A DNA stretch of 64,000 bases from Antedon mediterranea (lineage: Eukaryota > Animalia > Echinodermata): positions 11,075,888-11,139,887 of the forward strand of contig NC_092676.1 in the NCBI RefSeq assembly GCF_964355755.1, read 5' to 3'. Each line of letters begins with the position of its first letter. The stretch's first letter is position 1. Both the position numbers and the translations under genes were made by a program. Shown one piece after another: positions 1 to 64,000 of the stretch. Below the pieces are notes generated by a model. The model made no database searches and was not told the origin of the DNA. It saw only the letters and a program-made list of their open reading frames with translations.

Positions 1-129
1 CAATTGATTATTTGTCTGGTCCACAGGTCACCATCTCGGACATTCTCCCCTCAACCACTAAATATTCAGGTTTGACATCCGTAAAGCAGGATGCTGCTCC
101 AGTAGTTAAAGATGTGCTTAATGATAACT

Positions 130-1070
130 GTCTTATGAACAGTTTCGTATTAAATATGATATACGTTTGGCTTCCTTGACATACCATGATATAATTGTAG
201 CTATTCCTAAAATATGGAGAGATGCCATGCAATCTAAGAACTATGATATAATTTTAAAACAAAAAAGTGAAGTAATTATAGCATCGGATTTAAAATTAAT
301 AACAAAACTTGCATACACATTAATAATTAATCGTATTAGTACTCTTATCTCCCGCATACCTGTATCAAATTGGAAAACGAATTTTTACATATAGCTGACT
401 GGGATGTGTTATATAAATTAACATACAAAAGTACAATAGACACGACAAGACTGATATATTTTCAGTACAAAATATTAAATTGTTCTTGACTACAAATGTT
501 TTACTAAAAAAAGATTCTTTTAAGGAAGAGCCAGGGTGTTTGCAATATCTTTTTTGGAAATGCAAAAATTAATATCATTTTGGAAAGACGTCCAACTCTG
601 GTTGAACAATAGAAATATGAAAATAGTTTTTAATGCAAAAATTATATTATTGGATTTTCCAAAACTTTCTGTAATAAATTTCATTATTTCGATAGGAAAA
701 TACTATATTTATAGATGTAAATGGAGAAATATAGCAGTAACACTAAAATATTTCCTAGTCGAACTAAAATATCTCCAAAATATGGAATGGCACATTGCAC
801 AAAAAAGGATAAAATAGATATGCACTTGAAAAAGTGGTTACATATCGGACAGAATGGGTAGTTGAAAACCAATGTTAGGTAATAGCTCGAAATCTGATCG
901 CTTATATATTTTTTACATATTCACATTTGGTTATTGGTTAATGTATAGTATTATGTAAGTTGTGTATATATGGTGTTTTTGTGGGTTTTTTTAAACTGAA
1001 AACAAAGTTATTAAAGACATACTGTTTTTGGTACCATGAAATATGAAATCAATAATTAAAATAAAAAACG
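130..1070 (+). pseudogene. Degenerate 3' end of a non-LTR retrotransposon ORF2 (L1/Tx1-like, zf-RVT region)
   Basis: Frameshifted ORFs 167-394 and 536-817 contain 'FWKDVQLWL...INFIISIGKYYIYRCKW', preceded by a degraded 'KEEPGCLQYLFWKC' zinc-finger-like stretch. A-rich tail near 1050-1068. Boundaries approximate. Confidence 0.65.
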
Positions 1071-1345
1071 GATGCTGCCCAAAAAATTTGCAAAATACGG
1101 CTTTAATTAACTTGCTTTTTTAATTGTCGTAACAAACTGGTGTATTTAGTATCTAGTAATTTTATTACTGTAGCTTATTAGCCGTGGCACTAAGTGGGTT
1201 AGGCAGTGTTGGCGAATATTTATGACTATACCAAAATAACCTAAGCATTTACGCTTGAAGTTTTTATAAAAAAGTTACCATCACACACTTACAAATACCT
1301 TAGACCTTTGTGATTTAACTTTCTTTTAATGATTATAATTTTTAC

Positions 1346-1964
1346 CTGGACAAAAATCTTCATTTGAACAACTTCTATGTTCTTCAGATGACCCAATGCA
1401 ATGTGTACCACCACAAAATGCTGAAGTTACTTCACTCCGAGTTCTTGATTGTGAACCACCACTCCCACAAGTTACAGAACATGATGACCAGTTTTGCCAG
1501 TCACTCCAAACACAATTAACCTGATCTTCATCGACGCACTGTCTCGATTCTGTAGGTGATCCACTGCTGCAATCCGTGCCTCCACATACTGCCGATGTCT
1601 TCACACGTGTTCTTGTTGATGTACCCATTCCGCAAGAAACAGAACAGGCTGCCCATTCCTGCCAGTTTCCCCAAACACAATTTACTGAATTTCCAGGATT
1701 ACAAGTTCTTGTTTCGTATGATGGTCCACTACATCCTCCTCCGCCACATGATGCATGGACTCTAATAGTCCGGCTTCTCGATTGTATTCCTCCGCTTCCG
1801 CAGGTTATTGAACAAGATGACCATGCTTGCCAGCTGTTCCACTGGCAGTTTCCTGGACTGCACGATCGTCTACGTCGTCTACGTCGTCTAACTCTAAAAC
1901 CCGCGTCAACGAGTAGTAATTCTAATACAACTAAGCATACCAAAAATACCAGAGTAGCTTGCAT
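1346..1964 (-). CDS. First coding exon of a secreted thrombospondin type-1 (TSP1) repeat protein: signal peptide, poly-Arg tract and three TSP1 repeats. The gene continues to the left of the window.
   Basis: Polypyrimidine tract and AG acceptor at 1980-1969, ATG at 1964. Protein reads MQATLVFLVCLVVLELLLVDA-GFRVRRRRRRRR followed by three WxxWxxWxxCSxxCG..RxRxR repeats. Phase-1 GT donor (CCA G|GTAAAA) at 1345, typical of TSP1 module exons. Confidence 0.88.
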
Positions 1965-2469
1965 TTCTCTAAAAAAAAAACAAGAAAACAAAAATGTAAC
2001 ACTGTACACTATCATTTTTAATTTGATTTAATCAACAGTTGCAGTAAAGATTTATCAAGAAAACTGTTATATAAAGAGTTTGATAACGGTGGATTTAAAA
2101 TGCCTCATATTCTTAGTTTTATCGATAGACTCAAAACGTGCAGGATTAAATAATATATTCCTAGATAATAATAATAATAGAAAATGTTGTTGTTTTCACC
2201 ACCAAGCTGAGAAATATTTTCGCTTGTAATTTCTCAACAAAAGTCTCTTCTTATAACAAAACTATCTCCTTGTTTAAAAGATGTAGGCTACTGTTAGCTT
2301 GGGTTGTATCCCATTTTTTACAAATCTAGATTATAGATTCGCTAGATTATAGAGCAATTGCGGTTTTGTGAATAGATCGATTATTATCCAAAGATCTTTT
2401 CAGTTTCAAATCATTCCTTTATTATTAACTCTCTCTCTATCTAACCACAATAACGGAAACTAAAATTAG

Positions 2470-3005
2470 TGACATAATATTATAGCTCAACGACAAAAAA
2501 GTCCAGGATCTGATGGCTTTTCCAATCGAGTTATCAAAAACATAATATACTTTATTTCCAAGCTTTTAGCCCATATTTTTAACCTGTCATTTCAAACGGA
2601 AATGTTCCCAGACTTTATTAAAAAGTGTCAAAGTTATTTCTATATTTTAAAAAGGCGGTCAACATCACTATTTACAATCGACTTTATAATTTTTTTTCTA
2701 AAAATATTATATCTTGTTTAAACATCAGTACGGTTTCAGAAAAGCTTCTTTTAACTGATCTCGCAATAATTGATCTTACAATAAGCACACGGTTGGTATT
2801 TTTCTTGACTTGAGTAAGGCTTTTGACACATGAATCATGATATACTTCTTGATAAACTACAACATTAAAGTGTCAGAGGCCTTCCTCGTTAACTCTCAAG
2901 TAGTTACCTTACTAATCGACAACAATTTACTGCTTTTCGTCCTTTCAATTCCCAACCTTCCATTCAATGCGGCGTTTCACAAGGTTCTATACTTGGTCCA
3001 TTATT
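2470..3005 (+). pseudogene. Highly degenerate LINE reverse transcriptase fragment
   Basis: Frameshifted remnants of KSPGxDG (2500-2520), IFLDLSKAFDT (~2798-2830) and GV(P)[10 protein letters not shown] (2970-3010). Confidence 0.7.
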
Positions 3006-4102
3006 ATTTTTATTTACTCTACAGCTCACCATGTCGGTCGGTTGATCAGTAAACACTAATTGTATATGGCCTTGTTTTGATATCAGGGCCACGGATTCCG
3101 TAGTGAGATAATTTGAATAAGAGTATATTGTGATCAATTGTATCGAAAGCCTTGGAGTGGTCTATAAAAATTCCTAATGTGAGGTGACGGTCTTCGAAAC
3201 CATCAACAATTTGATTAGTTAGGTCGATTAGAGCTGATGCAGTATTATGGCGTTTTCTGAATCCAAATTGTTTTTTTGTAGAATGTTGTATTTATTTATG
3301 AATGAGGACGTACGTTCATAAATCACTCTCTCCAAGGCTTTCGAGAAAATTGAAAGAATTGAGATAGGACGATAGTTGGAGAGATCAGATTTGTTGCCGG
3401 TCTTATAAATAGGAGTAACACGCGCTATCTTCATCCTGTCTAACCTGTTTAACCATTAGATAAAACAAGATTAAAAATATGGGATAATGAAAAGGAGATC
3501 AAATTTGCAACATATTTAATGGGTTTTGTTTTAAAATCGTCAATGCCAGGGGATTTGTTTGTTTCAAAGGATGTCATAATTTTTATTATGTTTATACTTC
3601 CGTCTGGATTAAGGAATAACAATTATCAGTTGGGTTTGGCAGAAAGTCTTTAAATGACTTATTGACATGGGAAATTTTGTTAGCAAGGGAAGGACCAATT
3701 TCTACAAAGTATTTGTTAAAAGCATTACATATTGTATTGGGATCTTTAGTCAGTTCACCGTTACAGTTGATAGAGATATCAGAGTTTCGATTATTGGGGT
3801 TTTTGAGTAGTGAATTGATGGTTTTCCAGGTTGCCTTGATATTATTTTTATGTTTAATGAAAGTGTCCGTAATTTTTTAGCCAGTTTGATCAAAGTATTT
3901 GATTTATTGCGAAATTTTTTGTATGTTTTTTCATTGGCGACAGAAGGACAGTGGAGGAATTTAGAATAAAGTTTGTGTTTATATTTAACTGAATTTAGCA
4001 ATCCATTAGACATCCAGGATTTTTATTTTTTTTATATTTTTTTTTCATTTTTGGAGGGGAAAGTGTTTATTATAAAGTGATTTTAATTTATTGTAAAAAT
4101 TA

Positions 4103-4186
4103 TTATATGCAGTGTTGGGATCGTCAGTGTTTATATGCAGTGTTGGGATCGTCAGTGTTTATATGCAGTGTTGGGATCGTCAGTTT
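4103..4186. repeat. 28-bp tandem repeat, 3 copies (TTATATGCAGTGTTGGGATCGTCAGTGT)
   Basis: Three head-to-tail copies read directly; the third ends slightly diverged. Confidence 0.95.
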
Positions 4187-4993
4187 TTATAACTTCAAGC
4201 CATTGTTGTGTAGCCACATCAATGCGAAAGTTTTCCAGGGATGTATAGTTTATTTACTCATTTACTCATGCATTTCTTCCCTTTTTGAGCCAGTTGGAAC
4301 ATTATTAATAAAAGAAATATTGAAAACAGGAAGATGCTCAGAGATATCACAATACAGTAAACCACTTATGTTGTGATGATTGAACTGATTTGTAAAAATG
4401 TTGTCAAGCAGAGTAGCAGTGGTTTTAGATATACGTGATGGTTTGTGAATTCATGGAAGGTAATGGTTACTAACCAGTGAATTTATAAAATGGCGGGCTT
4501 CGTTATCAAATTCATATTTAAGAATGTCAATATTGAAATCGCCAAGGATATACACAATCTTGTTTTCTTTGGATAATGTGGAAAGACCAGAATCTAGTTC
4601 ATCTGAAAATGTGTTTGGGTCAAAAGAGGGGGGCCTATAAACCGTTCCAATTACGATGTTTTTTAAATTTGGTATGGTAATTTCGATAAAAATTGATTCG
4701 CATGTAGAGGGGTGTAGAGTCAAGTCATTTCTTGTAGAATACTGAAGGCTATCACGAATATACATGGCAACGCCACCATCGACTTTATGGTCTCTGTGAT
4801 TTGCAGTAAAATGGCAATTTGGGAGCTGTACAAGAGGGTTATCATATTTAAGGCAAGTTTCACTTACACCAATGACATCAAACTGATGCTTTGTTGTTTC
4901 TCTAAGAGTTGTTTAATTTGATCAGTGTTTTTAAGGATACTTCTAGAGTTAAAATGAATTGTAGAAAAGCAGTCAGATTTAGTATTCGGGAAT

Positions 4994-6014
4994 TCATTCA
5001 TTCATTCATCTTTTATTGCGGAAAAAAAAAATTCTCCATAGTTCAGCAACAAATTAGTGTACATTATTGCAAATATAACAAATACATATAAATATATATG
5101 TAGAGATATATATAAAAAAAACCTATGCTACATAGTCACAGTTAGAACAATAGATTCATCCATCTACTATGTAGATTGGATGAAGGAAAAGCAAATTCAT
5201 GAATACATTTTATGACAATATTGTCTGACCTCCCTAACCTGCACAACATGCCAAACACCACCTTACGTTGTAGTTCGTAGAACGAGCAGATGTGGTTTTC
5301 TACAAACATGGTGCTGGCACTGCATGACCTAGGTTTATTAAGGAGCAGGCGTAAGGCATTGTTGAAGCACACCTTTAGTGCTTCCATAGATTTTACATTA
5401 AAATTTGCCCACAAAGAAGCACAGTATAAGTTACTACAATATGTTTTAAACAAAAAACACTTTATGTTTTTAGAGCATTTTGAGAAAGTTCTACATAGTG
5501 TATTAGCTCTAATGCACAATGACCTGTACTGTCGTTTGATATCCGTATCATCTTTCAAATCGGGTGTCAACGTGTGACCCAAGTATTTAAAAACTCTAAA
5601 AAAGTCAAGTTCCGACTCAAATAAGTTTAAAGTGGGAAGCTTTGTCAATTTCCTGACTGTAGGACAGAATAACATACATACAGATTTTTTTCTTGTTATA
5701 CAATATATCATGCGTTAATGAGTATTTTTCACACATATGAATTAGATGTTGTAATGCGGAGGCAGATGGTGCAATAAGTACCATATCATCCGCGTAACTA
5801 AGGTTGTTTAGTTTTATACCTTGTAATTCGCATCCATTGCGAGACATACTGAGATTGACAATTAAATCATCCATATAAATATTAAAAAGTAAAGGAGACA
5901 TAACTCCACCTTGTCTAACACCATTGGTAACTGGGAAGTCTCTAGACAATGACTTTCTCCACCGAACATGAAACCTTTGATTGGTATACCAAGATACAAG
6001 AACTCTAACTACAC
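4994..6014 (-). mobile_element. 5'-truncated LINE (RT C-terminal half) nested in the endonuclease start of the 3070-7560 LINE
   Basis: 'GVRQGGVMSPLLFNIYMDDL...YADDMVL' and 'FKYLGH...LFKTYCSNLYCASLW', with a (TGAA)n tail at 4994-5008. Removing it restores the host frame, with a 2-bp AT overlap. Confidence 0.88.
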
Positions 6015-8639
6015 ATGAGTTGGGGTAGTAGTATTGAGATAATTTTTGGTTTTTAGAGAAAAAATGTGTATCAGGATCAATATTAGTAGTAAAATTGTCA
6101 AAATCATTTAAAAAGGGTGAAAAAATGAAGTTGGTTAGTCGGTCATGTTGCGAGGTGCTAGAGGCTATATCAGTTGCATAGTACATACCAAAAAAAAATA
6201 TGTGTTACAAAAACAGTATACGACTTAACGTATTTAAAGAGAGGGGAAAAAAAGAAAAAAAAAGAATCAAAATTGAAATTTTTGGTTAAAATTAACTGAT
6301 ATTGATAAAAATATGATGTGATGAATGAAAACAACAAAATAAAAAAATTAAAAATTAAAAATTATGGAACGTGTATTTATTTTTAAAGTGTTTAATTATT
6401 ATTATTTTCCTTTCAAAAAGTATATAAGTTATCTTGATGCTTGGCATTGTTTCCCTGGCTGACCACTTCCTCTTCTCTTCTGTCCACTTCATCTTCTTCA
6501 TGCTTCTCATCCGTGATCCACACTCTCACCAGTTTAATAATAAAAACATTGTCAAACAAAAGTTAATGATGAAAATAGAAGTAATAATAGTTATGATTAT
6601 CAAAATAATAATTGATAAATAAAAAAAAAATTGATATGATGGAAAAAGAAAAAGAAAAACGTCTTAGCTTTTATGAATGTTGTTTTCAGTTATGACTTAA
6701 TGTTATGTAAGGAGTACTTAGCTGTTCGTTGATTGTTCCTGATTTGGGTGGAAACTCAAAGATGGTTGAGGTCAGAAACTGATCTGATGACGATCTTTTT
6801 CTTGTTCTTTAGCAGACAGTGTACTCTTCCATCTGTGGACCAGGCAGCTTTAACTGCTTCATTACGTGTTGCTAGATGTAATTACAGATTTAAGCGTCTA
6901 GATGTTAGGTTCTCAGTAATTGAGTAACCAGATTTTGTTAGTTGTCGTTTATTGCGAAAAAAATCAGAGCGAGTGCGATATGAGGTGACTTGGATTTAGA
7001 TACTGGTAATACATCGGTGCCAGGATTTAGTTTCTTCCTGCCTAAACGATGTGTGCGATCAATATCACAAATTTCAACCCCTTCTGAGATCCTCGTTGTT
7101 ATTACGTCTATCCCCATTGCTATGTTTTCAGCTAATAAAATGTCATTCTGTTCACGAAGATTAGAAATGTTTGCCGCCGTTACTCCGTTGTCCATGGCAA
7201 CGCTGTCATAAACACTGTCAGTAACCTGATCAATTATAGATTTACTGATTTCAGCAATTAGCGTTTTACTATCACATAGGCTACAGCTTTAAGTTCAGGT
7301 GACGATAATATATGATTACTAATGCTTGTTGCCACAATTGAAATTAGTTGAGGATCGTCGGCCAGAAGGTCATGAAGGGGTCCGACTCTCAGACCTAGCG
7401 GTGATACCGGCTTTTGTTTGTTTGTTTGTCATCACTCTAGCGCTCACAATTTTAATTCGAATGACTCCAAATTACTACGATACATGTCGCCTGGTGCAAG
7501 AACGACATTGCCCAATTTTGACCACGGTCTCAATTCTGGACCACTTTTTAGAATTATTTTCAGACCTGCTAGTGTTAAAAGAAGGGACATAATTTTCACA
7601 AGCCGGTGAGCAGTCTTAAAGTAACAAGTAAACTAAAATTGCATTTTTTGAGAACTACTTGTCCAAAAAACTTCATTTTTGTACAAGAGGCAAGAGTTAT
7701 TATTTGTAATTTTAAAACATAATTAGATAAGGTTTTTGATGCGAGTAGGCCTAGTTTAAAAAACATATTTCTTTTTAAATTCACTCGTTTGATCTTCGCG
7801 TTGCTGTTCTATTGTTAGTCAACTGAAGCTATTGTTAATTGAAAGGCATGTTAAATAACCATTAAACCAAACTCGCATAGACATGTTTATAGTGAAATTA
7901 GCCTAAATCACAAACCGCATTAAGACACACACAAATATACATATATATATATTTTTTCCCGGAGAAATCTTATGTAGGAGAATGTTACATTAGGCGGAGG
8001 TATGCACTCTCGGAGTGGCTTTCTAGTTTAATTTGTTTCCCTTTCTTAATTTCTTCGGCCATCATTGGTTTCAGTTTTTTTCTAATTGCTCTAACTGCTG
8101 CTGTGAAATCTTCACTGACGCTTGCTTCTGCTTGAAAACCATAATAATTAATTTGATTACTACATTTTTATTATTTCTCTGATACCTGCTTATTACTATT
8201 ATGTGTATTTGAAGTGTGAAAAAAAAAATAAAAGAAAAGAAAAAAAAAGGATAAAATGATTGGATCAACAATCATTATTGGCAGTGGAAAGGGTCTGAGA
8301 CTAATAGAACCATGTCAATTCCAACTAATATAAACAAGGCCATATACATGGCTGCATTTTGTACGCGACTAAAAAGCAATGCTTGGAATGATTCACTCTC
8401 TTCCTTTTTCGAAAGAGGAGTCCGGAATTAATCCTAGTGATCAAATCCTGGTGGTCACGCATAGCGATAATCAACACTTGTTTGCAGAACTAGGCAATGT
8501 CCAAAAACAAAATAGTTTCTGGACGAGAAATCATCATCATCTTTAGAATCATTTTATTGATAGCAATGCAAGAATATGTCTCAGGCTAGTGTTTGGATAG
8601 TTCAGAAAATCATGGACATGGATTCAAGATTTATCTAAT

Positions 8640-9150
8640 CTATTCAATGCAATTCAAGGTTTTATTCAATAAAGCGAAATTTATATTGTAGCCAAAGGCT
8701 AAATTGTGTAAAATTTTACAAAATATTGCACATATAAAAAAGTTATCACATAAAAAGAACATCTTATATTAAAATGGAATTGGATAAAGTACATAATATG
8801 AAAATGAGAAAAACATTGAAAAGTAAAAGAAATTGTTACGAATCATGGCCTAATAAAATATCTGTATTAAAACTTATGTATTATTTGTTTATTATTACAC
8901 ATTGGTTGATGACGGCTAAATGTAATTATTCTTTATTATTCAACAGGTTAATTAGGTATGGTAAAGGCTGTTTTTATATCGTTTAGTTCTACATTTTATT
9001 TCTTGATATGGGTTGGTCTTTCTTAAGTTGTACAGTTCTAGGATGTAGCCATGATTGAAAATATGCCGACTTTTTGAGGTATTCAGCAAACCTTAGACAT
9101 AGGTTTTTTCTTCTAGTAGCGAGGGTTTCTAAATTACATACACTGAGAGC
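8640..9150 (-). pseudogene. LINE 3'-end remnant
   Basis: Minus strand reads a 'KRYKNS.LPYLINLLNN'-like C-terminus near 8935-8985, followed by a 3' UTR with AATAAA and a TTGAA-type tail near 8640-8670. Confidence 0.5.
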
Positions 9151-10270
9151 ATTTTCATAGGTTATATAATTTATACCAAGAATTATTCTAAGTACCTTCC
9201 TTTGTATTGCTTCTAATTAATCAATCTGTTTGTTCGTTGTGCCAGCATTCCAAACAGCATTCCAAAACTGGGTTGGTATATACATTTTCTTGATGTACTA
9301 GTTGGACTACTATGTTCTGATTGCAATGCGGACGAAAAAGTGAAAACCAATAATATAATACGATTTGTTAGACGCTTATCCACCAAATTGGTTAAGGCGC
9401 CTGTGAAAACCAATGGAAACTAATCCGTAGACAAAAACCACATAACTGCATTTTATTTACCAGTTAAGGTGCACAGACTTGCTAGTACATAACTTACAAG
9501 TAGAGTCACCAGGCAAAGTGAAAAAAGGGATTAAATTCTTAAACTTGTAAAACCTTAATGATTCTAAAGAAATGTATAAAATATTATTATTTGTCAAAAT
9601 ATCATGAGTAAATCTACTGTTCTTTGTATATATTTCCATACTTACATAGATAATTTGAAGTTTATAAATGGCGTTTACATTTTCTTTATTCAACTATTTA
9701 TAATATTTTGTTTTGTGAGGGGTCTGATTGAAACAACTTGTTACTTCTAAAATAGATCCTAACCAAAAAAAAAGGGTGGGTGAATATTATGTTAAAATGT
9801 TGAATATTTATGTTAAATAATATGTTTCTTTATCATGTCGTTAACGTGATCTTGTTTATCACGTTAATTCCGGCTAACGTGCTCTCTCGGAGAGCCTGTT
9901 AATTATCATGATCTTACGAAGACACATATGCAGAGACGAAATTCAATCAATCAGTGCTTGGTTATTTACTGTATCATCGACCACCCACTGGAAGAAGTCA
10001 CCATTGTTGTTGTTTTGATTTCGTTGACCGCTAGCTTTAACAAGTTGTTTTCCTTTGATAGTTAAATTGCTTAGGTTTAACCCACTATCATACATCAAGT
10101 TAGTTAGACGATTAAAGAATGAAATACCTGATCGCAATCTGGAGAACGAACCAGAAATTAATGTGAAACAGCCAGGACTATTTCGAAAGCTAACCTAACC
10201 TAATTAACAACTCCCTGCCTAGACCGTCCAACCTTACGAAAAGGCTGACACTTGAAATTTTTATAGTTAA

Positions 10271-10571
10271 ATATGTATTGTCCCCCTGAAAAAATAATTA
10301 TTAACAAAATAGTTGTTGAATATGCCATTTTAATGTAACATAATAATTATTCACTTTGACCAAAAATTGGATCGAAAAAATGTATTTACCTGAAAAAAAA
10401 TGGTCAAATTCGCTTTTTGGTTGAATTTAAACATTTATTTTGTCATTTTATAAGTGAAAACATTTGTTTTTTCAATCGAAGTGATTAACTTTATTAAAAT
10501 TACAAAATAACATATTCAAAGTCTGATTTAATTAATCTTCATTTTTCATGTTTTTGGGGGACAATACATCT
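10271..10571. mobile_element. MITE with TTAA target-site duplication (Kolobok-like non-autonomous element)
   Basis: TTAA|A(T)ATGTATTGTCCCCC ... GGGGGACAATACATCT|TTAA. TTAA TSD with AG..CT-type termini matches Kolobok. Confidence 0.75.
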
Positions 10572-11017
10572 TTAAAATCATGTGTTTTGAAACCTAAAGT
10601 TCTGCAAAATTACGGAGTTAATAAATATCATCGATTTTGAACGTTCTTGATTACTGCCGAAATTGTAACAATTTCGGAAAGGTAAGCGTGAGTGAGGTGA
10701 AAATAGAGATGGGCCAGGTTTGTTTTCAAATTAATTCACGCTCGCTACTTAGGCCTACTTTTTGACACGAAATATTTAAGGCAAAGATGCCATGGCTCAT
10801 CCGCAAGAAAACCATGGACAATGCCTATTAGTTACTATTCTTTGTTATCTTAGGCCTGCTGGCTAGCTACTACATAGAGGCCCACACTACAAAAAAACAA
10901 ATCAACAATCCCTTCCCACGTGTGCTCCAAACATGTGTTTGGCGTTTCACGCATCAGTGCACCTCATTAGCATACTTAGATGACGATGTTAAATTCTTAG
11001 GAACGCTCTTCCTGTTC

Positions 11018-11338
11018 AGATGTATTGTCCCCCTGAAAAAAATATTTTTTTGTTGAATATTCCATTTTAATGCAACATAATAGTTATCCACTTTGACCAA
11101 AAATTTGATCGAAAAAAAAAATGCATTTACCTGAAAAAAATGTAATTTAAAGCAAAAAAAGTCAAATTGGCTGCCAGCCAATGGATTTTTGGTTGAATTT
11201 AACCATTTATTTTGCCATTTTATAAGTGAACACATGATTTTTTGTTGTTTTTTTTCTATGGAAGTGATTAACTTTATTAAAGCTACAAAATAACATATTC
11301 AAAGTCTGATTTAACTAATCTTCATGTTTTTGGGGACA
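11018..11338. mobile_element. Second, right-truncated copy of the 10271-10571 MITE
   Basis: Begins AGATGTATTGTCCCCCTGAAAAA, is colinear with the first copy, and ends ...TTTTGGGGACA. Confidence 0.8.
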
Positions 11339-11449
11339 TGATAAAAATCTTACGTGAACGTGGCTACTCCTTATATTCGTTCTGTTTTTTTCTCCTTGTA
11401 ATTGTATGAAATATATATTTTTAGTCTATTGCTCTCTGTAGAACGATTG

Positions 11450-12621
11450 CCTATTATTATTGTCAAACATTTTTTCTGCTCAATTGTTGTGTCACGCAGA
11501 TCTCAAAAACGGCGATAGCAGTTATGTTGTAACTTGGACAGCAGATGCACGTATATATGTAGTTGTGCAACATACTTTGGTTTAATGAAAATATGGTCAC
11601 ATAGCGTAACTACGCGTGATTTTCTTAAACTCTTAAATTGACTAAAAAATAACAGCCTTTTTCAAATGAAACTTGGACACACGTATGCTTCATGTCAAGG
11701 GTCATCTTTCTGTACCATCAGCAAAATTTTTGAACGTTGGTAATTTTGCGCGTACGCGCGTTTTCAAAGTTAAAACTGCTCAAATCAATTTCTAATCAAC
11801 TTTCTACACGTTTCAGGACATTTTAAGTATTTCACATTTTTCACAAACGTCTGCGTCACCTACGCGCTTCTGCGTACTTAGCTCGTACGCAGCTTAGACA
11901 GACCTTTTTTGCAATTGATTGTTGTTCTGTATACCTTTTATGATAAGTTCCTTTCATTTTTGATGAATTATGAATGTAAAATAATGACACACGTGCACGT
12001 CAAACTTTAAAAATCGTGCGCTTAAAAAAGGGTAATTTTATGCAAATTTGTGTAAAAATATGCCGATTTTCAATCGATTATAGCTCTCTGGGATGGCTGT
12101 TGACCCTTATTTTTTTCTAACTAATTATAAAAGGTAATGAGTTGTGGATATGAATTCATGTGAAATTTAGACCGTAAGTATGTTATGACGTCATCATATG
12201 GCCATCTGAATTTTACAAATTGGATTTTTATCTCTTTAGACACAGTTCGTCACATTCAATAGAGCACATAGGTATCACGTAAACGTTATTAATTTTCTTC
12301 CAATTTTCAATAATGTTATTACTCAAAAAATTCTCCTTCAGGCATATGAACTTTTTTTAATTTGAAAAGGTCATCATATTCAAACAATTAAATAAACTTG
12401 AGTAGTGTATAATCAAAATTAACCGTCAACTAAACCATTTACAATGCCAATACCGTCCACTGTTAACGCTTGTTGGTGGACGGTTTTGATCAATGTTATG
12501 CTGTTTGTACAATCGTTGTGGTGCAGCCTACTGTAGACTAAGCCTAATAAATAGCATGTGCGTGATACGATGCGCTTGCGCGATAGTCTAACTCGTCACC
12601 GTGACGAGTTCAAATCTAGTT
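11450..12621 (+). mobile_element. Non-autonomous Helitron/Helentron-like element
   Basis: 3' hairpin AACTCGTCAC-C-GTGACGAGTT (12590-12610) followed by CTAG-TT (12616-12621). Its interior (11750-11830) is similar to the adjacent element at 12880-13950. 5' boundary uncertain. Confidence 0.55.
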
Positions 12622-14300
12622 CTGTATTATTCTTTCTTCCTGTCATTTTTTAAAACGTGTAAACGTAACATTTCATAGCTTTGTCAACATATGGACATTT
12701 ACGTGAAGTTGTGCACCTCCTATTTTTGAATGATGTCAGAGTTGTGCGATTTATGATTTGTTATGATCAACCATAGAATAGAAACCAAACGTTATTTTTC
12801 ATTGACACTTGGTAAAAGTGTAATTCATATAAAGGGCAAACTTGCTGTGGATAAATAATGGCGTGTTGTAAACAAAGTTACGCGCACGCGCATTTAAAAT
12901 TTGAAAATACGGACTGAACTGAACTGAACTTTTATTGTATCTCTTTTAAATCAGAGGCAAAGTCTCAATGAGATGTGCAACAAGTTTACAGTGAAAAATA
13001 ATTCATACACACTTAAATATAAATACAAAACAAGAAATTAGACATAAGAACAAAATAACAAAAAAAAAAAAAATTAAGAAAACTGAGACAGATTAAATAC
13101 TAAGAAAATGAATAAATTAAGTTTGAGAAGGGATTTTATTATATATATCATTTCGTGTGTTCCAAGCCATGGTCAGAAAAATGTTACAATGTTTGTCGAA
13201 AATAATACTTGCTAATTCGTATACATCATGGGTCAATTGATTTGGTGTAATTTTAAATTCATTATGGATTTCAAGATCATCGAAGAATAAGTGGTATTTA
13301 AGATCTAGAGAGCTAGTAGTAAACAATTCCCAGAACATGGACAGATTATTGTTGTTTAGCTCATCTTTAAGGTTCATGAGTATTGGATGTCTAACGTACT
13401 CAAGTCGTTTGCATTCAAATACGAAATGATATACAGTTTCCTTTTCATTACAATTACACAATAAACATATACCTGCATTTTGAGGTGACCATGCTTCTTT
13501 TCTACCTTCAAGTGGTAGAGAATTGGAGCGAATTTTAAATTCTAGGTTTGAAGCATGGTAGTTACACTTATCTAATAAGTATTTTTCTAGTTTTGGTTCA
13601 TTTTTATACCTTATATAATTACTTAGTGATGGTTTATTCTTAGCATTCTCAAGCCATTTCATCTTATCTCTTATAGTGTTTTTTTCTTTGAAATCTTTAA
13701 GCCAATTATTAGCATATTCTAAGTTAAAATGTTTTTGTATATCACAGTTGATTAAAATAGATTTTATATTATGTAGCCAATTCCAATTTAAAGTGTTTTC
13801 AAGTGCAAAGAGCGCTCTTAGCAGAACTTTTGGTAAACGACCTTCGTCCATGTTTTTCAATCTTTTGAAGTAGGACATTCCTCTATCCGATAGTATGGAC
13901 AATTAATTTCTAATCAACTTTCTACACGATTCATGTCATTTTAAGCATGTAAATGTTTACGTGTGCGGTGCGCACGTAGCGTTAATGACATAATTTTTGT
14001 GCGTGAATTATGTATTTCCATCCTTTTCTAGTAATTTTACTAAAGTTGAAACCATTTCGACTTAAAATCACGTCATACGATCAGGTCGGATTAGACAATT
14101 CGTGCACGTTTTTTATAAAAAAGTTCAAAAATTTGTCAAAATTAAGTCTTTTTTTACACAGTCATAGTTTCTAAAATAAATGGTGAATTTACTTTTATTA
14201 CATATTCTGGAAGGTGATGAGTTGTACATATCGGATCATGCATCAATATGGCTAACCGGACATTATGGAAATTTGTCCCTTTTCGGGTGGTGATACAATT
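12622..14300 (+). mobile_element. Related non-autonomous element (same family as 11450-12621), split by a LINE insertion
   Basis: Shares 'AATTTCTAATCAACTTTCTACACG' and 'GAGTTGT..ATAT..AT.CATG' blocks with the upstream element. Right boundary approximate. Confidence 0.5.
12915..13896 (-). mobile_element. 5'-truncated LINE: RT C-terminal region with C-terminal CCHC-type finger
   Basis: ORF 13117-13902 contains 'GRLPKVLL...CLLCNCNEKETVYHFVFEC'. (GTTCA)n tail at 12915-12930. Flanked by GGAC on both sides (12911-12914 and 13897-13900). Confidence 0.85.
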
Positions 14301-15146
14301 ATTGACTACAATTTTTATCAAAAGATATTAAAATGACATGGACTAGTCTAGTATGAACATTTTCAGACGTTGTAATAACTACCATCAACTTGGTATACCA
14401 AGGCAGAGAAAAATAAACATAACCATCACCTGATAGCTTAAATCAATATGCAATAAACTGTATTATACAGAGTAGCATAGTTAAAATTAATGAATAAATA
14501 AAGCTACTCTACGATGGAAGAACACCATTAATTAAATATCATGATAAAGAAGAATAATAATATAAAAGAAACTGTTAAAAGTTCCACTAAAGAATAAAAG
14601 AAAACTTCCAAGTTTTAATAAAGAACACAATGGACTAGTTTGGAATAGGAATTCTAAAATATATAAACAAAAAATGACGACAATGAGAAAAAAAGAAGGT
14701 GTCTCGTGATTTACTCAATTTATAAATACTAAAAACAGAATACATACCTATAAGGTTGTTAAACCAATATCAGGAGGAAATGAACAACAAAATAGTTACT
14801 CTACACTGCGCGAACACAGAATGATTCTTCGTTTCCTCGTAAACAGTTTTTAAATAATTATTTACACCTGTGAATAAAGGCGACTACATAATATATTAAG
14901 GGGTAATTATAATATTTTGAGCGTAATACTGATGTATTGACATATTTTCCAACAATGCTAGCCAATGTTATTACTTTTCAGTAGTTATTAATTTTGATTT
15001 ATTGCGTATATGTGTTTATTTATTTCATTTACAACAAACATTACACACAAATCACAAAGAACAACCCTCTTCAAAAGTAGACGATAATAATATATAACCG
15101 GCACTCTTAAACACACGTACACCAACTGAAATATTATATGATCATC

Positions 15147-18100
15147 AAGTTTCAAGTTTCAATAAACATTTATTTAAGATGGTCATTACAAACAATATAT
15201 AACAAACAATATTTTAACATTAATCAACAATTAATATAAGACCATCTTAGGGATCAAAATTAGAAGTAAAACTTGTCTCACAATGACCCCTAAAATAATA
15301 ATAAAACAAAATAAGAACGGTACCGTATAATTATACACATACAACGCATACAATTAAATAAATTATAATAATGGGGAGAACGGAAATCTATGGCAAGCCT
15401 CAGCTGTCTGAAGTATTCAAAATATTATATTATTATATCATTTTTTTATTATATTATATATTGTATTGTAATGAATTATACGTTTTGCATTATATTACTT
15501 GGTTTTAGCATTATATTATATCTATTTCTAATATATTATGTGAAAAATGTAACAAATTATTGACTTTTTGTACTATATTATTCGGTTTGGGCATTATATT
15601 ATGAACATTTACTATTATATTATTAATAAAATACATTATATTATAATATAATTGTATTATATTAAACGCATTTACTTTACTTTATAACATACAACATTAT
15701 TATATTATACGCATTCGTTAGTTATATTATTATTTTATATGATGTTTATTATACGTCACGGCTTATTTCACTTCTCTCTTTCTCTCCCTCCCCCTGTTCA
15801 CTAGCAATCAGCGGCAGAATCTAAATTATGTGACTGTTGAAGAAAAACAAGGCCTAGGCCTAATTATCTTTACTAGCTACGTACTAGGCACTAGGGGATC
15901 TAGCCTAGACGTAGCTAGCTAGACAAGTGACCAAGGACCACCGGACAGCTACAACTAATACTACAATACAATAATACTACTACAATAACTACTACTGCTA
16001 CTACTTATGCCTAGCTAGTAGAGGTAGCTACTACACTAGGCTCTAGTCTACTAGGGTGTATGTATGATGTTAACTAGGCCTACTAGGTCTAGGCCTAGCT
16101 ACTAGGCTAGGCCTAGTACTAGGCTAGGCCTAGACTTAAGTTGTAGTAGGCTAGGGCCGGGCCTGCTGCCTTAGGCTAGGCTACTACTACTACTACTACT
16201 ACTACTACCAGGCAGCCAGACCATGATGGGTACGACTACGAGTAAGCCAAAATGTTGGATATAAGTAAACCAAAATTCCGGGGTACAAGCGAGTTGGCAT
16301 ATGGGTACGGGTTGACCTGTATCCTTCTAGCTAATCGTACTAGGCCTAGGCCTCTAGTAAGTCTACGCTACCCAGTCCGGCTACAATATGGTTTATTTTG
16401 TTTTATAGCTTTATTGATAGCTGGGTTCAAATCTGGGTTGGGATGGTTTTTTTCTCATTCTAAAACAGATTTCCTTATCATAATAAATAATATATGAATT
16501 TATTTGTAATATTGTAATGTATACATAATATAAGTAATTGCCATTGCATTTATTATTATTAATTATATATTATACGGTTACCCCTTAATTATACTATAGT
16601 ATAATTTCCTTGTTATATTTTACAATTTTTTCTTCATAATTCTACAATTTTGTCTTTCACAGCACAAATTTATCATACTGAATCATCACACACCAAGTCT
16701 CATAAATTTCTACTGTATTTGTCAAAGCTACTCCAGCTACATGGTATTGCCTTGAGGCTAAACTACGTGGTATACTGGCACTACCATCATTCCTGGCTCG
16801 TCAACCTGGACCACATAAGCACAGTTTCAGTTTCAGTTTATTTACCATTTCAATTTCTGAACATAAGAGATGAACAACTTATATGGATGGTTAACCGTAA
16901 GAGCGAAGCTCGTTTACCGGTCACCCGTTAGTGCAGTGACATTACGGACAACATAAAGACAGGACAAAGGTGCAATACATAACAAGACTTGTGAATGCTT
17001 GTGTTTGCAACCCCTTAGATAAAATAATATATTTATATAAAGGAGAAAGTTAGATATTATAATATCTTTTCGATCATACAATGATAATTTTAAAATTACT
17101 TCCTAAGAAGTCATACTCCTGATTCAAAATAGTGACTTACACCCTGTTTGTCAAGGCTTTATTTTCTCTTATGCTTATTTCCTCCAATATACAGAGTACA
17201 TAGGACTTTTGTTATTCATAACTGTTGAATTGCATCCCAATACATAGTACCTATTGGTATTATATCTAAAAATACAAAGGCGGCTAACACAGATAGTTCC
17301 ATATATACAGTACTCTCTTATAAATAGATGTATCATCTCTCCAATCTACTCCCAACTACCTAATCTAATAATAGTACTATTAGCATACTACTATACACTT
17401 TGTAGACAAGAAGTAAGTTTTATACACCTAGAGGACTTATGGTAGTACAGTCGAACGCCCTCTCACTGGCCCTCTCAACATAATCTATACCTAGATTATT
17501 ACAGTAATTAAAGTACATTATTACAGTGATTTTTTTTTTTTTGCAGAAATCAAAGTTATGTGTATAGAAAGCAGTACTCGTATTAAAAACTAAGCAGGTT
17601 GTACTCTTGAACGCAAACTGGCAGAGGATATTTTGAATATTTTTTATTGTTGAAATAAATGGAATCCTAACTTCATTTTCTACAAACTGGAGACGAAGAT
17701 ATATTGTGACCCTTTTATTTAAATTTATTTGAATAGACCTCCATGTAAATTCATTAAAGGCTACATGATTGTTTTATATTTTAATATGTGATACTAATAG
17801 TAGAAAATTGTGTATAATGAGGACTAAGAATCTGATATTCACTTTCATTCTCATCTTTTTAAAATTGTATTTATAATGCTGGTAATGAGTTTAAAATTTA
17901 ATTATATTGACTAGTTTTGATAATCATTATGTCCATATAAATTCATTTATATTTCTTTTGTGTAATATAGTTCATATATTATGTATTAAATAAATTGGTA
18001 AGGCCCTATACTGTTATTATTTAAGGAAAGTGTATATACACTTTTATGCCTACCAATATTAGTATAATTGTTTATATAAATATTTTGTCTAATTGCCTTG

Positions 18101-20790
18101 ATTATTTGTATAGGCCAATGGCATCAATGTTTTTCTCAAAGCAAATTAGCCTAATAATGCCACATTTAGACACATGATTCATTAATTTCTGATATTCTGT
18201 ACTTGTGTATACATTACTAAAATAACCTAGTAGTTAATATATTTCAGTTGTAATGTATGTATAAACATTCAGTTTTTTTTCACATTTTTTAATTTAAACA
18301 TTATTACAATACCTACCTTTCTGATATTGTTACTATTGTATAATATTTTTTGAGGCAGATTGTTTTCAATAAAAAAAAATTTTAAACAATTATTTTGACT
18401 TATACTGTACAATATTAGTTCAGGAGATGAAGTGTGTGTGGGCAGAATCTGGTGTGAGGTGTATATTTGTCACCTTAAGACCTAAATTAGATGTTTTCTG
18501 AAGAAAAGAAGTAAAAGGATACGCTTTCAAACAACTTCAAGAAGATTCACACAAAAATAATTACTTTCCAATAAAATAGTATAACAGTGTATATTACAGT
18601 ACATTGAATAAACTCGAGCGGAATAATAACGCACATAAAAAAATATTCATTTTCTTTTCGAAAAGTGCCCTCTCTAGTTTTCTATTAATTTATTAATAAT
18701 TATTATTAATTAATGAGTAATATGAACATATTTTTAACATTTAATGCCGGAAGCTGGTTCTACTCCAAACAAAGTTTCATACCTCCAAAGTCCTATGTAC
18801 TCTGTATGTTGGAGGAAATAAGCATAAGAGCAAATAAAGCCTTGACCAAAGGGTGTAAGTCACTACAGTATTTTGAATCAGTAGTATTACTTCTTAAGAA
18901 GTAATTTAAAAATTATCATTGTATGATCAAAAAGAAATATTATAATATCTAACTTTCTAATTTTATCGAAGGGGTTGCAAACACAAGTGTTCACATGTCT
19001 TGTTATGTATTGCACCTTTGTCCTGTCTTTATGTTGTCTGTAAAGCCACTGCACTAACGGGTGACCGGTAAACGAGCTTCGCTCTTACGGTTATCCATCC
19101 ATATAAGTTGTTCATCTCTTATGTTCATAAATTGAAATGGTAAATAAACTGAAACTGAAACTGCGCTTATGTGGTCCAGGTTGACGAGCCAGGAATGATG
19201 GTAGTGCCAGTATACCGTGTAGTTTAGCCTCAAGGCAATACCATGTAGCTGGAGTAGCTTGGACAAATACAGTAGAGATTTATGAGACTTGGTGTGTGAT
19301 GATTCAGTATGATAAATTTGTGCTGTGAAAGACAAAATTGTAGAATTATGAAGAAAATATTGTAAAATATAACAAGGAAATTATACTATAGTATAATTAA
19401 GGGGTAACCGTATAATATATAATTAATAATAATAAATGCAATGTCAATTAGGGCCTACTTATATTATGTATACATTACAATATTACAAATAAATTCATAT
19501 ATTATTTTATTATGATAAGGAAATCTGTTTTAGAATGAGAAAAAGCCGTCCCAACCCAGATTTGAACCCAGCTATCAATAAAGCTATAAAACAAAATAGA
19601 CCATATTGTAGCCGGACTGGGTAGCGTAGACTTACTTGAGGCCTAGGCCTAGTATGATTAGCTAGAATGATACAGGTCAACCCGTACCAATGCCAACTCG
19701 CTCGTACCCAAATTTTGGTTTACTTATATCCAAAATTTTGGCTTACTCGTACCCATCATGGGCTGGCTGCCTAGTAGTAGTAGTAGTAGTAGTAGTAGTA
19801 GCCTAGCCTATAAGGCAGCAGGCCCGGCTCTAGCCTACTACAACTTAAGTCTAGGCCTAGCCTAGTACTAGTAGGCCTAGCCTAGGCCTAGTACTAGTAG
19901 TTAATATCATACATACGCCCTACGAGCCTAGTAGTAGCTACCGGATCCGTAGCTACCTACTCTACTAGCTAGGCCTAGGTAGTAGCAGTAGTAGTTATTG
20001 TTTGTAGTAGTATTATTGTATTGTAGTATTAGTTGTAGCTGTCCGGTGGTCCTTGGTCACTTATCTAACTAGCTACGTCTAGGCTAGATCCCCTGGTAGG
20101 CCTAGGCCTACGTAGTAAAGATAATAGTTATTCTTCGACAGTCACACAATTCAGATTCTGCCGCTGATTGCTAGTGAACAGGGGGAGGGAGAGAAAGAGT
20201 TAGAAGAACTGAAATAAGCCGTGACGTATAATAAACATCATATAAAATAATAATAATAACTAACGAATGCGTATAATATAATAATGTTGTATGTTATAAA
20301 GTAAAGTAAATGCGTTTAATATAATACAATTATATTATAATATAAGGTATTTTATTAATAATATAATAGTAAATGTTCATAATATAATGCCAAAACCGAA
20401 TAAAATAATACAAAAAGTCAATAATTTGTTACATTTTTCACATAATATATTAGAAATAGATATAATATAATGCTAAAACCAAGTAATATAACGCAAAACG
20501 TAAAATTCATTACAATACAATATATAATATAATAAAAAATGATATAGTAATATAATATTTTGAATACTTCAGACAGCTGAGGCTTGCCATAGAAATCGGT
20601 CTATAATTGTTAAGTAAATTTGCATTTCCCTTTTTAAAAACTGGGACCACTTTAGCTAATTTTATGTGGTCAGGTACGATTCCTGTAGTAAAAGATAAAT
20701 TAATAACATAAGTAAGAGGAATTAAAATAAAAGGAGTAACTTTTTTAAAAAACAAAAGGTGTAAGGGAGTCGTGTCCTGATCCTTTATTG
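15147..20790 (-). pseudogene. Internally deleted LINE remnant that hosts the foldback element (pieces 15147-15387 and 20593-20790)
   Basis: 'KLAKVVPVFKKGNANLLNNYRPI|SVLPII' is restored when the insert is removed. (TTGAAAC)n-type tail near 15147-15162. Confidence 0.75.
15388..20592. mobile_element. Foldback-type non-autonomous DNA element with ~1.8-kb terminal inverted repeats
   Basis: Arms 15388-17209 and 18787-20592 are reverse complements (mirror ORFs 16650-16931 on + and 19054-19335 on -). Termini CTATGGCAAGCCTCAGCTG / CAGCTGAGGCTTGCCATAG. TSD is AAAT, or GAAATC if the termini are read one base further in. Confidence 0.92.
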
Positions 20791-20960
20791 GAAACATCGT
20801 TATGTTCGTATACCACCCGATTAATCTACTGTATTTAGATTTCTTCAGTATCATATGACAATTTCGTATGCTTCATATATATCGCCTAGTATCGTAGACT
20901 ATAGGATAACTCTTAACCAAGCTTTATGTGATACAAGCACCATAATATGATAGTATACAA

Positions 20961-21853
20961 ATAATGAATGTTATGAGTGTAATGGTACAAATAATTGCAT
21001 GAGGTGAATGATGAAAGGTTATATTTCAACGAGGCGCGAGGCGAGTTGAAATATAACCTTTCATCATTCATCAAATGTCATTATTTGTACCATTAGACGA
21101 ATATAAAACATTCATTATTTGTTTTATATAACATCTAAATAGATTCCTGTCATTTGAATCAAATAAAAGGTAGGCATAGGCTAGGGCCTAGCCAAGACCT
21201 ACATTTGATTCACATTGATTATAACAGTAACATTTGGTTTTTAATACTAATTATTAAATATTATTAATCATGTGGATTTTATAAACGCACCTACTGTAGT
21301 GTTAATTATGTCAACAAACGACCAAACAATCCTAGGCCTAGCAAGGCTAAAACGCCGAGGCGTAGCCTAATACTAACAGGCCTAGGCCTATTACTAGCTA
21401 GCCTGGGCCTAGGGTGAAAGACAGCAATACGAAACTTCGACAGGCAACTTAAATCATAAGCTAATTATGTTTTTTCCGACGATTCCACATCTTGTAGGGA
21501 TGTCCCCATTAATTAATCGAAATCCTAAAAACGACGTAAAGCCAATTTAAATGCCTTTTTGAATGAAATTAGTACATATAATATCTCTCCAAATCGTACA
21601 CCGCGAAACATTTTTCGTACACAAAAATGTTTAAAAAAGAAACGAAACTGAGTCCAGACGACAGGTGATACTGTTGTATCTCACAGTAATTTGTATACTA
21701 GATTTTTTTTCATCCGGGAAATGTTTTTTTTTTCGTACACAAAAATGTTTAAAAAAGTACTATTAAACGATCGTTTAATAGTGCGTACTATTGCACGCCA
21801 TGTGACCCACAATCGTCCAATCAAATGACTGGAATTTATTTAGGTGTTATATA
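20961..21853. mobile_element. Palindromic non-autonomous element, possibly Crypton-like
   Basis: ~160-bp imperfect hairpin at 20961-21120 centred on CGAGGCGCGAGGCGAG. Inverted TTATATAACA..TGTTATATAA at ~21125 and ~21844-21853. Internal direct repeat TTTTTCGTACACAAAAATGTTTAAAAAA at 21611 and 21729. Family assignment is from memory only. Confidence 0.45.
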
Positions 21854-22210
21854 AACTATAATATGAGAGGCTTCGAAAATATGATGTAGATACAGCAATG
21901 AGATCATGTAGGCCTACGTGTAGTTTCTTTTCTTCTGCTAACTAAGCTTGAGTACATGGGATGGAGGATGTATTATTATGTAATATGTATTTTACTGATA
22001 CTGATGTAGCTATGTAAGCTTATGAACGGTTTGACTAATTAAATAAATAAATAGAGGGATAACGTTTTGGCGCGTCTATGATCGATATTTGTGCGGCTCT
22101 CTAAACGCAGAGATCCTCTTATTTTCCCAGTAATATTACTATTCAGTAATATTATAAAGATTTTCAGTATTTTGTACAGCACATTTCCAGTCGAAAAGTG
22201 TCCTCGTCCA

Positions 22211-22212
<2 letters not shown>

Positions 22213-22255
<43 letters not shown>

Positions 22256-22340
22256 CACTATCACTATCACTATCACTATCACTATCACTATTACTATCAC
22301 TATCACTATCACTATCACTATCATTGTCATTATTATTATT
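22213..22340. repeat. Compound microsatellite (ATT)n-(ATCACT)n
   Basis: Read directly. It explains the low-complexity ORFs at 22091-22361. Confidence 0.97.
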
Positions 22341-22640
22341 AAGATTTGTGTATGGTTGCATACTTTAAAAAATATCTATACTAATATTTGTATAGGTATG
22401 GTATAGGTATGGCCTCACCATAACTGTGGTGAGGCCTACTTTATTCTTGGGATTTCTGACCTGTGTTTAGTTAATTGAACCCGGATAATCTTGCTTTACT
22501 TATACTTAATGTTCAAATAAGCTTGTATTTTGATTTCCGGGGTAGTGCCAAAGGGCCAAACACGGAATCAAGTGTTTAACCTATTGCTACTTTAACCCGG
22601 ATTTCAATTTAAAAAATCCCCAAACCAGAGTGTATTTTTT
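22335..22640 (+). repeat. ~310-bp direct repeat, copy 1 (copy 2 at ~24030-24358)
   Basis: ATTATTAAGATTTGTGTA...CAAACCAGAGTGTATTTTTTT is present twice with small indels. Confidence 0.9.
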
Positions 22641-22659
22641 TTATTGTACTGTATTGATG

Positions 22660-22738
22660 TTACTACAGGTTGATCAAGCTTTAATGTTTTGATAGCTGAT
22701 CTATGTTGTGTCATTCTCATACGGAGCGTTTTTTTTTT
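22660..22738 (-). pseudogene. Small GIY-YIG endonuclease fragment, Penelope-like
   Basis: Translates 'KTLRMRMTQHRSAIKTLKLDQPVV', matching the 'T.R.L..R..EH...I......PVA.H' segment of Penelope GIY-YIG domains. Confidence 0.6.
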
Positions 22739-23545
22739 CGTAGCCATGTAGAAATTGTATGCGCAGACAGATTGTTCTATTGACATGTCTGCGTCGATGA
22801 TTAATTGACAACAACAATATATTGCTGAACAATTCTGTTTAATTTCATCACAATCGGACTACGAAAAGTTCACTTTCTTACGACTGGTAATTTTAAGTAG
22901 TTGGTAATATTAATAAAATATGCAATTTTTATATTTGAATTATCATAGTGGCCTGCCACCTCCTGTCATTAAAAATTGTGCTAATCTATAGAATATTAGA
23001 ATTATGCATTTGACCATGTATGTTGTTACCGTGTCTTGTGGTCTCAAGTACAACAAACGTGTTTTTAATATATGGCCAAGCAGTGGTTTCTTCATAAATC
23101 TCCTTAATTATCGATGTGATTATATTTAAATTGTAGTGCCTGGTGATTGGCTAGTCGTTATGTCATCCACATCACATCCAATCACCGGGCCTAACTGAAT
23201 GTAAACTGCGATCCCTGATCCGGGATTGGCTGGCTATGTATAGTTGCGATACGTCACCACTGACTCTACTACTCTCTAGCGCTCGTTTCGTTTTGAAAAG
23301 TAGACGCAAGGCAAACTTAACCATGAACAAACGAAGCATAAAAGTACCTTGTCTATTACTGATTATTATTCCCACAAGAAGTAGACAACGATGAGTATAG
23401 ATCATGATTACACGTTGTAGCTACTACACATAAGATTAGCCTACCAACAGGCCTACCTAGGCCTATATCAATGTCGGCAAATCATAGGGTTTACTAGTAA
23501 CCCTAGAAGGCTTGCTGATTTTGTAATTTTAAATGTAGGCTGAGA
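22739..23545 (+). repeat. ~800-bp duplicated segment; second copy at 37526-38246 plus 42986-43095, split by the Academ-like element
   Basis: Near-identical ORFs at 23172-23405 and 37959-38192. This copy preserves the empty site GGCCTAC-CTA-GGCCTATATCA. Confidence 0.92.
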
Positions 23546-24599
23546 CAACAACTAATTGTTGTCTCAGATGTAAGGCTACTACAGGTTATAAAATGCTACT
23601 TTAAGGTCATAAAAACATTAGCGTAGATTAATTGCGGCAGATTTCGAACATGGCAAAATTAATGTTTTTTAAACCCAAAGGGTACTACAATTTACAAACA
23701 AAATGTATTTAATCTTGTAATTACATGTATTAATAATCTTGTAATATTTCTGGGAGAAAAGTTATATTACATTCGTCGCATAAAGTTTTGTTCGTCGCCA
23801 TAGCAGCTAGCGCTAAAAATATAAAATATTAATCACGCCACCAGGATAAGAGCGCGCGAAAGCATAGCCAACAAGGTTAAAGGTTGTTGAGCATGTGCAG
23901 TAAACAATATGTTAGGCACGCGACCGTTTTGTTGTTAACGACGGTTAATTAAACTGTGTTTATTTTGTAACAGTGTGGGCGGTCCGCGCTCTGTCAGCTA
24001 GATTCATGGAAGCTTATCATTATCATTAATATTATTAAGATTTGTGTACGGTTGCATACTTTTAAAAATATCTATACTAATATTTGTATAGGTATGGCAT
24101 AGGTATGGTATGGTATGGCCCATAACTATGGTGAGGCCTACTTTATTCTTGGGAAAACAAAGTATTGATTTCCGACCTGTGTTTAGTTAATTGAACCCGG
24201 ATAATCTTGCTTTACTTATACTTAATGTTCAAATAAGCTTGTATTTTGATTTCCGGGGTAGTGCCAAAGGGCCAAACACGGAATCAAGTGTTTAACCTAT
24301 TGCTACTTTAACCCGGATTTCAATTAAAAAAATCCTCAAACCAGAGTGTATTTTTTTTGCGCACGATACTACAAGGTCAAGGTCATATATACTGGCGAGG
24401 CGAGGGATCGGCGCAGGCGCAGAGAGACAGTATTGAGATAAACTCCAGTGTAAGATACTAGATGAACTTTAATTCAATTCTAAAGAATCAAATCAGAAAT
24501 AACATTATCAGTAAAACAGTAATGACAGTCTCACGAAAATTAACAGATTACATTGTTACAATACTAATAATACACAACAAGTTAACTTACAACTTATCT

Positions 24600-27500
24600 T
24601 AGGGCGCTATGTAATGAAGACTCCGTCAAAGCTAAAACTTATCGAACTCCCAAAAGTAAGTTAAAGGATGAAATAAACTGAACGTAAGTTTTAAACAGCT
24701 TCTACAATCAAATAAAAGTAAAATAAGAAGTCGATTGTAAAAAATGAGTGCTACTAGAGCGAAATCTAAACAAATATCTGAAACTACTGAGGCAACGCCT
24801 ATGCCACGTCAGCTTAAAGTTCCCGCGACTACCGACTTGAGGACTGACACGTCATCTTCTGAAATAAAGGCCCTGCGAAAAGATCTAAAAGATCTAAAAT
24901 CATATCAAATAAGAAATGACTTGTCTGCTATGATAAACGAGGGAGAGTGCATTATAATTGAATTAAAAAATAATGATAAATCAATTATATGTGGAATAAT
25001 CTACAGGCCCCCTAAAGCCCATATTCCAACATTTAATAATCAACTTAGTGAATTAATGCACATGTTAAACAATGAAAATAAAAAGGCATACCTTATGGGT
25101 GACTTTAACCTAGATCTACAAAATTATAACGGTGACAATAATGTTCAAACTCACGTAGACAACATGCTAACAGAATCTTTCATTCCACTAGTTAATAAAC
25201 CCACCCGAATCACAAAAGATACCGCAACAGTAATTGACAATATTTATACAAATTATCAGGAATTCCAAAATATTAACACAGGGATATTAGTTAACGACAT
25301 ATCTGACCACTTTGCAGTTTTCTGCATGGATGATTCAGAAAATTATTCATTACCACGATCAGAAAAATTTATAATAAAAAGAAGCTATACTGATCAACAA
25401 AAACGGCAATTTAGACTTGAATTACAGGGCTATGATTGGCAATATGTAACTAGCATTGAAAATTTGAATGAATCATATAAATGTTTCTCAGATTCTTTAA
25501 AAACAATGATAGATAAGCATTTCCCACTAAAAAGAGTTAGATTAAAAGTAGATACAATTAAATCCCCGTGGATAACATATGGAATTCAAAAATCTCTTTG
25601 TACCAAAAATAAATTATACATCAAATATAAACAGAAACCAACAGATATAAATAAATCTAAATATAAGAAATATAAGAATAAGTTAACATCAATAATAAGA
25701 GAAAGGAAAACTATTTATTACAAAAATGAATTTGAAAAGCACAAGAGTAATATAAAGAAAACATGGGGTGTCATAAACTCATTATTAGGTAGGAAGAAAC
25801 ATCAAGACATGCCTCAAAAAATGAAAATCAACTCCCATCAACTTAATGACCCAACATCCATAGCCAATGCGTTTAACACATACTTTATAAATATAGGTGA
25901 CTAAATGACAGGTGATGATAACCGTAATAGTAACACCGAATATAAAATACAACATGACATTTTGAATTCAATGTTTTTTAGAGCTGTATCCGAGTCCGAT
26001 ATCATTAAATACATTAATGACTTAAATGTAAATAAGTCAAGTGGTTGTGATGACATTGGTACCATTTATATAAAAAATAACTCAGATATACTGGCTAAAC
26101 CGTTATCTCATATAATCAATGTATCCCTTCAATCGGGTGTATTTCCTTGTCAACTAAAAATTGCTAAAACAATTCCTGTGTATAAAAAAGGAGCAAGAGA
26201 GAACATAGAAAATTATAGACCGATATCGATATTACCATGTATATCTAAGGTATTTGAAAGGGTCGTATATGACCAAACAATCGCTTTTTTGTGTAAATAT
26301 GATATGTTACATGAATCTCAATATGGATTCAGGGCAGGTCATTCAACTAACCACGCCCTCCTACAAGTCCTTGATAAAATAACAACAGCCGTTGACAACA
26401 AGCAATTTATGATTGGCGTATTTTAGGATTTATCCAAGGCGTTCGATTCGATAGATCATGAATTATTGCTCACAAAATTGCCCCATTATGGAATAAGAGG
26501 CGTGGTTCTTGATTGGTACCGAAGCTACCTTAGAGAAAGACAACAATTCGTACAAATTGGGAAGTGTCAGTCTGTAACCAAAATAATAAAACAAGGCGTT
26601 CCACAAGGGTCAATCCTTGGACCCCTGCTGTTTTTGATTTTCATAAATGACATGTTTTCTGTAAGTAATGTCGTTGATTTAATAATGTTTGCAGATGATA
26701 CGAATATGTTTTTACAACACAATGATATCGTCACTGCCTTTACAATAATGACAAATGAACTAAATAAAATTGAGAAATGGTGTAAAACTAATAGATTAAC
26801 TATTAATACAACCAAGACTACGTATATGTTATTTAGTGGAAAGAATACCAACATTGACACATCCCAATTTGTACTTTCAATAAATAGAGTTTCAATAGAT
26901 AGAGTACCATATACTAAATTTCTCGGTGTCATCATTGATGAGAAACTGAACTTTAGACACCATACAAATGCAGTTTCTTGTAAAGCATCCTCAATAATTG
27001 GTGCCATGTGTCATATAAAAAAATTAGTATCTACTGGAGTGTTACTTACCATATACAAGACACTTATATTACCAGTGTTGACATATGGTATTATTGTATG
27101 GGGTGCGGGAAACAAAGACAATTTGGATCGCCTTCTATTGCTTCAGAAAAAAGCTCTTATGATCATTTGTAAGGTAGACTTTCATCATCCCTCTTCTCAG
27201 CTCTTTGTGAAAACGGGCACATTTAATATATTTGATTTGTATAAAAACCGTGTTTTAAATTTTATGTTTAAATACCAAAAAGGACAACTTCCAAAATGTT
27301 TTAATTCTTTATTCAGTTTATTTGATAATTATCATACATATAACACTCGAAATAAAGACAATTATTGTATAAAATTAAAATCAACTAATATGGGTCAGCA
27401 AAGTATAGCATATAGAGGACCTAAGCTATGGAATCAACTTATAAGAAATATAAGAGAGAGTGAAAATATATCAATATTTAAAAAACTATTACTAAATAAA

Positions 27501-27862
27501 TGCATTAATAGTTATAAAGAAACAATATATCTTTGCGAAAACAACATTTGTAAAATATGTCTAACTTTAACTTAATTAATTACATGTTCGTATATATTCT
27601 GAGATAAGATATTCTAAGACTGATGTATATATATATATATATATTATATTATAGTACGTTGTATTTTCCTTCATTTATTTACTACATGAAAACATTTTTG
27701 TAATATATTTGTAAATGTATATTTTAAGTTAGGATGCCACAGATTAAAAGCTTTGCTTGCTTGTGGTTATCCTGTTTTTCACACTTTATTGTACTTAATC
27801 TTTTATTTATATTTTTATGAATGTTGTGTGAAAAATAAAAGAATCAATCAATCAATCAATCA
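24600..27862 (+). mobile_element. CR1/L2-group LINE inserted in the BEL 3' LTR
   Basis: TSD ATCT at 24596-24599 and 27863-27866. AATAAA and (CAAT)n tail. One reading frame 24744-27575 with APE ('IYRPP','MGDFN','SDH') and RT ('[10 protein letters not shown]','FADD') motifs. Confidence 0.93.
24744..27575 (+). pseudogene. LINE APE-RT reading frame with two in-frame stops (25902-25904 and 26424-26426)
   Basis: ORFs 24744-25904, 25905-26426 and 26466-27575 are all in the same frame. Confidence 0.9.
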
Positions 27863-28745
27863 ATCTCCCCAACACACATCAAATCAGAACATCAGTTTAG
27901 TACAGTATACACACCAGAAAACATTCTGAATAGACAGAATTAAAATACAGTAAGTTTAAACAATGTAACCTAAAAAAAAAGCTTCGTAATTACACTAAGC
28001 AAGATAACAAGCCTAATTACATCATTAGTCCTGCCAAATATCAATGCGCCACCAAACCACGGTGTTCTACCTCCAAACAAAGGAAATATCTCAAGCGCAA
28101 TAAATTAGTTCTTACAAACAAACATTAAAGTCATCAACGTAACGGTAAACTTGACTTATATCTAATACGATAATTCAGTTATTGTAATTTATCTAAGTTA
28201 TGATCAATGTAGGCAAAAACTGCCCCACTACAGCGACAATTCTATACATACAGCAAGTCTGCCGATACGAGTGCAATAGCAAGCCGACCATGTGAGCGTC
28301 GCTAATGATAAACACATGCTAGGGTGATCAACCTAAAATGTGCTCATAATTCGGTATACGTAATAAAATTACTTAATTACGAACAATCATGTGATTCTTA
28401 AATACTTACATATCATCATAATGACAATTATCAAACATCAGTTATGGTTTTAAATAGAAAAACCCAGTAATTACATCAGAGAAACATTAGACGTGTAGAT
28501 GAATTCAGCAGAACATTCTGAATTGCCCACGCAATATAGCGCCCTCTCTGTTCAGATAAACAACTTAGTTTCTAAGCGAAACATCCTCCCCCCTATGTGA
28601 GGAAATCACATAAACTTAACCTATTCTATTCATAACCCTCAACAGGATAAGATTACTGACAATTTAGTGATAGGCCGTGTATAATTTCCACTCGATGTTT
28701 TCAACGCTACACTTCGCACATGTTGGTCTTTTCCGGGGTATACAT

Positions 28746-31146
28746 CAGCGTTGCTAGCGATAAAATTTAAATTATGTCGTATCCTGTCTCAAATAATGCC
28801 AGATTGGGAAAAATAATGCCAGATCCCCAAAATGTGGCCCTAAACAGCGCCACCAACGGTTGTATGTCTAATAAACGTTTGTAAACCCCAACTGACACAA
28901 AATAGGGCCTAAAATTGTATCCCCATGTCATACAAAATTTATATTTTTAGTTTTGTGAGTAATAACTAATAATTCTAAATATCTGGGGTGCGAAAATGGT
29001 AATTGCAAATGACACCAACACCAACTTAAATTTGGAAAAATACAGCTACTCGATGGCCGGAAATGGCACTTAATTTCAAATATAAAATAAAAATATATTT
29101 ATTAGTACCTCCAGGATCTTAGCCCATGATAGTTTTGAAAGTGCCAATTATAATTTAAAATAGGAAATAAAAATATATATTAAGTGTTTCCAGGACCTCA
29201 GCCCCACCATGGTTGGGGCTGAGGTAAAACAAATTGGAAAAATAGAGCTGCTAGATGGCCGGAAATTGCACTTAATTTTAAATAACAATGTATAAGAGTC
29301 CCTAGGACCTCGCCCCATCATGGTCACTGAGAGGTGAAGAAAATTTGGAAATATAGGGTTGCTACGACGATGCAAATGGAACATAATTTGAAATATGGAA
29401 AACAAATTCTCTAGAAGAAATTCTTTTTAAAATTAGAGCTTCTAGTTACCGGAAATTGCCATTTTAAGGGTTGGGGTAGGGGTGTGGCCGCTTATAATTA
29501 TGAACTGAAAAAACAAAACCCCTTTCATAATGTTTTCGTTCAATTGTCTCTACTAGATGGTACGCTCGCTTCGCTCGCGTAGGCCTACCATCTAGTTCGT
29601 GCCCACAGATGGTTCTCGAATACATAGTAATTTCAGCGTAAAAAAACTGTCGGTTTCAAATGTACGTACGGCAGGACTATAAAACATTGTCGTTTACAGA
29701 AACAAATAAATAGACACAATGATTTATGTAGTCAACCAAAATTAGCACCTAGAAACTTGTCACAAAATGAGTCGAAATTTGTTATTTGGACTCATTTTAA
29801 CAAACCCAATTTTGTTAAATTATTCTTTATATTTCTTTATTATCCAATCATTAACGAAATATTTTTTTATAGGCCTATAAATAATATACCACTAAATAGA
29901 GTGAAACATTTCCGATTTAATACTTTATTAAAACTGTCACTGTCTCATGGTCGATTGAAATAGTAAAGTACATTTAAAGACCACTAATACGTTTATATTT
30001 TTGTAATTATTAATTAATACAAACGTTGAGAAACAATTAACAGTAATAAAGTATTATATAATTATGTGTTTATAATCTGAAAGTAGGGGCTACCAACACT
30101 CACAGTGATAAAGTTTATTAGTATATTTGTTTATATTATATCTAACAGTACCAACACACTTTTGATTCAAATGGCGATCAAAAGTGGTTAATACCTATTT
30201 GCAGTATTGTATAGCACTACAATACTATTTCTGTTTATTCTCCAAGGGTCTATAAATTTACCTACTTGTGTTAAACCATGGAGGTATGCAATAATTTGGA
30301 ATGTTCCATTAATTGAAAATCAATACATTTCTATAAACGTATATTAAATCTATCAAAATAGTATTTTTTAAAGAAAATCAGCCTGTCTTCAACATTATGA
30401 TGCTGTACTCTAGCTGTTCAACCGGTTTTCAGCTATTAAAAACAATTATCATAGGAGGAGATAGGAAAATGCGAAGCCTCCTCGTATTTTTGTGGCGGGT
30501 ATTTTTCAAGATGGACATCTATTAGACAGTGTATACCACGATCGGAAAACACCCTATTTGGGGCAAATCGTTGAACCTAAATTCGTTTTAATCGTCAATA
30601 ACTACTTATCTAACTTAATTTAATTAGTAAACAGGGTTACATCAGGTGGTTAAAATCAGTACTGAAAGTACGAACCAACTTTATATACCATCGAGTAAAA
30701 ATTCTAGAAGTAAGGCGCAGTTTACCGAATTTTGCCCTTACGCTGGGGATCCAATAACCTGCATGGTCTCTGAAATAGAGCAACATAATTGGCCAATAAC
30801 TAGCCTCTTCGGATTTGTTGTGCTGCCTATATCGCAGACACGGTAGTTTTTGAGCAGCCTTCCTATCCGAAGAGTCGATAAGTCCGAAACGAAAGGATGG
30901 AAGAACTATTGTACGGAAAACCCGAACAGATCTGTTTTGTATGATATGATATTGTGTAAGGTGATATGTATTAACAAAATATTTTATTTTTGTTCTGTGG
31001 TATATTATTTTTTTGGTTGTTCAAAAAACACAAAATTATGCCAGATTATGCTAAAAACGGCTAAATAATGCCGCGGCATTATGCCAGATGCCGTGGGCCT
31101 CCAAATAATGCCAAAAAGCATAATAATGCCAGAAATGGCAACTATG
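28746..31146. mobile_element. Non-autonomous hAT-type DNA transposon inserted at the end of the BEL integrase
   Basis: 8-bp TSD GTATACAT at 28738-28745 and 31147-31154. Termini CAGCGTTGCTA / TGGCAACTATG. Subterminal AATAATGCCAGA repeats at both ends. Removal restores 'ITDVY|PGKDQHVRSV'. Confidence 0.9.
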
Positions 31147-34100
31147 GTATACATCAGTGATCTTGGCTATGGTCCATTTTCCTCTTACGGCATTGGGATC
31201 TGCCAACATAACTACATCACCAACTCTTACATCTCTTTTTTGAACACTCCATTTCTTCCTCGGTACTAATAAAGGAAAAACGTCCCTCATCCAGGCTTTC
31301 CAAAAGGCATCGACCAACCTCTGCACGAACTCCACTCTTTTCTGAGGGTTCTTAGTTTCACGAAATGGACCTTGCGGCACATGACTAGAAGCCCTTCCCA
31401 GTAAGATGTCATTAGGACAAATATATGCACCGTCATCAGGATCGTTCGGCTTTCTACCAATAGGCCTCTCGTTTATTAAATTCGCCACCTCTTGCAAGTA
31501 AGTAAACAGCTCAAATGGAGTCAGACGTTGTTCACCCATTGACTTCTTTAGTGCGTGTTTACAAGTTTTGACGAGCGCCTTTGCACAGCCGTTGTGGTGT
31601 GGAGCTAATGGTGTCGTAAACCTCCAAGTGACTTGCTCTTCAGCGCAGTACTCCTTCAGCTTTATTGTGTCCCACCCGGCAACCATTTCCCTTAGCTCAC
31701 GCTCAGCTCCAATAAATTGCGTTCCGTTGTCACTCTGGATCAGTTTTGGACGTCCCCTAATAGCAAAAAAATCGTCTTAGCACCTGAATATATTCCTGAG
31801 TCGAACAGTCAACCACAAGCTCCAAATGAACAGCACGGGTCACTAGACAGGTGAAGATGACCCCATAATGCTTGGTCGTCTTGTTGCGGCCAACTTTGAC
31901 GTGGTATGGTCCAAAGTAGTCGCATGCAGTGTAGTGAAAGGGTGGTGTAAATGGTGTCACACGTTCTACCGGTAGTTCAGCCATAATCTGGGTTTCAGTT
32001 TTGTGCTCAAACACTCTACATGCTGTACATCTGAACTTGACAGTTTTCGCAAGAGTAGTTCCCTTAATAATCCAGAACTTTCGCCTTACTTTTGCAGCAG
32101 TCGTTGCGACGCCATAATGTCCGGTTTCATGTATTTGTCTTGTTAAAAGGTATGAGACAGGATGACATCTAGGGAGTAAAATGGGATAGGCTTGATCATA
32201 GGACAGTCTTTCGTTCCTAGTACGTCCTCCCACGTAAACAACACCATTCATCCTGAAAGGATTCAGAGACTTATATTCTTTCAGCTTCCTTAGTGACTTT
32301 TGCGCATCAATAACCCAATGTCGTTATGCTACCATTAGTTCATGTGAAGACAGCGCACCATCATCTACGCAGCATTTGGCTTTAGAATTCGTGATGAATC
32401 TAAAAACGTAAGCGGTAACTCTAACAAGTCTTCGCCAGCTTGAATACTTGTTACTGTTTATCGCTTCCTCGTGGTCTTGGACCAGCATGACAGTTTTCAC
32501 TTTTCTTTTCTCCAAGTCTACATCTGCTTCATTTGCCTTAGGAATGGATCTTGGCCATTCATTCTCTGCTAACTTAAGGAATGATGGACCTTCTTTCCAA
32601 TCGCCACTTAACTCGTCAACACTCACTCCTCTAGATATCTTGTCAGCTATGTTGAATTCTCCTGGAATGTGTCTCCAATCTGATGGGTTTATACTGACGT
32701 GATTGACCTCTTATCCAGGATAGAGCAATGATAGAATCCGACAGAAAGACAGCCTTCTTAAATTTCACAGACATTTCTTTGATCACCGACGCATACAGTC
32801 TAGTTGCTAACACAGCTGCCTGTAATTCCAGCCTTGGTACAGTCAAAGTTTTAAGCGGTGCAACGCGAGACTTCGCAGTCAGGAACCTTACACCAACTGA
32901 ACCATCAGGCATTATCCATCTCGTATAACAAACGGCACCGAATGCAGTCTCAGACGCATCGCAGAATATTACTAGTTGTAATTCAGCATCTGGTTCAGGA
33001 ATCAAGCATCTCATGAATTCAACACCATGCAAACTCTTCATTTCAGCAAAGAACTTAACCCAGTTGGCTTTCTCCGCAACACTCAACTCATCATCCCAAC
33101 CGACTCCAGTTGCCCAAAGACGCTGCATCATGATCTTAGCTCGAATTAAGAATGCACCTGCAAATCCGATAGGATCAAAGATCTTAGAAATTTTGCTTAA
33201 TACTGTTCGCTTAGTGACTTTAACATTAACATCGTCCTGCTCCATCTTGTACTTAAGCACATCTGTTCTTGGTTCCCATACAACCCCCAATACCTTTTGC
33301 TCATCCTTCTCAGTCATGACACTTTGTTCAGAATAATCCTGGTCACCGTGCAAATTAATGTTTGACACCCATTTCTTGACCTTAAACTTGGCGGTAGACA
33401 GAACTCTATCTATGTCCTTGGTAAGGTAGACAGCATTGGTTTCGTCTTTGACAGACGTGCAGATGTCGTCCATGTAGGTGTCTTTGCAAAGTGTATTCGC
33501 AGCTTGCGGATAGTTGGCTTCGTTTCCTTTGGCAGTTTTCAGGAGAGCAGTTATTGCCATGGCTGGCACTGGCTTGTCACCTGGCGTCACTATGGTCAGT
33601 ACATACGTGTCAGGAGTACGTTGTTCGAAATTTCTCCATAGAAATCGGTGCATGCGCATATCACTCAGTTGTATCTTCACTTGATAAAACATCTTGCTGA
33701 TGTCTCCCACAACGGCAACCTTAAATTCTCTAAACCTCATAATTACTCCCATGAAATTCTGTAACAGGTCAGGTCTTTTACTCCAGCAGTCGTTTAAGGA
33801 TACGCCCTGGTATACACTGGATGAGTTAAAAACAATTCTGATTGGTGTACTAGCATTTTCCTGTCTGACTACAGCATGATGCGGAATGAAATGCGCTGGC
33901 CCAGAATAATCATTCTTCTCCTTGATTGAGAGTTTTCTTGCAAATCCACGTTCAACTAGATCTTCAATAGCTTTGTTGTATTGACTTCCAGAAGTTGGTG
34001 TTTTTTGGAGACGTTTTTCTAACGAGCATAGCTTCGCGAAGCATTGTTTCTCATTGTTCGCCAGCGCTTCTGGGGGTTTAACCCAATGGTACGGCATCAT

Positions 34101-35020
34101 CCAACGACCATCTTCGCTCTTTGTGCACGAGTCCCACATCCTTGAGAATATCTTATTATCATCAGGCCTTAGTGACACATCCTCCTTTGTGCAGACACAG
34201 TGTGAAAGCTTTACCCCCATCTCTTCTGTGGCCCAACATTTTGAAATATCTACAGGTTCAGCTAACTTGACAAGCAGCATGGGGGTTTGTTGTTGCCTTG
34301 TTGACCCTCTGGCGTTTGTGCCAAACACAACCCATCCTAACAGAGACTTTCTTGTTACATAGTCACCCATAACTATACATATACCCGTGTGCATCTTCGC
34401 GTAGTTGACCCCTATCAAAATGTCAACATCATCGCTGCCTCTATGGATGGGCTCTCCCAGCTTCCCTTCGACTTCAGTTCGTAGGTTTTCACCAATCTCG
34501 GATACATCTGTAATGCTTGGTACCCCAACAGCACTTAAGGAGTGTAATGTCCCTTCCTTAGATGTGACGATGACGTTGTACACCCTGGTGTGAAGCAATG
34601 ATTTCTCAGAGCCAAGCGTCGTTATCTCAACTGTAATAGGCTTGCTTAGAAATTTGCACTTCTTGGCCAGATCATCTCTTATTAAGGTCAACGTGGCACA
34701 AGTATCAAACAGGATTTTGGAGTCTCTATTGGCTCTGAGAAATCATTGCTTCACACCAGGGTGTACAACGTCATCGTCACATCTAAGGAAGGGACATCAC
34801 ACTCCTTAAGTGCTGTTGGGGTACCAAGCATTACAGATGTATCCGAGATTGGTGAAAACCTACGAACTGCAGTCAGCATCGGCATGACGACATCTCCATC
34901 TTTACTTGAATCTAGATCAAGGGTCATCAGTTGTGTCGTCGACTTATGGGCGATATGCAACATTGGGTGGTGAAATTTATCACAATGTATACACTTCTTT
35001 CTTCGGCGGCAGTTTACCAT
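31147..35020 (-). pseudogene. BEL/Pao pol (protease, RT, RNase H, integrase), frameshifted; final codons at ~28620-28745
   Basis: 'ILFDTCAT' protease site (~34690-34715), 'GDISKMFYQV', 'YMDD', 'FCDASETAFGAV', 'KSRVAP..TVPRLEL', integrase 'H..GHYG..C..C', 'DYFGP', 'APHHNGC'. Confidence 0.93.
34475..34869. repeat. 141-bp inverted duplication (34475-34615 and 34729-34869) inside BEL pol
   Basis: Arms are reverse complements with one mismatch seen; spacer 113 bp. The peptide HTRVYNVIVTSKEG appears on both strands. Confidence 0.93.
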
Positions 35021-36336
35021 TGAGTGCTGCTTACCAGCCTAAAGCAAGCAAAGCATACATGACACTCCTTAGCTCGCTTCATCCTCTCTTCAGCAGGTAC
35101 CTGCAGCAGCACAGGGCACTGGTCTGGCCAATGGTCGTCTGTCTCGCATCTCCAGCACTTCTTCCATTTGGTAGATATCTTGTTTTCTGGGTTGACCATT
35201 GTCGCTTCTGTTTGCAACACGCGTCCAGTGGTCTTCTCACCGGGCTTCGACGGTTTGTAACTCTCTAGGGCAGTTCCGAACACTGGGTCACTCATTTCGC
35301 TTGCAGATGACCTTACAAATGTAACAACATCCTTTAAACATGGTATCCTATCCCTCTCTCGCATCTTGAAGACCTCGCGAGTCCATCTCTGTTGCAGAAA
35401 TTTAGGCAGTTTCCCTATTATTGTTTTTAGGCTTCCCTGGTTGTTTAGCTCTTGTAGGTATCCTAGGGCTTCCAGCGCTTGGAAACAATTGGTTAGGTCG
35501 TCAGCATAACCTTTGATTTTTGTAGGCTCTACCTTAGGCCTAGCTACTATTTCTCGAATCCAAGCCTGTACTATGGTTGAGCTGTTGCCGAACCGTTTCT
35601 TCAGGGTGGCCAAAGCAGATTCAAGGCCCTCAGCAGGCGGTTTAAGAACACAGAATTCAGTGGCGTCAAGTGCTCGGCCACAACATAAAGACCTTAGAAC
35701 ATTTAATTTTATACTTGGGTCAGTTATGCAGCTAACACTGTTATTAAAGGATGCGATAAATGTGTAGTAGTACAGCGCATCACCCTCAAACTTTCTTACG
35801 TGGGCTTTGGGTAGAGCCATGGCTTGCATCATACTTATTAGGCTATTCTCATGAGTCGTAATTAATTCTAAATTAACTTTCATAGCATCTACCTTTACAT
35901 CATTACCACTTTGGGTGTCTATGTTAACTACTGATTTATTAGATGCATTATCAATTGAATTTTCATTCGACTTATCTGTTGACCCGTCTATAACTTCAAT
36001 ATTTGCAGGGTTTACGTTAATGATCGGGGTCTTACCGACTGTAGCTAACACCTTTCTTGATACCCTTGTAACCTGGTTAAACTCTCTCACAACAAGTCCT
36101 AGCCACTCTTCTTCTTGCTCGATTTCCTCTTGTTCCTTAATAGCGTCGACCAGATTATCATGTGCAGCTTCCACAGCATCTAGACGAGTCTTGGACTTCT
36201 CCAGTAGCTGGCGTATCTGATCTGGTACAACGTCTTCTTCTTTTAACTCGGCCTTCAACTCGTTTAAGGCCATCGTCAACTTGTCCTTGCGAAGACCTCT
36301 GCTTCGTCTCAGTGATGCCAAATCCTGTGCCTCCAT
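35014..36336 (-). CDS. BEL/Pao gag (DUF1759-like region and Cys/His zinc knuckles), frameshifted at its C-terminus
   Basis: From MEAQDL: coiled-coil N-terminus, 'KFEGDALYY..F', 'LKKRFG', 'KLP', CxxC-x4-H-x4-C knuckle, then 'CFAC'. The third knuckle 'CIHCDKFHHPMLH' is in the next frame. Confidence 0.88.
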   Translation of the reverse strand: MEAQDLASLRRSRGLRKDKLTMALNELKAELKEEDVVPDQIRQLLEKSKTRLDAVEAAHDNLVDAIKEQEEIEQEEEWLGLVVREFNQVTRVSRKVLATVGKTPIINVNPANIEVIDGSTDKSNENSIDNASNKSVVNIDTQSGNDVKVDAMKVNLELITTHENSLISMMQAMALPKAHVRKFEGDALYYYTFIASFNNSVSCITDPSIKLNVLRSLCCGRALDATEFCVLKPPAEGLESALATLKKRFGNSSTIVQAWIREIVARPKVEPTKIKGYADDLTNCFQALEALGYLQELNNQGSLKTIIGKLPKFLQQRWTREVFKMRERDRIPCLKDVVTFVRSSASEMSDPVFGTALESYKPSKPGEKTTGRVLQTEATMVNPENKISTKWKKCWRCETDDHWPDQCPVLLQVPAEERMKRAKECHVCFACFRLVSSTQW

Positions 36337-36377
36337 AATTCTAGTTGGTTGCTGTTCCGAAAAAGTTAATTGAATTG

Positions 36378-37292
36378 TGGCGAGGCGAGGGATCGGCGCA
36401 GGCGCAGAGAGACTGTATTGAGATAAACTCCAGTGTAAGATACTAGATGAACTTTTATTCAATTCTAAAGAATCAAATCAGAAATGACAGTATCAGTAAA
36501 ACAGTAATGACAGTCTCACGAAAATTAACAGATTAAATTGTTACAATACTAATAATACACAACAAGTTAACTTACAACTTATCTCCCCAACACACATCAA
36601 ATCAGTTCAGTACAGTATACACATCAGAAAACATTCTGAATAGACAGAATTAAAATACAGTAAGTTTAAACAATGTAACCTAAAAAACAGCTTCGTAATT
36701 ACACTAAGCAAGATAACAAGCCTAATTACATCATTAGTCCTGCCAAATATCAATGCGCCACCAAACCACGGTGTTCTACCTCCAAACAAAGGAAATATCT
36801 CAAGCGCAATAAATTAGTTCTTACAAACAAACATTAAAGTCATCAACGTAACGGTAAACTTGACTTATATCTAATACGATAATTCAGTTATTGTAATTTA
36901 TCTAAGTTATGATCAATGTAGGCAAAAACTGCCCCACTACAGCGACAATTCTATACATACAGCAAGTCTGCCGATACGAGTGCAATAGCAAGCCGACCAT
37001 GTGAGCGTCGCTAATGATAAACACATGCTAGAGTGATCAACCTAAAATGTGCTCATAATTCGGTATACGTAATAAAATTACTTAATTACGAACAATCATG
37101 TGATTCTTAAATACTTACATATCATCATAATGACAATTATCAAACATCAGTTATGGTTTTAAATAGAAAAGCCCAGTAATTACATCAGAGAAACATTAGA
37201 CGTGTAGATGAATTCAGCAGAACATTCTGAATTGCCCACGCAATATAGCGCCCTCTCTGTTCAGATAAACAACTTAGTTTCTAAGCGAAACA
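36378..37292 (-). repeat. 5' LTR of the BEL/Pao element (915 bp)
   Basis: Minus strand begins TGTTTCGCTTAG and ends CCTCGCCA. AATAAA at ~36455-36460. Confidence 0.93.
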
Positions 37293-38469
37293 TATACTAT
37301 TGCTATATTGGTAGTTGCAGTGTGTGGTTGTTAAATCGTTGGCTTACTGTTACCATGGATTAAGGAATAGAAGGATATGCATCGACGGTGACAACAAACG
37401 ATTTTTCGTTTGCCTATACTAAAGCACTGCTGCCAATCAAACAAACACGCTCATTGAACTCCGTGTCTCTAACCGCGGCCCTCTATACAACGCTGCGAAT
37501 CAACTGTTACATTTTTAGAACAAAACGTAGCCATGTAGAAATCGTATGCGCAGACTGATTTTTCTATTGACATGTCTGCGTCGATGATTAATTGACAACA
37601 ATATATTGCTGAACAATTCTGTTTAATTTCATCACAATCGGACTACGAAAAGTTCACTTTCTTACGACTGGTAATTTTAAGTAGTTGGTAATAGTAATAA
37701 AATATGCAATTTTTATATTTGAATTATCATAGTGGCCTGCCACCTCCTGCCATTGAAAATTGTGTTAATCATCTATAGAATATTAGAATTATGCATTTGA
37801 CCATGTATGTTGTTACCGTGTCTTGTGGTCTCAAGTACAACAAACGTGTTTTTAATATATGGCTAAGCAGTGGTTTCTTCATAAATCTCCTTAATTATCG
37901 ATGTGATTATATTTAAATTGTAGTGCCTGGTGATTGGCTAGTCGTTATGTTATACACATCACATCCAATCACCGGGCCTAACTGAATAAAAACTGCGATC
38001 CCTGATCCGGGATTGGCTGGCTATGTATAGTTGCGATACGTCACCACTGACTCTACTACTCTCTAGCGCTCGTTTCGTTTTGAAAAGTAGACGCAAGGCA
38101 AACTTAACCATGAACAAACGAAGCATAAAAGTACCTTGTCTATTACTGATTATTATTCCCACAAGAAGTAGACAACGATGAGTATAGATCATGATTACAC
38201 GTTGTAGCTACTACACTTAAGATTAGCCAACCAATAGGCCTACCTATAGATGAGTGGAAATAGACTTTTCAGTCAAACAAATTGCAACAGTTTGTTTTTT
38301 TGCTGAAACATACTCAACTATATGTAGATATTATCATATCCAAAATCTACCCTGATCTGCCCATTATAAATTACCTAATTTGCATAAAATCAAAATGGCT
38401 GCCATTTTACAACTTTGATCCCAATTATCTCTTAAACCATAAAGAATTTGGTATAAGAATGTATTGAAC

Positions 38470-39600
38470 ACAAATATAAACATGACCCCAAAGATTCAGA
38501 ATAATATATTTGATTTGTCTTTGGGGTCAAGGTCAAAGGTCATTCCAGTTTGACATCTAAAATATGCTAATTATCTCTTAATCCATTAGGTATTTTGAAT
38601 AAGTGAGTCATATGGCCGAGCGGTTAAGGCAGGGGCGCCGTTTATCGTACCTAAAGAGCCAACAACAACATCGGCAAGGGTTAGAGGCCGACTCGCTCCT
38701 AGTTCTGGTGGTGGAACAAGTCTTCTCGGATAAGGACTATAAACCGTAGGTCCAGTGTACACAGTTATAACCTGTGTGTACTTTAAAGAACCCAGTTCAT
38801 TATTCGAAAAAGAGTAGGGGGTTACCCCGGTGAACTGGTTCACACAATAGCCTCTGTATCAGGGGGATTACCACCTATCTGATAGGACAGTGATTAATTC
38901 ACTATTGGTAATCCTTGGCCACAGTGCCTAAAGACATAAAATAAATAAATAAATAAATAATAAGAATGTATAAGTACAAATATAAATGTTACCCTAAAGA
39001 TTTAAAATAATGTATTTGATTTGTCTTTGGGGTCAAGGTCAAAGGTCATTCCAGTATGGCCTCTAAAATATGCTAATTATCTCTTAATCCATTAGGTATT
39101 TTGAATAAGAATGTTTAAATAATGTAAAATAAGACAACTCCCTGGTTTAACTATAGTACAAATATAGGCCTAAACATGACCCTAACGGTTTAGAATAATG
39201 TACAGTAATTGAGTTGTATTAGGGTTCAAGGTTCAAAAGGTTATCTAATTACACTATATAAAATTTGAAAATAACTCTCAAAACATCAGGTATTTTTAAC
39301 AAGAATGTATTTAATATAAATATGACCCTAAATATTCAGAATGATGCAATTGAGTTGTATATGGGGTCAAAGTCAAATGTCATCTAATTATGCCATATAA
39401 AATATGCTAATTATCTCTCAAAACATCAGGTATTTTTAACAAGAATGTATTTAATATAAATATGACCCTAAATATTCAGAAAGATGCAATTGAGTTGTAT
39501 GGGGTCAAAGTAAAATGTCATCTAATTATGCCATATAAAATATGCTAATTATCTCTCAAAACATCAGGTATTTTGAACAAGAATGTATTTAATAGAAATA
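38470..39600. repeat. ~120-bp degenerate tandem repeat array in the left part of the Academ-like element
   Basis: Recurring ATGACCC...GGGGTCAAGGTCAAAGGTCAT...ATATGCTAATTATCTCT...GGTATTTT..AAGAATGTAT units, with mirror units at 42500-42770. Confidence 0.85.
38604..38957 (+). mobile_element. tRNA-derived SINE (MetaSINE-like core) inserted in the left TIR
   Basis: A-box-like TGGCCGAGCGGTTAAGG, core GGATAAGGACTATAAACCGTAGGTCC...AAGAGTAGGGGGTTACCCCGGTG, (AAAT)n tail, TSD approximately AATAAG. Absent from the right TIR. Confidence 0.8.
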
Positions 39601-39612
39601 TACATAATAATA

Positions 39613-41114
39613 GTTTTCCCCGACCTTTGGAAAAGGGCTACTGCAGTTCCCATTCCTAAAACAGTGAATGCTAGTTCTGTCTCTGACCTTAGACCTATTT
39701 CCCTTACCTATGTTCTTGCCAGGGTATTTGAATCTTTTATTGTTAAGTGGATTCTTGAAGATATTAAGGGTAAATTAGATTCTCGTCAATTTGGTAGTAG
39801 GAAAAAGGCTTCCTCAACTCACTATCTTGTTAGTCTTATTGACTCTACACTCAAAGATGTTGAGAAGGGTAAATGTTATGTTAACCTATGTGCCACTGAC
39901 TTTACTAAAGCTTTTGATCGTGTTGATCATAATTTTATTATTATAAAGTTGATTGAACTGGGTGTGAGGTCGTCCATAATTCCCATCGTCTGCAGCTTTC
40001 TCACTTCCCGTTCTCTCAACACCAAGTTTGCTGGGATTTTGTGTCATCTTCAAAGTCACTGACTTGTGGTGTCCCACAGGGGACATTGCTTGGCCCTGTA
40101 CTTTTCCTAGTACTTATTAACGATGCTTGTGTTGATTGCTGCAGACGATGGAAATATGTGGATGACCTCACCCTTGGGGAGGTCGTTCGCAAAGGTGATT
40201 TGCCTTCCATGCAATCCCTGTTAGATGATCTGAGTGTTTGGTGTTCATCCAATAATATGATACCCAAACCCTCCAAATGCCATATCTTGGTTGTCAATTT
40301 TCTTAAGGACAAGTCGGATGATATTATATCGCCTTCTTTTAGTCTGAGTGGTTCCATTTTACAAGTAGTTGATCACATGACGCTTCTTGGTGTAATCATT
40401 CAAAATGACCTGAAATGGGAACTTAACACTAATAATATTGTGTCTAGAGCTTCTAGACGTTTATTTTCCTTGTGCATTTTGAAGAAAGCAGGAATCTTAA
40501 TTAATGATCTGTTGACTGTTTATATGGCGTATATAAGACCTATTTTAGAATATGCTGCCCCTGTTTGGCATGGCGCTATCACTAAGGACATGTCCAAGTC
40601 TATTGAAAAGGTACAAAAGAGAGCATTGCGTATCATGCTAGGTAACAACTATTTGTGCTATGATCATGCATTGTCTGTTACTGGTTTACCTACTCTTGTA
40701 GAGAGAAGAAACAAACTTGTGTTGTCTTTCGGGGAAGGCTTATTAAAATCCGAGCTGTTTAGAGAAATACTTCCCCCTCTTCATAAGCCAGCTCGGTCTC
40801 TCAGAGTCAACCGCTTTCTTGAAGTACCTCATTGTAAAACCAGCAGACTTAGGTCGTCTCCAGTTCCCACCATGGTGGATATAATTAATAGGCACCACTA
40901 GCTCTTTTTTAGATATGTAATAAGTGAATGTTTTAAGGTTTTTTATTCATGTATGTTTTTAATTGTATGGTACGATATCTAATTTTATTAAGATGTTTCT
41001 ATTTTTATAGCAATTTTAACTAATTTTTAGTCATTTGTAATACATTTCATTTCAGTCCTTGACTGTCGTTTTGTAATATATTTTTATATACCGAATAAAT
41101 AAATAAAAAAAAAA
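39613..41114 (+). mobile_element. 5'-truncated LINE (RT, one frameshift) nested in the Academ-like element
   Basis: 'FPDLWKRA..LRPISLT..DFTKAFD' and 'GVPQGTLLGP..KYVDD..YIRPILEYAAPVW'. AATAAA and poly-A at 41094-41115. Approximately AATAATA on both flanks. Confidence 0.9.
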
Positions 41115-43094
41115 ATAATATGTTCTTATGATTTGCATTTGATTTGTATTGGGTCAAGATAAAATGTCATTATCTTACAATATAAAATACTCTAATTATG
41201 AAGTGAATTCATTTCAATTTGGTTGGGGATGTACTTATGAACAACTCATATCTATTTTGAAAATCTGATTTGAGTTAACTTCAGGGATCAGACTATTAGG
41301 AAAGGTGTTTTAATTGTAAGGAATTACATTTATTATATTTGGGTTTTTTTTAGATTATAGTACACTATGCTAAAATATGTCACACAAAAACTGTCAATCC
41401 TGGCTGGTTGTGTGAAGTGTTTAAACTGAAATTATGGGAAAGTGTGGAAACACCTTTACCCTTACAAAATTTGTAACTGTGAAAATGGAGGTCATGTGGT
41501 TCAAGCAGTTACCGACCACTTGAAACAGTAAAACCTGACCCTAACATTGGGAAAAGTTAAGTTGTACTAACCAAAGTGGGTGCAGTATTAAGAATACAGA
41601 GACTATGTGAACTAAAAATCTTTAGAACAAGTGTCTATAGTTTACTTTAGTATAAGAACGAGTCCTCTGCTCTCAAATGACACAAATATAAAGATACATT
41701 AAAAAAAAATTAGAATCTTTCGTAACACCCTAAATTTTTAAGTTTGAGATGGATGAAAATTAAATAAAATCCAGCCATTAAAAACAAGTGTAGTTTGTAT
41801 TCATATTTAAATACCCTTAGTGTATGTTAAAATTTATCTAAACACAAACATTTTAAAGTATCAGTATATATTAGGATTAAGTAACAGTATTTATTAATAC
41901 TTTTATTAGCAAAATGATGCTTCAATTGAGAATGTAATGAATACAGTAAGACAGTAAGTCATTGTGATACTTACTAAAGTATACTTTAACAAAACTAGTT
42001 CTTTGCAACTGTTGTTGCTTAGTTTAACTGTAGATAATTTGATAAAAAAAAAATTATAGATGATGATAAATTACTAATTATCAGAAAGCTAAGTTTATTG
42101 GTCTACTCTGACGTAATTTTACTGAATTCTCAGAGAACCGAGAATTGTCCAAAGTATGGCAAAAACATCTTAAAAAGTAACTCCATTGACGATCGAGTCC
42201 GACCCAAGAATTATTTAGACATTTTTGTGACCAATGTTTCAGAAATGTAAGGTTATAAGCTTCGTAGGTCTACTAAAGTAGGTATGCCTAAATGTAAAAG
42301 TAAATGTCAAAATAAGCTATACTGTATGGTATAAAGTAAATGACCTACTGATACTATGTAAATTTAGTAGTTATAATATTTATAAATAAACAATTTTTTC
42401 AAAATTGACCTAGTAATCTCTGGGTGGGCGCAGTGTGCAGACATCAATCTGCTGCAATGTCTGTACTGTATATGCTATGTTTTTAGTAGTAGTAAGACTA
42501 GGATAATTAGAATTTTTTTATATTGTGACCTTTGACCCAGTGACCCCAGGGTAAGATTAAAAATCAAATGTGCTATTCTGAATCTTAAGGGTCATGTTTA
42601 TATTTGTACTTATACATTCTTATTCAAAATACCTAATGGATTAAGAGATAATTAGCATATTTTAGATGTCAAACTGAAATGACCTTTGACCTTGACCCCA
42701 AAGACAAATCAAATATATTATTCTGAATCTTTGGGGTCATGTTTATATTTGTGTTCAATACATTCTTATACCAAATTCTTTATGGTTTAAGAGATAATTG
42801 GGATCAAAGTTGTAAAATGGCAGCCATTTTGATTTTATGCAAATCAGGTAATTTATAATGGGCAGATCAGGGTAGATTTTGGATATGATAATATCTACAT
42901 ATAGTTGAGCATATTTAAGCAAAAAAACAAACTGTTGCAATTTGTTTGACTCAACGCCTATTTTTCATCTATTTCCACTCATCTACTAGGCCTATATCAT
43001 TGTCGGCAAATCATAGGGTTTACTAGTAAGCCTAGAAGGCCTTGGCCTACTATCCTTGCTGATTTTGTAATTTTAAATGTAGGCTGAGACAACA

Positions 43095-43445
43095 AGATCA
43101 AGGTCATTATATACTATTGCTACTTGTAGTGTTTGGTTGTTAACTCGTTGGCTTACTTTTATATACGTATTGTTCCAAGCTGATGTTCGATTCGATGTTT
43201 TTTTGTGCGCGTACACGATACCACAAGGTCATGGTAATACATGCCATTGCTACTTGTAATGTTTGGTTTTTCTCGTTGGTTTACTATTATATGTACGTAT
43301 AGTTCCTAATCGATATTCGATTCGATGTTGTATGTTGTGCGCGTACACGACACTACAAGGTCATGTATACCATTGTTACTTGTGGTGTGTGGTTGTTAAC
43401 TCGTTGGATTACTGTTATGTAGGCCTATGTCTAGTTCCAAATACA
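43095..43445. repeat. Degenerate ~115-bp tandem repeat (about 3 units), related to the sequence flanking the BEL insertion site
   Basis: CAAGGTCA..TATAC.ATTGCTACTTGT..TGT.TGGTTGTTAACTCGTTGG units; the same motif spans 24360-24392 and 37293-37350. Confidence 0.75.
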
Positions 43446-44062
43446 AACAGTTAGCTAGATTGCGCCAAAGAGTTGCAATCTAGGCCAATACCATGCAATA
43501 AACAAAATGCAGTAGTCAAGGCCTACAGTTTTCATTTTAAAATTCTGATGGTGACAATATTTGGCTACAGAATTACATCGCGTTTGTACTCTTTCGCTCT
43601 GTTTATATTTTGATAATTTCCTGTTATTCGAGAGCCATCTGGACAATTGCAATTGCGTACGTATACGTAAAGACGTAGGTTTTATTCAAGGACAAATTGT
43701 ATTCGTATTTGTATAAAGGACAAATGTCAGTAAGTCGCGCGTAATCTTTTTCTCAGTGCTTCAGACCATGGGTTCATACTTTCCGTACTAAATTGTGCCA
43801 GCAATTGAAAGTCATTAGGCCTACTAATTGAGTATGTTAAATTGAACTGTTTGTCCCATTCCTTTCCGTACCCAAACTAATTTTGGCTAGGATTTAAAAG
43901 CATGATAATGGTTTGTTAGTGGATTAGGTTCTGTAATGCAATGTGTAAATATTTCGAAGCTTTATATATTCGAGAACCATTGTAATTAATTTATGACCGA
44001 ACTGATAAACAATCTCTAAAGCTTCATGGCTTAACTTGTTTATGTATCTTTAAACTGGGACG

Positions 44063-44183
44063 TTTTTTAGTCGCGTGCAACGTAACTCTACAGCTCACGT
44101 CTATGTCGGTCAGTTGGTAGGACGGTTGGTCGGTAAACACTAACTAAAGCACGCGACTGCAGCCATGTATATGGTGTTGTTTT
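44063..44183 (+). mobile_element. Short interspersed element (Helentron-associated/DINE-like); related pieces at ~3015-3078 (+) and ~8332-8376 (-)
   Basis: TTTTTTAGTCGCGTGC...ACTCTACAGCTCAC..ATGTCGGTC.GTTGGT..CGGTAAACAC...GCACGCGACT..GCAGCCATGTATATGG..TTGTT. Subterminal inverted AGTCGCGTGC/GCACGCGACT and a (CGGT/TGGT) microsatellite. Confidence 0.6.
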
Positions 44184-45429
44184 CTGTTATGTTGTCTATA
44201 TTTTTTTTCTCTTTGTTGGGGGGGGTGGGGGGGGTCCCACATTTATTCTCATATGCATAAACTATACAGTCTAAATATAATAGGGTTAGTATACTATCAG
44301 TGTCTAACTGATATCTCTTCCATTCATTATATTCATTTTCTATTATAATTTTAATTCTTTTCTACACTAAATATTCACTTTTTTTTCTTAAATTATTTGC
44401 ATGCACATTTTTTCTATACATCATACAGAATAGAATTTGTTTTATGTGAATTAGCTTTTTTATAGCATAATAAAATATAACAAATATATATTCTCCATTT
44501 TACAAAGTTTATACACATACATAATTTAGTTAATAATGTTCACAATTTTCTCGTTTCCTATTTTAACTAAATCATTTTCCTTTTAACCAAGCCTCTTTTA
44601 ATTTTTAATTTTTAAGTATTTGTTTTTTAATGCCCTTCTCTTCATTTGTGAAAATGTTGAGATGTAACCTGAATTTTATTTCATTTAAAAACATATTGTA
44701 TACTGATGTATTTTACGTTTGTATAAACAGAATATTCCTACAGTTCCGATTTTTTTACGAACATTTTCATTTTTTTGAAAAAGGAAATTATGTAAGTTAA
44801 AATTGGTAAGATTAAAATTCTTTACATCTTTTATTCGACTTTGACAGTTCATTTCTGTCAAAATAAAGAAATTCGCTATGCCAATTACCGGTAAACTAAA
44901 GAAGTTAGACCAGCTTGGAAAGATCTGCATTACACACGTGAAATTTACTTGGTTAAATAATCTTACCACTATCATGGATGTAAGAACAGCATAGTTGAAG
45001 ACATTAAGCATGAAAACAGTTACCCAGAGAAGAGGAGAGACTTAATGTCGGTAAAGTACTAGGTGATTCTCTTACAAAAAATATCATCACTACAAATTAC
45101 CTTATGGAAATTCAATCCATAGGTGGAGCTGATCTAAATAAAATAAAAGAACCAGTGTGGAGAAATAAATAATTAGAGAGGAACGAATTAGATAACATCG
45201 GATAAAGTTCATTGTACGATATACTATATTTTTTAGATATTCCAGACCATAATCCTTGAACATTTTATTGTCGACAGATCAGATATCAGATCAGTGCCTT
45301 GTCAATTAGCTATAATATTCCGAGTCTCGTTATAACATTTATTGGATTAAGACTTTTTTTACTCTTAGACTACGCCATGATTGGAAAAAAGGGAGGCCGA
45401 TATTGATGCAGCATCAATTCGTTTTAATA

Positions 45430-47738
45430 TTTCCTGATTCATGTAATGGAATTGAAAGTATTCCTGATGTTAATTTTGCCTAGAATCATTTCAAAGAAAC
45501 ATTGACTAATATTATTGATAAAGTTGCCCCTGTCAAAGAAGTAAGAATTAAACACAAAACAGAACCGTGGTTCTCCTCTGACATTCTAGAAAACATAAAG
45601 AATAGAAATAAACTATTAAATAAATTTAATAAAAATAGGGATCCTCAACTTTATAAACAATATTGCACACTAAGAAATAAGGTCCAACGTGATATAAAAA
45701 CCGCTAAGTCTAACTTCTATCTTAAAAAAATTAAAGAAAACAGAAATAATCCTAAAAAGCTATGGAAATACCTTAAGGACATTGGCTATAGTACTAAGAG
45801 GAAAGAATGTAAACATTTTTTTTTAGATATTGATGGTAACGCATGTTTTAATAATTGTACTATATCTAATTACTTTAATGACTATTTTACAAATATTGCA
45901 TCTGACCTTGTATCCGAACTGCCTATGTGCAATAATTATATTTTTGATACTAATTCTGAGCATTTTAAATCTTTTTATAATTCTAGAAATGTACTGCCGA
46001 ATAAGTTTATACTGTCCGAAGTTAATGAAGAGACCATATTTCATGAACTAAACAAACTAAACGCTAATAAAGGACCAGGACTCGATAATCTTCCAGCCAG
46101 ATTCTTAAAAGATGGCGCAATTATCCTTAAGAAGCCTGTAACCTATATTGTAAACCAATCTATAAGTAAAAAAGTAGTTCCAAGTGATATGAAAACGGCG
46201 AAGGTTTTGCCTCTTCACAAGAAAGGTTCGAAAGATAATGTGAGAAACTACAGACCCATTAGTATTTTAAGTAGCATGTCTAAACTCTTAGAAAGAGTGG
46301 TTTATGATCAACTCGAAAAGTACTTGTTTGAAAATAAGTTACTTTATGAATTTCAAAGTGGTTTCAGAAGAACCTTCTCTACCGACTCAATCCTCATTCA
46401 CTTAAACGATTTTATTAGAACACAGATTTCAAAAGGCAATTATGTTGGCATGGTCATGCTTGACCTGCAAAAAGCCTTCGACACAGTCGACCATTCTATT
46501 CTGTGTAAAAAATTAGAAGCTATGGGGGTTGGGTCGGTAGAATGGTTCCGGTCTTATTTATCTAATAGAAGACAGATTGTTTGTATCGATGGAACTTGTT
46601 CAGAACCCAAACGTTGTACACATGAAGTTCCACAAGGTAGCATATTAGGTCCGCTTCTGTTTATATGTTACATTAATGATATGTCAATATGCATTGAGAA
46701 TTACTGTAAATTGTTATTATACGCTGATGATAGCGCAATGTTGGTGGCCCATCGTGACCCAGTATATATTTCTAATAACCTAGGGCATAATATGGAAGTA
46801 TGCAATAACTGGTTGGTTGAAAATAAATTGTCCATGCACCCACAAAAAACGGAGTGCATCATTTTTGGATCCAAAAAGAAATTAAAGAATATCGAACAAT
46901 TCGAAGTCCTCTATAATGAACATACCATCCATAGTTGCAATTCCATTAAATACCTTGGTTTACAAATAGATAATTGTGTGTCTAATGAAGAATATGTTAA
47001 CAATATAATTAAAAAAGCAAATTCCAGATTAAAGTTCATGTACAGACAAGCTAGCTGTTTGGACATGCAAAGTCGTAAGCTGTTATGCACGGCGTTAATT
47101 CAAAGTATTCTTGATTATGCTGTCTCGTCCTGGTATTGTGGTATCAGTACTGTCCTGAAAAATAAGCTTCAAGTAACACAAAACAAAATTGTGAGATTTA
47201 TTCTCGATCTCGCCCCTAGGGCACATGTTGGTCAGGCCGAACTTTCCGTTACTGGATACCTGAAAATAAGTGATAGAGTTAAGTATATTAGACTAATCCA
47301 CGCTTTCAAAATATACCACGATATTGACGCTCCTTATCTTAATGAACATTTTACAAAGATTTCTGAACTAATAGTACAAGGAAATCCAATGTAAACTTTG
47401 TAATTCCAAATATTAAAGGCCAAGCCTCTAAAACATTTTATTATAATGCTATTTAAGACTGGAATGATCTACCTTCCGATATCAAGAGTATACAAAAATT
47501 AATTGAATATAAACGTGCGTTAAAGGTTCACTTTGGTATTGTGCATTAACCATGCTGATGATTGTATTTTGTATATGGATGTTTCTGTTTATTGTATTAA
47601 TATGCATTTATAATGTACACATTATTATCTAACTTGCTTGTTTAAAGGACCCCATTGGAATTAAGCTGTTTCAGCTTTATGGGTCATCCTGGTATTTTTG
47701 TTGTATTGAGTACCGAATAAAACAAACAAACAAACAAA
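45430..47738 (+). mobile_element. 5'-truncated CR1/L2-group LINE with a 630-aa RT reading frame (45502-47394)
   Basis: 'NYRPISILS', 'QSGFR', 'LDLQKAFDTVDH', 'VPQGSILGP', 'YADD', 'KYLG'. AATAAA and (AAAC)n tail at 47716-47738. Confidence 0.93.
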
Positions 47739-47799
47739 TACTACGACCGATATATAAGTAGGCTACGAAAGTTGTTATTTGATCTTTTTGTTCCAAAAT

Positions 47800-48002
47800 T
47801 AACAAGATGCATCACAAAAAAAATATGCATTACTCATCAGTCATATGCATAGGTGCCACCCGGGTTTCAATTTCCAGAGGCATTGGTCATGTTTTCGAGA
47901 ACCATTCGGGTACACCCATTAGAGGGTGCGCGAGCGAACCTTCTAGTGTAGGGAAATTATACTGTAGGTGGAGGTATGCACTTTCGGAGTGCCCTCTAGT
48001 TC
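47800..48002 (+). mobile_element. Helitron/Helentron-like short element with a 3' hairpin; same end at ~7991-8029
   Basis: GGAGGTATGCACTTTCGGAGTGCCCTCTAGTT here and GGAGGTATGCACTCTCGGAGTGGCTTTCTAGTTT at 7996-8029: hairpin, then CTAG, then a T run. Confidence 0.55.
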
Positions 48003-48234
48003 CTTCTTTATCTAATCTCTTTCTCTCATACCAGTACCGTTCAAATTCGATTGTTAAATTGTTAAAATGTCTTAATACTGTTAGTAGTACTATTAGTTTG
48101 GAGCAGCAGCACTTGTAAAAAACGAATTTAAATGATTAGTAACGATAGTATTGCCAAGTTAGAAGCAACACTTGTGCTTGTATTATTAGTTTATTAGTTG
48201 ACCATTGAATAAATTCATCGTACTTATTAAGTGT

Positions 48235-48550
48235 GCAGCACTGTGGCACAGTAGTTAGAGTATTGGACTTCTTGCAATCAAGAGGTTGCCGGTTCAAGCC
48301 ACTGCAGTGTTGAGCCGTTGAACAAGATTCTTTATCCACGTTGTTCCTCCCCACCCAGATGATAGAAATGGGTACCGGTATGTAAAAAGTAATGGGAAGG
48401 TAAATCAGACTCGTTTGTGCGGGAGGAGTGGCGTACCCCCAACAAACATACACACTTAGTGGAGTCTGGCCCAAACGCTAAATAAATGGAGATGGGCACC
48501 ACGGCCGTTAGCATTAGCTTAGGTTTCGACTTTATCTTTACCTTTTACTT
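48235..48550 (+). mobile_element. tRNA-derived SINE (CORE-like)
   Basis: A box TGGCACAGTAGTTAG, B box GGTTCAAGCC, central TTGAACAAGATTCTTTATCCAC...CACCCAGATG..AAATGGGTACC, tail (CTTTA)n. Confidence 0.78.
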
Positions 48551-49651
48551 ATATCAAGAGAACAGAGCCGTTGTCTGAATAGTTAATATTCATGTCACTA
48601 ATAAGAATGTACTCACAATCTTGAGGAATTTTATACAGTATAGTTTCAAAAAAGAGATATAAAAGGAAGAACAGACAAAGATTTATTTTAAAGCATTTAG
48701 TCCAACATTCTTTTATTCGAATTTTCTAGACAGTGTATGCCTATTAGTGACACGTTGTGTAGTTGTAGTTCAATAATTTAATCAATCGAATTCGTGTACC
48801 AACACCAATACTAACAACATTTAAATTTAAACAGAGAATGTGAATTTTACTAAAATCCGATCCGCCGATCCAATTAATAAACATAAGATACGCGTTAAAA
48901 TAGGATAGCTCAAATTTAAATTCCAGAATTTTGAACAAATACTGAAATAGTCGGTTAATTAGTATTCCATTAAAAAATTAGTTACAATACCATGAATATT
49001 ATCATGCAACCTGAGTATTTATGATTGCCTTTATTGCACACATGTGTGTTAAGAAGTTACTCATACAAACAGTGGAGAGTTTAGGCCTATTGAAGTTGTG
49101 AACAACATGATTTTATGCTGTTTTATTTTCTTTTGAATACATAAAGATAGAATTAAAATAGATTTGAAAATGCACGTTAGTAGATATGTTTTACATATTA
49201 AAGGCAAAATTGATTAAAATATTTTGTAGAAACCTGTTTACTGATTTTGTCGAATTAAAACGAATTTAGTTGAGTAGAGGTGTTTTCGAGATGTGTACAT
49301 ACTGTTTATGATGATAATATACCCGCATACAATCATACAATGATTTTCTATCTCCGTCAATAGTTGTTTTTATTTGTTAACTTACAATTTTAGGTTATAA
49401 ACAATATTTAATAGCTAGAATATACTTTTCAAATGTATTGCTTGACGGTTAATACGCCTTAGTAAAAAGCAGTCCACAACTATTTCAGTATGACATTTAT
49501 AATTTTTATATATTATATGAAAATAATTTATTCACCTTCATTTTTGATGTTTTCAGGTTAATAAAACTTTAATTGTTGATTTAATTCTTTGTATAATTAG
49601 AAATAACATAGTAATAGAAGTAAACAAAAAATAAAACACTAATTATTTTGG

Positions 49652-52600
49652 CTAGTTATGTTTAAAACTATATAGTTCAACAGACTTCTCATTTCCATAA
49701 CTATTTGAAACCAAGGTTTCCGTATCTTTCAAAACGTTTGGAGTGTCTTCATAATCATCTGTATCAGGAGGAGGTTTATAAAGTAGCAACGATGACGTAA
49801 ATGCTGCTAAACTGACTAGTTTAAATGCCAGACCAATAAGTAGCAAGTTGCGACCCATGTCTGTGTTACTGTATAGCCAACAAGACCCCTTGTTACCACA
49901 ATCATACTGCCACATCAGACAACTAGCATCAATAGCAAGACCGAACAGGATTGGGCCAGGAATTGTACCTGTAATACAAACAAATGTATAGAGAATATCA
50001 GATCAGATCAGATCAGATTCGATTTATTAAGTCATTCATACATACATAGTATAATGATAATTGTTTTCTTGGCAGAAAAACACAAGAAAAACAATACATA
50101 CATAATATTTACATTCGTGATCAACTTGGAACTAACAACAACAACAAATACAACAGACCTAATGACCTATCTTTGAAACTCACTGTTGTATAGTCTAATA
50201 GCGCTAGGTAAGAATGAAAATGTATGTCTATTTGTTTTTACTGAAATTGTTGTTAATCTTCCAGATCTGGTAACTGCTAACTTATTATTGAAAATATGAG
50301 ATTCATCAGCTAAAATACTATTTAATTTAGATATCATTCCATCATTACACATTTGTGTGATACCTTTAATTTCGACACCAGTAATTTTGCTTGCATTCCT
50401 AACTATTCTGTTTAACTTACTCAAATTTTTCTTTGTTGGACCATTTACCCAAACAGCTTAAAACATTGAATAACACTTTGATAAAAAAGAAATAAAGGAT
50501 CAATCACGGCCTATACTATATTGTTTCAACTTCCTTAAGGAATACAGTCATTGAACACCTTTAACATACACTTTGCACGTATGTGTATCCCAACTTAGAT
50601 TAGTATCTATCCAAACCCCTAAATATTTATGAGACTCTGGATTTTCAACATAATTTCCGTCAATAACAAGTGGAATGTGATTAACATTTTTTCTGAAGTC
50701 AAATATAAGCTCTTTGATTTTTTTAGAATTAATACACAAATAATTAGTATTACACCAATCTAAAACCCTTGTTACTTCTTATCTATATACAAATTCATCG
50801 TCTCCTGTAATAAGACCAGTCAAACACATGTCATCCGCAAACTTGATAATGTTACATGAATTAACATTACATCTTAAATCACTAACATATATTGAAAATA
50901 AAAGTGGGGATAACACACATCCTTGCGGTGTTCCAGTATTAGAGTCAATATAATTTGTATAAAAATTGTTAACCGTAACTCGTTGACTTCTACCAGTAAT
51001 TGCTTATCCATGAACATAAATAAGGATTTTCATTCATTTTCATCAGCTTCCTCAATAGTACACTTGGCCGAATAGTATTGAAAGCGGAACTGTAGTCAAT
51101 AAACAATGATCTTATCTAAGTGCTCATAGATTGGTTGTAAGAGACACAAAGTAGCATCCTCTACGCTTCTATTTGAACAATAAGCAAATTGGTATACTTA
51201 AAAACAATAGATTGGTTTAGCCCTATACTAAATTAAATTAAGTTAAAACCAGGAAAACGGTCCGCATATCGTCTATAAGGAAGTTCACGTACCAAATATC
51301 CGAGCAAATATCCATTGAACTCCCATACCAAAAGAACGCTGGTTTTCAGGTATACATCTGGAAGTAAACAGATGTATGTAACAAATTATCAATAATCATA
51401 ACTTAATTTTATTGCGGTATAAACTGAATTGCAAAAAAAAAGTTTACAAAAGACAATGACATTAAATCTCATTTAAATCGTATAATTTTGTTTAAAGAAA
51501 TCTATTAGCACCATATTGATTTGTGTGTGTATTATTCCACATTCATTACGACTAGGTAAAAATAACAAGTTATAAAAAGTGGTTATTGGAGTGCTGGGAA
51601 ATTTGCTAACCTTAGTCCGTGTGTGTGTGTGGGGGGGGGGGGTGTAGATCACCAGCTGGTAAGGTCGGTCACAAAATTCACATATCACCCTGGGACCCCC
51701 AATTTCAAGAACGTCCTACCGACAGGTTGATACTAAGTTTGAAACTAGGTTAGGACGTCGGGATTAAAAGAACCACTGACAATACATTTTGCAAATAAAA
51801 TGCATTTCAGACTTAACGTTAGTTTTAATAATATAATTAAGCAAAAGTGGTTTATTTAGTAACTAATTCTTATTTCACATCGTCCAATTCTTTATATGAT
51901 TGTCTATTATTTGACAATAATGAATTAATTTGATTGATAAGAATCAAGTATTAAATATTAAAGTTACGAACCTTAACGTCGTTGATGTTGCTGGAATACT
52001 TGAAAAAAAGTTAAATACCATAATAACAAAAAAACCTAGCATGAACCATGGCAATGCATTGCAATCTGATGCACACTTTCCTACATTCACTTCAAGATCG
52101 ATAGAACCTGTTGTCAAAGCAACACACGAACATTCGCCAAATGTCTACAGGTTGTAAAATAGCACACAATGCATACACTGACAATTCAGTTATCTTATTT
52201 AATGGCATTATATTAGTACAGTTAGTTGTATAGTTTAAAGACGGTTTACCGGTTATTGCTGCCTAATAGATAGATAGTCTCGTAGGCCTATAGTTGAAAA
52301 AAGAGCAGCAGTGACTATTTGTGTTATGCTTTACGCTTTACATCTAATTTTAGATGCACGTATTGACCATTTAGTACAAATTTGATAGTATTATATATAT
52401 TTATTTATTTTAAAAAAGTTATATACAGTATACCGTAAAATCATGCATATTAAGCCCGAGAAAATTGTTTTGATTCATTTGTATATATTATATAAACGTA
52501 CCTTTTCATCAATCGACGTTTTACATCCAGCATGGCAAGGATCGAAATATTCAATACCATTGCTTCCACAAACTGGGGAGAAGCTATCTACAATACACCC

Positions 52601-55600
52601 GCAGTTAACGTTGCAAGATGCAGTTAGATTAGATTGGTCTTTCATGAGCGTTCTGTAGAAAAAGTTCATTAATAACTATTGAAATCCATTAAATACTTAT
52701 GGACAGTTTTATTTTTGTAGGAAAGATCTAAAATACCGATAAATAAGTTATATTTTAGTACGCATTATATTAAAAATACTATTGGAAACATATAACTTCA
52801 GATCCGGAAAAGATGTCCTATTATGGGAAATTTGTTCCAGTAATTTACCATTCATGTTAATGTTAGAAACTTGTCTTTTAAAATCTGAATTAGATATTGT
52901 ATTTACATATAGTTATTGTAAGGCATTTGGCGCTAAAAATATGGTGGTTCAGAAATACGAATCTCAGTGTTTTTTTCTAGAAATTGTATTCGTTGTCAAT
53001 TAACCGTTCCGGAAAACGATAACAAACTTATTCACTTATTAAATAACACACAGGTAGTATGGGAGGTGTTCGCTTACAAGCGATTCCACAAATAAACATC
53101 AGATGGAGCAGTATAACCCAGTTTTGGCTACTGATGGATACTGATGTCCCGTTATGTGTGGAGGGTTGAACATGTTTGTCGTAGATACCCATAATAATTA
53201 ATGTTTTAAGAAACATACTTTAAGTACATCATTATTCAAATAATATGTTTTCTATGATTTACATAAGGACTTGTCTTGCTGACATTAGGCTGTTAATATT
53301 ACAAACTGTGTATTTTACCCATTGCCATAATATGATTGATTGATTCCAGCTACAAGTTCTTGGGGACAAGAAATAAGTAACATAAATGCAATTAAGATAG
53401 TTGCCGTTGTATTGAGCATGCAGAATTTAAGTTTTCCAGGGACTTTTAGGTTCAATCTCTTGACTAAATATCCACCAAACACGGTACCACCTCCTGCAGC
53501 TGGAACGGCAGCTATACCTGGAAGAAAATGTTCAAAAATATGTATGTATTTAAATCGTATATTAGGTGAACTTGTTTATACCTCTTTTTCCGGTGGTGTT
53601 AGTGGTAGGTACCTACCTACAAGTGCTGCTGCTCTACCGGCTGTCTGAACAAATTGGTTTTCGACAAACTTTGGCATGAATGTTGCAAAGCCACTAAGAA
53701 CCAGACCTTCAGAGCAAGCTGCTATGGTATTAAACATGAAAGTAGGATTGGTAACAAGATACTTGATTGCTTTTGGAAAATCTTTTGCAGATGAACCAAA
53801 TCCTTCACGGGTAGTTTCTTCTTCCTTACTATCTGCATGTGCTTCAGATACCTTTTCAGCCCGGATTTTTTCAGTTGCTTCAGAAGAGAGAATATATTAT
53901 ACTGTCATTAAAATTACCAAATTAATAATTAATTCCATTGCAACAATGGTTTGACATTATTCATAAATATGTGTTACTGCTATAAGTGTAACACTAAGAA
54001 CTAAACTTACTCGGCAACTCTCTAGGAAAACCACTTAATGGTAAGGCCGCAAGGAAAGCCAACACACCTCCAAGTAGGAAACCAATCCACCAGGCACCAA
54101 CCCAAGCCGGGTCTCCAGGTTCAATTTCAAGACTGCAACAATATGTTTACAAATTTATTAGACAAATTTCATTATAGTACATTTTCTCATTTAGTAACAA
54201 AACCATGAGAATCGATCATTTGAACAAATGCAATGATTTACCCCAACGATTGTACTGTTTTCTGAGGGTCTAGTTATCAGCTTTGGGTGAATGGACGACC
54301 CTCATATTGTTGAAATAAATAAATATTACTGTTATGATTATTATATCGTTAATATACAAAAAACAATAACAAGGAACGTAACGTAAACAGAGAATTCCCG
54401 TTGTATTCAATGTGGTGCCGGCCTATTTATTTTTGTTTTGCAAAATCATATTTATATAAGATGCGCTACGTTCTTTGTATTATACAGTTATTTAATTTAT
54501 TTATGATGTCTACGATTAGTTATGATGATATTCAATATTAAATAATACGAATATGATAATTAGATGATTTTATTGTTGATGATTTTTGGTTGATGGCGAT
54601 AGCGATGATCATGTTGTGGATAAATGTATTATCTTGACATTGTGCAAACTAACTCTTCATCACTATTTCGGTTGAAGTCTGTATAAAATCCGAGTGTGTA
54701 CCCTCCGATAAGGTATCCAATGGATGGTCCTATGATACTAGAACCATAAAATATTCCTGTAAACCAATAGAAATAATAATTGATGATTAGTACCACCGGT
54801 AAATCTGCTGTTTGTAATAATCGTTGGTTATATGTATTCCCATGTCATATTTGTAATAATTGTAGTATTTTTTTTTATGTCTGTCGCATTTGTAACAAAC
54901 TTATCGTATGACACATTAAATAAATAAAAAGTTATTACAAAAGTGAGATATGCATTACAAAGTGAGACAGACCGACGATGATCAATCATTGATTTTGATG
55001 ACCGGTAGATACCTTAAGAATAGTTTTCATTACTATTTTTAACGAATAGGCCTAGTGGTTGATATAATGTTTTGCGACGACCATTGTTAGCGAAATTAAC
55101 CATTTGTTATGATTACCTGGGCGTACCCAAACTAAATATAATAACACATTTGTTTGTCAAGATGTTTATTTTGAATTACCAATTCATTTCATAATCTCAC
55201 CTAAATAAAGACCTGATTGTCTTGCTGTTACGCTCTCATCCATCAATGCTGTTCCTAGAGTATATAAGGGCACAGCTCCAGTACCATGCAAAAGCTGCGC
55301 AAAAATAAACACGTAGATATAGTTTGAAAGCTTTGAGTCTGTGTTCTGATCACAATCTTGTTCGTACGGATCTCCACATAGAACCGATTCCGTTCCAACC
55401 ACTGGCTCATACTTGCCTGTAGTAAAGTGAGGTAGTGCAAAAATAAACGATCCTGTACCCATTATCAATAATCCTATTGCAAGCCATTGCGGTTTGTGAC
55501 CCCTTCCTCCAACATAAGTTACAAACAGTACAAGAACTGCGCATGCAAGGTCATATGAACTCGCAATGAATCCTGCATTTCTACTTGGCATCTCAAAACG

Positions 55601-55924
55601 TCTCTCAATCGTTGTATAACTAACGTTTGTAAAACCATTGATCACCATTCCCTGAACGGCAGTAAACAAACATAATGAAAAAAGCAACCACTTTGCGTTA
55701 TTAAATCCTTGAAGCCAAGGTGGACGACACCTGAACCATCCCCAGCTCAATTCTTCATTCTCAGAGGTATGCTCACATTCCTTCTCTGGGCTTTTGTCCT
55801 TTCCTGTAGACGTTGACGGCTCCTCCTCATCATTCATTGGTGGTTTTGCAAAATCCGTTGATCCATGAGCATTTACTGAGATATCTTCAATATCCGTGTC
55901 TTGCGTATCGTATGGTGCGGTCAT
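49652..55924 (-). CDS. SLCO4: Organic anion transporting polypeptide (OATP/SLCO, SLCO4-like), 9 coding exons: 55201-55924, 54654-54756, 54011-54132, 53617-53877, 53319-53517, 52502-52652, 51972-52144, 51293-51357, 49652-49968 (2115 nt, 704 aa)
   Basis: All introns are GT-AG with compatible phases, and the exon sum is divisible by 3. Motifs: 'TTIERRF', OATP signature 'DPAWVGAWWIGF', Kazal-like 'CNVNCGC...FSPVCGSNGIEYFDPCHAGC', 'GTIPGPILFG..ID.SCLMW...CG.KGSCWLY'. Subfamily assigned by recognition only. Confidence 0.93.
49996..51200 (-). pseudogene. Degenerate LINE (Rex1/Babar-like RT) in the last SLCO intron
   Basis: 'DYSSAFNTI' (~51075-51100), 'TGTPQGCVLSPLLFSIY', 'KFADD', 'HKYLGVWID', 'RHTFSFLPSAIRLYN', with a (TCTGA)n tail at ~49996-50017. 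Confidence 0.85.
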
Positions 55925-56203
55925 ATCTATAATTTCAATTAATTAATTATTTGGTCATTTTATAAAATAGAACACACCATACGAAACAATTAGTTGACGA
56001 CCCAATGTGTGCAATTAACCTCCGGTGTTTTGATGGACGAACTGTATTGATGTATTTATGCCTTCTACAGTTGAACTAAATTGGAATGTTTCCAATAATT
56101 ATTTAGTTTAGTAGCATATCGTATTATACTAGTTAGAGGAGTTTAAGAGTGTACATGTTAACATTCATTACGTATGGTGATATTCTTGGGTTCTATTAGT
56201 TAA

Positions 56204-56759
56204 AGACCCCTTCCCTACGTTTTTTAGATCTAATTTAAGATCACAAACTACATTTAATGTAAAAATAATACTATATGGTCCAATTGCGATAACCTTTTTT
56301 CGCCTTTAAACGGTTAAAAATATGAAAAAATAAGTCGATTCTAATAATTATAGCGGCCCGCTATAAATTCCAAAATGCATTGCGCGCGGATTGATATTTA
56401 GTTTTTCTTCTGTAATTCACCCACTTTTCGATCGATCGTGAGGCCAAAACAAAAGCGAAAATACCGATTTTCCCCAATTTGTATCAACGGAGTCTGGCAA
56501 AAATAGAAAGACAATTAATGCAGCAACTATACAACATCAGGCTAGGTATATAGCTAGCATACGATGTTCGTACATTACCGATGTCTACCAGCTAGGCCTA
56601 CAAAACTAAGCCTAGCTAGGCTATGCCTAAAGACCGTCCACGAGGTCATTCGTCGCGAGATACTTAGGTAGTGCATTGTTTCTCAAGGAAAGTAATAATA
56701 ATAAAGTAATATATATGTATTATTTTCACAAAACGTCACAAATTGTAGGGAAGGGGTCT
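56204..56759. mobile_element. MITE with TTAA TSD (Kolobok-like) upstream of the first SLCO coding exon
   Basis: TTAA|AGACCCCTTCCCTAC ... GTAGGGAAGGGGTCT|TTAA, a perfect 15-bp TIR. Confidence 0.88.
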
Positions 56760-57353
56760 TTAAGAAATATAGTCACCCTAAACAAAAGATTATAACCTAC
56801 AGTTTGCTTTTCATGGCATGATGTTTATGTTAACATTTAATATTATTATATATATTTTATTATTATTTATATTATTATTGGCGGTCATCTTGGATTTTAC
56901 CTCCTTACATTTTTTTTAGAATATTAACTTCTTTATTTGGATTGACGCTTTTACAAACGTACAATAATACAAATACATAAAACAATACAATCAAAATAAA
57001 CAAGAAATATATTAAAAGTTTATCGTATTTTTGATCTAATAGTGGAGCGTAAAACCATGCCTTTTATATAACTTTTACAAAAAAAAAACACGTTTTCACA
57101 CCAAAGACAAAATTGGCAACAACAAAAACAAAATTAAATTTCATTACATTAGTCGGCCTCTCAAATAAAGTGTACACTTACTTTTTATTCTCTTAACTCA
57201 AACAACACCAATACAAATTCTTTTCCTTTTTGCATGTGAATGTCTCGCTCCTGGAATATGATTAGGATTAAGAAGTATGCATGTCATCGGGTGTTTACTG
57301 GGCGTTAGTTACCCCAATTGTTATCGGTAACCTTTGGTAAAGCATATACATTA

Positions 57354-57666
57354 TGCTATCTCCGATTTTTGAGGTCGTTATAATAGCCAATTAAGTATTT
57401 ATTTAGTTAAATGTTTATTTAAAGCAAAACGTGATTGATTGTATGAGTGACCTTAGTATCATATTATAATAATCTATATATATATTTACGTAAGGGCTGT
57501 AAAGTCTGGTGTTAAACGAAAGAAATGAGACAGAGAGACAACCATGTAAGTTACGATAAGTACAAGTGTTTAATGGCAAAACAACACGTCCTTTATATAC
57601 AGTAATATCTAGCACGCCACCACTCAGGTGTGTATGCAAATTGGGGTCTAGCGCCACCATATTACA
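57354..57666 (-). repeat. Probable 3' LTR of the Gypsy element
   Basis: Polypurine tract AAGGGGGA (57667-57674, minus strand) immediately before TGTAATATGG. AATAAA at ~57414-57419. The left end is uncertain because the 5' LTR is outside the window. Confidence 0.65.
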
Positions 57667-58108
57667 TCCCCCTTATCGACAAAAATAGAAAGTTTTTTTT
57701 TAGATTTTTAGAATATAAACATTTAGAATATATAACAACATCCCCTTCACAGCAAACTTGAAACAACATACTAGCAAAATATCATACAGTAAAAAAAAAA
57801 AAATTAAGTTATAAATGTTCGCAATATCGTTACAATTTTGAGGTAGTCGTAGTTCGTATCATGGTTTATATCGATCAGGGATTTTCACTTCCCGTCCGGA
57901 CCTTGTACGAATTATAGGTTGTTCTGGTTCGATCTCAGTTCTGTTCACATCTGGTTTATCCTGTGGGTCTGGGTTGAGAGGTTTGTTAGGTACGGTTGCT
58001 TCTTGTAGTACAGGCGTACTGACTGGTATTTCTCGGATGTGTTGTCAGAGTCATTGGTGTTGGTTAGGCTTATCTTTGTTGGTAGACTGCATTTCAATTT
58101 TCTTCCCA

Positions 58109-60658
58109 TTAATAATTGAGCTGGACTGGGAAGAGATTGACTAACTGGTGAAGAAGTGCAAGTTCATAATCGGTTGACGATTGTTTAGCTTTCTTTAATA
58201 TTGATTTTACCGTCCGTATTTGACGTTCGATGTACCCATTACCTTGGGGTCGTCTGGGTGAAGAAGTTGTATGATCGAAACTCCAGGCTTTAGCAAATTC
58301 TTTGAACACGAAACTGGAAAAATGCGGGCCATTATCGCTTACAACTTTAGATGGAACGCCATGTTTGCCAAATACTTGCTTGAAAACATCGATGACGACT
58401 CTGCTTGGACTAGATTCAGGTAGTTTGCGAATGATCGGATACTTCGAGTAATAGTCAGATATAATTAGCCATTGATGATCGTCGAACGTAAACAAATCAG
58501 CTCCAAGTACGCTCCATGGTTTAGTTGGTATGTCATGTTGCAGGAGAGGCTCGGACATTTGTGATGGTTGGTGCTGTTGACATATAGAGCATGATTGAAC
58601 TAATTGGTCAATGTTTTTATTGATGTTCGGCCAAAATACAGTGTCCTTAGCAAGTAGTTTTGTTTTTTCTTGACCAAGGTGGGCGGTATGTAATTGTAGC
58701 AGTATATCACGTTGCATAGTTGAGGGTATTACGATGCGTTGAGCTTTAAGCACAAGGCCGTTGTCGGTTGACATCTCGTCTCTGTAACTCCAATATGGTC
58801 GCATATCTGTTGGTAACTGTTTGATGTTTTCCGGCCAACCATTGGTGATGATGCCTTTAAGTTGGTTTAGGATTGGGTTTTCGGTGGTTTGTTGTTGAAG
58901 TTGAGTTACTTTTTTTGTGGAGAAACGAACAAGATCAACACGTACATCCAAATCAATGATTTGATTATTATTCATATTAGGCAAACGTGATAAGCCATCG
59001 GCAAGTTGATTTTTGACTCCTGGTAAATGTTCAATAGTAAAATTATATCCTTGTAATCTGATCAGCATCCGTTGTAATCTAGGAGGTGCAGATGTTAGTG
59101 TTTATTTGTTATCATTATCAATGGCTTATGATCCGTAATAACGTGGAAACTTCGTCCAAATAAAAAGGTGTGAAATCGTTGTACTCCAAATACAATGGAT
59201 AATAGTTCTCGCTCGATACATGCATAACGTTGTTCAGTGTCTGTAAGGCTTTTACTTGCATAAGTAATTGGTTTGAGTTGATCGTTACAATCATATTGTA
59301 ACAGTGTTGCCCCTAATCCACGTATGCTTGCGTCGCATTGAAGGATGACAGGTTTGTTTACATCATAATATTGTAGTAACGTTGTTTCGGAAACTTCGCG
59401 TTTTAAAGCTTCAAATGCTTTTGCATGATGTGTTTCCCAAAGGAACTCAACGTCCTTCTTAAGTAGATCTCTCAACACTGTTGTTTTCGTGCTGAAGTCT
59501 TTAATGAAACACGAGAGGTAAGTCATAGTTCCAAGAAATTGTTGAAGTTCTGTTTTTTTTTGTAGGCTCAGGCATAGCTCTTAAGTCTTGAACTTTCTTG
59601 GGGTCTGGTTTAATTCCCTTATTGGTATAAACGTTACCAAAGAATGTTATATTATCTTGTTTGATGTGACATTTGGTCGAGTTTAAAACGAGGCCGGTTT
59701 GTTCTGCAACTTTCATGAAGTTAATCAGGTTAGCATCATGTTCTTGTTCAGTGGAACCAAATACTGCTATGTCGTCTGCAATTCCACAAACACCTTTGCA
59801 TTTTCCCAATGATTCGATCCATCTCAAGCTGAAATATATCCTGGCTCACAGACAATCCGAAAGGCAAACGCTGGAAGCAATAGCGTCCAAAGGGTGTTTG
59901 GAAAGTGGTAAGTTTCTGGCTGTCGTGATCTAACTTTACTGACCAATAACCAGCTTTGGCATCGAGTTTGGAAAAAAACTTTGCGTTGGCGAATCTATGA
60001 TTTATTTCTTCAAGTGTCGGAATTCTGTGTTGCGGACGGACAAGTGCCATGTTTAAATATTTAGGGTCCAAACAAACACGAATGCTACCATCTGTTTTTG
60101 TCACATACGTTAGTGAACTTACCCACTCTGTTGGCTCTTCAATTGGCTTTATGATATTTAACTGCTCCATCTTTGAAAGTTCAGCCTTTATCATTTCCTT
60201 TAAAGCAATAGGTGTACGTCTCGGTGCATGCATTCGATTGGGAACGTTAGGATCAACAACAAGCTTGTGTATCGTTTTGAATTCACCAATACGATCAAAC
60301 TGGTCAGGGTAAAGTTTAATAAGTTCTTCGATGTTATTAACTACGGGATTGTATTTGGTTGGTATGTTGTTGATATTACAGTGCAGTGTTACAATGCGGA
60401 GTTGTTCGCATGTTGGAAGACCGATTACAGCTGGGCCTGGAACATCAACAACAAAAAATGTGGTATTCAACCATGTAGAGTTCTCGTAACAGCAATGTAT
60501 TCTTGTTGTACCAAAACATTTTATTTTTGTATCGTTGTAAGCCGTCAAAACGTTCTGCGTGGCTTCCAATGCATTTGGTTGTGGGTAGCCTTTTGTATTC
60601 AAATTGTACGGGAACATGTGACGGTATGTTCTAAGTGGGAGCGTGTTTGCTTGTGCGC
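58109..60658 (-). pseudogene. Gypsy pol (protease C-terminal part, RT, RNase H, integrase) in four frameshifted pieces
   Basis: 'KLDAKAGYW', 'RLPFGL', 'IADD', 'CDAS..GLGA', 'TDHKPL', 'H..HLG..C..C', 'SDNGP', 'QGNGYIER'. Confidence 0.92.
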
Positions 60659-62808
60659 CACATTCATTTAGACTAGACAAAAAGTAGTGAGCCCTCTAGC
60701 GGTCATTTGTGATTTCTGAGATTCATCGAAGCGCGACAACATCACCCGGAAATGATGTGAATTTAAAATTTTAATAGGGTTAAACTCTTTTAACCAATTG
60801 AAAGCCTTAAATTATAGTTCCTTATGAATAATTCATGACAATAATTAAAGCAAGGGTTGAAGAAGCATGTGACTTGGTTTTTGGAACAGGATAGCAGTTA
60901 TGATCGTGTCAGGTAATCATTGAATTTGCTCTTCTTTTTGTTAGATTTTATACGGTTTTTATCAATAATAATATTGTACATTTTTACGAGACCATAAAAA
61001 AATTCCTCAATTTTTGAGTAAACGAGTGACTAAATAAAAAGTTACTATGTAATGTAAATATTCGTTTGACAAAAAATGGGCATGTTGATATTTTCAGGTA
61101 TTTTTTAAATGGCGATTTAAATAGGTAAACAAATCACATGTATAACGGTGGTTTGTGCGAAGCTGGGCCTAGCCTTGATGGTCCAACGCGTACTGTGTGT
61201 TAATCAATGCGTATAGATACACACGTAGTCGTTTAGGCCAATTTTTTACATGTTTATTTATTAATATTAGGCCCCATTCTCATTTATTTTAATTAATGTA
61301 CTGAATGTACCACACTTTACAACTCTATATAAATTAGATTTTGTACTTGTATTAAATTCAAACGTTTTATGGGATTTAAAACATTAAGCTAGGCCTCGTA
61401 GTAGGCCTAGGACCACATGTTAGGTTTTTCAGCCTAATTTATCATGCAGTATACCTCTAGCCCATCTTTCAAATACATATTTAAATTAAGATACTTTTTA
61501 TATTTCTATATTTTTTATAGGATCTGACTCCAGAAAACATGTGCATCACTTGAAAGCGGCTATTTATGGACAGCATGTTGACATTCAAAAAAATTTGACC
61601 AGCTCTTATTAATTAAATGTCTTTTAAATTAAAGGTTTTCATTATAATGAAATGTACGGTGACAGAAATTTAAATGATTCTCATAATTGAGGTTTCTCAT
61701 AGATTTAATATTGAAGGTAAATAAATAAAGCTGTTTGTTATTCTTGCCTTTAGAAATAAACATGTTGTTAGTACTATATTATTAGGCCTAGGCCATTATA
61801 CAAATTAAAACTAAAAAATACAATAATCATATTTAAGGCCTACACAGCAGTACCTTACTTGATTTGATTTTTTTCAAATATTTAATTGATGAAATAAATG
61901 AGTTTGACTTTTCAATTAGTTGCCATTTTATTAGTTTCTGTGTGTTTTTATTTATATTCTTAAAATAATTGTATACAACAACTTTAAAGTATTGCGAAGA
62001 AGTGATCAAATTATAGTAGGCCTATTTGTATGTTATTGTCGCTTAAAATTATGCAGTTAAAGTATTTGATTTTAGGGTGACAGAAACGGTTAGGCAAGAA
62101 AAGAAATAAATTTGGGAATTTTGTTATGCGGTAAAAACAATTAAACATAATTTACCCCTAATGCATGTAAATGTAGAAAACATTGCTTATGTTAGCGCGA
62201 CCGAAACTCGCTACTGGGAATAGAGCCTGCAAAAGCGACGCGTACACACCTACTCGGGCACCGGCGGAGCGCGATCGAAAGTAAATATACCCGATTTCAA
62301 ATGATCATAAAATTCTTTTAAAAAATATCAACATTTTGATTTTTTGAGGATTAAAAGTAAAGATATTGAAATTTAACATGCTATTTACAAATATGTATTT
62401 AAAAATTCGGAAACAATTTTAGCGTGATATTAAAACAAACTTTTTAGAGTTCCGCGATTTCCTACGCAGGATTTGTTTGTTTTCATTGTTAATGGGCGAA
62501 TGTTACCTAAACTAGAATCGTTATAAATCTTTTAAATTTGTATTATAAGTAATTTCTTTAGTATTCTTAGTAACATCGAATGTCTCTAATTAACTAGCAG
62601 TTATTTATACTAACTATTGTTCAATAATAAGCGTGTATGAAGTGAAAATCTATAGTAATAATGTTCTTAGTCAGTTCGTCTCGCTCGCGTGAAGTCTTCG
62701 GGTTTCTCAATACAATTCTCAGCGGTAAGATAGGCTCGCGCTAATGTTTAAATCAAAAGCGCTCTCAAAACACTTTTTGTCCAAAATTCGCAATATGACG
62801 TGAGTGTG
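60659..62808. mobile_element. 2150-bp non-coding DNA element with asymmetric RSS-like termini (RAG-like/Transib or Chapaev type)
   Basis: Left end CACATTC-11 bp-ACAAAAAGT; right end (reverse complement) CACACTC-21 bp-ACAAAAAGT. TSD GCGC at 60655-60658 and 62809-62812. Removal restores the Gypsy protease 'KVDTGA|QANTL'. Confidence 0.85.
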
Positions 62809-63875
62809 GCGCCAGTATCAACTTTTAATTGTAAGTTATGCGTGCCTGGTCTGCCGTCAAGTTTTACTTTGAGATTTGCGAAAGCTTCGTCTCGGGGTTT
62901 CGGTCCGTCTTGGAAACAGAAACTGGATACTTGTATAGAGGAGAAAGAAAATGATTCAAATTGCGTATTCATGCAATCAGTATCGTTATCATCAGTATGC
63001 GTCTGTTCAGACTGTTCCAAATAATGTACATTTCTATTATATCCATAAGGGCGGTTGCGTTGGTATCCACCCCGTTGTCTTGGGGATTGACCCCGTCGGT
63101 AACGTTGGTGGTTTTGAGCATAATTAGTTCTATATTTTGGTCGACTACGATGATCTTTAAATTTACTGGTTAGACAAAACTTAGCCCAATGGCCATTCTT
63201 ACCACATGCTCTACATACGTCATCACGAGCAGGACAGTCCTGACGGTCTAAACGGTGATCTGTGCCACAATTCCTACATTTTTGTTGTTGGTAGAATAGT
63301 GATGAAACGTTAGCGATTTGTCCTTGCCCATGCATAGATTGTAGTTCACTTATATGGGCGGCGGAGGCTTCGTAACTCCGACCAAGTTTGAGCGCGTCTT
63401 GAACATTAAATCCTTTTGGTTTGTTCATTAGATCTTTCTGTAATTCCGGTATGGGAGTACTGGCAATTATCTGCTCTATCAATCGCTCATTCAATTCACT
63501 ATCGTTAAAATCACGTTTCAGAGCAAGCAATTTGCATCGGTTAATAAACTCATCCAACGACTCCCCTTGTTTTTGTGTGTATTTCCTTAGCTTCAATCGA
63601 CAAATACGAAAGTTTTCTGAAGGTTCTAATTGCTCAAGAAATTTCTTGAAAATAGTAGCTGGCTCCTTTCGCTGCTCTTCCGTTAATGTCCATGTATTAT
63701 ATCTGCGAAGACCTTCTTCGCCTACGGCAAGAAGTATCAAAGGGACTTGTCGATCTGCGTCTGTACCTTTGACTTGGAAATATAATTCAACACGTTGTTG
63801 AAATAACTTAAACGAATCTGCCGCATTTGGCGAGCTCCAATCAAAACGTGGAACGTGTTCAGTCATTGTTGACAC
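62809..63875 (-). CDS. Gypsy gag plus the N-terminal part of the protease
   Basis: 'Q.QGESLDEFINR', zinc knuckles 'CRNCGTDH..CPA...CRACGKNGHWAKFC', an Arg/Gln-rich tract, then 'LKVDTGA'. Confidence 0.92.
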
Positions 63876-64000
63876 GAGATATATACAATACCGGCTGTAC
63901 TACCGTGGTGGTATGCTGGCTGTGTTGTGTTTATTTCGGCCTAGCATGCACAGAAACGGCTATTAATTGTTGCGTTTTGTCTTCACTGGTTATGTTTAAA

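What the first reader, a model, noticed from the sequence alone, without database searches (positions are those of the whole stretch)
60659..62808. Transposon with asymmetric V(D)J-RSS-like ends (11/21 spacers) inserted in a Gypsy protease
Seen in sequence: the insert has no continuous TIR. The left end is CACATTC + 11-bp spacer + ACAAAAAGT (60659-60685). The right end, read inward, is CACACTC + 21-bp spacer + ACAAAAAGT (62808-62772). The spacers are unrelated in sequence and differ by 10 bp, about one helical turn. The insert is flanked by a GC-rich GCGC duplication, and removing it restores DTGAQAN. Established: vertebrate RSSs are CACAGTG-12/23-ACAAAAACC, and RAG1/2 descend from Transib/RAG-like transposons, some of which occur in echinoderms, hemichordates and amphioxus. 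Inference: this is a non-autonomous member of a RAG-like family with an '11/21 rule' and a near-canonical nonamer (7/9 identity), mobile after the Gypsy inserted. Caveat: RAG/Transib usually make 5-bp TSDs, whereas CAC termini with a 4-bp TSD fit Chapaev. RSS-like asymmetry in a Chapaev element would also be notable.
Basis: partly seen in the sequence, partly recalled or inferred. Interest (0 to 1): 0.9.

Follow-up and report, generated by a model that had tools for sequence, protein, structure and literature searches.

The report
Gene-less transposon with short/long ends
This is a real, multi-copy, gene-less jumping element whose two ends carry the same short signal one DNA turn apart, resembling antibody-gene recombination signals; it is likely moved by a Chapaev-type enzyme only distantly related to RAG, and uneven ends of this kind are already published for RAG's closer transposon relatives.

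Summary
Confirmed. A 2,150-bp insert (60659-62808) has CAC ends, a GCGC duplication and a shared 10-mer (GACAAAAAGT) at 18 bp from one end and 28 bp from the other (chance about 0.001-0.003). Public contigs show the empty site, other flanks at the same boundaries, and the same 11/21 ends in the family majority, so the offset is not a private indel. The element has no transposase remnant; contigs show a spliced leader running from the short end. The partner enzyme was not found. The 4-bp duplication fits Chapaev and misses the 5-bp rule of Transib and RAG-like elements, although a 5-bp duplication with one lost C cannot be fully excluded. Ends uneven by about one helical turn are in print for Transib (2005), Aureococcus RAGL (2022) and Ptychodera RAGL-A (2023); I found no paper describing them for Chapaev. 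The likeness to the RSS nonamer is modest: eight other sites in this window match as well. A minor related right end has the A-tract moved about 3 bp, which argues against a strict rule. Verdict: real, a variant of a known design, RAG kinship unproven.

The parts
60655..60658 (.). left target-site duplication GCGC
   Evidence: empty-site joint in X1 and X5
60659..60665 (+). left (5') terminal heptamer CACATTC
   Evidence: an X5 contig and a diverged X1 relative both start at 60659
60666..60676 (+). 11-bp spacer (its last G is part of the shared 10-mer)
60677..60685 (+). left subterminal A-tract motif ACAAAAAGT
60888..60912 (+). first leader exon (start inferred from one contig with an adapter-like 5' end)
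   Evidence: X7 record 21; joint also in X5
60913..61520 (+). GT..AG intron, 608 bp
   Evidence: joint 60910>61519 (cut +2) in X5 and X7, not listed for X1 or X6; splice sites read
61521..61915 (+). second leader exon; internal donor after 61716 where three X5 contigs leave for sequence absent from this copy; AATAAA at 61893 and A-tail after 61915 in X7
60900..61612 (+). 34-codon ORF across the splice; no homologue, likely an upstream ORF or chance
   Evidence: the searches used the 40-aa genomic frame that holds its exon-2 part
62192..62744 (.). imperfect inner inverted repeat (62192-62221 / 62715-62744, 70%) in CpG-rich DNA; role unknown
62772..62780 (-). right subterminal A-tract motif ACAAAAAGT
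62781..62801 (-). 21-bp spacer
62802..62808 (-). right (3') terminal heptamer CACACTC
   Evidence: four X1 contigs and one X5 contig leave into other flanks at 62808
62809..62812 (.). right target-site duplication GCGC
58112..63863 (-). host Gypsy-type LTR retroelement (gag-like ORF, protease split by the insert, RT, integrase); further breaks in pol
   Evidence: RVT_1, rve, Integrase_H2C2; the gag-protease side had no Pfam hit, so its naming rests on the CCHC and DTG motifs

Best explanation
It is a multi-copy, non-autonomous cut-and-paste DNA transposon with a short end and a long end, likely moved in trans by a Chapaev-type DDE transposase of the CACTA-Mirage-Chapaev-Transib clan. Shown: boundaries, 4-bp duplication, empty site, other flanks, the same 11/21 ends in the family majority, no coding remnant, a spliced leader from the short end. 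Inferred: the element is an internal deletion of a parent that kept the ends, promoter and two leader exons but lost the coding exons. The transposase would grip each end twice, at the terminal CACA(T/C)TC by its catalytic core and at the GACAAAAAGT A-tract by a separate DNA-binding domain. The 10-bp offset would keep the inner site on the same helical face but one turn further out, so that a dimer would favour pairing one short with one long end, as RAG does with 12/23. It would cut at CAC and insert with a 4-bp stagger into GC-rich targets.
For: CAC..GTG termini with a 3-4-bp duplication are the stated hallmarks of Chapaev (PMC4079192, passages); Transib is 5 bp against 2-4 bp for CMC (bioRxiv 2026.08.26.747230, passages); protostome RAGL duplications are 'invariably 5 bp' (PMC7204232, passages). 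Position 60659 belongs to the element: an X5 contig and a diverged X1 relative begin there. No difference at 5% share or more is listed in 60659-60685 or 62782-62808 for X1 or X5 (places near contig ends are not listed). Element contigs in X1 have depth 380-440, against 63 for the Gypsy flank and 9-11 for single diverged relatives: an indication of tens of copies, not a count. This copy differs from the majority at 12 substitutions and 3 indels in 2150 bp, 0.7%, so the family is young. An X1 relative aligns without gaps from 60659 with 25 differences in 149 bp; 19 lie in 60712-60777, so at most 6 in the first 53 bp, and the 11-bp spacing is kept (post hoc Fisher p 0.0007 to 0.024 depending on where the six lie). 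The leader runs from the short end, the polarity given for asymmetric Transibs (PMC1131882, Fig. 4C legend).
Against: No transposase was found, so the family rests on end features, which vary even within Transib (3-bp and TA duplications). Only this copy's duplication could be measured. A 5-bp GCGCC duplication with one C lost gives the same letters, and all 3 indels of this copy shorten a homopolymer. Only 3 of 625 runs in 60200-63300 are shortened (about 0.5%), against about 17% for a C following by chance, so 4 bp is favoured by roughly 30 to 1 before priors (my estimate). RAG itself leaves 4-bp duplications in a minority of events, up to 28% in one assay. A minor right-end variant in both X1 (depth 11.3) and X5 (6.08) changes the motif and moves the A-tract about 3 bp towards the end (my reading of the difference tables); another relative (depth 9.44) matches inward only up to 62777 and then leaves. 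The positions of the left relative's six unlisted differences are not visible, so its motif is not verified. I found no published Chapaev end sequences with this layout to compare.
Confidence: 0.45

Rival explanations
1. It is a miniature derivative of a Transib or RAG1L-RAG2L transposon, recognised through a nonamer-binding domain like that of RAG1, and this copy's 4-bp duplication is a minority event or a lost C.
For: Heptamer 5/7 and nonamer 7/9 to the RSS consensus; only 34 of 1325 CAC sites in the window have such a nonamer at RSS-like spacers, 2.6%. PflRAGL-A ends have the same 10-bp asymmetry and, by my count on the ends printed in its supplement, their AT-rich block lies at about the same distance, with the 5' end the shorter. 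GC-rich target. Asymmetric ends are the rule in Subgroup I Transibs.
Against: 4-bp duplication; no TR2 block next to the heptamer, unlike RAGL-A and RAGL-B; no RAG1L, RAG2L or Transib motif in six frames; no inward-running second transcript seen from the right end (weak, contigs only); no match of these ends in the supplements searched (two files were cut when stored, and figures are not held).
Confidence: 0.33
2. The parent enzyme is of another kind (for example P-like or an unnamed lineage), and the likeness to RSS is convergent: a terminal site plus an A-tract site in helical phase.
For: RSS-like sites of equal quality arise eight more times in this 64 kb. Unchecked notes from other genomes report RSS-like ends on elements with P-like enzymes (e1-9089250, e1-7275726; leads only).
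Against: CAC..GTG with a short GC-rich duplication fits the CMCT clan, described as CA..TG with 2-5-bp duplications (PMC12730594, passages). P elements leave 8-bp duplications (recalled).
Confidence: 0.12
3. The enzyme is CMCT-type but the 10-bp offset is a frozen indel in the family's founder, tolerated rather than required.
For: The family is young (0.7%), so its identical ends have one origin. The minor right-end variant has a different offset.
Against: The spacers are unrelated along their whole length, not identical except for one indel; the diverged relative keeps the left spacing; the offset equals one turn, as in PflRAGL-A.
Confidence: 0.1

Closest known systems
Chapaev transposons (Kapitonov and Jurka 2007, not held; described in PMC4079192, PMC4411706, PMC3014272, passages read)
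   Same: CAC..GTG termini, 4-bp duplication, animal host, non-autonomous derivatives common.
   Different: No transposase here. Bipartite ends uneven by one turn were not found described for Chapaev. The Chapaev3 ends I could see are short terminal repeats with TWA duplications.
Asymmetric Transib families: Transib5, Transib2_AG, TransibN1-N3_AG (PMC1131882, passages); Subgroup I Transibs (PMC9435367, passages)
   Same: CAC heptamer, variable spacer, A-rich nonamer-like block, short 5' end and long 3' end, GC-rich target, non-autonomous members.
   Different: Transib duplications are canonically 5 bp; heptamer consensus CACAATG against CACA(T/C)TC here; spacers near 12/23 against 11/21.
PflRAGL-A of Ptychodera flava (PMC10629977, passages and supplement passages)
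   Same: 10-bp asymmetry, AT-rich nonamer-like block at about the same distance from the ends, GC-rich target.
   Different: It has a conserved TR2 block, 5-bp duplications and RAG1L-RAG2L genes; this element has none of these, and its inner motif is closer to the RSS nonamer.
Vertebrate 12/23 RSS
   Same: CAC heptamer (5/7), nonamer (7/9), unrelated spacers differing by about one turn.
   Different: Spacers 11/21, not 12/23; 21 lies outside 23 +/- 1, and such shortening is reported to cut RAG recombination sharply (PMC7753069, passages citing Akira 1987 and Steen 1997).

Membership tests
Chapaev | [quoted passage not shown] | tested here: met
   boundaries confirmed by other flanks
Chapaev | 3-4-bp target-site duplication | tested here: met
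   GCGC, 1 copy only; a 5-bp reading with a lost C is disfavoured but not excluded
Chapaev | Chapaev DDE transposase, with or without Chapa zinc finger, in the parent | not testable with these tools
   no coding remnant; no genome held
Transib | CAC heptamer plus A-rich nonamer-like block | tested here: met
   against PMC1131882
Transib | 5-bp target-site duplication | tested here: not met
   4 bp in this copy; the feature is not invariant in Transib
Transib | GC-rich target | tested here: met
   GCGC in a 33% GC window; flanks of three other copies seen singly end in GC, begin with GCG, and begin with ATAT
Transib | Transib transposase in the parent | not testable with these tools
   parent not found
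RAGL (RAG1L-RAG2L) transposons | RAG1L and RAG2L genes or remnants between the ends | tested here: not met
   longest ATG ORF 45 codons; none of the CRxCG, CCGHC or GRP motifs; gene-less RAGL derivatives exist, so this does not exclude descent
RAGL (RAG1L-RAG2L) transposons | 5-bp target-site duplication | tested here: not met
RAGL (RAG1L-RAG2L) transposons | conserved TR2 block next to the heptamer | tested here: not met
   4 of 11 identical
RAGL (RAG1L-RAG2L) transposons | bipartite ends with about 10-bp asymmetry (family A) | tested here: met
V(D)J 12/23 RSS pair | spacers 12 +/- 1 and 23 +/- 1 | tested here: not met
   11 is within, 21 is outside
V(D)J 12/23 RSS pair | coupled cleavage that requires one short and one long signal | not testable with these tools
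   needs the enzyme and an assay

The most novel reading that the evidence does not exclude
The parent is a missing-link RAG1-like transposase that has dropped TR2 recognition, reads a near-canonical RSS nonamer through a RAG-type nonamer-binding domain and enforces an 11/21 rule: an active invertebrate transposon working by the vertebrate recognition logic, or proof that a 12/23-like rule reaches back to the common ancestor of Chapaev and RAG.
Probability: 0.15. Interest if true: 0.8.

Novelty: new variant of a known kind. Interest (0 to 1): 0.42.

Why it matters
The origin of the 12/23 rule is debated (RAGL-A ends against a 'Transib seed'). A young family with unrelated spacers, no TR2 and a near-RSS nonamer would be a clean natural substrate for asking which transposase domain imposes short/long pairing. 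If the enzyme is Chapaev, the design predates the Transib-RAG line. Without the enzyme it is one more gene-less element with a known style of end.

Tried and rejected
No second copy lies in the window. A viral-contig scan gave 5 loci, none with a partner end, and one 26-bp interior match at E 0.002, treated as chance. Coding remnant: none by motif scan, Pfam (0 of 4 short frames), ESM Atlas or homologue search; Rfam none. A host OATP exon search did not fix the phylum; the host is an animal by inference from its genes and repeats. No RNA holder is listed on record among the 13 runs. Horizontal transfer to organisms B and C was considered and not claimed: X6 holds near-identical pieces at depth 2.4-2.8 beside contigs at 17-35, and X7 one contig, which carry-over explains as well. 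Duplication lengths of other copies could not be read, because loose ends at one place are merged and the tables are cut (20 of 48 loose-end rows; 40 of 60 difference rows, 6 of 26 loose ends and 8 of 54 pieces). Yuan and Wessler 2011 is not held. Searches of earlier findings by place and by sequence were empty.

Full report
Observation. The insert spans 60659-62808 (2150 bp, 31% GC). Its left end reads CACATTC, 11 bp, ACAAAAAGT; its right end read inward reads CACACTC, 21 bp, ACAAAAAGT; GCGC flanks both sides. The exact shared word is 10 bp, at positions 18 and 28 from the ends. Such a word turns up in 0.1-0.3% of random pairs from this window, so the bipartite end is real. The spacers are unrelated (4 of 11 and 3 of 11 identical from either side). 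The insert lies in the protease motif of a minus-strand Gypsy element.

It is a mobile family. No genome is held, so I used public runs: 13 rows from 5 studies hold the stretch or part of it, 5 rows from 2 studies with half or more of its words. I laid 4 of the 13 and one of them again; all are contigs. In X1 and X5 a contig joins 60654 to 62809, the empty site. Its depth (63 in X1, against 9-11 for low-copy contigs) suggests sister Gypsy copies rather than necessarily the allele of this locus; either way the insertion is younger than the Gypsy. Four X1 contigs and one X5 contig leave at 62808 into other flanks, and an X5 contig and a diverged X1 relative begin at 60659. Element depth in X1 is 380-440. 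Depth is no copy number, but it points to tens of copies. This copy differs from the majority by 12 substitutions and 3 indels (0.7%), none listed within the two end signals. X1 may be the source sample and is not independent support; X5 is another study.

Is 11/21 conserved? In the family majority, yes. One relative (depth 9.33) aligns without gaps from the first base: 25 differences in 149 bp, 19 of them in 60712-60777, so the terminal 53 bp carry at most 6 and keep the short spacing (post hoc p 0.0007-0.024). Against this, a minor right end in both samples alters the motif and shifts the A-tract about 3 bp towards the terminus, and another relative matches only up to 62777. These may be dead copies or sister families; the tables are cut and do not pair left with right ends.

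What is inside. There is no transposase remnant: the longest ATG ORF is 45 codons, no Chapa, CCGHC or GRP motif, no Pfam, Atlas or homologue hit. A GT..AG joint (60913-61520) stands in X5 and X7. The one X7 contig starts at 60888 behind letters that I recognise, from recall, as a template-switch adapter, and ends in an A-tail 17 bp after AATAAA. Three X5 contigs leave at a donor after 61716 for sequence that this copy lacks. Contigs cannot prove a start or a strand, and neither run is on record as RNA, so this is suggestive. My inference is a 5' leader kept from a parent whose coding exons are gone, although splicing into flanking host exons fits too. It places the short end at 5'.

Which enzyme. 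CAC..GTG with 3-4-bp duplications is the Chapaev hallmark; Transib and RAGL give 5 bp. One ambiguity matters: the target is GCGCC, so a 5-bp duplication with one C lost reads the same, and this copy's three indels all shorten homopolymers. The rate is 3 of 625 runs against a 17% chance of a C, so 4 bp is favoured about 30 to 1 on my estimate. Duplication length is also labile within Transib, and RAG gives 4 bp in a minority of events. I put Chapaev with functional short/long pairing at 0.45, Transib or RAGL at 0.33, another enzyme at 0.12, and a non-functional offset at 0.10.

Mechanism. Inferred, by analogy with RAG, whose nonamer-binding dimer pivots to take a 12 and a 23 signal, and with ProtoRAG, which works better on its asymmetric pair: the core would cut at CAC, a second domain would hold the A-tract, and a one-turn offset would favour one short plus one long end in the synapse.

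Comparison with print. Heptamer-spacer-nonamer ends with a short 5' and a long 3' spacer were described for five Transib families in 2005, for all Subgroup I Transibs and Aureococcus RAGL in 2022, and with a 10-bp difference for Ptychodera RAGL-A in 2023. So the design is known. What differs here is the combination: 4-bp duplication, no TR2, unrelated spacers and a nonamer 7/9 like the RSS. The RSS likeness is itself modest: 2.6% of CAC sites in the window have such a nonamer at RSS-like spacing, and 8 other sites match as well as the ends do. Searches for Chapaev with asymmetric and RSS (0 papers), with nonamer (2 papers, neither on Chapaev ends in the passages read) and for Chapaev transposons found no description of uneven Chapaev ends. 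Repbase Reports, most subscription journals and all figures were out of reach. Unchecked notes from this scan report Chapaev elements with long/short ends in two other genomes, and RSS-like ends with P-like enzymes in two more; these are leads, not support, and they reduce the weight that this case carries alone.

Papers seen. Passages of PMC10629977, PMC7204232, PMC4411706, PMC1131882, PMC12730594, PMC8355894, PMC3014272, PMC4079192, PMC9435367, PMC3630058, PMC8289069, PMC7753069, bioRxiv 100735, 2026.08.26.747230 and 2026.01.24.700457; supplement passages of PMC10629977, PMC7204232, PMC4411706 and PMC9435367 (30 of 49 places for 'TIR'). None was read whole. Supplements of the bioRxiv papers were not seen; Table S2 of the Transib preprint may bear on duplication lengths.

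Verdict. A real, young, gene-less transposon family with short/long bipartite ends; probably Chapaev-driven, RAG kinship unproven, rule untested. New variant of a known kind; interest 0.42.

Noticed in passing
window 5420-5458: A near-consensus 23-RSS (CACAGTA-23-ACAAAAAAC) lies on the opposite strand inside a LINE-like ORF; probably chance, and a useful control for RSS-likeness.
   Followed up: partly
window 61717-61718: Three X5 contigs splice or branch here into at least two different sequences absent from this copy; one could be the parent's first coding exon, or host exons captured at other insertion sites.
   Followed up: partly
window 61925-62214 and 62331, 62615: Depth steps and loose ends inside the element suggest nested or shared repeats and sub-variants.
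   Followed up: no
window about 38300-42920: Imperfect inverted repeats of about 40 bp, 4.6 kb apart, enclosing RT-like ORFs; possibly another DNA transposon with a nested LINE.
   Followed up: no
window 31051-36477: BEL/Pao-type LTR retroelement in several broken ORFs on the minus strand (named from recall of its motifs).
   Followed up: no
window 55184-55942 and 1326-2027: Host exons: an OATP/SLCO transporter (PF03137 relatives) and a thrombospondin-repeat-like protein (named from recall).
   Followed up: partly
runs X6 and X7 (organisms B and C): Near-identical pieces of the element at low depth under two other organism labels; carry-over is likely, transfer is not excluded.
   Followed up: no
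window 16100-16150 and 19850-19900: Low-complexity TAGGCCTA/TAGTACTA palindromic arrays, a motif that also recurs inside the element.
   Followed up: no
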